Assembly (NCBI GenBank): GCA_947632325.1
Contig: CANROU010000002.1
Location: 43,840-107,839 of the forward strand
Source: an uncultured Bacilli bacterium
Lineage (GTDB): Bacteria; Bacillota_I; Bacilli_A; RF39; UBA660
Direction: 5' to 3'
DNA length: 64,000 nt
Numbering within the stretch: the first letter of the stretch is position 1; each line of letters opens with the position of its first letter. The translations under genes and the position numbers were made by a program. Shown in pieces: positions 1 through 64,000 of the stretch. The notes under the pieces were generated by a model that saw nothing but the letters and a program-made list of their open reading frames with translations, was not told where the DNA came from and did no database searches.

Positions 1-63
1 TTATATTGGCCTACTAAATCAATGGTATATGCAGATATTATTACATTTGATATTAATTGTTAA
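1..63 (+). CDS. 3' end of an upstream gene cut by the window edge (...DIITFDINC*)
   Basis: Open frame runs from position 1 to TAA at 61-63 on the same strand as the downstream block; too short to classify. Confidence 0.2.
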   Translation, partial: LYWPTKSMVYADIITFDINC

Positions 64-120
64 TAGTTACTTCTTATTAAAAGGCGAAAAATATTATAAT
101 GAGAATGTGGGGGCTGAGTA

Positions 121-903
121 ATGGAAGTATTAATCGTTGGTATTATTATTCTGTTTGTTTTAATTTATAATAAAACAATCGATAAAGATCAATTTATTAA
201 AGATAACGATCCCTATTTTAAATTATTAAAAGAGGATGATTATGATTTTTTAGTTTATGCTAAATATGGAGAATCAGTAGATGTAGAAGTATTATTTAAA
301 AAAAGATTATCGATGGCTTTTATGGCTGGAGTTGCTTTTTTATTAATCTTTCTTAACAATTTATCTTTATTAAATATTGTTCTATCATGTGTTATCTTTT
401 ATGTTATTTTTAAATCACAATACTTTAATTTAAAAAAGTATTATAAACAACATCTTCATGAAATAGATATTATGTTGCCATATTATTTAAAGGGTTTAGA
501 AATTTTGATACAACATTATACAGTACCTGTAGCCATTGGTAAGAGTATTCCGGATGCGCCAGATATATTTAAACCAGGGTTACAAGAATTAGTTGATAAA
601 GTAGATGCTGGTGATTCTAGTATTGATCCATATATGGATTTTGCTAATACTTATCCAGTAAGAGATTCTATGCGTATGATGCGTCTATTATATCGTTTAG
701 GTATTGGTTCACAAGAGAAGAAACAAGAAAGATTATTGATGTTTTCAAGAACGGTATCTAACTTACAAAGTAAAGCTCGTGAGACAAAATATAAAGAACG
801 TTTAAATCATATGGAAAATCAAACTATGATTATGTTGGTAGTAACAGGCGTTGGCGTTATGATTATTATTTTAATAGCTATGATGGCTATGTTTGAATTT
901 TAG
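121..903 (+). CDS. Inner-membrane protein with T2SS-F-like (TadB/TadC/GspF-type) cytoplasmic domain
   Basis: GGGG RBS then ATG. TM at N-term, a TM pair at 66-98 and a C-terminal TM. Cytoplasmic segment LPYYLKGLEILIQHYTVPVAIGKS...DSMRMMRLLYRLGIGS follows the LP..L..L...AG.S / R.L..LG consensus of T2SS-F platform domains. Confidence 0.35.
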   Translation: MEVLIVGIIILFVLIYNKTIDKDQFIKDNDPYFKLLKEDDYDFLVYAKYGESVDVEVLFKKRLSMAFMAGVAFLLIFLNNLSLLNIVLSCVIFYVIFKSQYFNLKKYYKQHLHEIDIMLPYYLKGLEILIQHYTVPVAIGKSIPDAPDIFKPGLQELVDKVDAGDSSIDPYMDFANTYPVRDSMRMMRLLYRLGIGSQEKKQERLLMFSRTVSNLQSKARETKYKERLNHMENQTMIMLVVTGVGVMIIILIAMMAMFEF

Positions 904-2287
904 GATAGCTAAGCTATCTTTTTTGTTAGTAGGTGTTATAATGTTAATTCACAAAATATTTAACAAAGAAAATATTAAGTATTTAATAATATTTGCGGTT
1001 ATATTGCTTTTTGCTAGTTATTTAGGTGGCGTTTTAGATTTAGATGTTGTTTGGAATTATGGCTTTAGTTATGCCATTAGTAGAGGGGAAGTACCGTATC
1101 GGGACTTTAATATGGTAGTAACACCCCTTTATAGTTTTATTATGGCTATTCCTTTTTTACTATTTGGTCATAACTTAATTGTTTATTTAATAGCTAATTC
1201 TTTAGTATTCACGCTACTTATTTATCTATTGTTTAAATTATACCATGATAAAACCTGGTATATTGTCTTTTTGTCTTTAATTTTTATTTACTTCTTAAGT
1301 AGAGTTTTTGGATATAATTTAGGTATATTATTTTGTTATTTTTTACTTATCTATTGTGAAAAAGAAAATAAAAGTGATTATTTAATAGGATTTATTTTAG
1401 GATGTGCTTTGCTTACCAAACAATCCGTAGGCTTATGTTTATTATTACCTAATTTGTTTTATCTAAAAAAAGATATTAAAAAAATTTTAAAAAGAATAAT
1501 TGGCTTTTTAATACCTATAAGTATTCTCTTAATTTATTTAATACTTACTAATAGCTTATATCCCTTTATTGATTTATGTTTTTTAGGCATGTTTGATTTT
1601 GCTAAAGATAATGGTCAAATTATTACTCTTGGTTTTGTTATATCAGTCGTTCTATTAATATTAAATATCATTTATATTTGTAAAAATAAAAAGGATATAA
1701 CAGGTTATTATTGTTTGGCATTTTTTTCCATAATTGTTCCTTTGTTTGATTTTTTTCACGTTGCTATTTTTCTATTTGCTTTGAGTACTTTGTTAGTTAA
1801 TTATGTTCCATTAATAAATAAAAAAATATTATATATTAGTTTAATATCTGCGCTTTTATTTACATTGTTCTTTGCTTGTTTGGATGCTTTTGAATGGAAT
1901 ATTAATTATCCAAGCGGAATACACAATTTTGAATATTTTCCTATGAATAAATATTATGAAGAACAATATAAAAAAATATCTCAATTTACCCATGATAAAG
2001 AGAAGGTAGTTGTTTTAGGTAATAGTGCCTATATATACAAAATTGCTCATGAAGAGGACATTGACTATTTTGATTTATTAAATAGAGGTAATTATGGTTA
2101 TCACGGTTTAGAAAAATTAAAGAAAAAATACCAAATTTTACCAAACGATACTTATTTTATTATTGAAAAAAATCCATTAGTTTCCAAAGCTAAACGAAAC
2201 CAATTTTATAAGGAATTTGTTTATTATGTTATGGATAATAGTTCTTTTGTAAAGGAAAATACTGAATATTTAATTTATCAAAAATAA
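893..2287 (+). CDS. Polytopic membrane protein, GT-C-fold glycosyltransferase-like (ArnT/PMT_2 or O-oligosaccharyltransferase-like) with C-terminal soluble domain
   Basis: About 10-12 predicted TM helices over 330 aa followed by a ~130 aa hydrophilic tail. First loop carries an acidic/aromatic motif (GEVPYRDF). Overlaps the preceding gene by 11 nt, suggesting co-translation. Confidence 0.3.
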   Translation: MNFRIAKLSFLLVGVIMLIHKIFNKENIKYLIIFAVILLFASYLGGVLDLDVVWNYGFSYAISRGEVPYRDFNMVVTPLYSFIMAIPFLLFGHNLIVYLIANSLVFTLLIYLLFKLYHDKTWYIVFLSLIFIYFLSRVFGYNLGILFCYFLLIYCEKENKSDYLIGFILGCALLTKQSVGLCLLLPNLFYLKKDIKKILKRIIGFLIPISILLIYLILTNSLYPFIDLCFLGMFDFAKDNGQIITLGFVISVVLLILNIIYICKNKKDITGYYCLAFFSIIVPLFDFFHVAIFLFALSTLLVNYVPLINKKILYISLISALLFTLFFACLDAFEWNINYPSGIHNFEYFPMNKYYEEQYKKISQFTHDKEKVVVLGNSAYIYKIAHEEDIDYFDLLNRGNYGYHGLEKLKKKYQILPNDTYFIIEKNPLVSKAKRNQFYKEFVYYVMDNSSFVKENTEYLIYQK

Positions 2288-2338
2288 AATTTGCTGTTTA
2301 TTAATAAAACTTTATTTATGGTCAATACTAATAATATA

Positions 2339-2400
2339 TTGACAATCATTTGTCAAATTAACATAAAATTATTGTCTAATCATTATTTTTTTGTTATACT
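2339..2400 (+). promoter_or_regulatory. Candidate sigma-A promoter (TTGTCT-16-TGtTATACT) preceded by a 7-bp perfect inverted repeat TTGACAAtcatTTGTCAA
   Basis: Sits in the only sizeable intergenic gap (145 bp) of the block, ~35 nt upstream of the AGGAGG RBS of the small pilin-like gene. Confidence 0.35.
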
Positions 2401-2432
2401 AAATTTATAATAATATAGGAGGGATGTTATTT

Positions 2433-2651
2433 ATGAAAGCAGCAACAGGAGAGTTGAGTTTAACAGTAATTACAATTGTAGCGATAGGAGCGGTTATTGC
2501 CTTTTTCTGGTTGTTATGGGATAACGTGATTAAACCAAAAATCACTAATAGTTTTAATGATACGGAAACAGAGCATGAAGAAAAATGGCCAGCTATGAAG
2601 GATACTGATTCTAACTCTATTAGCGTTGGTGAATATACATTTACAATTTAA
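2433..2651 (+). CDS. Small membrane protein, possible Flp-like/minor pilin-like subunit
   Basis: AGGAGG RBS 8 nt upstream of ATG at 2433. MKAATGELSLTVITIVAIGAVIAFFWLL is a short charged N-terminus, a Gly, then one hydrophobic helix; the rest is hydrophilic. No canonical G/FTLIE or G/xxxxEY signature. Confidence 0.3.
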   Translation: MKAATGELSLTVITIVAIGAVIAFFWLLWDNVIKPKITNSFNDTETEHEEKWPAMKDTDSNSISVGEYTFTI

Positions 2652-2690
2652 TTGCTAAAGATTATTAAGAGTAAAAGTGGGTGAGTATGA

Positions 2691-3239
2691 ATGAAAGAAG
2701 CCATTGGTGGTACTTTGACGATATACCTCATTCTTATTTTCATGTTGATTCTTTCTGGTTATATGGCTTTTTCGGTAAATTATACTAAGGCCTTTCGTGT
2801 TAAAAATGAGGTTATCAATTTAATTGAACAGTATGAAGGTCATACACCTAATGCCCAGAGCAAAATTAAGGACTACTTGAGGAATATGAATTATTCGACT
2901 GCTGGTAATCCAGTAATAGCTTTTGAAAATTCAGTTAGAAAAGATAATAAATATCAGTATACTAACTGCCAAGATGGTTATTGTGTAAGGTGTTGGGATA
3001 CTAATAATAAATTGAATGCTGATAATGCTGATGGTATTGAGAATGGTATTTATTATACCGTATATACCTATGTTAATATTGATATACCTATTTTTAATAA
3101 GTTTTTCCCTGGCATGAAACTTTTTAGAGTTAGTGGGGAAACTAAAACCATATACGGTAATAAAAAATGTGAAGATTCTTCATCTTCACCGTTTGGTAAA
3201 ATTATTGATAGCTTGACGGAAAACGCCCTGCGTTATTAA
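2691..3239 (+). CDS. Membrane-anchored extracellular protein, TadE-like/pseudopilin-like N-terminus
   Basis: Single N-terminal TM (TLTIYLILIFMLILSGYMAF) followed by TKAFRVKNEV, resembling TadE N-termini. Cys-containing C-terminal domain. Confidence 0.3.
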   Translation: MKEAIGGTLTIYLILIFMLILSGYMAFSVNYTKAFRVKNEVINLIEQYEGHTPNAQSKIKDYLRNMNYSTAGNPVIAFENSVRKDNKYQYTNCQDGYCVRCWDTNNKLNADNADGIENGIYYTVYTYVNIDIPIFNKFFPGMKLFRVSGETKTIYGNKKCEDSSSSPFGKIIDSLTENALRY

Positions 3240-3271
3240 CGGTATGGTATTAATATGAAAGGGATGGTTCT

Positions 3272-4258
3272 ATGAACGTAATTGTTGCTAATCAACAACG
3301 TGAAGTATTATCTGGTTTAGATATTGATATTATTAAAAATGTTACGGGAGAATATGATGCTGATGAATTAGTCAGTATGTTCCGTAATTTCTTTTTTGGT
3401 AGAATGATTTTGGATGTTACAGCTATCAAGGAGTACCAAAATATAGCTAATTTACAAAAAATAGCTACTAATTTAGATGCAGAAAAAATCATTTTATTAT
3501 TACCTAATATACCAGAGATGTCTTCATCTAGTTATTTATCTAAAATTATATCAATGGGATACTATAATTTTACAACTAATTTAGATGGTGTTAAATATTT
3601 ATTAGATCATCCAAATAGTTATAAGGATGTAGCACATATTCAACAATTAAATGAAATGCCTGATACTCCTATGGATAGGGTATCTAGTTCCGTTGGCGAT
3701 AGTTATGTTCTTGGTATAAAAAATGTTACTGAGCAAGCTGGTAGTACAACTTTAATTTATATGTTAAAAAAAGAGTTGGAGCATACATTTTCTATGCAAG
3801 TTACAGCTATGGAAATAGGTAAGAATGACTTTGGATACTTTAATGAAAAAAATATGATTTCAGTAACTAAGGATAACTTTGCTGTTGAATTATTGAAACA
3901 TAAAGAATCTGATGTTATTTTAGTAGATTTAAATGATTCAAATATCGATGAGACTTGCCATAGTGTATTATACTTAGTAGAACCAACAACTATTAAACTT
4001 AATAAATTGTTAAGAAGAAGTAGAATGGCACTTGAAAAATTAAAAGGCAAAAAAATTGTTTTAAATAAAAGTTTATTAACTAATAGCGATGTTATGGATT
4101 TTGAATATGAGGCTCATGTAAAAGTGTTCTTCAATATGCCACCAGTTAATGAAAGAAACAGAAATAATGTTTTTCATGGCTTATTAGCTAAACTTGGCAT
4201 AATAGATAAAGGCTCAGGTGGTAAAGAAGAAAAAAGTGGTTTTTTTAAATTCTTTTAA
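3272..4258 (+). CDS. CpaE/TadZ-like protein: receiver-like N-domain plus ParA/MinD-fold domain with degenerate Walker A (alternative: VirC1-like ParA)
   Basis: VLGIKNVTEQAGSTTLIYML aligns to the deviant Walker A of MinD/ParA (V.G.KGGVGKTT) but lacks the lysines. VILVDLNDS corresponds to the Walker B-like strand. The first 110 aa resemble a CheY-like fold without the phospho-acceptor Asp. Confidence 0.4.
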   Translation: MNVIVANQQREVLSGLDIDIIKNVTGEYDADELVSMFRNFFFGRMILDVTAIKEYQNIANLQKIATNLDAEKIILLLPNIPEMSSSSYLSKIISMGYYNFTTNLDGVKYLLDHPNSYKDVAHIQQLNEMPDTPMDRVSSSVGDSYVLGIKNVTEQAGSTTLIYMLKKELEHTFSMQVTAMEIGKNDFGYFNEKNMISVTKDNFAVELLKHKESDVILVDLNDSNIDETCHSVLYLVEPTTIKLNKLLRRSRMALEKLKGKKIVLNKSLLTNSDVMDFEYEAHVKVFFNMPPVNERNRNNVFHGLLAKLGIIDKGSGGKEEKSGFFKFF

Positions 4259-4344
4259 TTTTTAATTGACAGTAAACAAATGAAAATTAATTGACTTATA
4301 TAAGAAAAACAAATAAAATAAAGTTAAGAAAGTGAGGTTTTTGT

Positions 4345-4704
4345 ATGAATTTGTTTCAGATATTAGTAGATGTTGGTGATGCCTGTGGTGGATTAACACC
4401 CGTTGTTAAATTTATTAAACATGGTGTATTTCCAATTATTCAAATAGGTATTCCTATTATTTTGATTGTTATGGGAAGTATTGATTTAGGTAAAGCTGTT
4501 TTATCAAGTGATGAAAAAGCTATTAAAGCTGCTCAAGGAATGCTTGTAAAACGTTGTATTGCCGCAGTAGCCGTATTCTTTGTGGTTACTATTGTAAGCT
4601 TATTGATGGGACTATTTAGTAATCTTAATTCTACTGACAAAGGTGAAGGAACAGATACTACATCTTGGGGTGAATGTTGGGACGCTGCATTTATTAATAA
4701 ATAA
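4345..4704 (+). CDS. VirB2/TrbC-like T4SS pilin candidate (two-helix membrane hairpin)
   Basis: 119 aa with TM - DLGKAVLSSDEKAIKAAQGMLVKRCIAA - TM topology. Shares a ~65-aa module with the C-terminus of the next gene. Followed by a strong intrinsic terminator. Confidence 0.4.
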   Translation: MNLFQILVDVGDACGGLTPVVKFIKHGVFPIIQIGIPIILIVMGSIDLGKAVLSSDEKAIKAAQGMLVKRCIAAVAVFFVVTIVSLLMGLFSNLNSTDKGEGTDTTSWGECWDAAFINK

Positions 4705-4719
4705 TAATATATAAAAGTT

Positions 4720-4742
4720 AAGCTCTTTAAGAGCTTTTTTTC
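4720..4742 (+). terminator. Rho-independent terminator after the short pilin-like gene
   Basis: AAGCTCT-tta-AGAGCTT stem followed by TTTTTT. Confidence 0.6.
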
Positions 4743-4824
4743 TTGTTTTCATAAAATTATTTTGCTATTTGTCTTATTATTTGATATACTTGTTATAGTG
4801 TAGATATCTGTTAGGAGAGATAGA

Positions 4825-6318
4825 ATGAAGTTATTAAAAAAAGTAAGTTATTGTTTAGTATTGGCTTTTATCGCTTTTTGTGGATTTACTTTAAATGTAA
4901 AAGCGGATGATAAGTTTGCAATGTGTACTTATAAATATAATGATACATCTGTTGGTAATAGAACTTTAACTCTTGTATATAGAAATAAGGAATTTTATTT
5001 ATTAGCTGATACGGGAAATCCTAATCACTATTGGAGAGATACGGCGTCATCCTTTAAGCTGTTTGATAAATTAAAAATTGATATGTCTTATAAAAAAATA
5101 GATGAAATTTGTCCAAATAACATTCAAGTAAATGGATATGTTGATGATTACTCACAATTGTGTTGGGGAGAAATATGTAAAGATAGCATTAGATATGATT
5201 TATCTTTAAGTGGTAGTGATTATTTGACCTTTTTATCCAATCTTAGTTGTACATATAAACGGTCTCAAGAGGATATGCCTGATCTTACTTTGGGGTATGT
5301 TGACGGTTATGTGCAATACGAAATAATTTCATTCTTAGGTGGAAGTGATGGCGAAAGAAATACTAAACAACTTGGCATAGTTTATGCTGATGATGCTAAA
5401 AAGCTTTATGGATTTGGAGCAGAAAAAAATGGTGGAGCGTATCTAGATTATGAAGCGTTACAAGCATATAAAGAAGCTGGCTTAATAGGTGGTAATTGTC
5501 CCAACTATTTAATTTATAATCCTGACTTAGGCTTTTATGTTTCCAAGATTCCAAGCATAGACAGTAAAAAAATAGAATTATTGCGTGCTACTGCCGTTGT
5601 CAATCCTGCTACTTATTATTATTATGAAATTGGGGCTTCTGCAAAAAATTGTCCCACTGATTATAGTGATACTATTAATGAGCATATAGGGATTTTAACA
5701 AACACAGATAGCTTAATAAAAGAACGCATACAAGATGGTAAATTAGATTCACAGGCTTATGATGAATATTATGGACAAAGAACGAAGGCAAACAACGATT
5801 TAAACAGTTTTGGAAATTGTGTTGACAAGGATTTAAAAGAAACCTTAGAAAAATTAATACAGTCAGTTGGTAGCAACTTAGATCAAGCGGTAGCTGCTTC
5901 TACTATTATGACCTCAAGTGAAAAAACTGTAGCAAATAATAATAGTAATGCCATTAAAACATCTGCTAAACAGATGGCAACTTTGGATGATCCAATAGAT
6001 ATATCAGGGAATATTTCTTGTGATTCGCTATTAGGAAGTCCAAATGATTCAGGCAGTTTATACAGTTTAATTAATACTTTGTTTAGATATATTCAAATTA
6101 TTGCTCCTATTTTATTGATCGTGTTTGGTGGTGTTGATTTTGGTAAAGCTGTTTTATCATCTGATCAAGAGGAATTAAAAAAGGCTCAAGCTAGGTTTAT
6201 TAAAAGATGTATTGCTGCCTTAGCATTATTCTTTTTACCGTATATGGTTAAGTGGTTAATGGAACAAATAATGACTCATACAGGTATTATAGATTGGGAC
6301 GCTTGTATGCCTAAATAG
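4825..6318 (+). CDS. Secreted Cys-rich protein (about 430 aa ectodomain) fused to a C-terminal VirB2-like membrane-hairpin module; candidate pilus-tip adhesin
   Basis: Signal peptide (MKLLKKVSYCLVLAFIAFCGF). C-terminus IAPILLIVFGGVDFGKAVLSSDQEELKKAQARFIKRCIAALALFF...W..C is paralogous to the 4345 gene product. Confidence 0.4.
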   Translation: MKLLKKVSYCLVLAFIAFCGFTLNVKADDKFAMCTYKYNDTSVGNRTLTLVYRNKEFYLLADTGNPNHYWRDTASSFKLFDKLKIDMSYKKIDEICPNNIQVNGYVDDYSQLCWGEICKDSIRYDLSLSGSDYLTFLSNLSCTYKRSQEDMPDLTLGYVDGYVQYEIISFLGGSDGERNTKQLGIVYADDAKKLYGFGAEKNGGAYLDYEALQAYKEAGLIGGNCPNYLIYNPDLGFYVSKIPSIDSKKIELLRATAVVNPATYYYYEIGASAKNCPTDYSDTINEHIGILTNTDSLIKERIQDGKLDSQAYDEYYGQRTKANNDLNSFGNCVDKDLKETLEKLIQSVGSNLDQAVAASTIMTSSEKTVANNNSNAIKTSAKQMATLDDPIDISGNISCDSLLGSPNDSGSLYSLINTLFRYIQIIAPILLIVFGGVDFGKAVLSSDQEELKKAQARFIKRCIAALALFFLPYMVKWLMEQIMTHTGIIDWDACMPK

Positions 6319-6333
6319 AAAGGAGTTGATATC

Positions 6334-8103
6334 ATGATACTAGCAGCAAAAGCGGGAATGTTTGGTAACATATGGCGTGGTATATGTATATTTTTAGATA
6401 GAATAGTATATCAACTTTTGGTTTGGGTATATGAGATTTTCTTTACGGTTGCTGAACAAAATAATTTGTTTAATCAAGATACTTATCTATATATATTTCG
6501 TCGTATATTTATGATTTTAGGCATTTTTATGTTATTCAAATTATCTATTTCATTATTACAGATTATAGTATCACCAGATGAAAATAACAAGCAACAAAGC
6601 AAAATGGGACAAGTCATTGGTAGAGTTATTGTTGTGGTGGTTTTGATTTTTGCTTTAGTTCCGCAACCATCATTAAATAATTCAGATCCAAATTCGTTGG
6701 AGGCAAAAATAAAAACCGATGGATTGCTATTTGGTACACTTAATTCACTCCAAGAACGTGTATTGAGAGGCAATTTCTTGGGTAAGTTGATTTTAGGATC
6801 TTCAGCGGCAGAGACTTCTTCAAAACAAGGTACAGCAATACAAGAGGGTGGAAATCAGATTGCTTCAACTATTTTTAGAGCATTCTTTTATCCTAATAAG
6901 TCTTGTGGACAAATTGCAATCTATGATGATTGGAGTAATAATGCAACAGACGTACAAGATCTAATGGATCTTTACCAAGAAACGTGTAGTAATAAAGAAT
7001 ATGCTTTCGAATATATGGGATTAGTTTCTACATTAGCTGGCGGTTTTGCGGTTTTTATGATTTTCTCATTCACACTAGATGTAGCTATTCGACTTTTTAA
7101 GTTATTGTTTTTAAGATTAATCGCCCCTATTCCAGTTATAAGTTATATAGACCCTAAATCAGCAAAAGATGGCGCTTTCGCTAACTGGGTTAAAGTTACT
7201 ACTAGCACTTATTTAGAATTATTTATTCATCTAATTATTATTTTTTTAATGTTATTTTTAGTACGAGAAGTAATTCAAAGTGAATTCTTTAAAAACATTT
7301 TTACTTTTGATAATAATTTTTCAATTATAACAGTAATTGCTGGGGTATTTATCATTTTAGGTATATTCTTTTTTGCTAGACAAGCTCCTAAATTTATAAG
7401 AGATATCTTTGGTATTAAAGGTGGAAGTGGTAGCATTGGACTTGCCGGTATGTTAGGAGGTGCTGCTGCCTTAGTAGGTGGTGCTGGATTAGCTGGAGCA
7501 GGAGCAGCTATGCTTCAGAATAGTATGGCTTCTAGTGATGCTGCTGCTCAAGGCAAACAGTTTAGCGGTGGTTGGCGTGCTGGTAGTGATTTGGCCGCTC
7601 AAATTAGAACAGGCGATAAAAACGCTAGAGGTGGTCTTATCAATAGAGCACAACAAGCAGCACAAAGAAGGGCTGGAGCTAGACAAGCTGATCAACTTGG
7701 GTTAACTAGAGATAATGTTCAATTCGCTAAAGATAAAATGTATGAAACTCAAAATCAAGAAACTGAAGCAACAGATGCTTATAATAGATTTATTAATAGC
7801 GACGTTTATAAAAGCAATCCTGCAGGAGAGGAAGCACATCGTCAAACTTTATATAATAATATGGTGTCTGCTCAGGCTGCAGCTGCTAAAGCTAAAAGTA
7901 ATTATGAAAAAGCCAGTAAGGGAAGAGAACAACTTGCTGGGCCAGAAACTTTACAAGATAGATATGGTCCTAGATATTTTGCTAGGCGCCGTTTAAATCG
8001 AGAAGAGCGTAGACGTAATGCTAGACGTCCAGTTGGATCTCATTATACTGAAGATGCTGATCATGCACGTGGAAGTGATAGATTTGATCAACCACCAATT
8101 TAA
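6334..8103 (+). CDS. VirB6/TrbL-like polytopic channel protein with Gly/Ala-rich and Gln/Arg/Ala-rich hydrophilic C-terminal tail
   Basis: Six or more TM helices in the first 360 aa, then GGSGSIGLAGMLGGAAALVGGAGLAGAGAA and a ~200 aa low-complexity tail. Architecture and position match ConG/TcpH/VirB6 family members. Confidence 0.45.
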   Translation: MILAAKAGMFGNIWRGICIFLDRIVYQLLVWVYEIFFTVAEQNNLFNQDTYLYIFRRIFMILGIFMLFKLSISLLQIIVSPDENNKQQSKMGQVIGRVIVVVVLIFALVPQPSLNNSDPNSLEAKIKTDGLLFGTLNSLQERVLRGNFLGKLILGSSAAETSSKQGTAIQEGGNQIASTIFRAFFYPNKSCGQIAIYDDWSNNATDVQDLMDLYQETCSNKEYAFEYMGLVSTLAGGFAVFMIFSFTLDVAIRLFKLLFLRLIAPIPVISYIDPKSAKDGAFANWVKVTTSTYLELFIHLIIIFLMLFLVREVIQSEFFKNIFTFDNNFSIITVIAGVFIILGIFFFARQAPKFIRDIFGIKGGSGSIGLAGMLGGAAALVGGAGLAGAGAAMLQNSMASSDAAAQGKQFSGGWRAGSDLAAQIRTGDKNARGGLINRAQQAAQRRAGARQADQLGLTRDNVQFAKDKMYETQNQETEATDAYNRFINSDVYKSNPAGEEAHRQTLYNNMVSAQAAAAKAKSNYEKASKGREQLAGPETLQDRYGPRYFARRRLNREERRRNARRPVGSHYTEDADHARGSDRFDQPPI

Positions 8104-8123
8104 AAGGGAGAGTGTGATACTAT

Positions 8124-8444
8124 ATGAATGATATGTATTTAATACCTGCTAATACAAATAGAGGTAAATTAATTTTAGGAATATTTACATCTTTTGATTT
8201 GATATTATTTGGAGTGGGAGTATTTATTACTATAATATTAATGATGTTTGTTCCAATGACTAGTACAATAGTGACGGTTCTAATATTAGCACCGGCTTTG
8301 GTTTCAGCATTATTGGTAGCTCCTGTTCCTTATTATCATAATATTTTAACGGTTGTAAGAGAATTGATTGAGTTTTTTAACAATAGACAAAAATATGTTT
8401 GGAAAGGTTGGTGTAGTGGTTATGGCGACGATAGCAACAAGTAA
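8124..8444 (+). CDS. VirB3-like small membrane protein (PrgI/ConD-like)
   Basis: 106 aa, two hydrophobic helices, immediately upstream of and overlapping the VirB4 N-terminal gene, as in VirB3-VirB4 pairs. Confidence 0.35.
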   Translation: MNDMYLIPANTNRGKLILGIFTSFDLILFGVGVFITIILMMFVPMTSTIVTVLILAPALVSALLVAPVPYYHNILTVVRELIEFFNNRQKYVWKGWCSGYGDDSNK

Positions 8445-8970
8445 ATATACTGAAGATTGGTTACCCGTTGTTGGTATTCAAAATGGTTTAATTGAATTAC
8501 AAAATCATATGAAGGTAACAGGTGTTAAGATAGTACCACGTAATATTTTTATCTTGGATGCTGATGCTCAAAATAATGTTTTAATAAGTTTAAAAAATTT
8601 CTACAATATGATAGATTTTGAGTTTTGGTTAGTGGTAGCGGATAGGCCAGTGGATATTTCGGTTTATTTATCACAACTACAATTGCTATATAATAATACA
8701 CAATCACCAGTTATTCGTAAATTGATTAATCAAGATATTCAAAAGGGTAATACATTTATGAGTAATAATATTGTAGATACAGAATATTACATCTTATTTA
8801 AAGATAAAAATATTGATGCTATACAGAAGAAAATACGTTTATTAATTAATGGTTTAGCAGGCTGTGGATTAAGTGCTTCGCAAACCAGTAATGATGATTT
8901 ACGAGTAATTTTAGATAATTTCTTAAATGGGGGACAAACAACTGAATTTGGGACGGTGTTGCCAATATGA
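8422..8970 (+). CDS. VirB4/TrbE N-terminal domain encoded as a separate gene
   Basis: EDWLPVVGIQNGLIELQNHMKVTGVKIVPRNIF...EFWLVVADRPVDIS matches the conserved N-terminal region of VirB4/CagE/TrbE. Ends TGA inside an ATGA overlap with the ATPase gene. The longer ORF-track start at 8368 is less likely than ATG 8422. Confidence 0.55.
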   Translation: MATIATSKYTEDWLPVVGIQNGLIELQNHMKVTGVKIVPRNIFILDADAQNNVLISLKNFYNMIDFEFWLVVADRPVDISVYLSQLQLLYNNTQSPVIRKLINQDIQKGNTFMSNNIVDTEYYILFKDKNIDAIQKKIRLLINGLAGCGLSASQTSNDDLRVILDNFLNGGQTTEFGTVLPI

Positions 8971-10760
8971 CAAATAATAGATTAAAAGCACAATTAGCTC
9001 CTAAGGGTTTACAATTTAATGCTAGTGATTTCTTTATTAGTGATAAATACGCTACTATTTTATCAGTTGTATCATATCCTAAATATATTGCTCCAGGATA
9101 TTTATCATCACTTACTAATATGCCAGGTATTAAGGTAGTAATTAAGCATATTCCGGTTCCTTTTCAAACCATTTCTAAGATGTTAAATAAACAAATTGCT
9201 GATTTACGTGTTAGGTATCAAGAAGAAAGAGATCAAACAATGCAGGAGAGAATTAGACAAGATGCTGATTCATTGGAACAATTTACTTCTATGTTAGCAT
9301 CATCACAAGCCCGTATTTTTGATTTTCAAATGCACATTATGATAACGGCTGATAGTAAAGAAGAGTTGGAGCTTAAGAAAACTAATGTTAAGAATTATTT
9401 AGATGCTATGGAATTAAAAGCTATTTCTCTTCGTTTTGAACAGGAAAAGGTTTTGAAATCCATTCTACCAATTTTTCCTAAGCAAGAAATCGAAGATAGG
9501 ATAGGAACCCCAATTCCATCTATAACTGTTGCGGCTATGTATCCGTTTATATTTGATAGTATCAAAGATCCAGGATTATCTACTTTATTAGGTGTTGATT
9601 TTTCTGGTGGTGTTATTTTATTTAATCAATTCTTATATAAAATAAAAAAAGAAAATAATCGTAATAATGCTAATTTAATTATTTTAGGTACTTCTGGATC
9701 AGGTAAATCAACAGCTGCTAAGTTGATGTTAAGAAGTCATATTCGTAATGGTTGTCAAATTGTAGCCATCGATCCTGAAAATGAACTAGAAGATATGACA
9801 CGCCTTTATGGTGGAGATGTTATCGATCTTGGTAAAGGTGGCGAATTTGGGATGATTAATCCCTTAGAAGTGGTAATTGATGCTGATGAAGAAGAATTGA
9901 AACAGGGTCTTGGTTATACTGTTTTAACTAGAACGTTACAATTTTTAAAGGCCTTTATGAAGTATTATGATCCATCTATTGAAGAAGATGTCCTAACTTT
10001 ATTTAGTGAGGTTGTACAAGACACTTATAAACGTTTTCAAATTGATTTTAATACAGATTTTACCAAATTAACTTCTAAAGATTATCCAACTTTTTCGGAT
10101 GTTTATGCTACTATCAATGGTTGGTTAACTTCTATGACGGAACAAACACATGAAAGAGATATTATGGAACGTTTAGAATTAAAAATTCGACCTCTTACTA
10201 AAGAATTGCGTTTCTTCTTTGATAGTCATACAACGATTACTCCTCAAAGTGATTTTATCGTTTTTAATATCAGGGAACTTATGAATGCAGAGGTTAATAT
10301 CCGTAATGCTTTGTTTTTCAATATTTTGAAATATGCTTGGGGTTTATGTTTGGATACAGATGTGGATACAGTTTTAATGGTTGATGAAGCTCATGTTTTA
10401 TTGGGACAAAATAATGTCTTGGGGGCAGATTTTTTAGCGCAAGTACAGCGTCGTGCTCGTAAATATAACACAGGAACGATTATTATTACACAACAACCAA
10501 GTGATTTCTGTGATCCATCGGTTATTACTCAAGGAAAAGCTATTTTTGATAATGCTTCTTATTACTTAGTAATGGGTTTAAGAAAACAAGCTGTAGAGGA
10601 TTTATCTTTACTTATAGATTTAAATGATAATGAAAAGGATAGCATTAAACGTTATTCACAAGGTGAGGCTCTATTTGTTTGTGGTAATCGTCGAATGCGT
10701 ATTAATGTTATTGTAACCCCAGAAGAGTTAGATTCGTTTGGTAGTGGGGGAGGATTTTAA
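8967..10760 (+). CDS. VirB4-type T4SS ATPase (C-terminal catalytic part)
   Basis: Walker A LGTSGSGKST, Walker B-like VLMVDEAHVLL, and arginine-rich AQVQRRARKYNTG motif. Size and order are typical of TcpF/ConE/PrgJ. Confidence 0.8.
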   Translation: MTNNRLKAQLAPKGLQFNASDFFISDKYATILSVVSYPKYIAPGYLSSLTNMPGIKVVIKHIPVPFQTISKMLNKQIADLRVRYQEERDQTMQERIRQDADSLEQFTSMLASSQARIFDFQMHIMITADSKEELELKKTNVKNYLDAMELKAISLRFEQEKVLKSILPIFPKQEIEDRIGTPIPSITVAAMYPFIFDSIKDPGLSTLLGVDFSGGVILFNQFLYKIKKENNRNNANLIILGTSGSGKSTAAKLMLRSHIRNGCQIVAIDPENELEDMTRLYGGDVIDLGKGGEFGMINPLEVVIDADEEELKQGLGYTVLTRTLQFLKAFMKYYDPSIEEDVLTLFSEVVQDTYKRFQIDFNTDFTKLTSKDYPTFSDVYATINGWLTSMTEQTHERDIMERLELKIRPLTKELRFFFDSHTTITPQSDFIVFNIRELMNAEVNIRNALFFNILKYAWGLCLDTDVDTVLMVDEAHVLLGQNNVLGADFLAQVQRRARKYNTGTIIITQQPSDFCDPSVITQGKAIFDNASYYLVMGLRKQAVEDLSLLIDLNDNEKDSIKRYSQGEALFVCGNRRMRINVIVTPEELDSFGSGGGF

Positions 10761-10842
10761 TTATGAGGACTAACTAGCTAACACAAGTTAGCTAGTTTCA
10801 TAGTTAAAATATTTAATGCAAGTCAGTAGGTGGTGATGATTA

Positions 10843-13119
10843 ATGGCATATAAGGCTAATAGAGGCAATAACCAAAATAATTTGCAACAATCTAATCAAG
10901 ATGATACTTCTAATAGCGAAGCTGCTAAAACAGCTAAACAGCAAGAAAATCGTGATAATACTAAAAACGTTGCTAAAAATGTAGGTTCTATGGCTTTACA
11001 AGGTATGGGAGTACCTGCTCCTATAGCAAAAATGGCTACTAATAAAATAGCTAAGAATCCTATAGTGAATAAGGCCTTAAATAAAGCTAGTGACAAAATA
11101 AATAAAAATCCACTTGCTAATAAGGCTATTAATCAAATGGCTAACAGCAAATTAGATGCTGCGGGAAAATCTTCTAACAACCCAGGTTCATCTAGTAAAG
11201 ACTCACAAAATGGTACGAAAAATGCTGAAGGTCGTAATGGACAAAGTACATCTAATAATTCTAGGTCTAATAGTAATCAGCGAAATTCATCACCAAATAG
11301 ATCTAATGATAAAAAAGATGGAGAAGGTAGTTCTAAGGTATCAGGATCGGTTGAGGGTAGTAGTCTTATACCTAAAGCTCTTAAAATAAAATTGATATTA
11401 ATTGGTGCGGCAGCCGCTGCTGGATTATTCCTAATTATTGTTGTTTTTGCTGTTATTTCTAGTTTCAATCCCTTTTTTGGTGTTGATAAATCATCTGGTA
11501 AATCAACTGATTTAGGGGAATTTGATATTGATCCTGATTCTGATGAAGGTAAGTTTTATAATAAAGTTAATGAAGTAGCTGCCGAATACAATACAAACGG
11601 GACACCATTTGATCCTAGACTTATTGCTTCTGTTTTTACGACAATTAATAATTATGATGATAATTATAGTTATGAGGAAGCTACCAATGATATTGAGACA
11701 TTAGCTAATTTTATGGTGGAAAACACTATAACTTGTCAATATGGGGAAGAAACGCAGCATGTTGTTGATAAACCTTGTCCAGAGGGCTATAATGAGGTAA
11801 GTAGAACAAGAGATATTAATGAAAAAAAATTTAAGGATAAATTAAAAACTGAATTTTTAAAAAATAAAGTTAAAACATTACCAGAGGATCAAATGGAATC
11901 ATTAGTTACGGATATATATCAATTAATTGAAGATTATAAGGAATTAATTGGGGAGAATCAAACAGTTTTAGCTGCTGGTGGTATGTGTACTTATAATGTT
12001 GATAACAAAACTATTTCTAATATCAAAGTTCGTCTTCTACAATGTGATGATGATAATCGGGGAGAACCAATTGAAGGTGAAGAATTGATTGATTTTGAAA
12101 AATATATCATGGGCGTTACTTATGCTGAAAATGGAAATGGACCACTAGAGGCTATGAAAACGGAAGCTATCGCGGCACGTAGTTTCGCTCTTACTAGAGC
12201 TAAAGATATGGGGGGAAATTTTAATATTAAATTACAAGAAGAAAATGGTGAAATGGTTTTATCTATTCGTAGTTGTACAGAAGATCAAGTATATTGTGAT
12301 CCAGATAAAGGTTGTTGGTCCAATGATAAAAATGCTAATGGTACTGTTCACTCGGGACAACAAGCAGGTAAACCTTATTCTAAGCCTCCTATACCAATGG
12401 ATTCACCTATTCGTAAGGCCATAGAAGAAACGAAAGGAACGGTTTTAGTAGATGATAGTGGGAACATTGTTATGACAAGTTATACTGATACTAATCATCA
12501 AAACTGGAACAGTTTAGCACAAGCAGGAAATGATTGTTTCCAAATATTAAAAAAGGATTATCCAAATGCCAGTAGATTACAGGCTTCTTGTTCTTTAGGA
12601 GCTGCCACTGGTGAATTTTCAAGTTGGAAACAATATGGTGCGCCATGGAGTTCTACTAAATTAGGCCCTGGGGGAGATACTATTGCGGAGTCGGGCTGTT
12701 TGGCAACTTCTATTGCTATTCAAATTGCCAGATCAGGTACTAGATTATTCATAGATCCTTTTAATCCAGGTGTTTTAGTAACGACAATGGCTGCTCATGG
12801 TGGCTTTGTTGGCAGCAGTATGCAATGGAATAATGCTTGGCAATTTGCTGCACCTGATTGGACTTTGGCTTGTGATTCTCGTAGTAGTAATAGTTGTTCT
12901 CTAAGTGGTACTAAGGCCAATAAAACTAATCAAATTGCTAGTTACTTAAATCAAGGCTATTATCCAGTGGTAGCTGTTAAAAATGAAGGGCATTGGGTAG
13001 CAATCGATCACGTTGAAGGTGATAATGTTTACATGTTTGATCCAGGTAGTAGTTCTACTTTATTATGGGATCAATATAGCTACACTGGTTCTAATAGAAT
13101 TTTGCTATTTAGAGGGTGA
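10843..13119 (+). CDS. T4SS-associated cell-wall hydrolase: Asn/Lys-rich repeat N-terminus, TM anchor, SpoIID/LytB-like domain, CHAP/NlpC-P60-like Cys-His peptidase domain
   Basis: Repeats AKNPIVNKALNKASDKINKNPLANKAINQ. TM at IKLILIGAAAAAGLFLIIVVF. LEAMKTEAIAARSFALTRA resembles the SpoIID signature (EALKAQAVAARTYAL). C-terminus has ESGCLATSIAIQIAR ... EGHWVAIDHVEG, a Cys/His dyad. Confidence 0.55.
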   Translation: MAYKANRGNNQNNLQQSNQDDTSNSEAAKTAKQQENRDNTKNVAKNVGSMALQGMGVPAPIAKMATNKIAKNPIVNKALNKASDKINKNPLANKAINQMANSKLDAAGKSSNNPGSSSKDSQNGTKNAEGRNGQSTSNNSRSNSNQRNSSPNRSNDKKDGEGSSKVSGSVEGSSLIPKALKIKLILIGAAAAAGLFLIIVVFAVISSFNPFFGVDKSSGKSTDLGEFDIDPDSDEGKFYNKVNEVAAEYNTNGTPFDPRLIASVFTTINNYDDNYSYEEATNDIETLANFMVENTITCQYGEETQHVVDKPCPEGYNEVSRTRDINEKKFKDKLKTEFLKNKVKTLPEDQMESLVTDIYQLIEDYKELIGENQTVLAAGGMCTYNVDNKTISNIKVRLLQCDDDNRGEPIEGEELIDFEKYIMGVTYAENGNGPLEAMKTEAIAARSFALTRAKDMGGNFNIKLQEENGEMVLSIRSCTEDQVYCDPDKGCWSNDKNANGTVHSGQQAGKPYSKPPIPMDSPIRKAIEETKGTVLVDDSGNIVMTSYTDTNHQNWNSLAQAGNDCFQILKKDYPNASRLQASCSLGAATGEFSSWKQYGAPWSSTKLGPGGDTIAESGCLATSIAIQIARSGTRLFIDPFNPGVLVTTMAAHGGFVGSSMQWNNAWQFAAPDWTLACDSRSSNSCSLSGTKANKTNQIASYLNQGYYPVVAVKNEGHWVAIDHVEGDNVYMFDPGSSSTLLWDQYSYTGSNRILLFRG

Positions 13120-13928
13120 AAAAAATGAAGAAATCTTATAAAATATTAATTGCTATTATTTTGATTTATGCTGTTATTATGATTATATTTGTAGGGATTC
13201 CTGCTATTAGAAAAAATAATAATGAAAAAAAAGGCACTTATCTTTTAGTAGGTAATGTTTCAAGATGGGAATATGTTAATAATACTTGGCAAAGTATTAC
13301 AGACATTAATAGTGTTCTTAGTAATAATTTATTTAAATGTTATGATGATGGTAATTATTTAGGTGAATTTGAGGTGCAGTATTATAATGATATATGGTAT
13401 TTGTTTGATAAAAACAATGATTCAAGAAAATTATCTAGTAGTTTTCTAGCCACCTCTAGTGCTAAAGAAATAGAGGTTATAGATCTTAATAATATCATGA
13501 CGAACCTTGATCAAGTAGATTTATCTTATGTCAATAAAGTATTAGAAGATAATTCTCTTCCTAGTGCTACTTTAACTACCTTAGGACTTCAAAATAAAAT
13601 AACTTTTGATTTTGATGGTGACAAACAAGAGGAGATGTTGTATACTATTTCTAATTGGTACGACGGACAGTCGCAAGATAAGATTTATTCTTTTGTCTTT
13701 TATGTTGATAATAATAATATTCAAATATTAAGAGAAGATATTGTTGATAAGATTGATATGTATGATAATCATCAATATCCTATTGTTGCTATTTTAGATA
13801 CTAATAATGATCATAAATATGAATTTATTATTAGCGAAGATAAATTAATGCAAGGTATGGAACAATGTCATATCATGTATCAATTAAAAAAAGGCCAATT
13901 TAATATAATTAAATCATGCGATGAGTAG
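13116..13928 (+). CDS. Membrane-anchored extracytoplasmic protein, possible VirB8/TcpC-like T4SS component
   Basis: Single N-terminal TM then ~235 aa ectodomain. Overlaps the upstream gene by 4 nt. Assignment is positional only. Confidence 0.25.
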   Translation: MKKMKKSYKILIAIILIYAVIMIIFVGIPAIRKNNNEKKGTYLLVGNVSRWEYVNNTWQSITDINSVLSNNLFKCYDDGNYLGEFEVQYYNDIWYLFDKNNDSRKLSSSFLATSSAKEIEVIDLNNIMTNLDQVDLSYVNKVLEDNSLPSATLTTLGLQNKITFDFDGDKQEEMLYTISNWYDGQSQDKIYSFVFYVDNNNIQILREDIVDKIDMYDNHQYPIVAILDTNNDHKYEFIISEDKLMQGMEQCHIMYQLKKGQFNIIKSCDE

Positions 13929-13941
13929 GGGAGGAATTTAA

Positions 13942-16149
13942 ATGAAATTGAAATTTCGGGCAGATCCACAAGATATATTAATCTTTGTTCTCTTTGCTAT
14001 ATTTCTTTTATATGTAGTAGCTATTGGGGTGGTTAATCTATCTACTTTAGCTGTTGAGGGACATTTTTATGGTTTAAATCCTTTAGTAGCATTTACACCT
14101 ACTTATATAAAAGCTACCATTGTATTTTATATTTTATTTCTCGCTGGTATTTTTGTTAGTGTTAGTTCTTATTTCTTTGAACGAGAAAAAGGGGTAGGAA
14201 TAACTACTGATAAAAAAGATAAAGGGTATAGTCGGTGGGCTAAAGATAAAGAAATTAAGGAAAGTAAAGATGTTGAGAAGGTTCTTATTTCAGATGAGAA
14301 TTCAACAGTCGCTGGTACTCCTTTGATTTATAAAGGGAATGAAATCTGGGTTGATAATGGTGAAAATCATACTTTAGTTATCGGTGCCACTGGTTCTGGT
14401 AAGACGCAATCAATTGTTTTACCGACAGTTAAAATCTTAGCTAAACATAAAGAATCGATGATTATTACTGATCCTAAAGGGGAAATTTATGAGCAAACAT
14501 CACAGATGTTAAGAGAAAGGGGATATCAGATTTTACTTTTGAATTTCCGTGATCCACAAGAAGGTAATGCTTGGAATCCCTTATCTTTGCCTTATGAAAT
14601 GTATAAAAATGGTCATCAGGACAAGGCTATTGAGTTATTAGATGACTTGGCTCTTAATATTTTGTATGAGGAAAACAGCGGTAATGCCGATCCCTTTTGG
14701 GAGAAAACATCAGCCGATTATTTCTCGGGTATAGCACTTGGTTTATTTGAGGATGCTAAACCAGAGGAAATTAATATTAATAGTATTAGTTTGATGACTA
14801 CAGTTGGTGAAGAAAAATTTGGAGGATCTACATATGTTAAAGAATATTTTAATAGTAAAGATCCAGCTAGTGCTGCAGCTATTAATGCTTCTAGTACTAT
14901 TATGGCTCCAAATGAAACCAAGGGTAGTATTTTGGCGGTCTTTAAACAAAAGATAAAATTATTTGCATCCCGTGAAAATTTATCCGAGATGTTATCGCAT
15001 ACAGATATAGATTTAGAGACAATTGGTGAAAAGCCAACAGCTTTATTTGTGGTTATTCAAGATGAAAAGACAACATATCATTCTTTAGTAACTATTTTAT
15101 TGAAGCAAGTTTATGAAACATTGATTGCTAATGCTCAAAAACATGGAGGAAAACTTCCTGTTCGTACGAATTTCTTATTGGATGAATTTGCCAACATGCC
15201 ACCATTAAAGAATGTTACAACGATGATTACTGCTGCTCGAAGCCGACAAATTCGTTTTACGATGATTATTCAAAATTTTGCTCAGTTAGATCAGGTTTAT
15301 GGTAAAGAAAATGCTGAAACCTTAAGAGGTAACTGTGGAAATTTAATTTATTTAATTACCACCGAATTAAAAGCTCTAGAAGAGATTAGTAAGATGTGCG
15401 GTGAAGTAAAATCGAAAAAAGATGATAAAACAGCTTCAACACCACTTGTTACGGTTAGTGATTTACAACGTATGAAAGAAAATGAAGTTATTATACTAAG
15501 ATTACGACAACAACCTTTTAAAACAAAATTTACTCCTGATTATAAGATAGACTGGGGTAAGAAATATCCTAAAGCTGAATTTCCTCATCGAGAGAAAATG
15601 CCTGTGGCAACTTTTGATATTCGTGAGTTTGTTAAAGAGATGAAACGTCAAAAATTGTTTAGTATGATGGAAGAAAACAACGGTCAAAATGGTGGTGGTG
15701 TGATGAATGCCACTGGTGGAATGCCACCTTTCAGTCCACCAAGTATGTTTAATATTAATCAAGAGCCAATGCCACCACTTAATCAAACTACAAATAATAC
15801 TAAAACATCTTCTGCTCCTGCAGATAAATTTGATGTGGATGATTTAGTAAGAAAAATCGACCAAAAGATAGCGGAATTAGAAGCCGAAGAAAAGAGAAAT
15901 AAACAACAAGCTGAGGCTTTTAATACTAAGATGCAACCTAGTGAGATTAATGCCGTAGAAGTTAAACCTAAAACAGAGGTAATATCTAACGAAAATCAGG
16001 TATTAAATGATAGAAAAACAGCTATAGAAGATACTACTTCCGTGGTTAAAGAAGAACCTAAGGCTATTATTCACACTGAAAACTTGCTATCTAATGATCC
16101 TGAAGAAGAAGATGATGATAATTTTTTTGATGACTTCTTTGATGATTAA
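13942..16149 (+). CDS. Type IV coupling protein (VirD4/TraG/TraD family) with acidic C-terminal tail
   Basis: Two N-terminal TMs. Walker A VIGATGSGKTQS, Walker B LFVVIQDE, and signature NFLLDEFANMPPL. C-terminal 250 aa has a Pro/Met/Asn-rich linker and ends EEEDDDNFFDDFFDD. Confidence 0.8.
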   Translation: MKLKFRADPQDILIFVLFAIFLLYVVAIGVVNLSTLAVEGHFYGLNPLVAFTPTYIKATIVFYILFLAGIFVSVSSYFFEREKGVGITTDKKDKGYSRWAKDKEIKESKDVEKVLISDENSTVAGTPLIYKGNEIWVDNGENHTLVIGATGSGKTQSIVLPTVKILAKHKESMIITDPKGEIYEQTSQMLRERGYQILLLNFRDPQEGNAWNPLSLPYEMYKNGHQDKAIELLDDLALNILYEENSGNADPFWEKTSADYFSGIALGLFEDAKPEEININSISLMTTVGEEKFGGSTYVKEYFNSKDPASAAAINASSTIMAPNETKGSILAVFKQKIKLFASRENLSEMLSHTDIDLETIGEKPTALFVVIQDEKTTYHSLVTILLKQVYETLIANAQKHGGKLPVRTNFLLDEFANMPPLKNVTTMITAARSRQIRFTMIIQNFAQLDQVYGKENAETLRGNCGNLIYLITTELKALEEISKMCGEVKSKKDDKTASTPLVTVSDLQRMKENEVIILRLRQQPFKTKFTPDYKIDWGKKYPKAEFPHREKMPVATFDIREFVKEMKRQKLFSMMEENNGQNGGGVMNATGGMPPFSPPSMFNINQEPMPPLNQTTNNTKTSSAPADKFDVDDLVRKIDQKIAELEAEEKRNKQQAEAFNTKMQPSEINAVEVKPKTEVISNENQVLNDRKTAIEDTTSVVKEEPKAIIHTENLLSNDPEEEDDDNFFDDFFDD

Positions 16150-16197
16150 TGAAAAACAATAGAGCAATCTTTGTTTTTTTTCATATAATAATAAGAG

Positions 16198-16500
16198 GTG
16201 GATCAAATGAGGGAAATTACAGTGGCTGATTTAAAACGCTTAATGGCTCAAAAGCCCCTTATGATAATTGATATCCGTGATTATTATCAATTTCAACTAG
16301 GGAATATTCCTACAGCTAGATGTATACCTATGAATTTTTTATTAACTAACGACAGTAATTATTTAAATAAAGGAACTACATATTATATTTATTGTGAATT
16401 TGGAAATAGAAGTAAACAAGCCTGTCAAGAGTTGTCACAAAAAGGATATGATGTTGTCAATATAGTTGGTGGTTATCAAGAATACAAAGCTAATTTGTAA
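16198..16500 (+). CDS. Single-domain rhodanese-like sulfurtransferase
   Basis: Active-site loop YCEFGNRS (Cys-X4-Arg), ~100 aa. Confidence 0.65.
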   Translation: MDQMREITVADLKRLMAQKPLMIIDIRDYYQFQLGNIPTARCIPMNFLLTNDSNYLNKGTTYYIYCEFGNRSKQACQELSQKGYDVVNIVGGYQEYKANL

Positions 16501-16589
16501 AGTATTATCAAATGATAATACTTTTTATTTGACACTATCTTTAAAAAAATTGTAACTAATGAATAAATATGATATGATAATAATGATAG

Positions 16590-17693
16590 GTGGAGATTAT
16601 AATGAATCAAGATTTAAAGAAAAGATTATTACTTATTGGTGCTATATTAGGAGGAATAATTGTTGTAATTACTATTATTGCGCTTATAGTTCATTTATTT
16701 ATTGGTGGCAGAATGTCTTATGATAAAGTTTTAGCTACAATGAAGGAAGCTGCTGTAAAATATTATGATGTACATTCTCAATTGCTTCCTAAAGAAGGTG
16801 AAGATAGTGTAGATGCATCTACTCTAGCTGAAACGGAATTTATGAAACCCTTAGCTAAAATAGTACCTAAGGGAAATAGCTGCACTGGTAAAGTGGTTGT
16901 TCGTTTAATTGATGATCATAAATATTCTTATACACCATATTTAGATTGTGGCAAAGATTATCAAACTATTGAATTATATAAAAAGATAACTGATAACAAA
17001 AATATTGTTACCTCATCTAATGGTTTATACCAAATTGGTGATGAGTATGTTTATCGTGGTGAAAATATTAATAATTATGTTCAATTACAAGATAGTATTT
17101 GGCGTATTACTAAAGTGACATCTAATCATGATATTCAATTGATTTTAGCTCAAAAAACTTCAAGTGATACATGGGATGATCGTTTTAATACTACTAAAAA
17201 CTATAATGCAGGTATTAATGATTACTCTGTAAGTAGAGTACGTGATTATCTTAAAAATCTCTATGAATCTAATACATTATTTGATGATAGTATCAAAGAT
17301 AAGTTAACACCATTTAATGCTTGCGTTGGTCATAGAGGTAGTGATGAGGCAGTAAATGATGGATCAATAGAATGTTCTACTACTATGGCTGGTGAAAAAT
17401 ATAGTCTATTACCATTAAATGAATATATTATGGCTAGTTTAGATTCTACATGTTCAAAACCAACGGATGCTCAATGCCAAAATTATAATTATTTAGCTTT
17501 TACGAGAAAATGGTGGACTATCACTGGTGATAAAAATAGTACTCATCAAGTATATGGTATAGACTCTGATGGTCAAATTAAGTTAAGTTCGGCTATGAGT
17601 ATGTTTGATATTCGGCCTATTGTTCGTTTAGCTAATAATGTTATGTACCAAAGTGGTGATGGTACTCTTGAAAATCCTTATCTTATAAAATAA
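16590..17693 (+). CDS. Membrane-anchored Cys-rich extracytoplasmic protein, unknown function
   Basis: N-terminal TM (LLLIGAILGGIIVVITIIALIVHLFIG), then 330 aa with 8 Cys. Good coding periodicity. Confidence 0.4.
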   Translation: MEIIMNQDLKKRLLLIGAILGGIIVVITIIALIVHLFIGGRMSYDKVLATMKEAAVKYYDVHSQLLPKEGEDSVDASTLAETEFMKPLAKIVPKGNSCTGKVVVRLIDDHKYSYTPYLDCGKDYQTIELYKKITDNKNIVTSSNGLYQIGDEYVYRGENINNYVQLQDSIWRITKVTSNHDIQLILAQKTSSDTWDDRFNTTKNYNAGINDYSVSRVRDYLKNLYESNTLFDDSIKDKLTPFNACVGHRGSDEAVNDGSIECSTTMAGEKYSLLPLNEYIMASLDSTCSKPTDAQCQNYNYLAFTRKWWTITGDKNSTHQVYGIDSDGQIKLSSAMSMFDIRPIVRLANNVMYQSGDGTLENPYLIK

Positions 17694-17719
17694 TTATATT
17701 TAATACTTGAGGTGAAAAC

Positions 17720-18799
17720 ATGAAAGTTCTTCTTTATACGGAAAATGAAAAATTATTTTCGAAATCAGGTTTAGGTAAAGCTATTCAACATCAAATGAAA
17801 AGTTTAGAATCCGTTGGGATTGATTATACTCTTGATATGGATGATGATTATGATATTGTTCATATTAATACTTATGGTCTTAAATCTATTGCTTTAGCTA
17901 AAATAGCCAAAGCTAATGGTAAGAAAGTAGTATATCATGCTCATTCGACAGAAGAAGATTTTAGAAACTCTTTTGTTTTCTCTAATCAAATTGCTCCTGT
18001 ATTTAAAAAATGGTTGATTTCTTGTTATAGTTTAGGAGATTATATTATAACGCCAACTCCTTACTCTAAAAAATTATTAGAGGGCTATGGTATCAAACAA
18101 CCTATTCAAGCTATATCTAATGGTATCGAATTATCTTTTTTTACCAAAAATTATGCTGATAGGCAAAAATTTAGACGTTTTTATAAATATAAAAGTACAG
18201 ATAAAGTAATAATAGGTATTGGATTATATTTAGAGCGCAAAGGTATTTTAGATTTTGTGGAATTGGCTAAACGTTTGCCACAATATAAATTTATTTGGTT
18301 TGGATATACTCCTAGTTATGCAATACCAGAGAAGGTAAGGAAGGCTGTTAAAACAAAATTACCAAATTTAAAATTTGCAGGATATGTAGAACCGGAAATG
18401 ATTCGTAGTGCTTTTTCTGGAGCTGATTTATATATTTTTCCAACTTTAGAAGAAACGGAAGGTATTCCTATTATTGAGTGTTGTGCGATGAAAACAAATG
18501 CTATTGTGCGTGATATTCCTGTTTTTGATGATTGGTTAATTGATGGCGTCAATATTTATAAAGCTAAAGATGTTGATGAATTTGAAGAAAAAATCAAAGG
18601 TATTTTAGAAAATAAATTACCATCTTTAGTAGAGGAAGGATATAAGGTAGCACTAGAGCGTGATATTAGGAAAGTAGGTTTAAAGTTAAAAGCAATCTAT
18701 GAGGAAGTATTAAAAATGCCTCCTAAGAAACATAATAAAAAGAAAAAGACTAATACTAAAGAGAATAAAAAAGTTGATATTATAAAAGCCGATTCATAA
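17720..18799 (+). CDS. GT4-family (GT-B fold) glycosyltransferase with Lys-rich C-terminal tail; possibly a membrane glycolipid synthase
   Basis: E-x7-E motif region TLEETEGIPIIECCAM. Gly-rich N-terminal SGLGKA. Basic tail KKHNKKKKTNTKENKK typical of membrane-surface-binding lipid glycosyltransferases. Confidence 0.6.
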   Translation: MKVLLYTENEKLFSKSGLGKAIQHQMKSLESVGIDYTLDMDDDYDIVHINTYGLKSIALAKIAKANGKKVVYHAHSTEEDFRNSFVFSNQIAPVFKKWLISCYSLGDYIITPTPYSKKLLEGYGIKQPIQAISNGIELSFFTKNYADRQKFRRFYKYKSTDKVIIGIGLYLERKGILDFVELAKRLPQYKFIWFGYTPSYAIPEKVRKAVKTKLPNLKFAGYVEPEMIRSAFSGADLYIFPTLEETEGIPIIECCAMKTNAIVRDIPVFDDWLIDGVNIYKAKDVDEFEEKIKGILENKLPSLVEEGYKVALERDIRKVGLKLKAIYEEVLKMPPKKHNKKKKTNTKENKKVDIIKADS

Positions 18800-18840
18800 T
18801 CTATGAATGGGCTTTTAATAGATTTGTAGGTGATAAGTAG

Positions 18841-19200
18841 ATGAACCAAATAGAAACAGTAATGATGAAATTATCACATTCTAAATTTCGTAGTAGATTT
18901 CATTTAACGTCTAAAGATAAAGAATATATTTTATCTAAAGGATGGATAACTATAGAAAAACATGCTGATGATTTCATTACTCAAAGATTATCGTATGCTG
19001 TAATTGAAAATGATGGTCGACAAACGCCAATGAGAGGACATCCCGTTTTTATTGCTCAACATGCAACAGCGACGTGTTGTCGTCATTGCCTTTTAAAATG
19101 GCATCATATTCCTATTAATCATGTTTTAACAACTAGTGAAAAAGAATATATTGTTAAAGTTATTATGACGTGGCTGAAAAAAGAAATGAATAATATTTAA
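18841..19200 (+). CDS. Conserved hypothetical protein with CCRHC-LKWH motif (DUF4186-like)
   Basis: ATATCCRHCLLKWH cysteine/histidine cluster, 119 aa. Confidence 0.35.
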   Translation: MNQIETVMMKLSHSKFRSRFHLTSKDKEYILSKGWITIEKHADDFITQRLSYAVIENDGRQTPMRGHPVFIAQHATATCCRHCLLKWHHIPINHVLTTSEKEYIVKVIMTWLKKEMNNI

Positions 19201-19284
19201 TCTAATTTATTACCTTGGTTGAAAAAATCTTAAATATTTGCTATAATTAACGTGCTTTTACTTTGTTAAGGAAAGGAGAAAAAA

Positions 19285-20937
19285 ATGAGTAAAATAAAAA
19301 TTTTTAGTTTGGGCGGCTTGAATGAGAATGGTAAAAATCTATATGTTGTTGAAGTTGATAATGATATTTTTGTTTTTGATGCGGGATTAAAATACGATAA
19401 TGAACGTACTTTGGGAATTGACTATATTATTCCTAATTTTGATTATCTAATTAAAAATCGTCAAAAAATTAGGGGTATCTTTTTAACTCATGGACATGTC
19501 AGTAACATGGGAGCCGTTCCTGATATTTTAAAAGAATTGCCAGAGATAAATATTTACGCTACAAAGTTTACTATGGAAATGTTAAAACAAAATTTATCAG
19601 TTGAACAGATAAAGACGGCTCATTTAAAAGAAATTAGACCGCATAGTAAATTAGAGTTTGGGAAATTAGCTATTTTCCCTATTAGTGTAACTCATTCTAT
19701 TCCGGATGCTGTTTGTTATGTGTTATATACAGATGATGGGGCTATTGTTTATACGGGTGATTTTGTTTTTGATTCTACCATGATCGGTAATTATAAAACG
19801 GATATTGGAAAATTAGCTTATGTTGGAAAACAAGGTGTGTTGTGTTTACTTGCTGAATCGATGTATGCTGAAAGGGCAGGACATACTAGCCCTAATAATA
19901 GAGTAGCGGATTTTATAAGAGATGTTTTAGTTAAGAATGAATATCGTATTATTGCTACTGTATTTCCCGCTCATATTTATCGTATTCAAGAAATTTTTAA
20001 TGAAGTTAGCAAAACAAGACGTAAAATTGTAATAATGGGTAAGTTGTTGCAAGATACTATTAATAAAGCTATTGCTAATAATTACTTACATATTGACCTA
20101 AATCGTATAGGTGATTTAGCTAATTTAAATGATAAAGATGTAGTTGTTTTAATATCTGATGAAAAAGAAAAACCTTTTGCTAATTTAGAAAAGATTATTA
20201 GAGGTTTTGATAAATATATCAAATTAAAAGAAACAGACACTGTTTTTATTACAGAACCAGCGTATGAAGGAATTGAAAAAAGAATGGCTTTAGTAATGGA
20301 TGAGATTGCTAAAATGAATGTTAATGCTGTGGCTTTATCTAGTAAAAAACACTTATTACATCATGCTTCTAGAGAAGATTTGATGTTAATGCTTAATCTT
20401 ATTAATCCCAAATATTATTTTCCTGTCAAAGGGGAATATCGTCATCAATATGCGAATGCTATGATTGCGACAGAATTAGGTATGGATAAAGATCATATTT
20501 TACTAAAACAAAATGGTGATGTAGTGAATTTTGTGGATGGTAATTTAGTTGATAGTTTTGAACATATAGAAGTTGATGATATTTTAATTGATGGTAAGAC
20601 GCAAGGAGATATAGGAGAGTTAGTATTAAAAGATCGTGAAATGCTAGGTGAAAATGGTATTGTGATCATAAGTTGTACTTTGGATAGACAAACCAAAAAA
20701 GTGATTGCGGGACCTGAAATTTTAACCAGAGGCTTTATCTTTGTTAAGGAAAATTATGATTTGATGGAAGAAACAAAGCGCATATCATTAGAGATAATTG
20801 AGGATAATATCAAATTGGATATTAAAAAAGTAGATTATACTAAAATCAAAACAGATGTAAGAGATAAATTGGGTAAATATTTTTATAAAGAGACTGAATG
20901 TAAGCCTATGATTATCACAGTTATTCAAGAAGTGTAA
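19285..20937 (+). CDS. rnj: Ribonuclease J (metallo-beta-lactamase/beta-CASP RNase)
   Basis: HGHVSNMG (HxHxDH-type variant) motif, beta-CASP region and C-terminal domain. 550 aa. Confidence 0.85.
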   Translation: MSKIKIFSLGGLNENGKNLYVVEVDNDIFVFDAGLKYDNERTLGIDYIIPNFDYLIKNRQKIRGIFLTHGHVSNMGAVPDILKELPEINIYATKFTMEMLKQNLSVEQIKTAHLKEIRPHSKLEFGKLAIFPISVTHSIPDAVCYVLYTDDGAIVYTGDFVFDSTMIGNYKTDIGKLAYVGKQGVLCLLAESMYAERAGHTSPNNRVADFIRDVLVKNEYRIIATVFPAHIYRIQEIFNEVSKTRRKIVIMGKLLQDTINKAIANNYLHIDLNRIGDLANLNDKDVVVLISDEKEKPFANLEKIIRGFDKYIKLKETDTVFITEPAYEGIEKRMALVMDEIAKMNVNAVALSSKKHLLHHASREDLMLMLNLINPKYYFPVKGEYRHQYANAMIATELGMDKDHILLKQNGDVVNFVDGNLVDSFEHIEVDDILIDGKTQGDIGELVLKDREMLGENGIVIISCTLDRQTKKVIAGPEILTRGFIFVKENYDLMEETKRISLEIIEDNIKLDIKKVDYTKIKTDVRDKLGKYFYKETECKPMIITVIQEV

Positions 20938-20961
20938 GAAAAACAAAAGTTTTTCTTTTTT
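20938..20961 (+). terminator. Rho-independent terminator after rnj
   Basis: GAAAAAC-aaaa-GTTTTTC stem followed by a T-run. Confidence 0.55.
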
Positions 20962-20996
20962 ACTTGAGTTTATAATCAAATATTTGTATAATAATA

Positions 20997-21590
20997 TTGA
21001 AGGTAGGTGCGAGGATGCAGGAAGATAATAGAAAATCTATGATTAAAAAATTAGGCATAGCTATTGCTTCTGTCATTTTGCTTATTGTAGTTGTAGCGGG
21101 AGTCAGTTATGCTTGGTTTACATTAACTTTACAAGGGAATAAAACACAAATTATTAAAACAGGTAATTTCGGATTAACTATAACACCTAAATCAGGAAGT
21201 GCTGGAGTTAGTTTAACTAAGTCCAAACCGCTTAGTGATACTTATGTTAAAAATAATTTGGCTTCTTTAAAACCCTATGAATTTACCGTAACTAATAACA
21301 GTGATATTTCTGCAACATATAAGTTAACGTTAGTAGATAATGCTCTTAGTACTGCTAGTAAAAGAACAAGTGATAGTGATGTTAGAGTTTATCTTGTAAA
21401 AGGAACAACTGTAACAAATAAAGGTTTAAATGAATTTGCTAGTAGATTGATTGATACAGGGACATTAGCCGCTAAGGGGACTGTATCATATAAAGTATTA
21501 TTTTATATAAAAGAAAGCGCTACTAATGCAGTACAAGGAACAGAATTCAATGCCAGTTTTAAAGTAGATGGAACACAGGTACTTAATTAG
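20997..21590 (+). CDS. Secreted protein with SipW-cognate-type signal peptide (TasA/camelysin-like) (likely true start at ATG 21015)
   Basis: Charged N-terminus, hydrophobic core LGIAIASVILLIVVVAGVSYAWFT resembling the T-x-A-x-F-S/T motif of SipW substrates. Ser/Thr-rich beta-type repeats follow. Confidence 0.35.
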   Translation: MKVGARMQEDNRKSMIKKLGIAIASVILLIVVVAGVSYAWFTLTLQGNKTQIIKTGNFGLTITPKSGSAGVSLTKSKPLSDTYVKNNLASLKPYEFTVTNNSDISATYKLTLVDNALSTASKRTSDSDVRVYLVKGTTVTNKGLNEFASRLIDTGTLAAKGTVSYKVLFYIKESATNAVQGTEFNASFKVDGTQVLN

Positions 21591-21610
21591 GTACAGTTAT
21601 GAGGTAACAA

Positions 21611-21916
21611 ATGATAAAAATAACAGTTACAAAAGATGAAGATAAATATAATCATATTATCGTTACGGGACATGCAGGATATGATAAATATGGTAAAGAT
21701 ATTGTTTGTAGTGCTGTAAGTAGTATTGTAACTACTTCTGTAAACGCTAGTTTATTACTTTATCCTAATAGTTTAACTTGTAATAGTAAAACGGGTCATG
21801 TGGAAATTTCTAATATTAAAGATAAGAAAGAAGTGCAGCTATTACTTGATAACATGCTTAATTTATTGACAGAATTAAAGGATGAGTATCCAAAATATAT
21901 AACTATTATTGATTAA
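21611..21916 (+). CDS. Prp-like cysteine protease (DUF464; ribosomal-processing protease family)
   Basis: GHAGYDKYGKDIVCSAVSSIVTT matches the His...Cys dyad region of Prp/YsxB. Not flanked by rplU/rpmA here. Confidence 0.5.
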   Translation: MIKITVTKDEDKYNHIIVTGHAGYDKYGKDIVCSAVSSIVTTSVNASLLLYPNSLTCNSKTGHVEISNIKDKKEVQLLLDNMLNLLTELKDEYPKYITIID

Positions 21917-21975
21917 ATAGATTGCGTTTTATTAATTGATATGATATACTGAATTATAATGTAGGAGGCTAAAAT

Positions 21976-22512
21976 ATGAAAAAGAAAAATGAAAAAGGAT
22001 TTACTTTAATTGAGTTATTGGCGGTTATTATCATTTTAGGAGTATTATTATTGATTGCTATTCCCGCAATGACAGGTATTATTGAAGGAGCTAAGAAAGA
22101 CAGCTGGGTTTCAACAGCTAAAAACTATATTTCACAAGTACGTTATAGTGCTCTACAAGGTGATTATGCGCTTCCTGGAAGAAGTGAATGTACAATTGTG
22201 AATGTTACGAAAATTAATTTGGAACAAGGGGATCCAACTAAAAGTGTTTATGGTCAAAAATGGAAAACTGCTTATGTGGCTATTATAAATACCCCAGGTA
22301 CTGATGGACAAGATAAATATACGTATTATTTTGGTGGATGTGATGCTGAAAATAATAGTATGGGCTGGACTGCTGAAAATAATATGACTAGAGCCGGTGT
22401 TTTAAGGAGAAATAGCAATTGCCCTGTTTCTGCTTCAGGAAATACTATTCAGGATGTAACTAATGGTGATAATAGCAGTACAACAACTTGTACTTGTGTT
22501 AATTGCCCCTAA
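21976..22512 (+). CDS. Type IV pilin / competence-type pilin paralog 1 (prepilin N-terminal cleavage-methylation motif)
   Basis: MKKKNEKG/FTLIELLAVIIILGVLLLIAIPA class III signal. ~150 aa globular domain with C-terminal Cys cluster. Confidence 0.75.
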   Translation: MKKKNEKGFTLIELLAVIIILGVLLLIAIPAMTGIIEGAKKDSWVSTAKNYISQVRYSALQGDYALPGRSECTIVNVTKINLEQGDPTKSVYGQKWKTAYVAIINTPGTDGQDKYTYYFGGCDAENNSMGWTAENNMTRAGVLRRNSNCPVSASGNTIQDVTNGDNSSTTTCTCVNCP

Positions 22513-22531
22513 TAGCTGAGGAGAAAAAGTT

Positions 22532-23056
22532 ATGAAAAAGAAAAATGATAAGGGCTTTACTTTGATTGAGTTATTGGCGGTTATTATCATTTTAGGAGTA
22601 TTATTATTAATTGCTATTCCCGCAATGACAGGTATTATTGAAGGTGCTAAGAAAGACAGCTGGGTATCAACAGCTAAAAACTATATTTCACAAGTACGTT
22701 ATAGTGCTCTACAAGGTGATTATACGCTCCCTGGAAAAGGTGGATGTACAATTGTGGATGTTAAGAGCATTAATTTGGAACAGGGTGATCCAACCAAAAG
22801 TGTTTATGGCCAAAACTGGGAACCTGCATATGTGGCAATTGTAAATCTCTCGGGTGCTGATGGACAAGATAAATATACATATTATTTTGGTGGATGTGAT
22901 ACTGAATTTAATAGTATGGACTGGACTGCTGAAAATAATATAACCCGAAAAGACGTTTTAAGGAGAAGAGGTTATTGTAATGTTTCTAAGGGTGATACTA
23001 TTGAGGCTATAACTAATGGTGCTAGTGGCAGTCAAAGTAAGTGTAGCGACCCTTAG
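22532..23056 (+). CDS. Type IV pilin paralog 2
   Basis: Same N-terminus (KG/FTLIELLAVIIILGVLLLIAIPA). >85 percent nucleotide identity to paralog 1 over the first ~330 bp. Confidence 0.75.
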   Translation: MKKKNDKGFTLIELLAVIIILGVLLLIAIPAMTGIIEGAKKDSWVSTAKNYISQVRYSALQGDYTLPGKGGCTIVDVKSINLEQGDPTKSVYGQNWEPAYVAIVNLSGADGQDKYTYYFGGCDTEFNSMDWTAENNITRKDVLRRRGYCNVSKGDTIEAITNGASGSQSKCSDP

Positions 23057-23092
23057 CCCGTTACTAGACCATATTAATCAAAGGAGAAATGT

Positions 23093-23635
23093 ATGAAGAA
23101 ATTAAATGAAAAGGGCTTTACTTTGATTGAGTTATTGGCGGTTATTATCATTTTAGGAGTATTATTATTAATTGCTATTCCCGCAATGACCGGTATTATT
23201 GAGGGAGCTAAGAAAGATAGCTGGATTTCAACAGCTAAAAACTATATTTCACAAGTACGTTATATGGCTTTACAAGGAGATATTTCTTTACCTGGGAAAA
23301 ATCAATGGGTTCCTGTTTTAATTAAGGATAGGCCTAATGGTACGTCCAGAATTAGTTTGGAACAAGGCAATGCTAATAATAGCGTTTATAATTCTCCTTG
23401 GCAAGAATATAGAACCTGTGTAGTGATTGCTAACGTGCCTGAAAACAATGGTGAAGATAAATATATTTATTATTTCTATGGTGTGGATAATGAAAATAAT
23501 TGTCAAGGTTTAACTCAAGAGTCTGAGTTAGATAGGAACGATGTTCAACGAAGGAACAATGCCAATTGCACACTAACTTGTAATGCACTTACTGTACCTA
23601 ATGCTACTTATATAGGAGGGTATGCTAATAGTTAA
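23093..23635 (+). CDS. Type IV pilin paralog 3 (divergent globular domain)
   Basis: Same N-terminal 65 aa. C-terminal domain unrelated at sequence level apart from Cys positions. Confidence 0.75.
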   Translation: MKKLNEKGFTLIELLAVIIILGVLLLIAIPAMTGIIEGAKKDSWISTAKNYISQVRYMALQGDISLPGKNQWVPVLIKDRPNGTSRISLEQGNANNSVYNSPWQEYRTCVVIANVPENNGEDKYIYYFYGVDNENNCQGLTQESELDRNDVQRRNNANCTLTCNALTVPNATYIGGYANS

Positions 23636-23691
23636 TTTGTAGGATAAAATGTTCTCAATTGAGAACTTTTTTTATAGAAGGAGGTAATGAT

Positions 23692-24576
23692 ATGTTATGG
23701 ATTGGTTCTCATGTTTCTTTTAATAAAGAAGAGCAATTATTAGGTAGTATGAGAGAAGCTTTATGTTATGGGGCAACAACGTTTATGTTTTATACTGGTG
23801 CTCCTCAAAATACACGACGTTATCCTATTGACAAGGAAATAACCAAACAAGCTTTGATGGAGATTAAAAAACGAGGATTAGATACAAGTAAAATCATTGT
23901 TCATGCACCATATATTGTTAATTTAGCTAATGAGGATGAAGAAAAGCATCAATTTTCTATTCGTTTTCTGCAGGAAGAAGTTAAACGTTGTGAAAAATTA
24001 AATATGTCTTATTTAGTACTTCATCCAGGAAGTCATGTTGGTTGTGGAGTAGATAAAGGAATAGATAATATCATTGATGGTTTAAATAAAATTTTACCAA
24101 GTTCCTCCGTTATTGTTTTATTGGAAACAATGGCTGGTAAAGGTAGTGAAATAGGTAGTAAGTTGGAAGAAATTAAGCGCATTATTGATGGAGTAGTTGA
24201 AAAAGATAAAATTGGAGTGTGTCTTGATACCTGTCATTTGCATGATGCTGGATATGATATGAATAATTTTGATGAATTCTTAACTTTGTTTGATAAAATA
24301 GTTGGTTTAAAATATCTTAAATGTATTCATATTAACGATAGTAAAAATCCATCTGATTCTCATAAAGATCGTCATGAGAATATTGGTTTTGGTTATATTG
24401 GTTTTAATAATCTTTTAAAAATAATTTATCATGATAAATTAAAAGATATTCCTAAGATTTTAGAAACACCATATATTGATAGATTATATCCTCCATATAA
24501 ACTAGAAATTGAAATGATTAGAAAGAAAAAATTTAATAAAAATTTATTAGAAGATGTAAAAACAAGTTCTAAGTAG
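23692..24576 (+). CDS. nfo: Endonuclease IV (AP endonuclease family 2)
   Basis: GGAGG RBS 8 nt upstream of ATG 23692. MLWIGSHVS...HAPYIVNLA...LHPGS...CLDTCHLHDAGYD matches metal-binding His/Asp/Glu residues of Nfo. Confidence 0.85.
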   Translation: MLWIGSHVSFNKEEQLLGSMREALCYGATTFMFYTGAPQNTRRYPIDKEITKQALMEIKKRGLDTSKIIVHAPYIVNLANEDEEKHQFSIRFLQEEVKRCEKLNMSYLVLHPGSHVGCGVDKGIDNIIDGLNKILPSSSVIVLLETMAGKGSEIGSKLEEIKRIIDGVVEKDKIGVCLDTCHLHDAGYDMNNFDEFLTLFDKIVGLKYLKCIHINDSKNPSDSHKDRHENIGFGYIGFNNLLKIIYHDKLKDIPKILETPYIDRLYPPYKLEIEMIRKKKFNKNLLEDVKTSSK

Positions 24577-24829
24577 ATAAGAACTTGTTTTTAATTTCCC
24601 AATATAATTCTTGTAATTTAATAAAAGTAGTTGGACGTAGTTTAGTTTTTAATTCATCTAATAATTTTGAGGCATCACCTTGATAAAAAGTTTTCCAATA
24701 TTTTTTAAGATAATCATAAATAATATTTACTTCTTCATCTGTTAATATTACATCTTTGCTTTTAGCGTAATTAACAATATCTTCTTTAGTGATAATATTT
24801 ATATAATTAGCAATGAGTTTTTCATACAT
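24569..24829 (-). CDS. Small hypothetical protein (86 aa)
   Basis: AAAGGAGGA RBS precedes the internal Met (MYEKLIANYIN...). The upstream 39 codons of the ORF-track call are hydrophobic read-through and probably not translated. Confidence 0.4.
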   Translation of the reverse strand: MYEKLIANYINIITKEDIVNYAKSKDVILTDEEVNIIYDYLKKYWKTFYQGDASKLLDELKTKLRPTTFIKLQELYWEIKNKFLST

Positions 24830-24888
24830 ATTTGATCCTCCTTTTGAAAATATATGCAATAAGTTTATGAATATGAGGCAAACTATAT

Positions 24889-26958
24889 ATGGTGATAAAA
24901 ATGAAAAAAAAGAAAAATAAAAATGCAAAGCTAGGGCAACAAGCAACTATATTAAGACGATTTGGTATATTAACAGGTGTTATAGTATTGTTGTTTATGG
25001 TGTTATTGTTTAGATTATACCATATGACATATTTAAATAGGCAATTTTATAAGGATAAACTAAAGGAAATTGCGGATGTTAAAATAGAAGGAAATAGCGC
25101 ACCTCGTGGTAGAATATATGATCGTAATTATAATTTATTAGTAGATAATAGAGGTATGAAAACTATTTATTATAAAAAAGATAAAAATATTACAATTAAA
25201 GATGAATTGCAATTAGCGCGAGATGTTAGTTCGCACTTGGATCTTGATATTAATAAATTAACTTTACGTAATTTAAAAGAATTTTATTTAGCGGAGCATC
25301 CCGAAGAAGTTAGTACTAGAATAACAGAAGAGGAATGGGAAAAATTAGAACAGCGAAAATTAAATCAAGGTGATATTGAAAATTTAAAGATTGATCGTAT
25401 TAATGATGATGATTTAAGTATTTATAATGATGATGATAAAAAAACGGCTTATTTATATTATCTAATGAATAGTGGTTATACTTATGATGAGAAGATTATA
25501 AAGTCCAATGTTACTGATCAAGAATATGCTTATATTGCGGAACATAATCAAATGTTACAAGGATTTAATATTAAACTAGATTGGGAAAGAGTATATTTGT
25601 ATGGAGATACTTTTAAGACAATTTTAGGTACTGTTAGTGATAATAATCAAGGCCTTCCTAAAGAATTAAAAGCTGAATATTTAAAAAAAGGTTATTCCTT
25701 AAATGATCGTGTTGGTATTAGTTATCTTGAACAGCAATACGAGGATTTATTAAGAGGAACTAAAGCTCGTTATAAAATGCTTAATCGTTATGAATTAGTT
25801 TTAGAGGAAGAAGAGGTTAGAGGCCATGATTTAGTTTTGACCATAGATATTAATCTACAACAAGCTGTGGAAAATATTTTAAAAGAAGAAATAATATTAG
25901 CTAAAGCAACTCCTAATACGGAATTTTATAATCGCAGTTTTGTAGTTGTTCAAGATCCTAATACAGGGGAAATTTTAGCTATGAGTGGTAAACAATTATT
26001 AGAAGGTAGTAATCAAATTCATGATTATACACCTGGCGTTTTAACTTCTCCTATGACAGTAGGCAGTGTTGTTAAAGGAGCTTCTATTTTAGTAGGATAT
26101 AACACCGGGGTAATTCAAATAGGGCAATATCAAGTTGATGAATGTATTAAAATATTATCGACACCAATTAAATGTTCCTGGAAAACTTTAGGAAGAATAA
26201 ACGATATCGAAGCTCTAGCTATGTCCTCTAATGTTTATCAGTTTAAAATTGCTATGAAGGTAGGAGGTGCAGTATATCAATACAATCAACCATTAAAAAT
26301 AAATCCTGAAGCTTTTGATATTTATCGTAATACTTATCAACAATTTGGTTTAGGTGTTAAAACGGAAATAGATTTACCTGTGGAAAGTTTAGGTTATCAT
26401 GGTACCTCAACTCTTCCAGGACATTTATTAGATTTTGCCATGGGACAGTATGATACTTATACGCCTATTCAACTATCGCAATATGTGACAACTATTGCTA
26501 ATGGGGGATCTAGACTGAAGCCGCATTTACTAAAAGAAATTCATGAACCAACGGCTAATAGTGAATTAGGTAAACTACAAGAAGTTATTGAGCCAACAGT
26601 ATTAAATACCATTGATACAGAGGAAAGATTTTTAAATAGAGTAAAAGAAGGGTTTCATGCGGTTACGATGGCTAGTTACGGTATAGGGCATAATTATATT
26701 GCAAATCAATATGATCCTAGTGGTAAAACGGGGACAAGTGAAAGTTTTATGGATAAAGATGGTGATGGGGTTATTGATACAGAAACTATAAGTACAGCTT
26801 TTGTTGGTTATGCTCCTAGTGCTAATCCTAAAATGAGTATCGTGGTCATGAGTCCTGATGTTAATAATCCTAATGGTCGAAGTAGTTATAGTAGTATGGT
26901 TACTAGAACCATAACAAAAAGAGTTAGTGATAAATTCTTTGAGTTATATCCGTTATGA
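24889..26958 (+). CDS. Class B penicillin-binding protein (PBP2/SpoVD family transpeptidase)
   Basis: N-terminal TM, dimerisation domain, transpeptidase motifs (SxxK region GSVVKG, SSN, KTGT in SGKTGTSE). Confidence 0.8.
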   Translation: MVIKMKKKKNKNAKLGQQATILRRFGILTGVIVLLFMVLLFRLYHMTYLNRQFYKDKLKEIADVKIEGNSAPRGRIYDRNYNLLVDNRGMKTIYYKKDKNITIKDELQLARDVSSHLDLDINKLTLRNLKEFYLAEHPEEVSTRITEEEWEKLEQRKLNQGDIENLKIDRINDDDLSIYNDDDKKTAYLYYLMNSGYTYDEKIIKSNVTDQEYAYIAEHNQMLQGFNIKLDWERVYLYGDTFKTILGTVSDNNQGLPKELKAEYLKKGYSLNDRVGISYLEQQYEDLLRGTKARYKMLNRYELVLEEEEVRGHDLVLTIDINLQQAVENILKEEIILAKATPNTEFYNRSFVVVQDPNTGEILAMSGKQLLEGSNQIHDYTPGVLTSPMTVGSVVKGASILVGYNTGVIQIGQYQVDECIKILSTPIKCSWKTLGRINDIEALAMSSNVYQFKIAMKVGGAVYQYNQPLKINPEAFDIYRNTYQQFGLGVKTEIDLPVESLGYHGTSTLPGHLLDFAMGQYDTYTPIQLSQYVTTIANGGSRLKPHLLKEIHEPTANSELGKLQEVIEPTVLNTIDTEERFLNRVKEGFHAVTMASYGIGHNYIANQYDPSGKTGTSESFMDKDGDGVIDTETISTAFVGYAPSANPKMSIVVMSPDVNNPNGRSSYSSMVTRTITKRVSDKFFELYPL

Positions 26959-28068
26959 TTAAGTTTCTTTAGATATATTTAAGACCATGCCTATCATTAT
27001 CATATAAGATATTAAACAACTTCCTCCATAACTAATAAAAGGTAGTGTAATGCCCATTATTGGTAATAAGCCTAAAGTCATGCCAATATTTTGAACTTGT
27101 TGAAAAACAATCATACTTATAATACCTACCAATAAATAGCGATTTTTACTATCGTGTGTTTGTTTAGCTAAACTTATTAATTTTAAATCAAACCATACAA
27201 TAATAGCTAATAATAGTAAGGAGCCAATTAAGCCAAAATTAGAGGCAAAGACGGCAAAAATAAAATCAGTTCCAGATTCAGGAAAATATATGGGCGTTTT
27301 GTTAAAACCATGTCCTAACCAACCACTAGAACCAATGGCTGCCATAGCATTCTCTAATTGCAAGCCTGTGCCGTTGCTCCAATCTAATAATCTATCTAAA
27401 CGATAAAAAAGTTTAGTACCAAATATTTTGATGAATAAGTCTTGTTTAAAAAAATAAGTAGTTATTAGGAAAGCCATAATAGATCCTCCAATAATGGCGA
27501 ATATTACAAAAAAGCGTAATCTAATACCACAGATGAATAACATGACTAACCAAATTATAAAATAAATCATTACCACCCCAGTATCAGGTTCTAAAAAAGT
27601 TAAAACACTGGGAATTAAAGTAATAATAAAACTTTTTATAAGAAAAATAAATTCTTCTTTACAAGAGGGATTAGGATGTTTCTTTTTAAAATTATCAATC
27701 ATAACAGCTAAGGTAATAATCAAAATTATTTTCATAAATTCACTGGGTTGGAAACTACCTATCGCAGGTATAGTGAACCAACATTTGCTATTGTTAATAG
27801 GACTGGCAAAAAATAAGAGTAACAACAATAAAATATTACCTAGTATATAAAGAAAAAAAGTTGTTTTGTATATTCTGTCATTGTTTAATAATAAAACAAT
27901 AATAACAAAGAAAAACCCAATTATATACCACCAAAATTGTTTAATGGCTAAATTTCCTAAGTATTCTGGTAGATAAGTCGATGCGCTATAGATGGTTGTG
28001 ATACTAATAATAGCTAATAATATAACCTGAAATACTATAACATAATCTATTTTTTTGTTTTTAGTCAT
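26959..28068 (-). CDS. SEDS-family peptidoglycan polymerase (RodA/FtsW/SpoVE)
   Basis: 10-TM protein with conserved PESGTDFIFA and GLLPIMGITLPFISYGGS motifs. Convergent with the PBP gene. Confidence 0.8.
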   Translation of the reverse strand: MTKNKKIDYVIVFQVILLAIISITTIYSASTYLPEYLGNLAIKQFWWYIIGFFFVIIVLLLNNDRIYKTTFFLYILGNILLLLLLFFASPINNSKCWFTIPAIGSFQPSEFMKIILIITLAVMIDNFKKKHPNPSCKEEFIFLIKSFIITLIPSVLTFLEPDTGVVMIYFIIWLVMLFICGIRLRFFVIFAIIGGSIMAFLITTYFFKQDLFIKIFGTKLFYRLDRLLDWSNGTGLQLENAMAAIGSSGWLGHGFNKTPIYFPESGTDFIFAVFASNFGLIGSLLLLAIIVWFDLKLISLAKQTHDSKNRYLLVGIISMIVFQQVQNIGMTLGLLPIMGITLPFISYGGSCLISYMIMIGMVLNISKET

Positions 28069-28151
28069 AATGTACCTCCATCTACCAATATTATGGCATT
28101 TTTAGGTAATTTTTATGTTGCAATTCATAAAATAAAATAAGGAGGAACGTC

Positions 28152-28493
28152 ATGGCTAAAAAATTACCAGGTATATATCAATCATCTTTTTCCCATCCAA
28201 TTAATAATAATAAAAAAATATTTTATTCCTATCAGGATAATAGTCCTTTAGTAAACAATAAAACAATTAAAGATAATAATACCAATTTAAATACTACAAA
28301 TAAGGTAGATATTGTTTTAAAGGATTTATTTAATGATATTGGTTATGTCTTTAATATTCCAGTCGAAATAAAAACAACTACTAAGGTTTATAATACAAAA
28401 ATTGCCGCTAAAAGACAAAATAGTTTGCTTACTTTAGATGGGGATGTTATTTTATTAACAGATATTATTTCAATCAAAAGAAAAGACCGTTAA
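28152..28493 (+). CDS. Hypothetical Asn/Lys-rich protein
   Basis: AGGAGG RBS. 113 aa, no recognisable motif. Confidence 0.35.
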   Translation: MAKKLPGIYQSSFSHPINNNKKIFYSYQDNSPLVNNKTIKDNNTNLNTTNKVDIVLKDLFNDIGYVFNIPVEIKTTTKVYNTKIAAKRQNSLLTLDGDVILLTDIISIKRKDR

Positions 28494-28504
28494 TAACGAT
28501 CTTT

Positions 28505-28936
28505 TTAAATGCATGGAACAAAGGTATCAGCTAAACATTTTAAGGCTCCAACACAGTTTAGATTGAATGTACAGTATGATTCTGTAGCTACATAAGGTGA
28601 TGCTGTTTGTGTTGTATCAGGATTAGGTGCTAAAATACGGCATGTACAACAACATCCATCTAAATTTTCAACTCTAAAAACACTAGAAGTTCCTGTTGTA
28701 CCATTTAAGGTATAAGGAAGAGCCCATAGTGTCGCATTACTACAAGAGTAAAAATTTATAGGTCTTGTGTTAAAGCAAACTACGGAAGGACAAGGACCTA
28801 AGAATGGTTTATCGCATCCTCCAGGTTGTTCATTATTTTGTTCTCCTCCACGTTGTAATTGTAAAATCACTTGTAAAATTTCATTTAAACACTGACAATT
28901 ATTAGTATTTGTTGAATCATTGTTTTGATTACACAT
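28505..28936 (-). CDS. CotY/CotZ/ExsY-family Cys-rich spore coat/exosporium protein, paralog A
   Basis: AAGGGGGAA RBS before the internal Met (MCNQNND...). CFNTRPINFY...SSVFRVENLDGCCCTCRIL...NLNCVGALKCL parallels B. subtilis CotZ (CFNTVFFRVERVHGSCATLSLL...). Confidence 0.55.
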   Translation of the reverse strand: MCNQNNDSTNTNNCQCLNEILQVILQLQRGGEQNNEQPGGCDKPFLGPCPSVVCFNTRPINFYSCSNATLWALPYTLNGTTGTSSVFRVENLDGCCCTCRILAPNPDTTQTASPYVATESYCTFNLNCVGALKCLADTFVPCI

Positions 28937-28952
28937 TATAATTCCCCCTTTC

Positions 28953-29369
28953 TTATAAACAGTCAACCACTACATCAGGTAAACATTGTAGGACACAAAC
29001 ACAATTTAGATTAATGGTTACAAACTGATTAGTTGTAATGTATGGTCTATTACTATCTGTAGTATCTGGATTATCTTCAAGTATTGATAATGTGACACAA
29101 CAACCATCTACTTTTTCTACCCTAAAGACACTACTACTTCTAGTTACGGTAGCGCCATTTTCTTCTGCTTGATATTCAATAGTGTATAAGTTATTTTGAC
29201 TAGTATAAAAAGTAACAGGTCTTGTATTAAAACAAGCTAAATTAGGACATCCTCCTAGAAATGGTTTGGTACACGAATTATCAATATTATCAATTTTTTC
29301 AGCATTTCGTTGTAATAGATCGATTACCTTTAATATTTTGGCAAAGCAACATTCTTCATTATTTGACAT
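28953..29369 (-). CDS. CotY/CotZ/ExsY-family Cys-rich spore coat/exosporium protein, paralog B
   Basis: Paralogous to the adjacent gene (CFNTRPVTFY...SSVFRVEKVDGCCVTLSILE...NLNCVCVLQCL); RBS AAAGGGG. Confidence 0.55.
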   Translation of the reverse strand: MSNNEECCFAKILKVIDLLQRNAEKIDNIDNSCTKPFLGGCPNLACFNTRPVTFYTSQNNLYTIEYQAEENGATVTRSSSVFRVEKVDGCCVTLSILEDNPDTTDSNRPYITTNQFVTINLNCVCVLQCLPDVVVDCL

Positions 29370-29589
29370 ATCATCCACCCCTTTATTTATTATCTAATAT
29401 AAGATATTCTCAAAATAGTTCTTGGTGTGTTATGAATACCTATATTTTATGTTATGCGAAAAACTTCTCAATTTGTATGAAAATGTCAAGCTTATTTTCA
29501 ATTATTAAAAGTTTTGATATTTAGTTGTAGAAAAAAAAAGAATGTATTATAATAAGACTATAGAATAAATATAGTAAGGAGAAATAAAG

Positions 29590-30390
29590 ATGAAGAAAAG
29601 AATTCTAAGCGCTATTATAATGCTAGTTATTTTTATTCCCTTGATTATTATAGGAAATAGTCCTTATGCTGTTTTTATTGCATTGCTTGCTATGTTAGGA
29701 TTATATGAATTAATAAAAATTAGAGAAAGCAAGAAACAATTTCCTTTTTTGATTAAAGTAATTGCATATCTTTTAACCGCTTTTTTCTGTCTTAGTAATT
29801 ATCAATCTAATGTATTAACTTATACGGTAGATTATCGAGTTATGGCATTTTTAATTTTTGCCTTTTTACTACCAATGATTTTTATTGATGATAATAGAAG
29901 ATATAATTTAAATGATGCTTTATTTATTATTGGTTCATGTTTATTTATAGGTTTGTCTTTTAATTTATTGATATTAATTCGTAATTATAGTCTATCATAC
30001 ACCATTTATCTATTCTTAATCACAACTATTACTGATACCTTTGCTTTCTTATTTGGTAAATATATTGGTAAAAGACCTTTAGCGGAAAAAATTTCACCTA
30101 AGAAAACAGTTGAAGGTTTAATCGGTGGTACTATCATGGGAACTTTTGTAGCATCTATCTTTTATATAACTGTTATGAATAATAATATTTCTTATTTTAA
30201 TATAATTGGAGTAACAGCTTTATTATCTTTAATTGGACAATTAGGCGATTTGGTTTTTTCTTTTATCAAGAGATATTATGATAAAAAGGATTTTTCTAAT
30301 TTGATTCCTGGACATGGTGGTATTTTAGATCGTATGGATAGTATTATTTTTGTAGTACTAGCATTTGTGTTAACTATGATAATGATATAG
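29590..30390 (+). CDS. cdsA: Phosphatidate cytidylyltransferase
   Basis: Multi-TM with signature PGHGGILDRMDS. Confidence 0.85.
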   Translation: MKKRILSAIIMLVIFIPLIIIGNSPYAVFIALLAMLGLYELIKIRESKKQFPFLIKVIAYLLTAFFCLSNYQSNVLTYTVDYRVMAFLIFAFLLPMIFIDDNRRYNLNDALFIIGSCLFIGLSFNLLILIRNYSLSYTIYLFLITTITDTFAFLFGKYIGKRPLAEKISPKKTVEGLIGGTIMGTFVASIFYITVMNNNISYFNIIGVTALLSLIGQLGDLVFSFIKRYYDKKDFSNLIPGHGGILDRMDSIIFVVLAFVLTMIMI

Positions 30391-30399
30391 GAGGCTTAT

Positions 30400-31440
30400 A
30401 TGACATTAATACTATTTATTTTAATTTTAGGAGCAGTTATTTTTGTTCACGAGTTAGGTCATTTTCTTTTTGCTAAATTATGTGGTATTTATGTATATGA
30501 ATTTGCAATTGGAATGGGACCAAAGATATGGAGCAAAAAAAGCAAGAAAAAAGAAACCGTTTATAGTTTGCGTTTGATTCCTATTGGTGGTTTTTGTTCT
30601 TTAGCTGGTGAGGGTAGTGATGAAGATCAAAAAATACCTAAAGATCGTCTTTTACAAAGCAAGACCGTTTGGCAACGTTTTTTAACAATGTTCTTTGGGC
30701 CAGGGTTTAATTTTATTTTTGCTATGATATTATTATTATTTATTGGCTTTGTTTTTGGTGCTCCTAATTGGGAACCAATTATTGATAATACAGTAAAAGG
30801 GACTCCGGCATATGAAGCTGGTATGACTTCTTCGGACCGTATCTTAAAAATCGATGATCATAAAATTATGTCTATTGATGATGTGACGCTTTATTTAACT
30901 TTGGATAGTAAAGAAAAACCAACTGAGTTTGTTGTGGAAAAGAAGAATAAAGAAAAAGTTACTTATCAAGTAACGCCTGATAAAATTGAAAAGGATGGTC
31001 AAGTCCAATATCAATATGGTATTGCTTTAAAATCCGCCCGTAGTCGAGGCTTTTTAACTACTATTAAATTTACTTTTGTTAAAATGGTATCTTTATTTAA
31101 ACAAATGTTCTTAACTATTGGTAATCTTTTTACCGGTGGTATAAAAATTAGTCAATTATCTGGACCTGTTGGCATTTATTCTATTGTAGGAGAACAAAGT
31201 AAAACAGGAGTAGCTAATATCATTTATCTTGTAGCGTTTTTAAGTATTAATGTAGGTTTTATTAATTTACTTCCATTACCTGCTTTTGATGGAGGCAGAA
31301 TATTATTTTTGATAATTGAAAAAATAAAAGGAAGCCCTGTTAGACCAGAGACGGAAAATATGATACATACAGTAGGTTTCTTCTTATTATTAGCCTTAAT
31401 GATATATATCACTTTTAATGATATTTTGCGATTATTTTAA
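30400..31440 (+). CDS. rseP: RIP site-2 zinc metalloprotease RseP/RasP
   Basis: HELGH at N-terminus, PDZ domain, C-terminal LDGG motif (FDGGRILF). Conserved cdsA-rseP linkage. Confidence 0.85.
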   Translation: MTLILFILILGAVIFVHELGHFLFAKLCGIYVYEFAIGMGPKIWSKKSKKKETVYSLRLIPIGGFCSLAGEGSDEDQKIPKDRLLQSKTVWQRFLTMFFGPGFNFIFAMILLLFIGFVFGAPNWEPIIDNTVKGTPAYEAGMTSSDRILKIDDHKIMSIDDVTLYLTLDSKEKPTEFVVEKKNKEKVTYQVTPDKIEKDGQVQYQYGIALKSARSRGFLTTIKFTFVKMVSLFKQMFLTIGNLFTGGIKISQLSGPVGIYSIVGEQSKTGVANIIYLVAFLSINVGFINLLPLPAFDGGRILFLIIEKIKGSPVRPETENMIHTVGFFLLLALMIYITFNDILRLF

Positions 31441-31522
31441 TAAATTAAAGGAAATTGATAAAAAACTTTTGCAATTTAACAAAATTCTGTTATAATACTG
31501 ATAGACGCGAGGAGGGGATATA

Positions 31523-31687
31523 GTGGCAAAAGTAGGAAACAGACAAAATAAAACTTTGAAGTGTAGTGTTTGTGGATCAGAAAATTATAGAATGGAAAGA
31601 AATATTAAAAATACTACAGAACGTCTTGAATTAAGTAGATATTGTCCTAAATGTAGACAACATACAGAACATAAGGAAAAGAAATAA
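31523..31687 (+). CDS. rpmG: 50S ribosomal protein L33
   Basis: Missing from the ORF track (<60 aa). GTG start after GGAGGGG RBS. MAKVGNRQNKTLKCSVCGSENYRMERNIKNTTERLELSRYCPKCRQHTEHKEKK has the C4 zinc ribbon and the RLEL.KYCP pattern of L33. Confidence 0.8.
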   Translation: MAKVGNRQNKTLKCSVCGSENYRMERNIKNTTERLELSRYCPKCRQHTEHKEKK

Positions 31688-31726
31688 GGAATACTTATTT
31701 TTTTCTGTTATTAAGGAGGAACAATT

Positions 31727-32284
31727 ATGATTACGTCAAATGACTTTAAAAATGGTATGACTATCAAAATGGATAACAATATTTATACTATAGTTGATTT
31801 TCAACATGTTAAACCTGGTAAAGGTTCAGCTTTTGTAAGAACTAAGTTAAAAAATTTACGTACAGGGGCAACAATAGATTATACTTTTAATGCTGGAGTA
31901 AAAGTTGAGACAGCTAGAATTGAAAGAAAACCTATGCAATTTTTATATTCCATGGGTGATACTTACTATTTTATGAATATGAATGATTATGAGCAAATTG
32001 AACTTAATAAATCATCATTAGGAGAAGATGCTTCTTATTTAAAAGAAAATTTAGAAGTAAGTATTGTTTTCTATGAGGGAGAAATGTTAGGAGTAACATT
32101 ACCTGATAAAGTCGAATTAAAAGTAGTGGAAACAGAGATGGCTGTTAAAGGAAACACAACAACAGGCGCTATGAAAGATGCTACTTTAGAAACTGGTATG
32201 GTTATTAAAGTACCGTTATTCATTGAACAAGGAGAAACTATCTTAGTATCAACTAAAGATGGTAAATATGTCTCTCGAGCATAA
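31727..32284 (+). CDS. efp: Elongation factor P
   Basis: NDFKNGMTIKMDNNIYTIVDFQHVKPGKGSAFVRTKLKNL including the modified-Lys loop (KPGKG). 185 aa. Confidence 0.9.
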   Translation: MITSNDFKNGMTIKMDNNIYTIVDFQHVKPGKGSAFVRTKLKNLRTGATIDYTFNAGVKVETARIERKPMQFLYSMGDTYYFMNMNDYEQIELNKSSLGEDASYLKENLEVSIVFYEGEMLGVTLPDKVELKVVETEMAVKGNTTTGAMKDATLETGMVIKVPLFIEQGETILVSTKDGKYVSRA

Positions 32285-32369
32285 GTTTAACTTATGCTTT
32301 TTTACTTTAAAAATAATAGTGATATTTTCTCCCTTGGAACATATATTTAAATAGATAAGGGAGGATCTT

Positions 32370-32900
32370 ATGATAAATAAGCAAAGTTTGTGGTTTTTAA
32401 CATTATTTAGTTTGATATTAGTACTTAGTGTTTACTATATTACTATGCCAAATGAGTTGTTGCTTACTAATAATAATCTTTATAGTAAAACGGATAGTAA
32501 TAATAAGGAAGAAGAGGAAACGACAGAAGATAATAGCAAAGTCACTTTAGAAGAAAGCGATTTGTTAGTGTCTATGCGTGTTAGTTTAGAAGAAGAAAGA
32601 ATAAGTTTAATGAACGATTTGCAAGAACAATTAACTAACAGCGAAACAACTGTGGAAGAGAAAAATAATGCTTATGAACAATTACGATATTTAAATCAAA
32701 TTCAAGGAACAGAAGAAAAATTAGAGGCTAAAATAAAAGATCAATTTCAATTAAACAGTTTTATTAAAATAGATAACAATCAAATTCAAGTGGTAGTAGC
32801 TAAAGATAAACATGATAGTACTCTTGCTAATAATATCATGAGAAGTATTCAAGAAGAGTATCAAGAAAAAATGTATATTACGGTTAAGTTTGAAAAATAA
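32370..32900 (+). CDS. Membrane-anchored coiled-coil protein, possibly SpoIIIAH-like
   Basis: N-terminal TM, acidic coiled-coil, C-terminal mixed alpha/beta segment. Lies next to efp, as the spoIIIA operon does in Bacillus. Weak. Confidence 0.25.
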   Translation: MINKQSLWFLTLFSLILVLSVYYITMPNELLLTNNNLYSKTDSNNKEEEETTEDNSKVTLEESDLLVSMRVSLEEERISLMNDLQEQLTNSETTVEEKNNAYEQLRYLNQIQGTEEKLEAKIKDQFQLNSFIKIDNNQIQVVVAKDKHDSTLANNIMRSIQEEYQEKMYITVKFEK

Positions 32901-32996
32901 TGCATAGTTAGGCATTACCCCCTCAACTTTCTTTTTTTTGGTCATAGAATACTATGAGTGAATAGTAATTAAACCTTCTAAAGAAGGAAAAAGGAG

Positions 32997-33212
32997 TTGA
33001 AGAAAGTGGGTAAAGGAATTTTAACTGCTAGAGAAAGAGAAGTTTTTGAACTATTAGTATTAAATAAAACTACTAAAGAGATAGCACATGAATTGAAAAT
33101 TAGTGAAAAAACAGTGCGAAATCATATTTCTAATGCCATGCAGAAATTAGGAGTTAAAGGTCGTGCTGGTGCGGTAGTAGAACTTTTAAAGTTAAAAGAA
33201 ATTTCTTTATAG
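32997..33212 (+). CDS. gerE: GerE, LuxR-family sporulation transcription regulator
   Basis: REREVFELLV.NKTTKEIA.EL.ISEKTVRNHISNAMQKLGVKGR..AVVELL is almost residue-for-residue the B. subtilis GerE HTH core. Confidence 0.85.
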   Translation: MKKVGKGILTAREREVFELLVLNKTTKEIAHELKISEKTVRNHISNAMQKLGVKGRAGAVVELLKLKEISL

Positions 33213-33261
33213 TCGTACTAAATTAGTACGACTTTTCATATGGTTTTATAGGTGATGATGT

Positions 33262-34203
33262 TTGTTAAAAAGACGAGCCCTTAGAAAGATTTTAATAACC
33301 ACGATTACTGTTTTTATTTTATTAGTTGTATATTTAATTCCAACACAAGATCAAAGTAGACCATTAGAAGCTAATTTAGAAGTTGAATATATCACAGGAT
33401 TAGGAACTAATTCCATATATTTATTAAATGAAAAGGGTTATTTGGTTAAAACAAAAATTTTATTAACTAGCAATGATATTATAGAACAGGTAGAAGAGAT
33501 TATTGAAAATTTAACAGATGGTAATGGTGCTTTTCCTTCATTATTAAAACCTGTTATTCCTGATAATGTCAAATTATTTAGTTGTACTATGGATCAAAAT
33601 ATTGTAAAGCTGGATTTCTCCAAAGAATATTTAGATATTCCTCAAGAATTGGAAGAAAAGGTATTGCAAGCAATAGTATACAGTATTTTAGATTTAAAAG
33701 GTGTAGATGGAGTAAAAATTTCCGTTGATGGCAATCCTTTAACTAAATTAAATAAAGCTAATACAAAATTACCAGATATTTTAACTAAAGATATTGGTAT
33801 TAATAAAAGATATGATATAAACGGAAGAGAAAATATTAATAAAGTGGTTATTTATTATTTGGATGAATATGAAAATAATACTTATTATGTTCCTGTCACT
33901 AAATATGTTAATGATACCAGGGATAAAATAAAAATTATTGTGGATAATTTAACTTCCAATTACATTTATGAACCTAATTTGATGAGTTTTTTAAATCAAG
34001 ATACGCAATTATTAAATTATGAAATTATTGATAATAATATGGTTCTTAATTTTAATGATGCCATATTTACTGATGAATCAAAAATTATCGAAGAGGTAGT
34101 CTATTCCATAGCTTATTCGGTATTTGATACTTATAATGTAGATAAAGTATTATTAAGAGTTAATGATCAAGATATTGTTAGTAAAACGATTTATGATAAT
34201 TAG
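33262..34203 (+). CDS. GerM-like protein (two GerMN-like repeats), membrane anchored
   Basis: N-terminal TM, then two ~120-aa repeats each ending in a V..N.L..L.F / V.LN.NDAIF-type segment. Placement next to gerE is supportive. Confidence 0.35.
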   Translation: MLKRRALRKILITTITVFILLVVYLIPTQDQSRPLEANLEVEYITGLGTNSIYLLNEKGYLVKTKILLTSNDIIEQVEEIIENLTDGNGAFPSLLKPVIPDNVKLFSCTMDQNIVKLDFSKEYLDIPQELEEKVLQAIVYSILDLKGVDGVKISVDGNPLTKLNKANTKLPDILTKDIGINKRYDINGRENINKVVIYYLDEYENNTYYVPVTKYVNDTRDKIKIIVDNLTSNYIYEPNLMSFLNQDTQLLNYEIIDNNMVLNFNDAIFTDESKIIEEVVYSIAYSVFDTYNVDKVLLRVNDQDIVSKTIYDN

Positions 34204-34268
34204 CGATAAAAAAGGGTTGAATAAATAAATAGTTTATTGTATAATCAATTTGTTAGCTGGTTATACAT

Positions 34269-34345
34269 GTCTCAGTAGCTCAGCTGGATAGAGCATCGCC
34301 CTTCTAAGGCGAGTGTCAGGGGTTCGAATCCCTTCTGGGACACCA
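34269..34345 (+). tRNA. tRNA-Arg (anticodon UCU)
   Basis: Cloverleaf GTCTCAG/CTGGGAC acceptor, GCTC-AGCTGGATA-GAGC D arm, anticodon stem TCGCC/GGCGA with loop CTTCTAA, T arm AGGGG-TTCGAAT-CCCTT, encoded CCA. Confidence 0.85.
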
Positions 34346-34382
34346 TTATAATAGGAAACTCGCAACGTTCGAGTAAAAATAG

Positions 34383-35154
34383 AAAACGGCTTGCCAAAAG
34401 ACCGTTTTTATGTTATTATGAATATGTCAAGGAAACTTGCATAAAATAAAAAAGGATACATTTGATTGTGTGAATCAAATGCAATCCCTTGAGGGTAGCA
34501 TCTGAAATCAACAAACGTTGAAATCAGATGCTTTTGCTATGTTAGAAGTAAAATGATTACAACTAAGAATAGGAGTAATATTATAATAAATTGAGAAAAT
34601 TCTCTTTTTGTCATAAATATCACCACCTTTCTTTTATCGTTTGATAAATAGAAAGGGAAAGCACCTGATATATTTCAAATGTATCCAATAATATTATATC
34701 AAACAAACGTTCCCCATACAATGTTTTTATACTAAATGATGTTAATTTTGAAAATACACTTATTTTATAAAACGGCTTGTAAAAAGGTCGCTTTTATGTT
34801 ATGATGAATACGTCAAGGAAACTTGCATAAAATAAAAAAGGATACATTTGATTGGGCTAATCAAATGCAATCCCTTATTTAGGATAGCATCTGAAATCAA
34901 CAAACGTTGAAATCAGATGCTTTTGCTATGTTAGAAGTAAAATGATTACAACTAAGAATAGGAGTAATATTATAATAAATTGAGAAAATTCTCTTTTTGT
35001 CATAAATATCACCACCTTTCTTTTATCGTTTGATAAATAGAAAGGGAAAGCACCTGATATATTTCAAATGTATCCAATAATATTATATCAAACAAATGTT
35101 CTTCATACAATGTTTTTATACTAGATTATGTTAATTTAGAAAACACACTTATTT
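34383..35154 (+). repeat. Tandem direct duplication of a 386-bp noncoding unit (copy 1 34383-34768, copy 2 34769-35154), each copy carrying two conserved hairpins
   Basis: Near-identical copies with point differences. Each has CATTTGATT-loop-AATCAAATG (loops differ: gtgtg vs gggct) and GCATCTGAAATCAAC-aaac-GTTGAAATCAGATGC followed by TTTTGCT (terminator-like). Confidence 0.8.
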
Positions 35155-35186
35155 GATAAGATTTGATAAGATAACTTTAATTCTTA

Positions 35187-35633
35187 TTGAAAATCAAAAA
35201 TAATTATGCTATAGTTATAATAGGTGATAGTATGTTGGTACCTAAGATATATGATGAAGTTATTTATTATGTTTTAATTCCTATATTTTTAGTTTTAATA
35301 TTGTTTGGTGTTGTCTTAATTGTGGTAACATATAAAGAAAAAAAGGGCATAGATTTAAAAAGACGTTTTAGAATCAATTATTGGGCTGATATCGTTGGCA
35401 TTATTTTTGGAGCTCTTTTGTTTTCAGTGGCACTTGGTTTTGCTTGCGCTATGATTCAAAAATTATATGTTCACCAATTACTTAGTAGCTATTGGTTGTT
35501 ATCTATAGCCTTGGGCATTTTACCAATAATATGTTTTACAGTTATGCTTTTGTGTATTATTAGATTAATACGCTTGTTAAGAAAGCAGGATGATGATGAA
35601 AGGATTGATAGTCATGAAGAAAAAATCGATTGA
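35187..35633 (+). CDS. Small integral membrane protein (4 TM), unknown function
   Basis: Hydrophobic helices; ends with acidic tail. Confidence 0.35.
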   Translation: MKIKNNYAIVIIGDSMLVPKIYDEVIYYVLIPIFLVLILFGVVLIVVTYKEKKGIDLKRRFRINYWADIVGIIFGALLFSVALGFACAMIQKLYVHQLLSSYWLLSIALGILPIICFTVMLLCIIRLIRLLRKQDDDERIDSHEEKID

Positions 35634-36102
35634 TGTAGTGGCTATTATGGTATATATAGCAATGATATGTTTAGTATTAATTGTAGCTTTACCACCAATA
35701 TTAAGGTTGGTTATGCCTAAACAAACCGTTGCTCCAGTAGAATCTCATGATAAAATTGAAGCTTTAATATGTAATAAAGATATGGAATTATCCGGACAAA
35801 ATATAACTACACGTATCAATGTTAATTATAAAAATGATAATTTGGTTAAAATGAGTTATCAATATCAATTAACTGATGATACTCCAGCTGATACTGCTTG
35901 GGATTGGCAACAAATACCTGAGATAAGTGACTTATCCGCTATAGAGGGAGCTGATATTAAACAAACAGAACAAGACATTACGCTTACTTTTACTAAAGAT
36001 GTTTTAGATTCTAGGGAAGATGCTAAATATAATAACAGTTTATATGATAACCAGATTGCTTTAGAAGAAGAAGGTTATTACTGTCAAACATTATCGCAAT
36101 AA
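35614..36102 (+). CDS. Membrane-anchored extracytoplasmic protein, unknown function
   Basis: MKKKSIDVVAIMVYIAMICLVLIVALPPIL signal/anchor, then ~130 aa acidic domain. Overlaps the upstream gene. Confidence 0.35.
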   Translation: MKKKSIDVVAIMVYIAMICLVLIVALPPILRLVMPKQTVAPVESHDKIEALICNKDMELSGQNITTRINVNYKNDNLVKMSYQYQLTDDTPADTAWDWQQIPEISDLSAIEGADIKQTEQDITLTFTKDVLDSREDAKYNNSLYDNQIALEEEGYYCQTLSQ

Positions 36103-36178
36103 ACGTTCTTAAAAGAATGTTTTTTTTTGATGATATTTATAAGAGGCACTTTATCATCTTTAGAATATATTTTAATAG

Positions 36179-36490
36179 GTGAAGAATATGTTAGATTGGA
36201 TAATTCAATACTGGATTCAACTTGTTTTTGGTTTAATGATTACTTTCGCGGGTTATTTATATCGTCAAGTAAAAAAATATCGCCATCATTTACGCTCTAT
36301 AGAAAATACAGTAATCACTTTATTAAAATTTAAAATTATGGAAATATATGAACAAATCAAAGATAAAGACATGATATCTATGAGTGATAAAGAAAAAATT
36401 AGTAAATTATATAATGAATATAAACAATTTGAACCAAATGGTTTAATCAATGATTTAGTACGTACTTTAAATAACAAAAAAGTAGAGTAA
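36179..36490 (+). CDS. Small membrane-anchored hypothetical protein
   Basis: N-terminal TM then a charged helix. 103 aa. Confidence 0.3.
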   Translation: MKNMLDWIIQYWIQLVFGLMITFAGYLYRQVKKYRHHLRSIENTVITLLKFKIMEIYEQIKDKDMISMSDKEKISKLYNEYKQFEPNGLINDLVRTLNNKKVE

Positions 36491-36492
36491 AC

Positions 36493-37563
36493 TTAATTAT
36501 TTTTTTTATCTTTGGTTACATAAAGCTGTATTAATATAAGAAGCGGGATACCTATAAATACAATTAATAAAGGGAATAAAAGATTATTTAATTCTAAAGA
36601 AAGATGTGATCCTAAAATAAATATTATAAAAAGGCAAAGACCATATAAAAATTTATGACTTTTTTTAAAACAAATAGTAGTGATACTTTTTTGACAGGTA
36701 AATAATAATAAGGCTAAGACGCTAACGGCATCTAATAAGTAATTAATCGCTAATACTCCTTCTAATCTTTCAATAAAATGAAAATAGGATATTTTTTTTA
36801 AGATAGCCATTTGTGGGTAATTATAATAGCTAGCTAGATTAATGCCTATAGTACCAAACATCAAAAGAAATTCTAAAAAAACAGTACAACAACTAAGAAG
36901 ATAACCTATAAAAATTATTTTCGAAGATTTAATGTTATTTTGTCTTTGATTATTAGGTATCATGGTTAAAAAAAATAAAGGAAGGGTAGACATTAAGGCA
37001 TAAAAGGTACTGCCCTTGATACAGTTATACCAATTTCCTGTTAAAAAAGGTTTTACTTTGGCTTGATCAAATAGAGGAATAAGACCACATAATTGAAAGA
37101 AAAATAAAATGATGAAGATCATAAAAAATATTTCACAACTACGCGCAATGGTTGATAAGCCTTGCTTTGCTAAAAAATAACAAAGTAATAAGAAGGTTAA
37201 AGAAATAATAAACAAAGATGTTTTATCTAAATAAATATTATAAATAAAAAGTGTTATTTGTGATAAGAAAAATCCTCCAAATATAACGATCCCAATTATT
37301 AATAGCAAAAATAATAGATAACTAAAAAAAGGAGGAAAACGCTTTTTTATAATGTCAAAAAGATTGTCATTAGGTTGTTTTTTATTTATTTTTATATATA
37401 TACTAACGGGAATTAAGCCTAATATGCTACCGACAATAATACTAAATAGGGCATCATTTTTACTAATGTTTATAAGATAAGGTGTGGTTGATAAAAGTAA
37501 TAGACCCCGGGTTAGAAAAAAAGTTATAATGATTATTTGGTACATACCTATTTTTTGTTTCAT
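36493..37563 (-). CDS. gerAB: Spore germination receptor B subunit (GerAB/amino-acid-permease-like)
   Basis: 10-TM APC-superfamily-like protein. Last gene of a gerA-type operon. Confidence 0.7.
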   Translation of the reverse strand: MKQKIGMYQIIIITFFLTRGLLLLSTTPYLINISKNDALFSIIVGSILGLIPVSIYIKINKKQPNDNLFDIIKKRFPPFFSYLLFLLLIIGIVIFGGFFLSQITLFIYNIYLDKTSLFIISLTFLLLCYFLAKQGLSTIARSCEIFFMIFIILFFFQLCGLIPLFDQAKVKPFLTGNWYNCIKGSTFYALMSTLPLFFLTMIPNNQRQNNIKSSKIIFIGYLLSCCTVFLEFLLMFGTIGINLASYYNYPQMAILKKISYFHFIERLEGVLAINYLLDAVSVLALLLFTCQKSITTICFKKSHKFLYGLCLFIIFILGSHLSLELNNLLFPLLIVFIGIPLLILIQLYVTKDKKNN

Positions 37564-37567
37564 TATT

Positions 37568-38623
37568 TTATGCTTCCTTTCTTATACTAGAAGTATCCTG
37601 ATAAGTTAAATTGATATTAATATCATAGTTTATATTATTTAACAAATTATCTTTATTTTGTTTATAATAAGAATAATTATTTTCTCTGATTAAAGATACC
37701 ATTCCTAAAATATCACTATTATTTTCTTTTTGTAAATTTAAAAGATTATTAATATCTGTTTTTAGTTGTTTGTTTAATAAGGATATAATGTCATTGTTTG
37801 ATAATGTACAATTATGTTTTTCTATTATCATAATATTAGCGTTTAATTGAATGTTAATATTATTTTTTTTGCTTTTATAGGTAGTATTAATATCTTGTAA
37901 AGTAATAGGTAAAACTTCTTGATCACAAGAACTACTAAAAGTAACGTTGGAAGTAATATTCTTAAGCATATTATAAATAACAGCTTCTTCTTTAGTTAAA
38001 TAGGCTTGTAAATGGTTATCTTGAAAAAAAGCATAACCATCTACTTCTAATTGTTCATTTTCTAGTTTAATAGTTGGCATTACACCATCCATACCTTCCT
38101 CTAAAAGCCAAGAAGCAAAATCCTCAAAACTAATATTAGCCGATACACCATATTCTTTACTGTTAATCGCAATTAAATCATTAAGACGGGGGTTTTTAAG
38201 GGTTTTTTGAATTATATCAAAGGGTGAAATATCCTTGGTTAAAATTATAGTAAATGTGTTACGTGATTTGGGATTGTTGATGAAAAAAGTTATGACATCA
38301 TCAAGATTATATCGCGCAACTTCTTCACTAATTAATAAATTTTCTAGGTGAGATAAATATACTTTTTTAGAAGATTTTAAATATAAATTTTGAGTGGCTT
38401 CTAAAATAGTAGGACCACTTGCCATATAAGATTGTCTTAATTGTTGTTCCTGTTCATTTTGGCCATTAGATGAAATCATATTAACACTAATTAAGAATTG
38501 ATCATTTTGTTTTTCAATACCCATGCTTTCTATAACACCTAGTTCATTTAATTCTGTATAGTTAGTGCATCCGTTTAAAAAACAAGGTATTATTAGTAAT
38601 AAACACCATTTGAGATATTTCAT
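37568..38623 (-). CDS. gerAC: Spore germination receptor C subunit lipoprotein (GerAC)
   Basis: Lipobox FLNGC. ~350 aa. Located between A and B subunit genes. Confidence 0.7.
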   Translation of the reverse strand: MKYLKWCLLLIIPCFLNGCTNYTELNELGVIESMGIEKQNDQFLISVNMISSNGQNEQEQQLRQSYMASGPTILEATQNLYLKSSKKVYLSHLENLLISEEVARYNLDDVITFFINNPKSRNTFTIILTKDISPFDIIQKTLKNPRLNDLIAINSKEYGVSANISFEDFASWLLEEGMDGVMPTIKLENEQLEVDGYAFFQDNHLQAYLTKEEAVIYNMLKNITSNVTFSSSCDQEVLPITLQDINTTYKSKKNNINIQLNANIMIIEKHNCTLSNNDIISLLNKQLKTDINNLLNLQKENNSDILGMVSLIRENNYSYYKQNKDNLLNNINYDININLTYQDTSSIRKEA

Positions 38624-38629
38624 TTATCA

Positions 38630-40066
38630 TCACCTCGATCTAATTTTGTTTTTAGTTAAAAGAGGATTTCGCTTTCTAATTTTGGTATTTTTAAGACGCA
38701 GTAGAGCATCTTTTTGTTCACTAGGTATTAATGGAGCAAAAGGCGCTAAATAGGATTTACCATAAGAATTTAAACTACTAAGTTTGATGATTAAGAAAAC
38801 ACCCGCTAAAAAGATACCATAAATCCCTAAGAAAGTAGCCATAAAGATCATGATAAAACGCCACCATCTAATAGCGCTGATCATTTCTATTGATGAAAAT
38901 AAAAGACCACTAATAGCTGAGATGGCAATGACAATAATCATAATAGGGGATATGATACCAGCGGATACTGCCGCATCCCCTAAGACTAAACCTCCTAAAA
39001 TAGATACAGCACTACCTTTACCAGAGGGCATTCGTATATCACTTTCTCTTAGTATTTCAAACGTAATACTCATAGCTAAACATTCAATTAAGGCTGGAAA
39101 AGGTACGTTTTCCCGTTGAATGGTAAAATTAATTAATAAATGTAAAGGGATAGCGTCATGATTATGAGTTGTAACAGCGATATAATATGCCGGAACTAAA
39201 ATAGCAATTAAAAAAGCTAATAACCTGACTAGACGAATAAAAGTAATATTAATGGGTTTTTGATAATAATCATCTGTAGTATGAAAAAAATCAATAAAAA
39301 ACGTCGGTAAAATTAATACATAAGGACTAGTATCTACCAATATTACAATCTTACCTTCTAATAAAGCCATACTAGCTTTATCTGGCCGTTGCGTTGTTAA
39401 AATAGTGGGAAAGAAATTATTAGAATTATCTTCTAAGTAATCTCTAAGATAGCCACTGTCAATAATGCCATCTATATTAATTTTATTAAGTTTTTGACTA
39501 ACTTTATTTACTAAATCCTTATCCACAATATTTTCCATATATAAGATACCTATTTTTGTTTTAGAAAGTGTTCCTACCTCTTTTTCTTTAATCCATAAAG
39601 AAGAACTTTTAATACGTCTTCTAATAAGTCCCACATTGGTATTATAGTGTTCTACAAAAGCATCCTGGGGTCCTTGAATAGATGACTCGCTAGTGGCTTC
39701 AGCTACATCTCTATTTAATTTAGCTCTGGTTTCGATTGCTAAAGTATTTGCTTCATTATCAAATAAAATAATAGTAAAACCATTTAACAATTTATCTAGA
39801 ATATTATCAAGTCCCTTAATAGCTTGAATATTACCATTAGGTAGTCTTTGTTGTAAATAAGATAAGGGGTGTTTTATAAACGAAGTTGTTTTAATCCTAG
39901 TTAATTCTCGTAAAATAAAATCGTTAATTATTTCTCCATCACATAAGCATTCATTATAAATAACATAAAGACCTTTTTTATTGGCACTGTCTAATAACAA
40001 GAATTTATAAACAAAATCAGAACTACGACCAACTTTATTTTTAATTTGTTCAACTAATTCTTGCAT
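38630..40066 (-). CDS. gerAA: Spore germination receptor A subunit (GerAA)
   Basis: Soluble N-domain plus 4-5 TM C-domain. Characteristic PSGKGSAVSILGG-type segment. 478 aa. Confidence 0.8.
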   Translation of the reverse strand: MQELVEQIKNKVGRSSDFVYKFLLLDSANKKGLYVIYNECLCDGEIINDFILRELTRIKTTSFIKHPLSYLQQRLPNGNIQAIKGLDNILDKLLNGFTIILFDNEANTLAIETRAKLNRDVAEATSESSIQGPQDAFVEHYNTNVGLIRRRIKSSSLWIKEKEVGTLSKTKIGILYMENIVDKDLVNKVSQKLNKINIDGIIDSGYLRDYLEDNSNNFFPTILTTQRPDKASMALLEGKIVILVDTSPYVLILPTFFIDFFHTTDDYYQKPINITFIRLVRLLAFLIAILVPAYYIAVTTHNHDAIPLHLLINFTIQRENVPFPALIECLAMSITFEILRESDIRMPSGKGSAVSILGGLVLGDAAVSAGIISPIMIIVIAISAISGLLFSSIEMISAIRWWRFIMIFMATFLGIYGIFLAGVFLIIKLSSLNSYGKSYLAPFAPLIPSEQKDALLRLKNTKIRKRNPLLTKNKIRSR

Positions 40067-40162
40067 TGTTTATCCTTCCTTTCCATATTTTTAGTATGGA
40101 AAAATGCTACGTAGTTTATGTAAAAAAATTATAATATGGTATAATTGAAACAGTGAGGTAAT

Positions 40163-41392
40163 ATGGAAGAAAATATAATTGTACAAATAGAAAAACAAGA
40201 TCATCAAGGACGAGGTATTGCTCATGTTAACGGGAAAATAACTTTTGTTCCTAAAGCTTTACCTGATGAGATAGTTAATATCAAACTATGTTCTAAATTT
40301 TCCAAATTTAACGAAGGTCAAATAATAACTATTAATAAATCATCATCTTGTAGAACCAAGGTAATATGTAAACATTATTCTATATGTGGAGGATGTCAAT
40401 TATTGCATCAAAAATATGAAGCACAATTAGATTTTAAACAACAAAAAATAAAAGACATTTTAACTAAATATGCTAAAACAAAATTACCAACGATTAATCC
40501 TATTATTAAAAGTGAACCCTTTTATTATCGTAATAAAGTTACATTACATATTATTGACAATAAAATAGGTTATTATAGCCCAAGAACTCATGAAATAGTA
40601 GATATCACAACTTGTTATTTATTAAATCCTCTTATATTAAAAATAATTAATAAGTTAAAAGCTTTTATTAAACAACATCAAGGCCTTGAAAAAGCTATGA
40701 TAAGAATAGGCAATGGTACAGATGAAATTATGTTAAATTTAAAAGGTACGGTTCCTTTAGAATACATACAAACATTTTTTACGGATCAAGTAACATCTTT
40801 AATTTATAATAATAAAGTGTTATTAGGGAAATCGTCTATTTTAGTTAAATTAAATAAATATAATTTTTATGTTTCTGCTCCTGCTTTTTTTCAAGTTAAT
40901 GTTTTTACTACAGATATTCTTTATCAAACCATAATTAATATGATCAAAGATATTGCTGCTGAAAATGTATTAGATTTATATTGTGGTACAGGTACCATTG
41001 GTATATGTATTAGTCCTTATGTCAATAAAATTATAGGAATAGAGGTAACTCCTGAGGCTGTTGATAATGCCAAAGAAAACCAACGATTAAATAATATAAA
41101 AAACATTGATTTTATGGTCGGTAAAGTAGAGGAAGTACTACCCCAGATATCATCAGTTATAGACACCATTATTGTTGATCCACCACGAAATGGTTTACAT
41201 CAAAGTGTTATAAAAAAATTAATAGATATGTCTGTTCAAAATATTATATATACCTCTTGTGATCCTATGACTCTAGCAAGAGATATAGCTTTATTAAAAG
41301 ATAATTATCAACTATTGATTGTCCAACCAATTGATATGTTCCCTAATACCTATCATATGGAATGTGTATGTTTATTAAAACGCATAAAATAA
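40163..41392 (+). CDS. rlmD: 23S rRNA (uracil-C5)-methyltransferase RlmD/RumA family
   Basis: TRAM domain, Cys cluster CKHYSICGGCQ, SAM motif DLYCGTGTIG, catalytic DPPRNG. Confidence 0.8.
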   Translation: MEENIIVQIEKQDHQGRGIAHVNGKITFVPKALPDEIVNIKLCSKFSKFNEGQIITINKSSSCRTKVICKHYSICGGCQLLHQKYEAQLDFKQQKIKDILTKYAKTKLPTINPIIKSEPFYYRNKVTLHIIDNKIGYYSPRTHEIVDITTCYLLNPLILKIINKLKAFIKQHQGLEKAMIRIGNGTDEIMLNLKGTVPLEYIQTFFTDQVTSLIYNNKVLLGKSSILVKLNKYNFYVSAPAFFQVNVFTTDILYQTIINMIKDIAAENVLDLYCGTGTIGICISPYVNKIIGIEVTPEAVDNAKENQRLNNIKNIDFMVGKVEEVLPQISSVIDTIIVDPPRNGLHQSVIKKLIDMSVQNIIYTSCDPMTLARDIALLKDNYQLLIVQPIDMFPNTYHMECVCLLKRIK

Positions 41393-41420
41393 AGAAAACA
41401 ATGAATTGTTTTCTTTAATA

Positions 41421-42161
41421 TTATTGAACTTGAATAATTATTAAGTGAGCCGAAACACTTCGTGTGCCTCCTGCTAAAGGTGTGATAGTAAGAGCTGTAG
41501 AGTTACTGGAAGGATTTCGTACAGTTAAAACGGAATTTATGGATGTGGTAGTTATTATAGAAATACCAATAATTTGGCTCGTGCCGGTGGCTCTACCTAC
41601 AACAGTATACGCTATATCTTGGCCATTTAAGGTAAGTATGAGTTGCCCGGGTTCATTAATGCTTACCTGAAATAAAATTTGATATGTACCGATTTCTTGT
41701 AGATTAAAAGAACTAGGTCCTAATCTTGAAATGTTTGAATTGCTAGAAGGTCCATCTTGTGGAAAATCAACATCATCTCCAGGGGCAACTGTTTCAGTAT
41801 TATCAGGTGGCATTAGAGCATAAAAGTCAGCATAATTTAATATTCCCGAAGTACCTGTAGCTCCCGTTGGCCCTGTAGGCCCTGTCGCACCCGTTGGTCC
41901 CGTTGGTCCTCCTGGAATACCTTGAGGCCCTGTAGGTCCTATAGGTCCGGTCGCTCCCGTTGGTCCCATGAAACCACTAGGTCCAGGAACACCTTGGGGT
42001 CCTGTCGCGCCCGTTGGTCCTGTTATTCCTGATGTACATATAGAATATATTGGACCACAACAGGGCTCTTTCTGTTTATTATTATCATCATTTTCTTGGG
42101 GACACTCATTATCTATATAACAATTGCTATTACAATGATAAAACGAAATATATTTATTCAT
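41421..42161 (-). CDS. BclA-like collagen-repeat surface protein (G-x-T triplets [10 protein letters not shown]...) with C-terminal globular domain
   Basis: About 25 consecutive Gly-X-Y triplets rich in Pro/Thr, followed by a ~110-aa beta-rich domain. Cys-rich N-terminus. Confidence 0.6.
41851..42032 (-). repeat. Collagen-like GGNCCNACN-type nucleotide repeat inside the BclA-like gene
   Basis: Reiterated CCCGTTGGTCC / CCTGTAGG units; copy number is likely unstable. Confidence 0.6.
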
Positions 42162-42310
42162 AAATATTCTCCTTATCTGGTTATAAAATGTTAATATATT
42201 ATATGTTGTTTATCTAAATTAGTACTCTATTTTAAAATATTTTAAAAATAGAATTTTCAAGCAATTTAATATTTAGTATAATGAAAGTATAAGTTAAATG
42301 TAGGTGTTAT

Positions 42311-43039
42311 ATGAAAAAGAAAAGAAAGAAGATATATAATTATATAATTATATTAATAGGCATTTTAGTAGTTTGGGGTGTTGTTTATTATCAAGATGAA
42401 ATACAAGTTTTTCTTGACAAGACTGTCTTTTCGCCAAGACCATCTTATGCCTTAAGTGATATTCCTGCTTTTGATGGCGAACCGTATGTTGTTATTAATA
42501 ACAATGAACCTAATTTTATAGAAGAAGATTATAATAGGGATGATGAGGTATATAGTGATTTAGACTATTTACATCGCTGTGGTCCGGCTTTTGCTAAAGT
42601 TGGTATAAATACTATGCCAACAACTAAGCGAGGTAGTATTGGTATGATAAAACCATCAGGATGGCATACCGTTAAATATGATATCGTTGATGGTAAATAT
42701 TTATATAATAGGTGTCATTTAATAGGGTATCAGTTAACAGGTGAGAATGCGAACGAAAAAAACTTAATTACTTGTACTAGATTTATGAATACAGTAGGTA
42801 TGTTACAATTTGAAAATAAAGTTGCTGATTATGTTAAAGATACACATAATCATGTATTGTATCGAGTGAGTCCTATTTTTGTAGAAGATGATTTAGTTGC
42901 AAGTGGTGTAGAAATAGAAGCGTTATCTATTGAAGATAAAGGTGCCGGTATTAAGATACATGTTTTTGTTTATAACGTTCAAGAGGGTATAACTATTGAT
43001 TATAGTACTGGTGATAGTAAATTAAATGAAGGAGAATGA
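42311..43039 (+). CDS. Membrane-anchored DNA/RNA non-specific endonuclease (EndA/NucA-like)
   Basis: N-terminal TM. YLYNRCHLIGYQLTGENANEKNLITCTRFMN resembles the DRGH-LxGQ...N catalytic block of EndA-type nucleases, with Asn-Arg-Cys-His replacing DRGH. Confidence 0.5.
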   Translation: MKKKRKKIYNYIIILIGILVVWGVVYYQDEIQVFLDKTVFSPRPSYALSDIPAFDGEPYVVINNNEPNFIEEDYNRDDEVYSDLDYLHRCGPAFAKVGINTMPTTKRGSIGMIKPSGWHTVKYDIVDGKYLYNRCHLIGYQLTGENANEKNLITCTRFMNTVGMLQFENKVADYVKDTHNHVLYRVSPIFVEDDLVASGVEIEALSIEDKGAGIKIHVFVYNVQEGITIDYSTGDSKLNEGE

Positions 43040-43043
43040 TAAT

Positions 43044-43631
43044 ATGAAATATTTAAAAAGAGTTGTTTTTTTAGCTATTATAGCTGTTTTTGTACTAACG
43101 GGTTGTAGTGGATCTAAACAGGATTTATATTATGCTAAAATAGAAGTACAAGATTATGGTAATATTATTTTAGAATTAGATCATGATAGTGCACCTATTA
43201 CGGTTGATAATTTTGTGAAACTATCTAACGAAAAATTTTATGATGGCTTAACCTTTCATCGTATTATTAAGGGTTTTATGATACAAGGTGGTGACCCTCT
43301 TAAAACAGGTGCTGGTGGTAGTGGTAAAAATATTAAGGGTGAATTTAGTGCCAATGGTATCAATAATACTATATCGCATGTTAGAGGTACTATTTCAATG
43401 GCTCGTAGTGATGATTATGATAGTGCTAGTAGCCAATTCTTTATCGTTCAACAAACTAGTTTACATTTAAATGGTAACTATGCAGGATTTGGTCATGTTA
43501 TTGATGGTATGGATGTTGTTGATAAAATTTGTGAGGTTAAAGTAGAAGATGATAATGGAACAGTGCTAATAGAAAATCAACCGGTTATCAGTCATATTAC
43601 TGTAGCTAAAACCTTAGAAGAATTATCTTAA
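43044..43631 (+). CDS. ppiB: Cyclophilin-type peptidyl-prolyl isomerase lipoprotein
   Basis: Lipobox LTGCSG. FHRIIKGFMIQGGDP and W-less cyclophilin core. Confidence 0.8.
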   Translation: MKYLKRVVFLAIIAVFVLTGCSGSKQDLYYAKIEVQDYGNIILELDHDSAPITVDNFVKLSNEKFYDGLTFHRIIKGFMIQGGDPLKTGAGGSGKNIKGEFSANGINNTISHVRGTISMARSDDYDSASSQFFIVQQTSLHLNGNYAGFGHVIDGMDVVDKICEVKVEDDNGTVLIENQPVISHITVAKTLEELS

Positions 43632-44390
43632 CTAAAATATAAAGTGATTTACTAACATGAAGATTACACCCACTATAAAACAGATAATAGATAATTTTTT
43701 TTGTTGATATTGAATGGAACCTGGTAAGAGTTCATATATGGCAATATGAATCATGATACCAGCGATCATCGCAAATAGAATAGCCATAATAACATCATTA
43801 ATAAAGGGACTTAAAAACCAATAGGCAATAAGGGCACCAAATGGCTCAGAGATTCCAGAAATAAACGTATATAATAAAGATTTACTTTTACGTTTAGTAG
43901 CGTAGAATAAAGGTACTGAAATACTTATTCCTTCAGGAATATTATGCAAAGCAATAGCTATAGCTAAGGAAATTCCTAATTTAGTATTACTGCTATTAGC
44001 CATAAAAGTAGCAATTCCCTCAGGGATATTATGAAATATAATGGCTAACATGGATATTAAACCAATTCTATATAATTTTTTATCTTTGGATTGATATATA
44101 TTTTCCGCTGGTAGAAATTTATCTATTAACATCGAGAAGATAATACCTAATACGATGAAAATACCCATTAGTAAAAAAGTAGGTGTTAAGCGGTAAAGGT
44201 GATGAAATAAGGTTAGTGATTCAGGTATTAAATCCGTAAGTGATACGCTTATCATAACACCGGAAGCAAATGCTAAAGCTGCGCTGATAATTTTTTTTTC
44301 ATTAAATTTAAAGAAAATAGGAATAGTACCAATCATCGTAGATAAGCCAGCTAAAGATGATAATAGAAAAGAAAAAGCTGTAGTATTCAT
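43632..44390 (-). CDS. zupT: ZIP-family zinc transporter
   Basis: Eight TMs, two HNIPEG motifs. Confidence 0.8.
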   Translation of the reverse strand: MNTTAFSFLLSSLAGLSTMIGTIPIFFKFNEKKIISAALAFASGVMISVSLTDLIPESLTLFHHLYRLTPTFLLMGIFIVLGIIFSMLIDKFLPAENIYQSKDKKLYRIGLISMLAIIFHNIPEGIATFMANSSNTKLGISLAIAIALHNIPEGISISVPLFYATKRKSKSLLYTFISGISEPFGALIAYWFLSPFINDVIMAILFAMIAGIMIHIAIYELLPGSIQYQQKKLSIICFIVGVIFMLVNHFIF

Positions 44391-44465
44391 TTTAATTCCT
44401 CCTTTTAAACATATTTATAAAAGAGAGAATTTATGTTAAAATAGTGATGAGAAAAGAGGACCTTT

Positions 44466-45074
44466 ATGAATTATAATACTAAAATGGAACAAATAATTGA
44501 TTATCATCGTGAAAGAAAAGAAGTACCAACTCTTTTGTTGCACTGTTGTTGTGCACCGTGCAGTAGTGCTGTCTTAGAACGTTTGGCTAATGATTTTAAA
44601 ATTACTTTATTTTACTATAATCCTAATATTACTAATGAACAAGAATATCAAAAAAGACTTCAAGAATTAAAAAGATTTGTTTTAGAATATCCTCTTAAAT
44701 ATCCTTGTTCTATAATAGAAGGGAAATATGATCCGCTAATCTTTTTAAATAGCGTTTCGGGAATGGAAAAGGAAAAAGAAGGTGGAAAACGTTGTTATGT
44801 TTGTTATCAAATGCGTTTAGAACAAACAGCCAAAGTAGCAAAGGAGCAACATTTTGATTATTTTACGACTACTTTATCCATTAGTCCTTATAAGAATGCA
44901 ACCTGGTTAAATGAAATTGGAGCATCTTTAGCTAAACAGTATCAAGTTGATTATTTGTATGCGGACTTTAAAAAGAAAGATGGTTATAAAAGGTCTATTT
45001 TATTATCTAGTGAATATCATTTGTATAGGCAAGATTATTGTGGATGCACTTTTTCCATGATTGACAGACATTAA
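44466..45074 (+). CDS. queH: Epoxyqueuosine reductase QueH (DUF208)
   Basis: LLLHCCCAPCS and C-terminal CGC motif. Confidence 0.75.
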   Translation: MNYNTKMEQIIDYHRERKEVPTLLLHCCCAPCSSAVLERLANDFKITLFYYNPNITNEQEYQKRLQELKRFVLEYPLKYPCSIIEGKYDPLIFLNSVSGMEKEKEGGKRCYVCYQMRLEQTAKVAKEQHFDYFTTTLSISPYKNATWLNEIGASLAKQYQVDYLYADFKKKDGYKRSILLSSEYHLYRQDYCGCTFSMIDRH

Positions 45075-45118
45075 AAAATTGTGTTATATTTGTAACGCTA
45101 TGGAAAGGAAGAGATTTT

Positions 45119-45925
45119 GTGAACAATTATCAAGACGTACCTAAGCAATTATTGTTAGATAATGAATTTTATAATAATTTAGAGAATATTTTTAAGGAAT
45201 TTCCTCCCCAAATTTTAAATATTGATTATCATCAAATGCAAAATGATAAATTCGTATTTAGTGAGGAAGTACCCAATGGTTTATTAAAAGGTCATTACAC
45301 CATTACAGCTCATAAATTAGCTAATAATAAATATAGTGTTAACTATCATAAAGAAAGTAATAACAATGTAATTACGATTCATATTAACTCTCATCAAGTA
45401 TTGTTTGATACTAATATCGGCTATTACTCGCAAAAATTTTATAAAAATATTGTAGAAAAAAAGCTATATCAAATAACTAAAGAAGGTTTTAAAAAAAAGA
45501 AAAACAAAACCAAAACAACAATACCAATATTTTGGGTAGAAAATATAATTTATCCTTTTAAATATCCTAATACTAAAGTAACTAGTTTTACTAACGAAGA
45601 GAGCGTTTATGTGCAAACACCGGTGATGATTAAACAAATATCTAACAATATTACTGAACAGGTAATAAAAACAGAGGATCATATTACGATTTGTTTAAAA
45701 CGTCTAGATGCTTTAGTTACTAGAATGGATAAGCAATCAATCTTGGTAAACGTCGTGCGTAATGGTTGTAATAAACAAGGCACGTGGGTAGAAAAAGAAC
45801 CTAAACAATTTGTCCTTGCTAGTAGTTCAATATATTTGCCTAGTGCTAAAAATATTTTAGAGATAATTGATGAGGAAGAATTATCATCATCTAAAGAATT
45901 AAAAAAAGATTTCAAAAAACAATAA
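45119..45925 (+). CDS. Hypothetical cytoplasmic protein
   Basis: GTG start after GGAAAGGAAG RBS. 268 aa, no motif recognised. Confidence 0.4.
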   Translation: MNNYQDVPKQLLLDNEFYNNLENIFKEFPPQILNIDYHQMQNDKFVFSEEVPNGLLKGHYTITAHKLANNKYSVNYHKESNNNVITIHINSHQVLFDTNIGYYSQKFYKNIVEKKLYQITKEGFKKKKNKTKTTIPIFWVENIIYPFKYPNTKVTSFTNEESVYVQTPVMIKQISNNITEQVIKTEDHITICLKRLDALVTRMDKQSILVNVVRNGCNKQGTWVEKEPKQFVLASSSIYLPSAKNILEIIDEEELSSSKELKKDFKKQ

Positions 45926-45974
45926 ATATGTTATAATAAAAGAAAAACAAAGAAGTTGAGGAGTATATTCTAAA

Positions 45975-46165
45975 GTTTTTAGTAGAGAATTCATGGTTGG
46001 TGAAAATGAATAAAACTAGAATAGAAGGTAGCAACAGAGTTGAATCCTTAAGTAAATAGAGGATTACGTTGATCGCGTTAAGATTATAAGTGTATATCTA
46101 TGATATAAAATAAGGTGGTACCGCGGGAACTCGTCCTTAAATTGAAGGAGGAGTTTTTTTCAATT
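45975..46165 (+). promoter_or_regulatory. T-box riboswitch leader of valS with terminator/antiterminator
   Basis: Conserved T-box AAGGTGGTACCGCGG at 46113-46127. Terminator helix AACTCGTCCTT/AAGGAGGAGTT plus TTTTTTT at 46126-46161. A loop uaaGUAaau (~46050) could carry a Val specifier. Confidence 0.75.
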
Positions 46166-46195
46166 TCTTTAATTGTTATAATAAAAAGAGAGGGA

Positions 46196-48622
46196 ATGAA
46201 GAAAATGTTAGATAAAAAATATAATGCTCAAGAAAAAGAAAATAAATGGTTAGAATATTGGAAAGAAAATAAAATTTATAAATTTAAACCAGATAAACGA
46301 GAAGTGTTTTCTATTGATACTCCACCTCCAACAGTCAATGGTAAGATTCACATTGGACATATTTTCTCATATTCTCAAACAGAGATGATTGCTCGCTATA
46401 AGCGATTGAGGGGATATAATATATTTTATCCATTTGGCTTTGATGACAATGGCTTACCAAGTGAAAGATTGGTTGAAAAAGAACAAGGTAAAAAAGCCCA
46501 TGAAATTGGTCGGGAAGAATTTTCAAAATTATGTTATGAAACAACTGATAAATATGAAGAAGAATTTAAAAACTTATTTAGCAAAATGGGGGTAAGTACT
46601 GATTGGGATATGCATTATAAAACCGTAAGTCCTTCAACTATCAAAATAAGTCAATTGTCTTTTTTGGATTTAACTCATAAGGGACATTGTTACCACAAGG
46701 AGAGCCCTGCTTTATGGTGTAGTGAATGTTTGACATCTATTGCCCAAGCAGAACTTGAAACTAAAACCATAAAAACAACATTTAATTATATTAACTTTAA
46801 AACAGTAGAAACCAATGAAGAATTTACTATAGCTACAACTAGACCAGAGTTACTACCAGCGATAGTTTGTGTATTTGTCAATCCAAACGATGAAGTTCAT
46901 AAATCTTTAATTGGAAAAACAGCACATATTCCCGTAATTAATGTAGATGTCCCTATTATGGCAGATGAGAAAGTCGCTATTGATAAAGGTACCGGCGTAG
47001 TTATGTGTTGTACTTTTGGAGATCAAACAGATATTGAATGGTGGAAAAAATATAATTTACCATTAAAATATATCTTTACTGATGATGGTCGAATTATTGA
47101 TGATGTTCCAAATTATGGTGGTATGAAAATCAAAGAAGCTAGAAAAAAAGTAATCGAAGATTTACAGGATGGTGGCTATGTAGTTAAAATCGAAGAGTTG
47201 GAACATGAAGTACAAACACATGAAAGATGTGGCAGAGAAGTAGAATATTCGGTTATGAAGCAATGGTTTATCGATATTATGAATCATAAAGAAGATTTCT
47301 TAAAAATTGGAAATGAAATTAAATGGTATCCAGAACACATGCATACTAGATATGAAGAATGGGTAAATAATATTGCTTGGGATTGGTGTATATCAAGACA
47401 AAGATATTTTGGCGTACCATTTCCAATTTGGTATTGTAAAAACTGTGGTGAACCAATTTTCGCCAAAGAAGAAGATTTACCTGTAAATCCATTGGTTGAT
47501 AAGCCTAGCATAAGCCAGTGCCCTAAGTGTAAATGTAAAGAATTTATACCTGAAACAGATGTCATGGATACATGGGCTACTTCTTCAGTAACTCCTTTAA
47601 TCAACATGAGATATGGTGAAAAAAATAACTATGAAAATATATTAAAGCCGATGAGTTTGCGAATGAACGCTCATGATATTATTAGAACTTGGGATTTCTA
47701 TACTATTGTAAAGAGTTTCTATCATTTTGGTAAAAGGCCTTGGAATAATGTAGTTATTTCTGGATTTGGATTAAATTCTAATGGTGAAAAAATTAGTAAA
47801 AGTAAAAATAATGCAGAGATTACACCGCAAAATTTAATTGATGAATATTCTGCTGATGTGTTACGTTATTGGAGCGCTACTAGCAAATTAGGTATGGATA
47901 GTTATTTTTCCCCTCAAACTATGCTTATTGGTAAGAAATTAATAAATAAAATATGGAATGTATCAAAATTTATTGAAATGCACTTACAAGATTATGAAGA
48001 TAAAGATTTTAAGACTTTTGAATATATTGACAAATGGATTTTAGGAACATTTCAAGAAATGGAAAAGGGCTTTATAAAGTATTTAGATGAATTTGAAGTG
48101 GGTCTTGCCTTAAATACTTTAGAAAAATTCTTTTGGAATTTCTGTGATAACTATATCGAAATAGTTAAGCATAGATTATATAGACCTGAAGAATTTGGCG
48201 CAATTCCAAGATATTCAGGGCAAAAAACAGTCTATACAATACTCTATAAATTATTACAAGATTTTAGTATTTTCTTTCCTTTTATTACAGAAGAAATATA
48301 TCAAGAATTATATCATGATAAAAAATCAATACATTTAACAGAAATTAAACCTCTTACATTTGATTTTTCTAAAGAAATTAAATATGGAAATGATATAATC
48401 GATATTATTAGTCAAGCAAGAGGTGAAAAATCCAATAAAAATGTTTCATTAAAAACCCCTATTAAGAATTTAGATTTAAGTTTAAATGAAGAATTAAAAG
48501 AGGCTCTAGAATTGTCTATAAAAGATTTTAAAGCTACTTTGTTTATTGAGAAGTTAAATATCAAAGATAGTAAAGATGGTTATTCTGTTGATAAAATAGA
48601 ATTAAATTTAGAAACAGACTAA
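46196..48622 (+). CDS. valS: Valyl-tRNA synthetase, archaeal-like type
   Basis: IDTPPPTVNGKIHIGHIFSYSQTEMIARYKRLRGYN...FGFDDNGLP (HIGH) and GEKISKSKNN (KMSKS). The ORF-track start at 46115 lies inside the T-box; AGAGAGGGA RBS supports ATG 46196. Confidence 0.7.
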   Translation: MKKMLDKKYNAQEKENKWLEYWKENKIYKFKPDKREVFSIDTPPPTVNGKIHIGHIFSYSQTEMIARYKRLRGYNIFYPFGFDDNGLPSERLVEKEQGKKAHEIGREEFSKLCYETTDKYEEEFKNLFSKMGVSTDWDMHYKTVSPSTIKISQLSFLDLTHKGHCYHKESPALWCSECLTSIAQAELETKTIKTTFNYINFKTVETNEEFTIATTRPELLPAIVCVFVNPNDEVHKSLIGKTAHIPVINVDVPIMADEKVAIDKGTGVVMCCTFGDQTDIEWWKKYNLPLKYIFTDDGRIIDDVPNYGGMKIKEARKKVIEDLQDGGYVVKIEELEHEVQTHERCGREVEYSVMKQWFIDIMNHKEDFLKIGNEIKWYPEHMHTRYEEWVNNIAWDWCISRQRYFGVPFPIWYCKNCGEPIFAKEEDLPVNPLVDKPSISQCPKCKCKEFIPETDVMDTWATSSVTPLINMRYGEKNNYENILKPMSLRMNAHDIIRTWDFYTIVKSFYHFGKRPWNNVVISGFGLNSNGEKISKSKNNAEITPQNLIDEYSADVLRYWSATSKLGMDSYFSPQTMLIGKKLINKIWNVSKFIEMHLQDYEDKDFKTFEYIDKWILGTFQEMEKGFIKYLDEFEVGLALNTLEKFFWNFCDNYIEIVKHRLYRPEEFGAIPRYSGQKTVYTILYKLLQDFSIFFPFITEEIYQELYHDKKSIHLTEIKPLTFDFSKEIKYGNDIIDIISQARGEKSNKNVSLKTPIKNLDLSLNEELKEALELSIKDFKATLFIEKLNIKDSKDGYSVDKIELNLETD

Positions 48623-48675
48623 AGATATCTTGTACTTTTTTAAAAAATTAAGTATAATTTCATTAGGTGATAAGA

Positions 48676-48996
48676 ATGGAATATGTGATTATTGGGGTAA
48701 TACTAATTATAATTTTACTAGCTATTTTAAAAGCTAACAGAAAAGATGTCCAAATTGATTTAAATAAACTAGTTGACTTACTTGGAGGTAAAGATAATAT
48801 TATTAGTACGGAAACTAATCTTTCGCGATTTAAGGTAACACTTAAGGATGTTTCTTTGGCTAATAAAGAACAAATTCAAAAACTAGGCGCTAAAGGTATT
48901 GTAGAAATAGATAATCAATTAAAAATTATTTTAGGACCTGAGAGTAAGCAATTAAAAAAATATATTGATGATTTAAAAGAGAATGTTAATAAATAA
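48676..48996 (+). CDS. Small membrane-anchored protein with PTS-EIIB-like fold lacking the catalytic Cys
   Basis: AGGTGA RBS. TM then LLGGKDNIISTETNLSRFKVTLKD, like the EIIB NIxxxxxCxTRLR segment without Cys. Confidence 0.3.
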   Translation: MEYVIIGVILIIILLAILKANRKDVQIDLNKLVDLLGGKDNIISTETNLSRFKVTLKDVSLANKEQIQKLGAKGIVEIDNQLKIILGPESKQLKKYIDDLKENVNK

Positions 48997-49085
48997 AAAG
49001 TGATAAATTTCATCACTTTTTTTCATATTTCGACAAATTTTGACAAACATTTTTCATATGATATTAATAGAAAGAAGGAAAAAGA

Positions 49086-50339
49086 ATGTATTTTGTCGAA
49101 TCTATGGTATTTAATATTATCTTAATATTATTTCCCTTGTTAGTTTATTTGATATATTTAGCTTATTCAAATAATAAACAAATATCTTCTCTTCAGGGAT
49201 TATTTTTTGAAATAGCGGTATTTAGTTCCTTATATTTAATTATGCGTTATGGCATAGTGGAAAAAGCAGGCTTTTCTGTTATGCTTTATAACATACCACT
49301 ACTGATTAGTTATGTTAAAGGTCGTAAATTTATGCCTCTTTTACTATCTTGTATTCTAATATGGTATTATGTGGACGTTATGCAGTTTAATTTTTTCTTT
49401 ATTTTATGTGAATATTTAATCTATTATTGTATATATGTTTATTTAACCCATAAAAAAACGACTAAATATTATATCATTAATAGTTTTGTCTTGATAAAAT
49501 CAGCTATATTAGCTTTTGAAATTTTCTCTTTTGTTAATCCGTATGCCAGCTTTATGGATAACTTTCTACATGTTTTAGCGGTAACTTTAACATTTTATGT
49601 TATGACTTTCATAATATTTTATCTATTAGAAAAAGGGGAAGAGATAATGAACTTAAATAGTACAATGAAGCAGTTAGAAAAGGAAAAATTGTTAAGGGCT
49701 TCGTTATTTAAAATTACGCATGAGATCAAAAATCCTATTGCTGTATGTAAAGGGTATTTGGATATGTTAGATATCAATAACGAAGAAAAAATAAAAAAAT
49801 ATATTCCTATCGTTAAGCAGGAAATCGCGCGTACTTTAATTTTAATGGATGATTATTTAGATTATACTAAGATTAAAATAGCTAAGGAAGAAGTTGATTT
49901 ATATTTACTGTTAGAAGAGACTTATCAGTCTTTAGGAGCTTTATTCAAACAACATAAAATTAAGGTTGATGTTAAGATACCTGATGATGAGTTATATATT
50001 GATCTAGATTATAATCGAATTAAACAAGTTTTAATTAATTTATTTAAAAACGCTATGGAAGCTAAGAAAGATGATGATCAAGAGATGATAATTAAACTTC
50101 GAGTAAAAAAATTAAAAACCAAAGTTGTTATTACAATTGAAGACAATGGTAGGGGAATGGATGATGAAACATTAGACCAAGTTGATAAAATGTTCTTTAC
50201 TACCAAACAAAAGGGTAGTGGTTTAGGTGTTAGTTTATCTAAAGAAATAATAGAATTACATAATGGCACTTTACAGTATGAATCATATTTAGGTAAAGGG
50301 ACCAAAGCTATTATAAAATTACCTTTAACTACTAATTAA
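49086..50339 (+). CDS. Orphan sensor histidine kinase with 5-6 TM sensor domain
   Basis: H-box ITHEIKNPIAVCKGYLDML, N-box LINLFKNAMEA, G-boxes DNGRGMD / GSGLGVS. No response regulator adjacent. Confidence 0.75.
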   Translation: MYFVESMVFNIILILFPLLVYLIYLAYSNNKQISSLQGLFFEIAVFSSLYLIMRYGIVEKAGFSVMLYNIPLLISYVKGRKFMPLLLSCILIWYYVDVMQFNFFFILCEYLIYYCIYVYLTHKKTTKYYIINSFVLIKSAILAFEIFSFVNPYASFMDNFLHVLAVTLTFYVMTFIIFYLLEKGEEIMNLNSTMKQLEKEKLLRASLFKITHEIKNPIAVCKGYLDMLDINNEEKIKKYIPIVKQEIARTLILMDDYLDYTKIKIAKEEVDLYLLLEETYQSLGALFKQHKIKVDVKIPDDELYIDLDYNRIKQVLINLFKNAMEAKKDDDQEMIIKLRVKKLKTKVVITIEDNGRGMDDETLDQVDKMFFTTKQKGSGLGVSLSKEIIELHNGTLQYESYLGKGTKAIIKLPLTTN

Positions 50340-50371
50340 AAAAAAACAAATAATTGCTTTTTTTTAAACTT

Positions 50372-50590
50372 TTAATAATAATAGTATGGATAATATGGAT
50401 AGAAATGGTTATAATAATATGGATAAGGAGCATAATAAGGATAAGGATGATTAGCAAATGTCGCACCAGTTATGCCACCTAAAATAAATGGAACAATAAA
50501 ATTACCACCAAAACGATTGTTATAATAAGCTCTTCTATTTCCATACATAACTGTGTTTTGACGGGGTATATTATAAAATGATGTATGCAT
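50372..50590 (-). CDS. Tyr/Pro-rich mini-protein with one hydrophobic segment (72 aa)
   Basis: AAAGGAG RBS. C-terminus HPYPYYAPYPYYYNHFYPYYPYYYY. Confidence 0.4.
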   Translation of the reverse strand: MHTSFYNIPRQNTVMYGNRRAYYNNRFGGNFIVPFILGGITGATFANHPYPYYAPYPYYYNHFYPYYPYYYY

Positions 50591-50648
50591 AAATTACTCC
50601 TTTCTAGTAATATTTTATGCACTATTAATCATATGGTGAGGTGAAATA

Positions 50649-51770
50649 ATGGAAGAAAAAATTAAAAAACTAGCTCATACAATTGTTAACTATTCATTAG
50701 CTTTAAAGGAAAATGAAAAAGTCCAGATAATTTATCAAAGTATGGAATGCAATGATTTAGTTAAAGAATTAATCAAAGAAATTCATCAAGTAGGAGCACT
50801 TGTATCATTAAGATTGATTGATCCAGTAATGGATAACTTTCTCTTAAAATACGCTAATGATCAGGATATTGATTTATTAGAACAATATCGTAAATTTGAA
50901 AATGACCATTTTGACGCGTTTATTCAACTACGTTATAATATCAATGATTATGAAGGTAAACAAGTAAGTTCATACACTTTAGGGAAAATGAATAAACAAT
51001 TAACTAATGTTCAAAGTGTTAGAATTAATGAACGTAAATGGGTATTGTTAAATTATCCTAGTTTACTTGACGCTTACAAAGCACATATGCCTATTGCGGA
51101 TTTTAAAGAATATGCCTTGGATGTTATGACTGTTGATTATCGTAAGATGAGTGATGATATAGAACCTTTAAAAAAATTGATGGAACAAACTGACAAAGTT
51201 CGTATTGTATCTTGTGATACAGATATTACTTTTTCTATTAAAGGCATGAAGGCTATACCTTGTACTGGAGATAAAAATATTCCTGATGGTGAAATTTATT
51301 GTGCTCCAGTTAAAGATAGTGTAAACGGTACTATCACGTATAATACACCTAGTCCTTATCAAGGTAATATTTATCACCATGTTTCTTTAACTTTTAAGGA
51401 TGGCAAAATAGTTAAGGCTACTTGTGATGAAGATGATGATGCATTAAATAAAATATTTGACACTGATGAAGGAGCTCGTTATGTTGGTGAATTTTCTTTT
51501 GGTTTTAATCCTAAAATATTATATCCAATGGGAGATATTTTATATGATGAAAAAATTTTAGGGAGCATTCACTTTACTCCCGGCAAAGCTTATCATGATA
51601 GTTATAATGGTAATGATTCTGGTATTCATTGGGATATGGTCTTAATTCAACGAGAAGATTTTGGTGGCGGTGAAATTTATTTTGATGATAAATTAATACG
51701 AAAAAATGGTCTGTTTGTTTTAGAAGAATTAAAACCCCTTAATTATGAATTAAATAATAATAAACAATAA
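50649..51770 (+). CDS. M29-family aminopeptidase (AmpS/PepS-like)
   Basis: N-terminus LAHTIVNYSLALKENEKVQI and overall M29 pattern. Confidence 0.65.
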   Translation: MEEKIKKLAHTIVNYSLALKENEKVQIIYQSMECNDLVKELIKEIHQVGALVSLRLIDPVMDNFLLKYANDQDIDLLEQYRKFENDHFDAFIQLRYNINDYEGKQVSSYTLGKMNKQLTNVQSVRINERKWVLLNYPSLLDAYKAHMPIADFKEYALDVMTVDYRKMSDDIEPLKKLMEQTDKVRIVSCDTDITFSIKGMKAIPCTGDKNIPDGEIYCAPVKDSVNGTITYNTPSPYQGNIYHHVSLTFKDGKIVKATCDEDDDALNKIFDTDEGARYVGEFSFGFNPKILYPMGDILYDEKILGSIHFTPGKAYHDSYNGNDSGIHWDMVLIQREDFGGGEIYFDDKLIRKNGLFVLEELKPLNYELNNNKQ

Positions 51771-51781
51771 ATCATCATGAT

Positions 51782-52702
51782 TTATTGTTTAATTAATCTA
51801 AAAAAGTTAATACTGGGTCTATCTAGAAAGCGAAAAGGAATATTCCAGGTTCCAATGCCACTTGATATAAATAATTTAGTATTTCTTATTTCATAGAAGC
51901 TATCATAATATTTTTTAGCTCCTTTTTTTCTTTGCACAGCGCCTATATAAGGTAGACGTATTTGCCCATTTAGAGAATGTCCAGCTAGAGCTAAATCTGT
52001 TTTATATTTACTTAAAACATAATCTAAACAATCTGGTTCATGTAAAAGAGTAATCGTAAAAATATCAGGATTATTGTTAGGATCATTAAAATAGGCAAAG
52101 CCACTATCAATATCTTGTTTACCAGCTATATTACTATTAAGACCAACTAATAAAACAGCATCATAACCTTCATTATATAATAATTCAGCCTGATTATTTA
52201 AAATAGTAAAATTACTAGTGGTCATGATATTGGTAAATATTTCTTCATTATCCATATCACCCATGATGGCATATTTTCCTATATTAGAATCAATACTTGT
52301 TAAATAGGTAATTAACTTTTTTTCTTGATCTTTGGTTAATGATTTTTTTTGATCGATTAAATCACCTGTAAAGACTACTAAATCAGGATGACGTTTATTT
52401 ATCTCTTTTACAAGTTCTTGCATTTGCTTATCATTAATATTATTACCATAATATAAATCTGTAAAATGAATTATTTTAAAACCATGAAAATTAGTGGGAA
52501 TTAATTTAGAATTAATATTAGTTTCCTTAATAATTAATCGTTTTGTACCAATGAAAGCAGAATAAGCGATCAACATAATACAACAACTTACTATGATTAA
52601 CAGTGTTTTAAAAATGATTAAGCCAATATTTTTGGTTTTTTCTTTGTTTGCTATTTTTTTTAGTTCTTTTTGTTTTTTGATACTTTTTTCTTCTCTTGTC
52701 AT
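51782..52702 (-). CDS. Membrane-anchored calcineurin-like metallophosphoesterase (YkuE-like)
   Basis: GDLID, GDMDNEE and GHSLNGQ metal-ligand blocks. N-terminal TM. Confidence 0.65.
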   Translation of the reverse strand: MTREEKSIKKQKELKKIANKEKTKNIGLIIFKTLLIIVSCCIMLIAYSAFIGTKRLIIKETNINSKLIPTNFHGFKIIHFTDLYYGNNINDKQMQELVKEINKRHPDLVVFTGDLIDQKKSLTKDQEKKLITYLTSIDSNIGKYAIMGDMDNEEIFTNIMTTSNFTILNNQAELLYNEGYDAVLLVGLNSNIAGKQDIDSGFAYFNDPNNNPDIFTITLLHEPDCLDYVLSKYKTDLALAGHSLNGQIRLPYIGAVQRKKGAKKYYDSFYEIRNTKLFISSGIGTWNIPFRFLDRPSINFFRLIKQ

Positions 52703-52712
52703 AACGCACCTA

Positions 52713-53411
52713 TTAAAACCTTATAAATGATAGTAAACTAGGTAATATTGATAATAATATTAAAATCGTATTATGAAAAAAATGCATGGACATAGAGGTA
52801 AATACCGTTTTAGTTTTTTGATACATAAGAGCAAAAGCAATACCTAAAGCCGAATAGGGAATGATATAAAGAAAAGATAGAATATTACTAGATGATGCCA
52901 CATGGAGAAAACCAAAGAAAATACCAGAGGTAAGAACGAAAGCCCATTTGTTAGGTATCATATCCCTAAAAGTTTTGCGAAAGCAAATCTCCTCTATAAT
53001 GGGAGCTAATACACCGGCGTTTATTAACATTATCCACGGTGAAATATGAATCAGATTTTGAACACTTTGTTCATTTGAAGCAATATCATGAACTACTAGG
53101 TAACGTAAAATAAGATTAGATATTACCATAACACCTAAACCTAATAACCAATATTGAAAGCCAATATCCACATTATTGCGAAAATCATCTTTAAATATTT
53201 TCCATTCTTTTTTAAGATCTTTGTAATATAATAATAGTAATACAATAGCTAACATTAAACTAGCAAAACATTGCAATAAAACATTGGTGTTAGCTGAAGC
53301 ATTTTTAATATTTATTTTAAATAAAAAAATAGGAATATAGGTAAAATAATCACTATAAAAAAATAAAAATAGAGTTAATATACCCTTTATATAAATCGGT
53401 GCTCTTTTCAA
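52713..53411 (-). CDS. CPBP-family intramembrane metalloprotease (CAAX protease-like)
   Basis: EEICFR, FGFLH and HFFHN motifs. Confidence 0.7.
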   Translation of the reverse strand: MKRAPIYIKGILTLFLFFYSDYFTYIPIFLFKINIKNASANTNVLLQCFASLMLAIVLLLLYYKDLKKEWKIFKDDFRNNVDIGFQYWLLGLGVMVISNLILRYLVVHDIASNEQSVQNLIHISPWIMLINAGVLAPIIEEICFRKTFRDMIPNKWAFVLTSGIFFGFLHVASSSNILSFLYIIPYSALGIAFALMYQKTKTVFTSMSMHFFHNTILILLSILPSLLSFIRF

Positions 53412-53550
53412 ATTATCACATCCTAAAAAAATAATAGCATAATTTAATAAAAATTTAAAGAAAAACGTTGGTAAAATTCAACTTTTATGTTATACTTGTA
53501 GTAGAAAGGAGTGGGATTACCCACTCTTTGATGTTTCTAAAGGAGGTATT

Positions 53551-53811
53551 ATGAAAGATAAAGTTATTGAACTTATTACTCCTAAGATAAGTCATCTTAA
53601 CATGATAGTAAGTGATGTATACATTGAAAAAGAAGAGGGCAATACTTTTTTGAAGATTGAATTAGATAGTGATAGTATAATTGATTTAAATCGTATTGTG
53701 GAAGCTTCAAATATCATTAATCCTATTATGGATAAAGAAGATTTGATAGATGAAAGTTATATTTTAGATATTTATGCGAAAGAGAAAGGTGAAGTAAATA
53801 ATGAATGCTAA
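53551..53811 (+). CDS. rimP: RimP-like ribosome maturation factor, N-terminal domain only (86 aa)
   Basis: Position directly upstream of nusA with 11-nt overlap. N-domain pattern LITPKISHLNMIVSDVYIEKEEGNTFLKIELD. Confidence 0.5.
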   Translation: MKDKVIELITPKISHLNMIVSDVYIEKEEGNTFLKIELDSDSIIDLNRIVEASNIINPIMDKEDLIDESYILDIYAKEKGEVNNEC

Positions 53812-54904
53812 AGAATTTTTAAATGCTGTTGATTATATCGTTAAGGAAAAAAATATTGATAAGGATATTGTTTTTGATGCTATGGAATTAGCTCTAACGT
53901 CAGCTTATAAGAAAAATTTTAATGCTAAAACTAATGTTAAAGTGTTAATTAATCGTGATACAGGAGATATTAAAGTATATTCATATTTAACAGTAGTAGA
54001 TGATAATTTTGATGAAAATAATAGTGAAGTTGATGAAAATGGTGTAATGCTAAATCCTGAGACAGTTATAAGATTAAGCGATGCACGTAAACAGGATAAG
54101 AGTTTAAATGTAGGTGATACTATCGATACTGAAGTTACACCTCATGATTTTGGACGTGTGGCCGCCTCAACTGCTAAACAAGTTATTATTCAAAAAATTC
54201 GTGAAGCTGAAAGAAATAGCATTATGGCTGAATTTGGTGATAAGCAAGATGAATTATTAATTGGAACAGTTGCTTTAGAAGATACGGACAATTATTTTAT
54301 TAATTTAGGTAGAACTAATGGAATATTACCTAAAAAAGATATTATCCCTGGTGAAAAAATTGAAATGGGTAGTCAAATAAAAGTTTATGTTAGCAAAGTT
54401 GATAATAATGGTAAAAGTTTGCTTATTCTTCTTAGTCGTACACATTATGGATTTTTAAAACGTCTTTTTGAACTGGAAATTCCAGAATTAAGTGACGGTA
54501 CAGTTATGCTTTACAGTGTAGCGCGTGAAGCTGGAGTACGAAGCAAGGTAGCTGTTTATTCTGATAATCCTAAAGTTGATCCCGTTGGTGCTTGTATTGG
54601 GGAAAAAGGTAGTCGCATCAATCAGATTATGAAAGAGATACATAATGAGAAAATAGATATAATTCGTTATGATAAAGATCCAGCTATTTTTATTGAAAAT
54701 GCTTTAAGTCCCGCAAAAAATTTAAAAATTGCCATTACTGATCCTAAGAAACAAGAAGCTTTAGTTATTGCGGATGATGATAATTTCTCTTTAGCTATTG
54801 GTAAAAAAGGGCAAAATGCTAAGTTGGCTAGCCGTCTAACCCATTATAAAATCGATATTAAAAATTATGAACAAGCCAGAGAACTTGGTATTAATTTTAA
54901 ATAG
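53801..54904 (+). CDS. nusA: Transcription termination/antitermination factor NusA
   Basis: S1 and tandem KH domains (GPVGACIGEKGSRI). Confidence 0.9.
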   Translation: MNAKEFLNAVDYIVKEKNIDKDIVFDAMELALTSAYKKNFNAKTNVKVLINRDTGDIKVYSYLTVVDDNFDENNSEVDENGVMLNPETVIRLSDARKQDKSLNVGDTIDTEVTPHDFGRVAASTAKQVIIQKIREAERNSIMAEFGDKQDELLIGTVALEDTDNYFINLGRTNGILPKKDIIPGEKIEMGSQIKVYVSKVDNNGKSLLILLSRTHYGFLKRLFELEIPELSDGTVMLYSVAREAGVRSKVAVYSDNPKVDPVGACIGEKGSRINQIMKEIHNEKIDIIRYDKDPAIFIENALSPAKNLKIAITDPKKQEALVIADDDNFSLAIGKKGQNAKLASRLTHYKIDIKNYEQARELGINFK

Positions 54905-54912
54905 GAGATATT

Positions 54913-55179
54913 ATGAAAGTTAAAAAAATTCCCTTAAGAACTTGTGTTGTTACTAAAGAGAAATACCCTAAACAAGAACTTTTACGAATAGTAAAAGATA
55001 AAGATAATCATGTTTTTGTGGATCCCAGTGGTAAAGCTAATGGACATGGAGCATATATTAAAAAAGAATTGGAAGTAATAGAAAAGGCTAAGCAAAAAAA
55101 GATACTCGATAAATATTTAGAATGTATAGTTCCAGAGTCTATTTATGAAGAAATAGAAAATATAATTAATAATAAATAA
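54913..55179 (+). CDS. ylxR: YlxR/RnpM (DUF448) RNA-binding protein
   Basis: PLRTCVVTKEKYPKQELLRIV motif; nusA-infB operon position. Confidence 0.8.
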   Translation: MKVKKIPLRTCVVTKEKYPKQELLRIVKDKDNHVFVDPSGKANGHGAYIKKELEVIEKAKQKKILDKYLECIVPESIYEEIENIINNK

Positions 55180-55201
55180 AAGAAAAGAGAGGTGATTTAG
55201 C

Positions 55202-57298
55202 ATGATGAGTATTTTAGAATATTCTATAGATGTTAATAGTACGGTTGATAAAATATTTGCCATGTGTGATAAGTTATCTATTCCCTACGAAGATGAAAAT
55301 ACTTCTTTATCAGAAGATGATATTGTTTTATTAGATAATGAATTACAGGAACAAGAATTAATAGATGAAGAAGAAAGTTTAGATGAGAAAGTCGATAAAA
55401 TTGTTAGTGATGCTAATATAGATTTAGATGTTCCTGTTAAAAAAGAAAAAGTTAAAACTAAAGTGGAAATAAAAAACGAAGCTAAAAAAGATTTTCAAAA
55501 AGAGCGGAAAAAGATTTACAAACACCGAGAAAAATTACAAAGCAATTTGGAAGAAGATAATGTTATATTATATAAAAATAATATGACTGTCGCAACATTA
55601 GCTACTGAATTACATGTGGCACCGACAGAATTAATAAAAAAATTAATGGGTTTAGGTGTTATGGCTAATTTAAATCAATCGCTTAGTTTTGAAGAAGCTG
55701 AATTGTTAGTAGTTGATTATAATAAACAGTTAAAGAAAGAGGAAACTAGAGATATAGCGGATTTTGAAAATTATGAAATAATCGATGATGAAAAAGATTT
55801 ACAACCAAGACCGCCAGTGGTAACTATAATGGGACATGTTGACCATGGTAAAACTTCTTTGTTAGATAGCATTAGAAAAGCTAATGTTGTCGATAATGAA
55901 GCGGGAGGTATTACGCAAGCCATAGGTGCTTATCAGGTTGTGCATAATAATCAAAAAATCACTTTTATTGATACACCAGGGCATGAAGCTTTTACAGAAA
56001 TGCGGGCTAGAGGAGCTAGCGTTACTGATATTGTTATTATTATCGTGGCAGCGGATGATGGGGTAATGCCACAAACTAAGGAAGCAATCGATCATGCTAA
56101 AGCGGCTAAAGTACCTATTATTGTGGCTATCAATAAAATAGATAAACCAAATGCTAATCCCGATAAAATATTAACAGAATTAGTAGAATATGGTCTAACT
56201 CCAGAATCTTGGGGAGGCGATACAATTGTTAGTAAAATTTCAGCTAAAACGGGTGAAGGCATTGAAGATTTATTAGAAAACATTTTATTAGTAGCGCAAA
56301 TGCAAGAATTAAAAGCTAATCCATCACGTTATGCCTCTGGTGCTGTATTAGAATCACGAGTTGATAAACAAATAGGAACTGTTGCCTCTTTATTGATTCA
56401 AAATGGTACTTTGCGTTTAGGAGATCCTATCGTAGTTGGTACATGCTTTGGTAAAGTTAGAACCTTAAAAAATGATAAGGGTCAAAATATTGTGGAAGCT
56501 CTACCAAGCACACCAGTGGAAGTAACCGGTTTAACAAATCTACCTTTAGCAGGGGATAAATTTATGGCTTTTGAAACCGAAAAACAAGCTAAGCAAGTAG
56601 CTAGTGAGAGACAAGATCGAGCACGAGCACAAGATACTAACCGTACAGGTATGACTTTAGATGATTTGTTTGGTAAAATCGAAGAAGGTATCAAAGAAAT
56701 AAATGTTATTTTAAAGGCAGATGTTAATGGTAGTGAGCAAGCAGTTAAAAGCTCTTTGGAAAAAATAAATGTATCTAATACTAAAATTCAAATTATCCGT
56801 AGTGGCGTTGGTACAATTAGTGAAAGTGATGTGGTTTTAGCTAACGCTTCTAATGCCATTATTATCGGTTTTAATGTCCGTCCAAGTATTAAGACAGTTG
56901 AATTAGCTAAAGAGTATGGAGTAGATATACGTTTATATGATATCATCTATAAAGTTGTCGAAGATATGGAAGCTGCGATGAAAGGTTTGTTAGAACCTGT
57001 TTATGAAGAAAAGGATCTAGGGCAATTAGAAGTAAGACAAATCTTTAAATTTTCTAAAGTAGGTTTAATTGCGGGATGTCATGTTCTAAGCGGTAGTATT
57101 AAAAATAACAGTCAAGTTAGAATAGTTAGAGATGGTATCGTAGTTTATAAAGGACAGGTTAATACTTTACAAAGAGAAAAAGATCAGGTTAAAGAAGTTA
57201 AAAAAGATATGGACTGTGGTTTAACTTTAGATAATTGTCAAGATTATAAAGTAGGAGATATTATTGAAGTATTTGAATTAGTTGAGGTGAAACGCTAG
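55202..57298 (+). CDS. infB: Translation initiation factor IF-2
   Basis: G-domain [24 protein letters not shown]. 698 aa. Confidence 0.95.
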
Positions 57299-57642
57299 TG
57301 ACAAATATTAAAATAGAGCGTTGGAATCACTTGTTTGTCAAAGAAATTAGTGAAATTATAAAAAACGAAATTAAGGATAAACAAATTGATTTTGTTACTA
57401 TAACAGACTGTGATATTACTACTGATTTAAGTTATGCCAAAGTTTATTTTACTGTTTTAGATGATAGTAAAAAAGATGACATCGAAAAGGCTTTAAATAA
57501 GGCTAGTTCTTATATTAGAGGACAATTAAGTCAAAGAGTAGAAATAAGGCATACTCCCCAATTACGTTTTATTTATGATGAGTCAATTGACTATGGTAAT
57601 AAAATTGAAGAAATTATTGATGAAATTCATCAAGAAGATTAA
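57298..57642 (+). CDS. rbfA: Ribosome-binding factor A
   Basis: Overlaps the infB stop. KH-like RbfA fold sequence. 114 aa. Confidence 0.85.
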   Translation: MTNIKIERWNHLFVKEISEIIKNEIKDKQIDFVTITDCDITTDLSYAKVYFTVLDDSKKDDIEKALNKASSYIRGQLSQRVEIRHTPQLRFIYDESIDYGNKIEEIIDEIHQED

Positions 57643-57671
57643 TCTTTTACAGGTTTAATCTTCTTTTTTTC
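57634..57671 (+). terminator. Rho-independent terminator overlapping the rbfA stop
   Basis: GAAGATTAA-12 nt loop-TTAATCTTC followed by TTTTTTT. Confidence 0.5.
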
Positions 57672-57727
57672 TTCTTGGAGACATCACAAAATCATGTTAT
57701 AATGTTACTAGTGAATAAGGTGATAAA

Positions 57728-60691
57728 ATGTATTTAAAAGAAATTACGGCAACAGGTTTTAAATCCTTTGCTGATAAATTATCCATTACATTAGATAATA
57801 AGATTACTTGTATTGTTGGACCAAATGGTTCTGGTAAAAGTAATGTTGTTGATGCAGTACGGTGGGTCTTAGGTGAACAATCAGTTAAGACTCTTCGTGG
57901 CGATGGAAGCATGAGTGATGTTATCTTCTCTGGTAGTAAAAGCAGAAATGCCTTAAATGTGGCTAGTGTTACTTTGCTATTTGACAATACAGATCATTAT
58001 TTAAAGATTCCATATGAAGAAGTATCTATTAAAAGAAGAGTATATCGTACCGGTGAAAATGAGTATTTTTTAAATGGGACTAAATGTCGGTTAAAAGATA
58101 TTGTAGATTTATTATTGGATAGTGGTATTGGTAGAGATTCTTTTAATATTATCTCTCAAGGTGAAGTCCAAAGAATAATAAGCAATTCGCCTTATGATAG
58201 AAGAATTATTTTCGAAGAAGCTGCCGGTGTCTTGAAATATAAAAAAAGAAAAAAAGAGGCCTTACAAAAATTAGAGAGAACTCATAATAATCTTGATAGA
58301 GTAAATGATATTATTGATGAATTATCAACGCAAGTAGAACCTCTTAAACAACAGAGTATTAAAGCTAAAGAATATTTGCAAAATAAAGAACAATTAGAAA
58401 AATATGATATAGCTTTAATGGTTTATGATATTTGTGATATGATGGAAGAATATAAACGCATTAAAGAACAAATCACCTCTTATAATGAAGCTATTGTTCT
58501 TTTATCTAATCAATCTTCCGTGGACGATGTGAAGCTAACTACCGAAAAAGGTAATTTGTTAAAAATCCAACAAGATTTGGAACAAGCTAACAATAATTTA
58601 TTAGAAGTAACCAGTGCTTTAGAAAAACTAAACAGTGAAAAGCAATTGTTAAAAGAACGTTCTAAATATGATAGTAGTAGTGATTTAGTTAATCAAAATA
58701 TTATTAATTTAAAAGAACAATATGAAAATGCCTTAGTTATAGAACATACCTTGGAAGATGAAATTAATAAATTGGAAACTGATTTAGCTATGGTTCAAAA
58801 TACTAAAGAAAAACAGGATGATGAAATATCTTCGTTGCGTCAAAAACAACAACATTTACAAAACGAAAGAATTTATAAAGACAAAGAAATAATGCAAATG
58901 GAGCATAGTTTAGAACTTTTAAAACAGGAAATAGATAGTGGTGGCTTATTACCTAACAGTATTAAAACCATTTTAAAAGAACCTAGTTTACAAGGTATTC
59001 ATAATTGCCTCGGTAATATTTTACAGACTGATGAAAAATATCATAAATCATTAGAAGTAGCTATATCTAGCAGTAAATATTTTATTATTACTGATACAAG
59101 TGACAATGCCAAAGAAGCTATTAATTATTTACGATCTAAAAAATTAGGACGGGCTACTTTCTTTCCTTTAGATGTTATTAAACCTAAGGGTATAGATCTT
59201 AATACTTTAGATATTATCGAACAAGAGGCAAATTATATTGGTATCATGGCTGATTTAGTAAGTTATGATCCTCTTTATCGTAATATTGTTTTAAATCAAT
59301 TAGGCAATGTTATTGTTATGGCTGATATTGATAGTGCCAATAATTTAAGTCGAAAAATTAATAATCGTTATAAAATAATAACATTAGATGGAGATGTAAT
59401 CCACATTGGCGGTTCTATGACTGGTGGAACATATAATTTAGCCAAGAGTTTTATTTCTTTAAAGCAAGAATATGAACACAAACAACAACAAGTTAAAATA
59501 TTAACAGAAGCCATTACCAAACTAGATGAACAATTAGATGAAGTCACTAGTAACTTAAATACTAAGATAACAGCATCTTACACTACTAATGGTCAAATTG
59601 TTAATTATGAAGAATTATTAAAGAATAAACAGCAACAACTGTTACAACAGAAAAAATTGTTAGAAGAAGTTAATAATGAATTAAATAGTTTAAAATTGGT
59701 TGTTGCAGGAAAGGTTGATTCCCAAGAAGAAAAATTAATTGAAGCATATTACGCTAAAAAAGAAGAAAAAGAAAAATTATTGACTTTGATTAAACATTTA
59801 TCTAAACAAGAGAGTAATTGTAAAGAAATAATTGAACAATTAGAAGCTAATGATAAATTACAAAATACAACTTTACGTAAACAAGAAAATGAATTAAAAG
59901 AATTAGAAATTAAAATGAGCAAACTGGATGTTAACTTGGATAATATGTTAACGACTTTAAATGAACAATACTCTTTAACTTATGAAAAAGCTAAGGAACA
60001 ATATTCTTTAGATATAGAAGTAGATGAGGCTAGAGCAAAATTAAAATTATATAAAGAAAATGTTAAACAATTAGGCATGGTTAATGTTTCTTCTATTGAA
60101 GAATATGAACGGGTTAACACGCGTTATGAATTTTTAATTAATCAACGAAATGATTTATTAAAGGCCCAAGATTCATTATTAGAAATCATGAATGAAATGG
60201 ATATAGTAATGAAGGAAGAATTTGTAAAAACATTTGAGTTGGTTGATGAGGAATTTAGAAAAGTATTTAAAGAATTGTTTCATGGTGGGACAGCCACTTT
60301 AAAATTAACTGATAAAGATAATTTATTAGAAACGGGAATTGAAATTGTGGCTAGTCCTCCAGGTAAGAAATTAACAACTATTTCTCTTTTATCAGGTGGT
60401 GAAAAGACTTTAACAGCAATTAGTTTATTATTTGCTATCTTGAATGTGCGTTCTGTGCCTTTCTGTCTTTTTGATGAAGTAGAAGCGGCTCTAGATGAAG
60501 CTAATGTTGAACAATTTGGGAAATATTTAAATCATTATAAAAACAAAACGCAATTTTTAATTATTACCCATAAAAAGAAAACTATGGAATATGCTGATAC
60601 ATTATATGGTATTACGATGCAGGAATCAGGTGTTAGTAAATTGGTTAGTGTAAGATTAAATGATAAAGAAAATAGCAAACAAGAAATATAA
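57728..60691 (+). CDS. smc: Chromosome partition protein SMC (compact 987-aa form)
   Basis: N-terminal Walker A GPNGSGKSN, long coiled coils, hinge, C-terminal LSGGEKTLTAISLLFAI signature and D-loop. Confidence 0.9.
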   Translation: MYLKEITATGFKSFADKLSITLDNKITCIVGPNGSGKSNVVDAVRWVLGEQSVKTLRGDGSMSDVIFSGSKSRNALNVASVTLLFDNTDHYLKIPYEEVSIKRRVYRTGENEYFLNGTKCRLKDIVDLLLDSGIGRDSFNIISQGEVQRIISNSPYDRRIIFEEAAGVLKYKKRKKEALQKLERTHNNLDRVNDIIDELSTQVEPLKQQSIKAKEYLQNKEQLEKYDIALMVYDICDMMEEYKRIKEQITSYNEAIVLLSNQSSVDDVKLTTEKGNLLKIQQDLEQANNNLLEVTSALEKLNSEKQLLKERSKYDSSSDLVNQNIINLKEQYENALVIEHTLEDEINKLETDLAMVQNTKEKQDDEISSLRQKQQHLQNERIYKDKEIMQMEHSLELLKQEIDSGGLLPNSIKTILKEPSLQGIHNCLGNILQTDEKYHKSLEVAISSSKYFIITDTSDNAKEAINYLRSKKLGRATFFPLDVIKPKGIDLNTLDIIEQEANYIGIMADLVSYDPLYRNIVLNQLGNVIVMADIDSANNLSRKINNRYKIITLDGDVIHIGGSMTGGTYNLAKSFISLKQEYEHKQQQVKILTEAITKLDEQLDEVTSNLNTKITASYTTNGQIVNYEELLKNKQQQLLQQKKLLEEVNNELNSLKLVVAGKVDSQEEKLIEAYYAKKEEKEKLLTLIKHLSKQESNCKEIIEQLEANDKLQNTTLRKQENELKELEIKMSKLDVNLDNMLTTLNEQYSLTYEKAKEQYSLDIEVDEARAKLKLYKENVKQLGMVNVSSIEEYERVNTRYEFLINQRNDLLKAQDSLLEIMNEMDIVMKEEFVKTFELVDEEFRKVFKELFHGGTATLKLTDKDNLLETGIEIVASPPGKKLTTISLLSGGEKTLTAISLLFAILNVRSVPFCLFDEVEAALDEANVEQFGKYLNHYKNKTQFLIITHKKKTMEYADTLYGITMQESGVSKLVSVRLNDKENSKQEI

Positions 60692-60785
60692 TATGTCAAC
60701 TAAGATTAATATTTTTAAATTATATTGTGAAACATTAAATTATATGTTACGATTGCTATATAAGTAGAATAAGGAGGAGTTAAAG

Positions 60786-61565
60786 ATGAAAAAGCAAATG
60801 GAAAAGCAAAAAATTTTTAGTATTACAAGTATCATTTTATTAATATTATTGTTAGGAGTTGTAGGATATTTAACTTATGATATAGTAGTATTAGGTAAAA
60901 CCGTAAAAAAAGAAGAATATACTGAATCTACAGAATCTACAGAATCAATAATGGATACTAATTTAGATGTTAACAACTCTTTTGTGCAAACATTATATAG
61001 TTATGTAAAAGTTCATGATCATATGGAATACTCTTATTTTAATATGACTGATAAAAAAGAAATAACAAAGGATGATTTTGCTAATGATCAAAAATTATAT
61101 TTAGGATATCGTCTTGTGTTAGATGGCGATAGAGTAAAAGATTCTTGTTATAATTATCAACAATTATTACCAAGTGAACCAGGGTATTTCTGTGGTGATA
61201 GTGATCAGGCGACTATGACTGTTACTATTGCTGAAGATCAACTAAAAGCTAAAGTGGAAGCTATTTTTGGACCAGGGAGTTATACAGCACAAACATTTAA
61301 TGTAGGAAAATATCCTGCTCGTTACGTTTATTTACAACAGAAGGGATTGTATGTTTTACAAAGCTTTTATGGCGGAGGAAGTGGCCCTAGTGTTTCTCAA
61401 GAATTAGTTGGTGTGACTAAGGAAGATGATGTTATTGTTTTAAGTACACATGTTACTATTGGTCCAATGGATGAATCTACGGAAAGTACTACTGAAACAT
61501 GGCAATATACTTATAAATTAAGTGGTAATAATTACTATTTTGTAAAAATGGCAAAAGTAAATTAA
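60786..61565 (+). CDS. Membrane-anchored extracytoplasmic hypothetical protein
   Basis: N-terminal TM. Contains a 3x ACAGAATCT nonamer repeat (TESTESTES) at 60925-60951. Confidence 0.4.
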   Translation: MKKQMEKQKIFSITSIILLILLLGVVGYLTYDIVVLGKTVKKEEYTESTESTESIMDTNLDVNNSFVQTLYSYVKVHDHMEYSYFNMTDKKEITKDDFANDQKLYLGYRLVLDGDRVKDSCYNYQQLLPSEPGYFCGDSDQATMTVTIAEDQLKAKVEAIFGPGSYTAQTFNVGKYPARYVYLQQKGLYVLQSFYGGGSGPSVSQELVGVTKEDDVIVLSTHVTIGPMDESTESTTETWQYTYKLSGNNYYFVKMAKVN

Positions 61566-61590
61566 AAAAACTGTTTTAAACAGTTTTTTT
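61564..61590. terminator. Bidirectional intrinsic terminator between convergent genes
   Basis: AAAAAAACTGTTTtAAACAGTTTTTTT palindrome flanked by A- and T-runs. Confidence 0.6.
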
Positions 61591-62140
61591 AAATGGCCCG
61601 ATATTTATCTTGGTCTTTATAAGGAAATTTTTTATCAATGTAGTCAAAAAACAAGATGCCGTTTAAATGATCAATTTCGTGTTGAAAAGCGACTGCCAAT
61701 TCTTCTTTAGCGCGAATTCTTATTTTGTTTCCTTCTTCATCATATCCTTCTACGGTAACTCGAGCATATCTTGGGACAATACCTTCTACTTCTCGATTTA
61801 CAGATAAGCATCCTTCACCGACTTCTACATATATTTTTTCCATAGAAGTACTTACTATTTTAGGATTAATAACAACGTAATTATCAAAAACACCTTCAGA
61901 ACTTTCGTGGACAATAGTGATATAACGTTTAGGAACACCAATTTGAATAGCTGCCATGCCCATGCCTGGACGTAAATCATATTTTAGGGCTTTTTCTTCT
62001 ATTTGACTATTGGTTAGATATTCTATCATCATTTTGATGTTTTTTTTATCTTGTTTAGTAAGAGGAAATACTACTTCTTGACTATGTTGTCTTAAAGTTT
62101 TATCTTTTTCATCTAATATGTCTTTTGTTCTTAACATCAA
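61589..62140 (-). CDS. def: Peptide deformylase
   Basis: GMGMAAIQIG, EGCLS and QHEIDHLNG motifs. Confidence 0.9.
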   Translation of the reverse strand: MMLRTKDILDEKDKTLRQHSQEVVFPLTKQDKKNIKMMIEYLTNSQIEEKALKYDLRPGMGMAAIQIGVPKRYITIVHESSEGVFDNYVVINPKIVSTSMEKIYVEVGEGCLSVNREVEGIVPRYARVTVEGYDEEGNKIRIRAKEELAVAFQHEIDHLNGILFFDYIDKKFPYKDQDKYRAI

Positions 62141-62195
62141 ACCACCTCAACTGGTCTTATTTTATCACAAAAAAAGGAAAGAGTAAACTTCCTTT

Positions 62196-62372
62196 TTATC
62201 GTGCAATACGTGAACCGATGACAATAACTAATAAAATAAATAATACTAAAACGATAGCATAATTGGAACTATTGCCAAAGCCACCCCAAGGAGAACCCCA
62301 GTTGTTTCCCCAAGGAGAACCCCACCAGTTATTGTTGCAGCATCCACAAGAGCCACCACCATAATAATACAT
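62196..62372 (-). CDS. Gly/Trp/Cys-rich mini-protein with C-terminal TM (58 aa; not in ORF track)
   Basis: GGAGGAAC RBS then ATG. MYYYGGGSCGCCNNNWWGSPWGNNWGSPWGGFGNSSNYAIVLVLFILLVIVIGSRIAR. Confidence 0.35.
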   Translation of the reverse strand: MYYYGGGSCGCCNNNWWGSPWGNNWGSPWGGFGNSSNYAIVLVLFILLVIVIGSRIAR

Positions 62373-62510
62373 ATATGTTCCTCCTTTATCTTAATCTAAT
62401 ATAAGATATTCATAATAGTTATTTTATGTTAATGAAAGAGCCTTAAAAAAACAATTTCCTTCATTTTAAAAATGTGATATATTATTGGTAGGATATAGGG
62501 AAGTGAAGCT

Positions 62511-63647
62511 ATGAAAAAGAACTTACAAAATCTTGATAAACCACTATTAATTGTTAGTGTTTTATTATTTATTTTTGGTCTTATTATGGTATTTTCTTCT
62601 TCTAATGTTACGGCTTTTATGTCTTATAATGCTAGTCCGTATAATTTCTTTTTTAAACAATTTCTTTTCTTAATAATAGGCTTATTAGTTTTCTTCATCA
62701 TGCTTCGATTTAATACTAAGCTTTATGGAATGGTATCTTGGTTAGGGGTTATTGCCGTGAGCAGCTTATTAGTTATTTTGTTAATAGTAGGACAAGTTAA
62801 AAATCAAGCTGTTAGTTGGTTTGATTTAGGTTTTTTTAGTATTCAACCTAGTGAATTTGCTAAAGTAATTATGATCGTCTGGATGGCTAGATATTATGAA
62901 GTAAATGCTAAAAAATTAGATCGTTATGGAACAGTTTTATTTCCTCTATTAATTGGGGGACTTATTGCTTTCTTAATTATTTTTCAACCTGACTTGGGAA
63001 CAGCTATTATTTTTTCTTTAATTGTTTTTGGGATTTTTATGTCTATTCCTATTAATAAAGAGGTTAAACGTAAAATATTTATGTTGTTATTTGGCGTTGT
63101 TATCATTGTTGTTTTAATGGTTACAAATAGTGGAAAAACTATTATTTATGAAAGACAACTAGAACGTCTTAATTTTACACATCCTTGTGAGCGATTATTA
63201 GATGAAGGTAGTCAAGTGTGTAATGCTTATATTGCTATTAATAATGGCGGACTTACTGGAGTTGGACTGGGTAATAGTACGCAGAAATATCTATACTTAC
63301 CTGAACCATATACAGATTTTATTTTTGCTATTATAGTTGAAGAGTTAGGTTTAATCGTGGGTATTTTACTGTTATTGGCCTACATCTTTGTTTTATATCG
63401 TATAATAGTAATTGCTAGACAAAGTTATACTAATAGGGGAGCTGTTATTTGTTATGGAGTGGCTCTTTACATATTTTTACATATAGCTATTAATTTATTA
63501 GGCCTCTTTGGTTTAATGCCTATGACAGGTGTTCCTTTGCCTTTTATGAGTTATGGAGGTAGTTATACGTTATCTTTGATTGTAGCCCTTACCATGGTAC
63601 AACGAGTCAATATTGAAACTAAACTAAGAAATAATTTAAAAAAATAA
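62511..63647 (+). CDS. Second SEDS-family protein (FtsW/RodA)
   Basis: 10 TM; PEPYTDFIFA and GLMPMTGVPLPFMSYGGS motifs. Confidence 0.8.
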   Translation: MKKNLQNLDKPLLIVSVLLFIFGLIMVFSSSNVTAFMSYNASPYNFFFKQFLFLIIGLLVFFIMLRFNTKLYGMVSWLGVIAVSSLLVILLIVGQVKNQAVSWFDLGFFSIQPSEFAKVIMIVWMARYYEVNAKKLDRYGTVLFPLLIGGLIAFLIIFQPDLGTAIIFSLIVFGIFMSIPINKEVKRKIFMLLFGVVIIVVLMVTNSGKTIIYERQLERLNFTHPCERLLDEGSQVCNAYIAINNGGLTGVGLGNSTQKYLYLPEPYTDFIFAIIVEELGLIVGILLLLAYIFVLYRIIVIARQSYTNRGAVICYGVALYIFLHIAINLLGLFGLMPMTGVPLPFMSYGGSYTLSLIVALTMVQRVNIETKLRNNLKK

Positions 63648-63672
63648 AAAAGCACAGCTTTTTATTTTTTTT
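63648..63672 (+). terminator. Weak intrinsic terminator after the SEDS gene
   Basis: AAAAGC-aca-GCTTTT followed by TTTATTTTTTTT. Confidence 0.35.
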
Positions 63673-63700
63673 ATCTAATAATTAATTAGGGGGTGAAAAT

Positions 63701-64000
63701 ATGACTTTTCATTATCGTTATCGTAAACAATTAATTATAGGTTTTAGTCTTTTTATTATTTTAACTGTAATTAGTATTGGACTGTATTATCATTTTTTTA
63801 TAGAAAATAATAAATTGTCTAGTAATAAAGTAGAAGTTTTAGCTTCCAGTAATAAAACAATTAAAACGGACAGTACATCTAAAAAGAAAGAAAAATATTA
63901 TGTGGATATTAAAGGACAAGTAGTGTATCCAGGACTTTATGAAGTAGATCCTAATTGTAGAGTGCAAGATGTTATCAATTTAGCTGGTGGTTTATTAGAA
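63701..64000 (+). CDS. comEA: ComEA-like DNA receptor, N-terminal part (continues past window end)
   Basis: GGGGGTGA RBS. N-terminal TM, then SLBB-type segment YVDIKGQVVYPGLYEVDPNCRVQDVINLAGG. Confidence 0.55.
   Translation, partial: MTFHYRYRKQLIIGFSLFIILTVISIGLYYHFFIENNKLSSNKVEVLASSNKTIKTDSTSKKKEKYYVDIKGQVVYPGLYEVDPNCRVQDVINLAGGLLE

Follow-up and report, generated by a model that had tools for sequence, protein, structure and literature searches.

A predicted five-gene operon of an uncultured gut Bacilli bacterium groups a divergent TasA-like protein, a Prp protease away from its ribosomal neighbours and three type IV pilins

TasA, BsaA and the archaeal bundling pilin AbpA all donate an N-terminal strand in assembly. 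TasA of B. subtilis, a product of the tapA-sipW-tasA operon (structures 5of1 and 8aur), forms biofilm fibres and is small, secreted and beta-rich, with a flexible mature N-terminus. Its family, which includes BsaA, shows great sequence divergence, uses donor-strand exchange for assembly and frequently counts several paralogues in one locus. In C. perfringens, also a spore-forming Firmicute, a matrix or fibre protein of the TasA family is functionally tied to type IV pilins (T4P), since secretion from the sipW-bsaA-bsaB-bsaC matrix operon is PilA3- and T4P-dependent (PMC11580942, PMC7395162), and the BsaA oligomer's efficient secretion, and that of BsaC, needs the pilins PilA3 and PilA1 as well as other T4P proteins (PMC11580942). 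For AbpA (7ueg) the processing is done by a generic signal peptidase, and no peptidase gene of its own lies close by. Gram-positive pilin arrays consist of tandem paralogous genes of major-pilin size, usually placed in or near pilB/pilC/pilD/pilMNO clusters, and the products of clostridial pilA arrays as well as PilE1/PilE2 of Streptococcus sanguinis (8pfb) share a class III signal peptide with G(-1), F(+1) and E(+5). The cysteine protease Prp of Firmicutes is canonically encoded in the order rplU-ysxB(prp)-rpmA, that is, flanked by the genes for L21 and L27. The locus described below resembles each of these systems in part and departs from each of them.

The stretch of DNA analysed (64,000 nucleotides, hereafter the window) belongs to an uncultured, low-GC (29%), spore-forming gut bacterium of Bacilli type. 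Positions 20997-23635 of its + strand hold five genes in one direction, and all five open reading frames (ORFs) of a preliminary description of this DNA were recovered at the same coordinates. From 5′ to 3′ they encode a 191-aa exported protein (secretion is predicted), Prp and type IV prepilins 1, 2 and 3, and the unit is flanked by rnj (RNase J) and nfo (likely start ATG 23692). The intergenic gaps are only 19-59 nt and each gene is preceded by a ribosome-binding site (RBS). A sigma-70-type promoter is predicted at 20964..20992 (+ strand, TTGAGT-17-TATAAT, 10 of 12 consensus positions, 22 nt 5′ of ATG 21015) and an intrinsic terminator between pilin 3 and nfo at 23651..23673 (+ strand, the hairpin GTTCTCAATTGAGAAC and then T7). 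It may be noted that both are predictions from consensus matches, and that the promoter scan is of low specificity (53 sites found against 41 expected). The tight spacing, the common orientation and the single flanking promoter/terminator pair suggest that the five genes are co-transcribed. The TasA-like/Prp/pilin junctions are spanned in three independent ENA metagenome contigs from other samples, at 100% identity in L001 and L003 and 97.5% in L002, which rules out an assembly chimera or artefact, and all five genes are intact. Recent horizontal acquisition is also unsupported, since the third-position GC (GC3) of the TasA-like gene and prp (0.14-0.16) is host-like (0.14-0.23 in host genes) and that of the pilins (0.20-0.25) reaches or slightly exceeds the upper end of the host values. 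The layout is genuine, though specific to this lineage. We consider it moderately likely that the locus is a native unit of filament or matrix subunits using machinery encoded elsewhere, and that its Prp is an L27 protease whose gene was translocated or duplicated.

The first ORF, 197 aa long when read from TTG 20997, likely has its true start at ATG 21015, 5 nt downstream of the RBS AGGTAGGTG (21001-21009). The gene then spans 21015..21590 (+ strand) and the product of 191 aa equals the deposited protein P0001. In the longer ORF, AGVSYAWFTLT comes after a basic n-region and a hydrophobic stretch of 18 residues, so that the YAWF-type signal proposed earlier is present as described. The predicted cleavage of this TasA-type signal peptide is SYA↓WF (Ala33↓Trp34; arrows mark cleavage sites), where AGVSYA↓WFTL corresponds to GGGTWA↓AFND of TasA, and after it comes a beta-sandwich domain some 150 residues long. 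The only Pfam match of the ORF is Peptidase_M73 (PF12389, camelysin/TasA), covering residues 15-65 only at 17.6 bits, below the gathering threshold of 22.5. Its E value of 0.0036 (0.0036-0.0039 for the protein) falls within the E≤0.005 by which proteins were called TasA-like in PMC9245690. A stronger link came from hhalign, where the profile of 30 family members matched PDB-verified TasA (8aur/5of1) with 81.8% probability and E 1.1e-5 over 78 columns, restricted to the N-terminal half (family columns 8-94 against TasA 4-81). This alignment keeps the motifs of the first ~80 residues in order (GTLxL strand, NxxP, FxFxNxG), and the TasA cleavage site A27↓A28 lands on SYA↓W. The C-terminal half is unalignable with TasA and the mature domain is shorter (~158 aa, ~17 kDa, as against 234 aa). 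AlphaFold2 models reached pLDDT 83 and 80, with a confident sandwich and the first 10 mature residues disordered (pLDDT 35). With Foldseek, neither the full-length nor the mature-domain model gave a PDB match at E≤1e-3, and TasA itself (5of1/8aur) was outside the top 50. The best, though weak, structural matches were to donor-strand fibre proteins, namely AbpA (7ueg, probability 0.98, TM 0.30) and CanA (9hdi, probability 0.85, TM 0.37), with no significant sequence similarity to AbpA or CanA/AbpX; AbpX gave faint profile matches. It may be noted that AbpA hosts are archaeal and that, compared with AbpA, the present gene has no AbpB/TapA-like neighbour. Judged by these alignments the N-terminal half is homologous to TasA, and the protein probably belongs, as a very divergent case, to the TasA/camelysin/BsaA superfamily. 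The lack of a Foldseek match to TasA, the limitation of the profile match to the N-terminal half and the sub-threshold PF12389 score count against this. The preliminary assignment as TasA/camelysin-like is thus borne out for the signal peptide and the N-terminal half.

A word-indexed homology search with the 191-aa protein matched only itself, while an exhaustive HMMER search gave a family of about 1,100 cluster representatives for which there is no Pfam or NCBIfam model. PF12389 is the best Pfam match, below threshold, for 10 of 30 members, and one relative (P0238) has a precomputed PF12389 match. The signal motif (S/T)(Y/F)A↓W(L/F) is found in at least 141 of 150 relatives, and its -1 Ala has residue 29 as median position. 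The module either stands alone or, in many relatives and unlike TasA, is fused to the N-terminus of leucine-rich-repeat (LRR) adhesins of up to 2,133 aa. Other short members occur singly or as tandem pairs amid housekeeping genes with no dedicated peptidase; specifically, no S26 peptidase or sipW gene adjoins five of them. Processing in trans therefore appears normal for the family. In the present case export would go through Sec, with a type I signal peptidase cutting behind the invariant Ala of S-Y-A↓W-F, and the mature sandwich might then polymerise, or dock on related proteins, through its donated flexible N-terminal strand (WFTLTLQGNK...).

The three pilin genes lie at 21976..22512 (prepilin 1, 178 aa, with a strong RBS AGGAGG), 22532..23056 (prepilin 2, 174 aa) and 23093..23635 (prepilin 3, 180 aa), all on the + strand. 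Their leaders follow MKK(K/L)N(E/D)KG↓FTLIE (MKKKNEKG↓FTLIE in pilin 1), and all three have a short basic leader up to Gly, Phe(+1), Glu(+5) and a hydrophobic helix of ~20 residues, as in MKKKNEKG↓FTLIELLAVIIILGVLLLIAIPAM, that is, the signal of the Gram-positive pilins named above. The curated cut-offs are exceeded in each case (PF07963 32-36 bits against 21.2, TIGR02532 30-33 against 16.3), and pilins 2 and 3 are 78% and 61% identical to pilin 1; their description as paralogous prepilins therefore holds. ComGC (NF040999) was rejected as an identity, the scores being 33-34 bits against a cut-off of 75 over the N-terminal 52-55 residues only, and the proteins being 174-180 aa long as against ~100 aa. 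The N-terminal helix matches PilE1, geopilin, MshA, GspG and PpdD, with matches to solved pilins ending at about residue 68. For the globular heads no recognisable sequence relatives were found, and JGI metagenomes gave three weak matches only for the pilins. Pilin 3 is like pilin 1 in the N-terminal 57 residues except for three substitutions, with a divergent head, and at the nucleotide level the first ~180 nt of the paralogues are 88-98% identical as against 36-75% at the 3′ end. From this pattern the three genes look like products of recent tandem duplication in which the N-terminal helix has stayed constant and the heads diversify. In one strain variant pil1 and pil2 are cleanly joined into a chimera, and the pilin array is recombinationally active.

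As opposed to the known Gram-positive pilin loci, genes of the pilB/pilC/pilD/pilMNO type are lacking for at least 21 kb upstream and 40 kb downstream. A Pfam search of essentially all ORFs of ≥90 aa found no T2SSE, T2SSF or Peptidase_A24 protein (PilB/C/D, Tad) and no S26/SipW protein in the 64 kb, and a PilB-type ATPase used as phmmer query likewise returned no T2SSE-family protein. The preliminary description had noted no adjacent PilB/PilC/PilD-like genes and a locus of structural subunits alone; both points extend to the full 64 kb, which contain no ATPase, platform protein, prepilin peptidase or signal peptidase for it. As compared with the B. subtilis operon both sipW and tapA are missing from the 64 kb, and as compared with C. 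perfringens bsa there is no SipW, VWA protein or sortase. The lack of a dedicated peptidase gene nearby is shared with AbpA. A Tad-like block had been named as a possible source of machinery, a suggestion that the window does not support. No Tad/Flp pilus genes (TadA/CpaF, TadB/C, Flp pilin, TadV) or T2SSE-family protein are present in the 64 kb, and the only secretion-type block, possibly the one meant, is a conjugative type IV secretion module at 4825-16149 with a VirB4-like ATPase, a VirD4/TraG coupling protein and a T4SS_pilin-like protein. Conjugative VirB4/VirD4 systems do not assemble type IV pilins. Because the 64 kb hold no machinery for assembly or processing, we infer that it is encoded elsewhere in the genome, where a prepilin peptidase would cut the pilins and a PilB/PilC-type machine would polymerise them.

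A different relation between the two kinds of subunit, possible but on the whole unlikely, is that a short type IV pilus or pseudopilus made of these pilins helps to push the TasA-like protein across the thick peptidoglycan. Such a 'type II secretion-like' route of Gram-positive kind would perhaps serve the large adhesin-bearing relatives too, and the shared operon would reflect the partnership. The pilin-dependent secretion of BsaA and BsaC in C. perfringens (PMC11580942) is in its favour, as is the placing of the TasA-like gene and three pilin genes apparently under one promoter and one terminator, whereas the pilin and bsa genes of C. perfringens are in separate loci, with a dedicated SipW. 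But the pairing is known from a single lineage only. None of the five other short TasA-like contexts has an adjacent pilin or T4P gene, the nearest exception being a lone T2SSE ATPase 6 kb off in L011, and the nearest pilin relative with context (L035) adjoins PilB/PilT and not a TasA-like gene. Also, folded proteins are held to cross peptidoglycan up to a size limit of ~25 kDa (PMC11580942), which the mature protein at ~17 kDa does not reach.

We regard as distinctly improbable a fortuitous juxtaposition by rearrangement, whereby a TasA-like gene and a pilin array, both orphans, would have come together with a translocated prp and share no significant function or regulation. The arrangement is unique to the lineage, and every protein of the islet is a singleton among ~15 billion proteins. 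The TasA-like genes of relatives are scattered amid housekeeping genes, with neither pilins nor Prp beside them, so there is no conserved cassette of this composition, and orphan pilin genes are found in relatives too (e.g. L023, L033). The recombinational activity of the pilin array would also suit such an origin. Set against this are the features that suggest co-transcription (spacing, orientation, promoter/terminator pair) and the retention of five intact genes in the same order, at 97.5-100% identity, in three other samples.

The prp gene (21611..21916, + strand) lies between the TasA-like gene and a pilin gene and encodes a 101-aa Prp (MEROPS C108) identified from Pfam and catalytic residues. 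The protein scores 83.3 bits on PF04327, the family of the canonical ysxB product (threshold 27, profile positions 1-89 of 90), with His21, Asp30 and Cys33 intact (GH21AGY...KD30IVC33), as in canonical Prp; in SaPrp the catalytic His-Cys dyad and the loop Asp are H22, C34 and D31 (PMC9405229). It retains 21 of the 21 columns conserved across 22 operon Prps, and its mean identity to these (46%) is within their own range of 31-50%. On NF011132 it scores 64 bits against a cut-off of 133, but the bona fide operon-embedded Prps of relatives score just 64-76, so the whole lineage falls below the NCBIfam cut-off and the control rules out a 'divergent Prp' on this ground. L21 and L27 are absent from the entire 64 kb by tblastn, in line with the earlier remark on missing ribosomal neighbours, and of the Prps from ~27 distinct loci examined it alone does not lie between L21 and L27. 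Either the genome's only copy has moved out of rplU-prp-rpmA, or this is a little-diverged duplicate. The L27 proteins of relatives all bear an N-terminal extension ...(N/D)(I/L)Q(L/F)F↓A(H/S), and on its sequence this Prp most likely still acts as the protease that trims the L27 extension, being merely co-transcribed here. It speaks against this reading that a sole essential copy of Prp would be oddly located in a surface-protein operon.

Prp also cleaves phage capsid proteins, and the preliminary description had suggested that the present one could act on a non-ribosomal substrate. In that case a neofunctionalised paralogue would trim a cytoplasmic N-terminal segment of the TasA-like precursor, of the prepilins or of an unseen pilus component, which we find very hard to credit. 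The isolation of the gene from L21 and L27 and its place in an operon of exported proteins agree with such a role, and FlhB carrying the same motif has been proposed in a review as a non-L27 substrate (PMC9405229). Against these, the columns, the mid-range identity and the NCBIfam score reveal no divergence from operon Prps. None of the window ORFs of ≥60 aa, the four neighbours included, has an L27-type motif (N/D)(I/L)Q(L/F)F↓A or its looser form Q[LFHY]F[AST], and the F-containing sites of the neighbours (YAWF↓T, KG↓FT) are standard signal-peptidase and prepilin-peptidase sites processed by membrane enzymes. The arrangement is moreover conserved in no other sampled genome. The proposal of a neighbouring substrate is hence unsupported. 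Equally far-fetched is a dedicated module with a type IV pilin-based pseudopilus to export or anchor a donor-strand fibre of TasA-like protein, onto which the large LRR-adhesin members might be threaded too, and with Prp co-opted as a cytoplasmic maturation or checkpoint enzyme for one of these components. If true, this would be the first non-ribosomal, non-phage cellular role of Prp, and TasA and type IV pilus systems would for the first time be seen fused in a genome.

The locus exposes a large unmodelled family of very divergent TasA-like modules in uncultured gut Bacilli. A little-explored section of the gut microbiota may accordingly be rich in donor-strand fibres, some of them possibly with adhesins on display. 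The putative TasA-like and pilin operon also lends circumstantial genomic support to the proposal of T4P-assisted secretion of TasA-family proteins in C. perfringens (PMC11580942), and it offers a rare natural instance of prp outside the rplU-rpmA operon. These points on fibre prevalence, secretion and Prp relocation are modest and not established, and the organism is uncultured. Prp is pursued as an antibiotic target, and its relocation, duplication or use of other substrates would bear on its essentiality and specificity as such. The canonical Prp P0006 comes from samples other than those with the islet. In two of ~25 loci (L033 and L023) pilin-like genes lie 2-5 kb from L21-Prp-L27, which is about the level of chance, and an ancestral linkage of pilin genes with the Prp operon was therefore dropped.

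The islet consists, as in the preliminary description and at the same coordinates, of five ORFs on the + strand: a TasA-like ORF (20997-21590, 197 aa as listed), a Prp ORF (21611-21916, 101 aa) and the ORFs of pilin 1 (21976-22512, 178 aa), pilin 2 (22532-23056, 174 aa) and pilin 3 (23093-23635, 180 aa). For the TasA-like gene, the ATG at 21015, 5 nt past the RBS AGGTAGGTG, appears the more likely start, which gives a 191-aa product as in the deposited copy (P0001). The intergenic gaps are 20, 59, 19 and 36 nt, and each of the five genes has its own RBS ahead of it. Since the predicted promoter (TTGAGT-17-TATAAT, 20964-20992) and the predicted hairpin with a T7 run between pilin 3 and nfo (23651-23673) are consensus matches, and the promoter scan total barely exceeds shuffled expectation, we only infer co-transcription of the islet. 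Housekeeping genes flank it, with RNase J upstream and endonuclease IV (nfo), DUF2624, PBP2 and RodA downstream. GC3 is 0.16 for the TasA-like gene, 0.14 for prp, 0.20-0.25 for the pilins and 0.14-0.23 for host genes, and by this measure there is no clear sign of a recent import. An assembly artefact as the source of the arrangement is ruled out by three short ENA contigs from other samples, which run across the TasA-like/Prp/pilin junctions with identities of 100%, 100% and 97.5%. The reading that we consider most likely, and fairly probable, is a joint one: the islet is a native operon of structural subunits with the machinery encoded elsewhere and with Prp still acting on L27. The TasA-like precursor would leave the cytoplasm via Sec, with a signal peptidase, either a general one or one of the SipW type, cleaving it behind SYA, and the mature protein would then polymerise or dock via donor-strand exchange. 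For the prepilins, cleavage would fall to a prepilin peptidase and assembly to a distant PilB/PilC system, and L27 would still be processed by the islet Prp. The parts of the islet all belong to known kinds; the arrangement is unusual yet lineage-specific, and its proposed function is putative.

The only Pfam match of the first ORF falls below threshold and is to the N-terminal part of Peptidase_M73 (camelysin/TasA, E 0.0036). Over 30 members of its family PF12389 was the commonest Pfam match (10 of 30, best E 2.5e-4), and one family relative carries a precomputed PF12389 match. Hhalign of the family profile with B. subtilis TasA (query sequence checked against PDB 8aur/5of1) gave a probability of 81.8% and an E of 1.1e-5, with family columns 8-94 corresponding to TasA residues 4-81. 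The alignment bears out the TasA-like signal claimed earlier, as it places A27|A28, the known SipW cleavage site of TasA, on SYA|WF of the islet protein, where S at -3 and A at -1 fit the signal-peptidase rule. AF2 returned confident beta-sandwich models (full-length pLDDT 83; mature domain pLDDT 80, pTM 0.77) in which mature residues 1-10 are disordered, and this modelled disorder would fit a donor strand, though only as a hint. Foldseek of both models against the PDB gave nothing at E<=1e-3, with TasA outside the top 50; of the relevant matches, the donor-strand fibre proteins AbpA (7ueg, prob 0.98, TM 0.30) and CanA (9hdi, prob 0.85, TM 0.37) ranked best, and AbpX gave faint profile matches. 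We would call the 191-aa protein a distant member of the TasA/camelysin superfamily because of the sequence-profile evidence over its N-terminal half.

The main by-product of the analysis is a large unannotated TasA-like family that includes adhesin-bearing members. A word-indexed search with the 191-aa protein found no match beyond itself. Exhaustive HMMER, run over 1.84 billion cluster representatives, brought up 1,128 relatives at E<=1e-3, of which 159 reach E<=1e-10. Of the best 150, 52 consist of the module (about 185 residues) by itself, and in 98 it is the N-terminus of a longer protein, of up to 2,133 aa (e.g. P0091, P0095 and P0170). Some long members contain a second, tandem module or domains of the leucine-rich-repeat adhesin type, the latter being weak matches to HupY/LrrG and Gli349. 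An LPxTG anchor is absent from all of the best 150, and no Pfam or NCBIfam model scores above threshold on the family. In its alignment, a basic n-region and a long hydrophobic region precede the hallmark (S/T)-(Y/F)-A-W-(L/F), which is present in at least 141 of 150 members with its Ala at median residue 29 and is followed by the conserved strands K.GTL.L.L, NA.P..D, Y.F.L.N.G, LRLWID and F..K.RI.A.Q.

The three tandem prepilins of the preliminary description were confirmed, as all score above the curated Pfam and NCBIfam cut-offs for the prepilin N-terminal methylation domain and have a canonical class III signal (G-1, F+1, E+5). ComGC identity was rejected, the proteins being below the equivalog cut-off and too long. 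With solved pilins (S. sanguinis PilE1, geopilin, MshA, GspG, PpdD) they can be aligned over the N-terminal helix only. At the DNA level the three genes are 88-98% identical across the first ~180 nt and 36-75% toward the 3' end; a constant helix with a variable head is the usual pilin pattern. The ENA contig of 97.5% identity (L002, ERZ27249578; compared with window 21976-22855), a strain variant, has a clean pilin 1/pilin 2 chimera directly 3' of prp: nt 1-192 of this gene show no difference from pilin 1, and from nt 136 onward it has none from pilin 2. This indicates homologous recombination, by deletion or gene conversion, inside the tandem array, which is therefore recombining between strains. 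The islet pilins are singletons in a 15-billion-protein collection, and JGI metagenomes hold three weak relatives only; the sole one with informative context (contig L035) adjoins PilB- and PilT-type ATPases, a typical setting for a pilin gene.

As to machinery, the Pfam scans took in essentially all window ORFs of at least 90 aa and found no T2SSE, T2SSF or Peptidase_A24 domain, no Tad component and no S26/SipW peptidase. Phmmer with the PilB-type ATPase of L011, a contig of a distant relative, had no match in the window either. The description of structural subunits without adjacent machinery thus extends to the whole window, and the suggested link to a Tad-like block is not supported. The sole secretion-related block found by Pfam is a conjugative type IV secretion module (4825-16149), which may be what was taken for it. 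It encodes a 497-aa protein whose C-terminus is T4SS_pilin-like (4825-6318), a VirB4-like ATPase (8967-10760), a SpoIID-domain protein of 758 aa (10843-13119) and a coupling protein of the VirD4/TraG type (13942-16149). GC in the module is slightly up (0.31-0.34), and the module probably represents an integrated conjugative element or a remnant of one. To our knowledge, type IV pilins are not assembled by systems of the VirB4/VirD4 kind. Pfam left several ORFs of 119-367 aa without a match at E<=1e-3 (121-903, 2691-4704, 16590-17693, 45119-45925 and 60786-61565), the three at 2691-4704 lying just upstream of the module.

The grouping of the islet is not conserved. In five other neighbourhoods of short TasA-like members, the gene is single or in a tandem pair amid housekeeping genes (RNase R...ThrRS, transporter...ClpB-SecA or ThrRS, for example). 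Across all the loci compared, neither HMM nor motif scans detected a pilin, Prp, SipW or sortase gene next to the TasA-like ones, and no Prp homologue was found to adjoin pilins; pilin-like genes 2-5 kb from the L21-Prp-L27 operon in two contigs (L033, L023) are at about chance level. The shared operon could instead reflect a real partnership of the TasA-like protein with the pilins, by analogy with C. perfringens, where BsaC and the oligomers of BsaA, a TasA-family protein, are secreted efficiently only with the help of type IV pilins and T4P proteins (PMC11580942); we regard this as rather unlikely and weaker than a native operon of subunits. That the islet genes came together by chance is improbable. 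It may be noted that tandem TasA-like pairs lie between RNase R and ThrRS in four contigs (L015 7029-8424, L016, L046 9001-10386, L047), a few kb downstream of ComEA/ComEC and with signal peptidase and sortase absent nearby; they may be heteropolymer partners. L011 (Logan SRR30282454) shares local gene content with the window, namely RNase J with a TasA-like gene a few kb downstream, and Zip and QueH with a ~270-aa ORF after them. At 6 kb from its TasA-like gene it carries an isolated ATPase of the T2SSE family (424 aa), with no pilin motif nearby.

The 101-aa ORF is Prp (Pfam score 83 bits, gathering score 27) with the catalytic stretch GH21AGY...KD30IVC33, equivalent to H22, D31 and C34 of S. 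aureus Prp (PMC9405229). The closest of 86 homologues is 57% identical. Five context look-ups and 18 species-representative genomes, all checked by tblastn, gave ~27 distinct loci, every one in the order L21-Prp-L27; the islet copy is the sole exception, and tblastn found neither L21 nor L27 in the window, so that the reported want of ribosomal neighbours holds. The islet Prp is not diverged from operon Prps: its mean identity to 22 of them is 46% (their own means being 31% to 50%), it retains every one of the 21 columns whose conservation among these Prps is 85% or more, and its NCBIfam score of 64 bits, against a cut-off of 133, compares with 64-76 bits for bona fide operon Prps of relatives. 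All L27 proteins of relatives carry the leader ...(N/D)(I/L)Q(L/F)F|A(H/S), matching the published cleavage motif MLxx(D/N)LQ(F/L)F'A(S/H)KK (PMC9405229). This motif, even relaxed, occurs in none of the window ORFs of at least 60 aa, the four islet neighbours included, whose F-containing sites are ordinary signal-peptidase (SYA|WF) and prepilin-peptidase (KG|FT) sites. With a canonical sequence, no motif and ordinary neighbouring sites, nothing points to a new substrate; the non-ribosomal one suggested earlier is thus not borne out, and a neofunctionalised Prp is very improbable.

The window host is a spore-forming, wall-bearing, low-GC Firmicute, with GerA/B/C, SpoIIIAH, CotZ-like proteins, PBP2, RodA/FtsW, NusA, IF-2, SMC and EF-P found by Pfam, and a T-box-regulated class I aminoacyl-tRNA synthetase. 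CotZ-like spore coat genes form an adjacent pair at 28505-29378 (-), with SpoIIIAH and a Germane-domain protein at 32370-34203, a gerA-type germinant receptor operon at 36493-40066 (-), and a 246-aa protein with collagen triple-helix repeats, which may be a BclA-like exosporium fibre, at 41421-42161 (-). The T-box leader (45941-46141, 127.7 bits) is directly upstream of the 835-aa synthetase (46115-48622), which matches a Leu-type editing domain; the listed GTG start overlaps the leader, and the true start is therefore probably farther downstream.

Follow-up and report, generated by a model that had tools for sequence, protein, structure and literature searches.

A probable type I toxin-antitoxin-like module, present twice in tandem behind a tRNA-Arg gene of an uncultured Bacilli bacterium

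Tandem duplication has been described as a hallmark of type I toxin-antitoxin (TA) loci (PMC2887945) and, in the type I systems of Gram-positive bacteria, the two RNAs overlap at their 3' ends (PMC8594479, PMC4147584). The antitoxin RatA acts through a 3' duplex and RNase III and leaves the translation start region of its target untouched (PMC4147584). In the par system, RNA I carries a stem-loop at the Shine-Dalgarno (SD) sequence together with a 5' upstream helix, and the peptides of the Fst/Ldr-par group share a signature made up of a TM helix, a conserved Trp, a highly charged C-terminus and a P/D/S/TxxxG(C) motif (PMC7472228). Here we describe a repeat unit from an uncultured Bacilli bacterium, each copy of which is probably a complete type I TA-like module of a previously undescribed family, two of them lying in tandem.

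The window, by which we mean the whole 64,000-nucleotide stretch of DNA that was analysed, carries a tRNA-Arg(TCT) gene on the plus strand (34269..34345; ARAGORN; Rfam tRNA, 66.8 bits), and the first module begins approximately 38 nt past its CCA end. Tandem Repeats Finder reports a single array at 34383-35159 (period 389, 2.0 copies, 94% matches, score 1387), in agreement with the tandem duplication after tRNA-Arg proposed in a first-pass annotation of this DNA. That annotation gave the unit as 386 bp twice over; the duplication stands, but copy 2 is 389 nt long (34769-35157) and has a 3-nt insertion. In each copy a 9-bp perfect hairpin had been described, with the stem intact and the loop differing between the copies, and this was found at both coordinates, as CATTTGATT-GTGTG-AATCAAATG at 34459-34481 in copy 1 and as CATTTGATT-GGGCT-AATCAAATG at 34845-34867 in copy 2. 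The long imperfect hairpin followed by a U-run that had also been noted is likewise present in both copies (GCATCTGAAATCAAC-AAAC-GTTGAAATCAGATGC then TTTT; 34498-34535 and 34887-34924). The differences between the copies are unevenly spread: none falls in a core of approximately 215 bp (100% identity), and the 25 alignment columns that differ are confined to the loop of the hairpin, the spacer, the flanking terminator and the sequence upstream of the toxin promoter. The view of the unit as noncoding did not hold, since an identical 25-codon minus-strand ORF lies behind a Shine-Dalgarno sequence in each copy and is kept throughout the family.

Copy 1 opens with a flanking hairpin, AAAACGG-loop-CCGTTTTT (34383..34409), preceded by an A-run and followed by a T-run, which is a predicted bidirectional insulator/terminator with the -35 box of the antitoxin promoter in its loop. 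Double-sided changes occur at six of the seven pairs of its stem, but in a MAFFT alignment the paired fraction is only 63% of cells. The antitoxin promoter was located on the plus strand by a promoter scan (TTGCCA, 17-nt spacer, TG-n-TATTAT with an extended -10; 34391..34419) and, in 41 modules, the -35 TTG is invariant and the -10 box near-invariant. The putative antitoxin sRNA of copy 1 (approximately 112 nt, 34426..34537, plus strand, ends predicted) comprises a 5' GAAA-loop hairpin (34426-34440), an A-rich linker, a second hairpin (hairpin 2; 34454-34487) that contains the 9-bp stem, and a terminator hairpin with its U-run (34498-34535). Its fold has z = -4.6 and it matches the covariance model with 148 bits. 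The same parts are found in copy 2, also on the plus strand, from scans and alignment: the flanking hairpin (34769-34795), the antitoxin promoter (TTGTAA, 17-nt spacer, TG-n-TATGAT; 34777-34805) and a putative sRNA of approximately 115 nt (34812..34926; covariance-model match of 145 bits, and fold) with hairpin 2, here with the loop GGGCT, at 34840-34873 and the terminator hairpin at 34887-34924. Promoter, terminator and structure together describe, at the level of sequence, a candidate sRNA gene antisense to the toxin mRNA.

On the minus strand, the toxin ORF of copy 1 (34537..34614; ATG at 34614, stop at 34537), identified from the ORF list, family conservation and a placement control, encodes the 25-aa peptide MTKREFSQFIIILLLFLVVIILLLT, and the ORF of copy 2 (34926..35003; ATG at 35003, stop at 34926; ORF list) encodes an identical one. 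The peptide is 72% hydrophobic and has its own Shine-Dalgarno sequence, AAAGGTGGTGA, the same in both copies (34630-34620 in copy 1). It is a short (<60 aa) hydrophobic product of membrane type with its own ribosome-binding site, as is usual for a type I toxin, and by analogy this single helix would be a putative membrane toxin. The toxin promoter of copy 1 was read from the sequence as TTGTAT, a 17-nt spacer and TG-a-TATAAT with an extended -10 (34693..34721, minus strand); across 41 modules TTTGnTATAAT is at least 90% conserved. The putative mRNA of copy 1 (approximately 242 nt, 34445..34686, minus strand, from the fold, ends predicted) would end in the minus-strand form of hairpin 2 plus TTTTTTATTTT, and folds with -78.7 kcal/mol (z = -10.3; second fold -82.4 kcal/mol).

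In the MFE fold of this mRNA the Shine-Dalgarno sequence is sequestered by a hairpin, CCTTTCTATTTATC-AAAC-GATAAAAGAAAGG (34656-34626), in which 94% of cells are paired and compensatory and G·U changes favour the minus strand. The extreme 5' end, GGATACATTTGA (34675..34686), pairs in the same fold with the 3' end of the mRNA itself, TCAAATGTATCC (34465-34454), to give a long-range 5'-3' helix in which 99.4% of cells are paired, with CG>UA and AU>GC swaps, and in which the ratio of G·U to mismatch is 12:3 on the toxin strand against 3:12 on the other. The predicted probability of being unpaired is at most 0.14 at six of seven SD positions (approximately 1.0 at the remaining one) and at most 0.03 at the AUG. 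On this model the toxin mRNA is extensively folded and its translation start is occluded, a further property expected of type I systems. Both SD and AUG are predicted to be closed whether the 3' UTR is occupied or free and therefore no activation route was identified. The putative toxin mRNA of copy 2 (34831..35075, minus strand; SD hairpin 35015-35045, 5' helix strand 35064-35075) folds like that of copy 1, with -82.4 kcal/mol. Its promoter region occupies 35082..35150 (-10 at 35087-35082, -35 at 35110-35105) and includes the right end of the element, which terminates in the conserved sequence TTTAGAAAACACACTT; homology between loci ends there, as seen in the homology profile and the listing of right flanks.

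The predicted sRNA overlaps the 3' UTR of the toxin mRNA by approximately 93 nt (34445-34537 in copy 1) with perfect complementarity, and its terminator U-run ends at the toxin stop codon (34535-34537) with no overlap of the ORF. A second, Fst-like pairing site between the sRNA and the translation start was considered and rejected. The best duplex with the translation-initiation region has -32.5 kcal/mol as compared with -25.0 ± 4.4 for shuffled sRNA (shuffle minimum -41.9), which is no better than random, and repression by decay is therefore drawn as an analogy only. In the mechanism that we propose, the toxin mRNA would be built silent and stable, with its first 12 nt paired to the last 12 before the U-tail, the SD buried in a hairpin and the start codon paired with codons inside the ORF. 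The sRNA and the mRNA may meet at the hairpin loops, which are complementary, and at the single-stranded A-rich and U-rich tails, a contact that would then zip into a long duplex. Cleavage of this duplex by an activity of RNase III type would destroy the toxin mRNA, as in TxpA/RatA, and loss of the sRNA, if it is the shorter-lived of the two, would allow residual toxin mRNA to be translated. By the same analogy both strands would be transcribed, the peptide would be toxic, decay would be triggered by the duplex and the module would function in addiction.

More than 100 related modules were found in genomes and metagenomes of uncultured gut Bacilli. For the genomes, a degenerate peptide pattern was made by hand at the DNA level, and gave more than 120 loci, with 115 of 124 matches being ORFs of 21-38 aa behind strong SDs. 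In the metagenomes a strict type-A peptide pattern gave no match; with a 20-mer from the RNA core, more than 120 contigs were recovered. The family occurs in more than a hundred species-level genomes of uncultured gut Bacilli and in human-gut metagenome contigs, often in arrays that reach 4 modules per 8 kb. The whole unit of approximately 370 bp is found again, at 74-93% identity, in about 55 further species-level genomes, and because of this recurrence the hairpins and the duplication lie far beyond chance. Other peptide subfamilies have the same design and a different sequence. Against Pfam and NCBIfam the peptide gave no match at E <= 10 apart from noise, it corresponds to no toxin model, and a covariance search of Rfam on both strands, as the first-pass annotation had suggested, returned nothing but tRNA at E <= 10 and nothing at the gathering threshold. 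PADLOC, PHROGs, a 15-billion-protein collection and the searched literature held no match to the family; an exact look-up of eight family peptides in the protein collection found none of them, and the peptide strings did not occur verbatim in the searched literature. An origin on phages or plasmids was rejected, as tblastn and blastn searches of phage, plasmid and viral collections gave matches at chance level only and the terminator hairpin and RNA core are absent from viral contigs, 2.9 M of them in the case of the core. Spread across phyla by way of contigs labelled Muribaculaceae was also rejected, these having 23-32% GC and being probably mis-binned.

The anatomy of the module is conserved across the family, and its RNA structure on both strands and its ORF are under selection. 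On the mRNA strand 89.8% of cells are paired, as against 38-44% in slid controls, 20 pairs show double-sided changes, and none of 500 shuffles reached any of the measures. On the sRNA side, both hairpins were recovered by RNAalifold, and the sRNA covariance model R1 found 98 copies in 100 sources. In this R1 set 94.1% of cells are paired as against 30-42%, 30 of 31 pairs show double-sided changes and the score is 0.457 as against 0.166. Pair counts are inflated in alignment A4, which was fitted to the model. For the 9-bp hairpin the ratio of G·U to mismatch is 27:21 on the sRNA strand and 8:40 on the other; these counts show selection on the plus strand, which makes an sRNA likely. Taken with the helix of the toxin mRNA, the G·U patterns represent selection for RNA structure on both strands. 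The proposal that conserved stems with changed loops reflect function at the RNA level is thereby substantiated by covariation of the hairpins throughout the family.

Of the other explanations, the one that survives best, though we regard it as rather improbable, is that the peptide is an ordinary membrane protein of small size and not a toxin, such as a modulator of a transporter, a sensor or a sporulation factor, and that its expression is tuned by a cis-antisense RNA with no TA behaviour, whether addiction or stasis. The ORF, the antisense RNA and the structured mRNA are equally compatible with such a protein, and its neighbours in the window are core sporulation and germination genes, the left flank carrying EF-P, SpoIIIAH, GerE and GerM and the right flank being a GerA/GerAC/spore-permease germination operon. 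The peptide here is without the polar C-terminal tail that is common in type I toxins (PMC7472228), which would suit a non-toxic protein. Against this, the family is multi-copy and arrayed, its genomic positions differ between species, copies exist with a decayed ORF and an intact RNA gene, tandem duplication is common (PMC2887945) and the translational silencing predicted on the mRNA is very heavy. To be multi-copy, variable in position, prone to ORF decay, heavily silenced and tandemly arranged is the behaviour of selfish TA loci and not of a small housekeeping protein. Toxins that are highly hydrophobic and have no tail also exist, such as Ibs and ShoB, and a type I TA-like module remains the preferred reading.

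It is considerably less probable, and indeed very unlikely, that we are dealing with a repeat that moves or recombines, such as a MITE-like cassette, or, as the first-pass annotation had suggested, with a scar left by integration at the tRNA, and that the hairpins serve transposition or recombination at the DNA level. The family is multi-copy with discrete boundaries of approximately 400 bp, inter-locus homology stops sharply at both ends, and hairpins lie subterminally at both. Adjacency to tRNA genes is recurrent, with about one third of the family modules directly behind a tRNA of one of at least seven different species, and two loci (L057 and L072) carry 'GCACCA' remnants of a tRNA end beside the module. 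At the locus described here, however, a second copy of the tRNA-Arg 3' end, which had been proposed as a check for the far end of an island, does not occur in the 64-kb window (best chance match 11 nt), the window contains no integrase or island, and the right flank is the germination operon. The sequence after the CCA forms a hairpin, ACTCG-CAACGTT-CGAGT (34358..34374, plus strand), which lies outside the module and is also found behind tRNAs that have no module, there ending in a U-run. It is the generic tRNA trailer hairpin of the clade, and the idea that the precise junction after the CCA marks the left end of a mobile element was rejected on these grounds; the integration scar is unsupported. 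The G·U asymmetries, moreover, show that RNA transcribed from both strands is under selection, which a function at the DNA level does not predict, and the core is absent from the viral, phage and plasmid sequences searched. A module may be mobile and at the same time function as a TA system, and a mobile repeat competes mainly as an account of the hairpins.

A purely noncoding unit, either an sRNA pair or a cis-regulatory leader as was originally put forward, in which the short ORF is fortuitous, is extremely improbable. Conserved RNA hairpins with covariation would be expected of it, and the nucleotide conservation of the ORF does extend to synonymous sites; in the 25-aa subfamily these are also highly conserved, so that coding and RNA-level selection are inseparable there. 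An SD-preceded hydrophobic ORF is nevertheless found at the same place and on the same strand in subfamilies that differ completely in nucleotide sequence. The first locus set was ascertained by the peptide pattern, but in matches found by RNA only, with no ascertainment through the ORF, the ORF is present in 15 of 23 and an intact one absent in 8 of 23, and among metagenome loci located through the RNA core 69 of 97 have an SD-preceded hydrophobic short ORF at the expected place, compared with 7, 2 and 0 in three controls. Only in a message that is translated would there be reason to sequester the SD and bury the start codon, and no downstream gene at the locus has an orientation that fits a leader. 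In place of the sRNA pair or leader the unit has a predicted sRNA and a predicted, highly structured peptide-coding mRNA, the layout of a type I TA system.

The loop differences between copy 1 and copy 2 are discrete alleles common to other species and not the result of drift, the loop-plus-spacer allele of copy 2 being 100% identical to that of L049, L050 and L097. These loop/spacer alleles (34468-34497 in copy 1, 34854-34886 in copy 2), which differ between copies whose core is otherwise identical, probably set the specificity of pairing. The syntenic relative L070 has a single copy of the unit, and the tandem state is on this account lineage-specific; the GerM-like neighbour, used as a query in the genome contigs, found no relative, and synteny came from L070. 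That misassembly, with a repeat collapsed or expanded, produced the tandem arrangement is scarcely credible. Short-read metagenome contigs with the neighbouring gene all end within the 100%-identical core, but such breaks are expected of a true repeat, the more than 20 substitutions and the 3-nt indel at the unit edges would not be created by artefactual duplication, the allele in copy 2 is a distinct natural one that other species also have, and tandem modules are common elsewhere, including in long-read MAGs and independent metagenomes.

A broader proposal, which we offer tentatively and consider unlikely to hold in full, is that these modules belong to a superfamily of tRNA-terminator-linked type I TA cassettes spread throughout gut Bacilli, in which one antitoxin scaffold (the 5' GAAA hairpin and A-rich linker) serves many toxin subfamilies. 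Loop/spacer alleles would be exchanged such that arrays of 2-4 modules are orthogonal, and the cassettes would either home without a transposase to the boundary between stem and U-tract of tRNA terminators or profit from transcription that reads through from strong tRNA promoters and so maintains the antitoxin at a high level. If true, this would represent a new coupling of tRNA gene expression to an addiction module. More immediately, a new and well-defined family, with a covariance model and a peptide pattern, is added to the roughly two dozen known, and type I systems are extended into a poorly studied and largely uncultured lineage. Tandem copies with an identical core and different recognition-loop alleles offer a natural experiment in specificity, and the recurrent placement after tRNA genes raises the question of how the cassettes spread or are expressed. 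In practical terms, these repeats break short-read assemblies beside tRNA genes.

Toxins of the Ibs type are very short, consist almost entirely of hydrophobic residues and have no polar tail, and the 25-aa peptide is similar to them in this respect. The enterobacterial loci ibs/sib, ldr/rdl and zorO/orzO-zorP/orzP also have several near-identical modules per intergenic region with similarity that extends beyond the ORF (PMC2887945), as is the case here. They are, however, Gram-negative systems in which the antisense RNA lies fully inside the mRNA or 5' to it (PMC8594479), and there is no sequence relationship between them and the present module.

The TxpA/RatA, BsrG/SR4, BsrE/SR5 and YonT/SR6 systems of Bacillus subtilis are convergent and overlap only at the 3' side by approximately 75-120 nt, a range that includes the approximately 93 nt predicted here. 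The putative antitoxin resembles RatA in having no complementarity to the ribosome-binding site, an arrangement which in RatA goes with duplex-triggered decay by RNase III (PMC4147584), and the SD of bsrG mRNA is partly sequestered, SD sequestration being likewise predicted here. In the B. subtilis families the antisense RNA also overlaps the ORF (PMC8594479), whereas the predicted sRNA of our module stops at the stop codon. The B. subtilis peptides, of 29-59 aa, have polar tails and no sequence relationship to the 25-aa peptide, their loci are in prophage or skin elements and not flanked, as here, by core genes and tRNAs, and no Pfam, NCBIfam or Rfam homology connects the module with TxpA, BsrG, RatA or SR4.

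In comparison with Fst, MTKREFSQFIIILLLFLVVIILLLT is without the conserved Trp, the PxxxG motif and the charged C-tail and has no match to the Pfam or NCBIfam Fst entries, and no second pairing region of DRa/DRb type is found at the translation start. In place of the one shared terminator of par the module has two distinct hairpins, each bearing a U-run on one strand, Rfam RNAII gives no match, and the partner of the 5' helix is the mRNA's own terminator half, so that this helix competes with the local hairpin. In layout, on the other hand, the module is in agreement with par (Fst / RNA I-RNA II of Enterococcus faecalis pAD1) and with other Fst/Ldr systems including S. aureus SprA1/SprA1AS, which have convergent promoters and an antisense RNA on the 3' side, off the ORF (PMC8594479). 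As in par, an intramolecular SD stem-loop and a helix that sequesters the extreme 5' end of the toxin mRNA (PMC7472228) are predicted, both of them covarying, and the two RNAs have terminator hairpins that are complementary to each other. The peptide, with its charged N-terminus, is like Fst a small hydrophobic one of a single helix.

The tandem unit that follows tRNA-Arg(TCT) (34269-34345, the sole tRNA of the window) is a type I toxin-antitoxin-like gene pair belonging to a new, widespread and unannotated family. Tandem Repeats Finder resolved a two-copy array directly 3' of this tRNA at 34383-35159, with a period of 389, 94% matches and a score of 1387. The first-pass annotation had described a 386-bp noncoding unit repeated in tandem after the tRNA; the tandem arrangement was borne out, but 'noncoding' has to be given up, as both units carry on the minus strand an identical 25-codon ORF, MTKREFSQFIIILLLFLVVIILLLT (ATG 34614 to stop 34537 in copy 1, ATG 35003 to stop 34926 in copy 2). 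A near-consensus Shine-Dalgarno sequence (SD), AAAGGTGGTGA, lies 5 nt upstream of the ATG, and the minus-strand promoter of this putative toxin (TTGTAT, a 17-nt spacer and TGaTATAAT) places the predicted transcript start at G34686. On the plus strand a promoter scan identified TTGCCA-17-TGtTATTAT (34391-34419 in copy 1) as the promoter of the putative antitoxin, a predicted RNA of ~112 nt whose 3' end coincides with the toxin stop codon. The predicted sRNA and mRNA are thus convergent and overlap by ~93 nt. Both hairpins of the first-pass annotation, one of 9 bp and one long and imperfect, were found where it had put them, and both lie in this overlap. Each has a U-run on one strand only; the long hairpin is therefore predicted to be the terminator of the plus-strand RNA, and the 9-bp hairpin that of the minus-strand mRNA. 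Confidence in this anatomy is high.

Both RNAs are predicted to be strongly structured. The sRNA (fold z = -4.6) opens with a 5' hairpin with a GAAA loop, which an A-rich linker joins to the 9-bp hairpin, here lengthened to 13 pairs; last comes the long hairpin with UUUU behind it. The predicted mRNA (34685-34440, minus) folds at -78.7 kcal/mol as against -37.2 ± 4.0 for shuffled sequences (z = -10.3). In this fold the opening 12 nt, GGAUACAUUUGA, form a helix with UCAAAUGUAUCC just ahead of the 3' U-run, a CCUUUCU...AGAAAGG stem encloses the SD, and codons within the ORF pair with the AUG region; the SD and AUG are predicted to be closed whether the 3' UTR is occupied or free. Weak matches to a covariance model of the sRNA (33-34 bits) also cover the mRNA 5' UTR, on the toxin strand, at related loci in other genomes or metagenome contigs (L061:3147-3252, L076:7319-7424, L100:4078-4183, L050:4037-4135 and L070:4720-4825), and the mRNA 5' leader therefore mimics sRNA sequence (GGATACATTTGA..., TCAGGTGC). 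The same 3' UTR can be paired by this leader and by the sRNA, which suggests that the antitoxin has a competitor in the 5' end of the mRNA itself.

In an alignment of 41 modules in the mRNA sense (A2), 89.8% of cells were paired in the proposed mRNA structure as against 38-44% when partners were slid, 20 pairs showed changes on both sides, and none of 500 shuffles matched any observed measure. The best-kept helix was the long-range 5'-3' helix, with 99.4% of cells paired and with CG>UA and AU>GC swaps. Because a G·U pair reads as a C·A mismatch on the opposite strand, non-Watson-Crick cells show which strand is under selection. The ratio of G·U to mismatch in the long-range helix was 12:3 on the minus (mRNA) strand and 3:12 on the plus (sRNA) strand; for the SD-sequestering helix it was 13:16 and 6:23, and for the 9-bp hairpin 8:40 and 27:21, respectively. 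These asymmetries argue for structured RNAs selected on the minus and plus strands alike and, together with the covariation, uphold the first-pass argument from conserved stems to function at the RNA level. RNAalifold independently recovered both hairpins from a plus-strand alignment; at one pair, 25 sequences have U-A and 16 have U-G. The covariance model of the plus-strand RNA found 98 copies across 100 sources and, in the window, the two known copies only (148 and 145 bits). In its alignment, which is itself fitted to the model, 94.1% of cells were paired (30-42% when slid) and double-sided changes occurred at 30 of 31 pairs, with a score of 0.457 against 0.166 for shuffles. Other subfamilies share the design in different sequence, for example in the 5'/3' complementarity GGAATACTTAGT/ACTAAGTATTCC, and the stem of the GAAA hairpin changes across subfamilies from CAAG/CUUG to UAAG/CUUA and GAAG/CUUC.

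As the peptide is too short for protein searches, species-representative genomes were scanned with a degenerate DNA pattern (Met-x-[KR]-[KR]-[DE]-[FY]-x-x, then 12 codons whose second base is T). At least 120 loci were found; within the window, a slightly stricter pattern requiring 14 such codons matched the two real ORFs and nothing else (chance expectation 0). Among the matches listed, 115 of 124 were ORFs of 21-38 aa behind strong SDs and fell into several peptide subfamilies, including ones of 22 aa (MSKKDFLIVILLIIIILLIIYR), 27 aa and 30 aa, while MTKREFSQFIIILLLFLVVIILLLK was encoded by ~50 species-level MAGs from the gut of rabbits, ruminants, mice, chickens and humans, filed as uncultured Bacilli or Erysipelotrichaceae. 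Identity of this last group to the window is 74-93% across the whole ~370-bp unit, beyond the ORF, and arrays of 2-4 modules are common in the family. Transfer across phyla was considered for module-bearing contigs binned as Muribaculaceae (L011, L019, L029, L034, L043, L080, L085) and rejected, since at 23-32% GC these are most likely mis-binned contigs of low-GC Bacilli.

The first set of loci had been picked via the peptide, and the ORF was re-tested on sets picked via the RNA alone. Fifteen of 23 covariance-model matches outside the peptide pattern carried a hydrophobic sORF that has an SD before it and stops at the terminator, among them new subfamilies such as MKKRTFIIKVLRLIAIILLLLTLLVIAIKI. 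The other eight had no intact opposing sORF (L045:6176-6300, L066:5252-5373, L098:4278-4397, L016:4766-4887, L069:4185-4313, L055:7326-7453, L062:5225-5337 and L079:2665-2787, the last a frameshifted copy with a 68-aa read-through). Such copies often adjoin an intact module and are probably orphan antitoxins or decayed toxins, a familiar sight at toxin-antitoxin loci. More than 120 metagenome contigs, some of them from human gut, contain a 20-nt core taken from the 5' part of the sRNA; among the matches listed, 69 of the 97 cores with enough flank had an SD-preceded hydrophobic sORF at the expected place and strand, and in the controls the count was 7 for the wrong strand, 2 for the opposite side and 0 for shuffled sequence.

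Pairwise alignment of copies 1 and 2 showed the central ~215 bp to be 100% identical. Every difference falls either at the edges of the unit, in its opening hairpin and its final ~60 bp, or in the loop closed by the 9-bp stem and the spacer that follows. The loop-plus-spacer segment (34468-34497 and 34854-34886) is 75% identical between copies; that of copy 2 is 100% identical to three other species (L049, L050, L097) and that of copy 1 is closest to L114 (90%), while the best identity of the ~215-bp core to any other locus is 96%. Since loop and spacer match other species while the core matches between copies, the structure-preserving differences appear to be discrete alleles joined to a homogenised core, a mosaic better explained by gene conversion, or by allele exchange after duplication, than by drift. 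First contact between antisense pairs is usually made at loops, and for this reason the loop/spacer alleles are plausibly determinants of cognate specificity. A syntenic locus (L070; GerM region 68-78% identical, same tRNA-Arg(TCT)) has one module, and the duplication in the window is therefore lineage-specific. Five ENA/Logan short-read contigs with the GerM neighbour (L001-L005) all stop inside the 100%-identical core or a little ahead of it (in L001, at window ~34550); the repeat interrupts assemblies beside tRNA-Arg.

Between 14 and 16 of the 42 modules of the 25-aa subfamily start 35-40 nt past a tRNA gene (window 34346-34409; L007, L008, L047, L050, L055, L061, L077, L100, L102, L114). 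At least seven different tRNA species lie upstream, always oriented as the sRNA and convergent with the toxin, and homology between loci starts ~35 nt past the tRNA and ends at ~35150. Modules of the 22-aa subfamily instead precede tRNA-Gln(CTG), with tRNA and ORF on one strand (L018, L063, L095, L109). Modules of the 25-aa subfamily may gather behind tRNAs because insertion favours such sites, because these are a safe haven, or because tRNA read-through is put to use. To the left of two modules (L057, ~2240-2300; L072, ~2540-2600), where ARAGORN called no tRNA, the junction '...TCGCACCA|GATTGATAG' looks like a remnant of a tRNA 3' end, and may be an attR-like leftover of an element integrated into an upstream tRNA. 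A right end common to many modules, TTTAGAAAACACACTTG, leads into a palindrome showing covariation from locus to locus (GCATATTGA-CAA-TCAATATGC as against GCATAATGA-CATAA-TCATTATGC), ~110-150 nt upstream of the toxin -35 (L008, L047, L061, L100, L105, L119); the window keeps this end only as far as CACACTT (35137-35150). The palindrome may act as an operator or as a terminator, or it may mark the end of an element. The post-CCA sequence (34346-34379, GATTGATAnnAAACTCG-loop-CGAGT) was rejected as an element end. Different tRNAs of these genomes share the 3' trailer GATnGATAnnAAACTCG-loop-CGAGT(TTTT), which also stands, with its U-run, behind tRNAs without modules (flanks at L018:211-284, L028:1482-1555, L032:909-993, L111:1764-1839) and is therefore the clade's generic tRNA terminator; at module-bearing loci A-rich sequence replaces the U-run, which the module's flanking hairpin supplies. 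The integration scar proposed in the first pass fares no better, as no second tRNA-Arg 3' end was found as a direct repeat in the 64-kb window and core genes flank the array, with EF-P, SpoIIIAH, GerE and GerM to its left and the GerA operon to its right. The modules are not in a genomic island. The first gene past them (35187-35633, plus) encodes a 148-aa multi-pass membrane protein with sub-threshold similarity to a Pfam holin family (PF07332, 20.6 bits; cut-off 28.4), and Pfam has no match for the two ORFs after it. A T-box leader at 45941-46141 (plus; RF00230, 127.7 bits) is unrelated to the modules.

A search of Rfam, also raised in the first pass, matched tRNA alone at E <= 10, with no other family at the gathering threshold. 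Family peptides were without a match in Pfam, NCBIfam, PADLOC and PHROGs, eight of them were absent from a 15-billion-sequence protein collection, and the peptide strings were not found verbatim in the searchable literature. Taken with the type I layout, this indicates a new family within a well-known kind, and we infer that the module probably behaves as a toxin-antitoxin system. No extra pairing of the sRNA to the translation start region was found (best duplex -32.5 kcal/mol, shuffled sRNA -25.0 ± 4.4), and for this reason the best-fitting model is that of RatA, which acts via a 3' duplex and RNase III cleavage (PMC4147584); the antitoxin would likewise form a 3' duplex with the mRNA that is then cleaved by RNase III. 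The SD hairpin and the helix sequestering the 5' end have counterparts in the 5'-SL and 5'-UH of par RNA I, whereas the Trp, PxxxG motif and charged tail of the Fst family are all absent from the window peptide (PMC7472228). As in Fst/RNAII and SprA1/SprA1AS, the antisense RNA ends before the ORF (PMC8594479). Tandem duplication of a short hydrophobic ORF in one intergenic region is an established criterion in searches for type I systems (PMC2887945). All described Gram-positive type I systems have convergent RNAs that overlap at their 3' ends (PMC4147584, PMC8594479), a layout which the modules share, and they are best regarded as a new family, solid and in some traits unusual, but not as a new principle.
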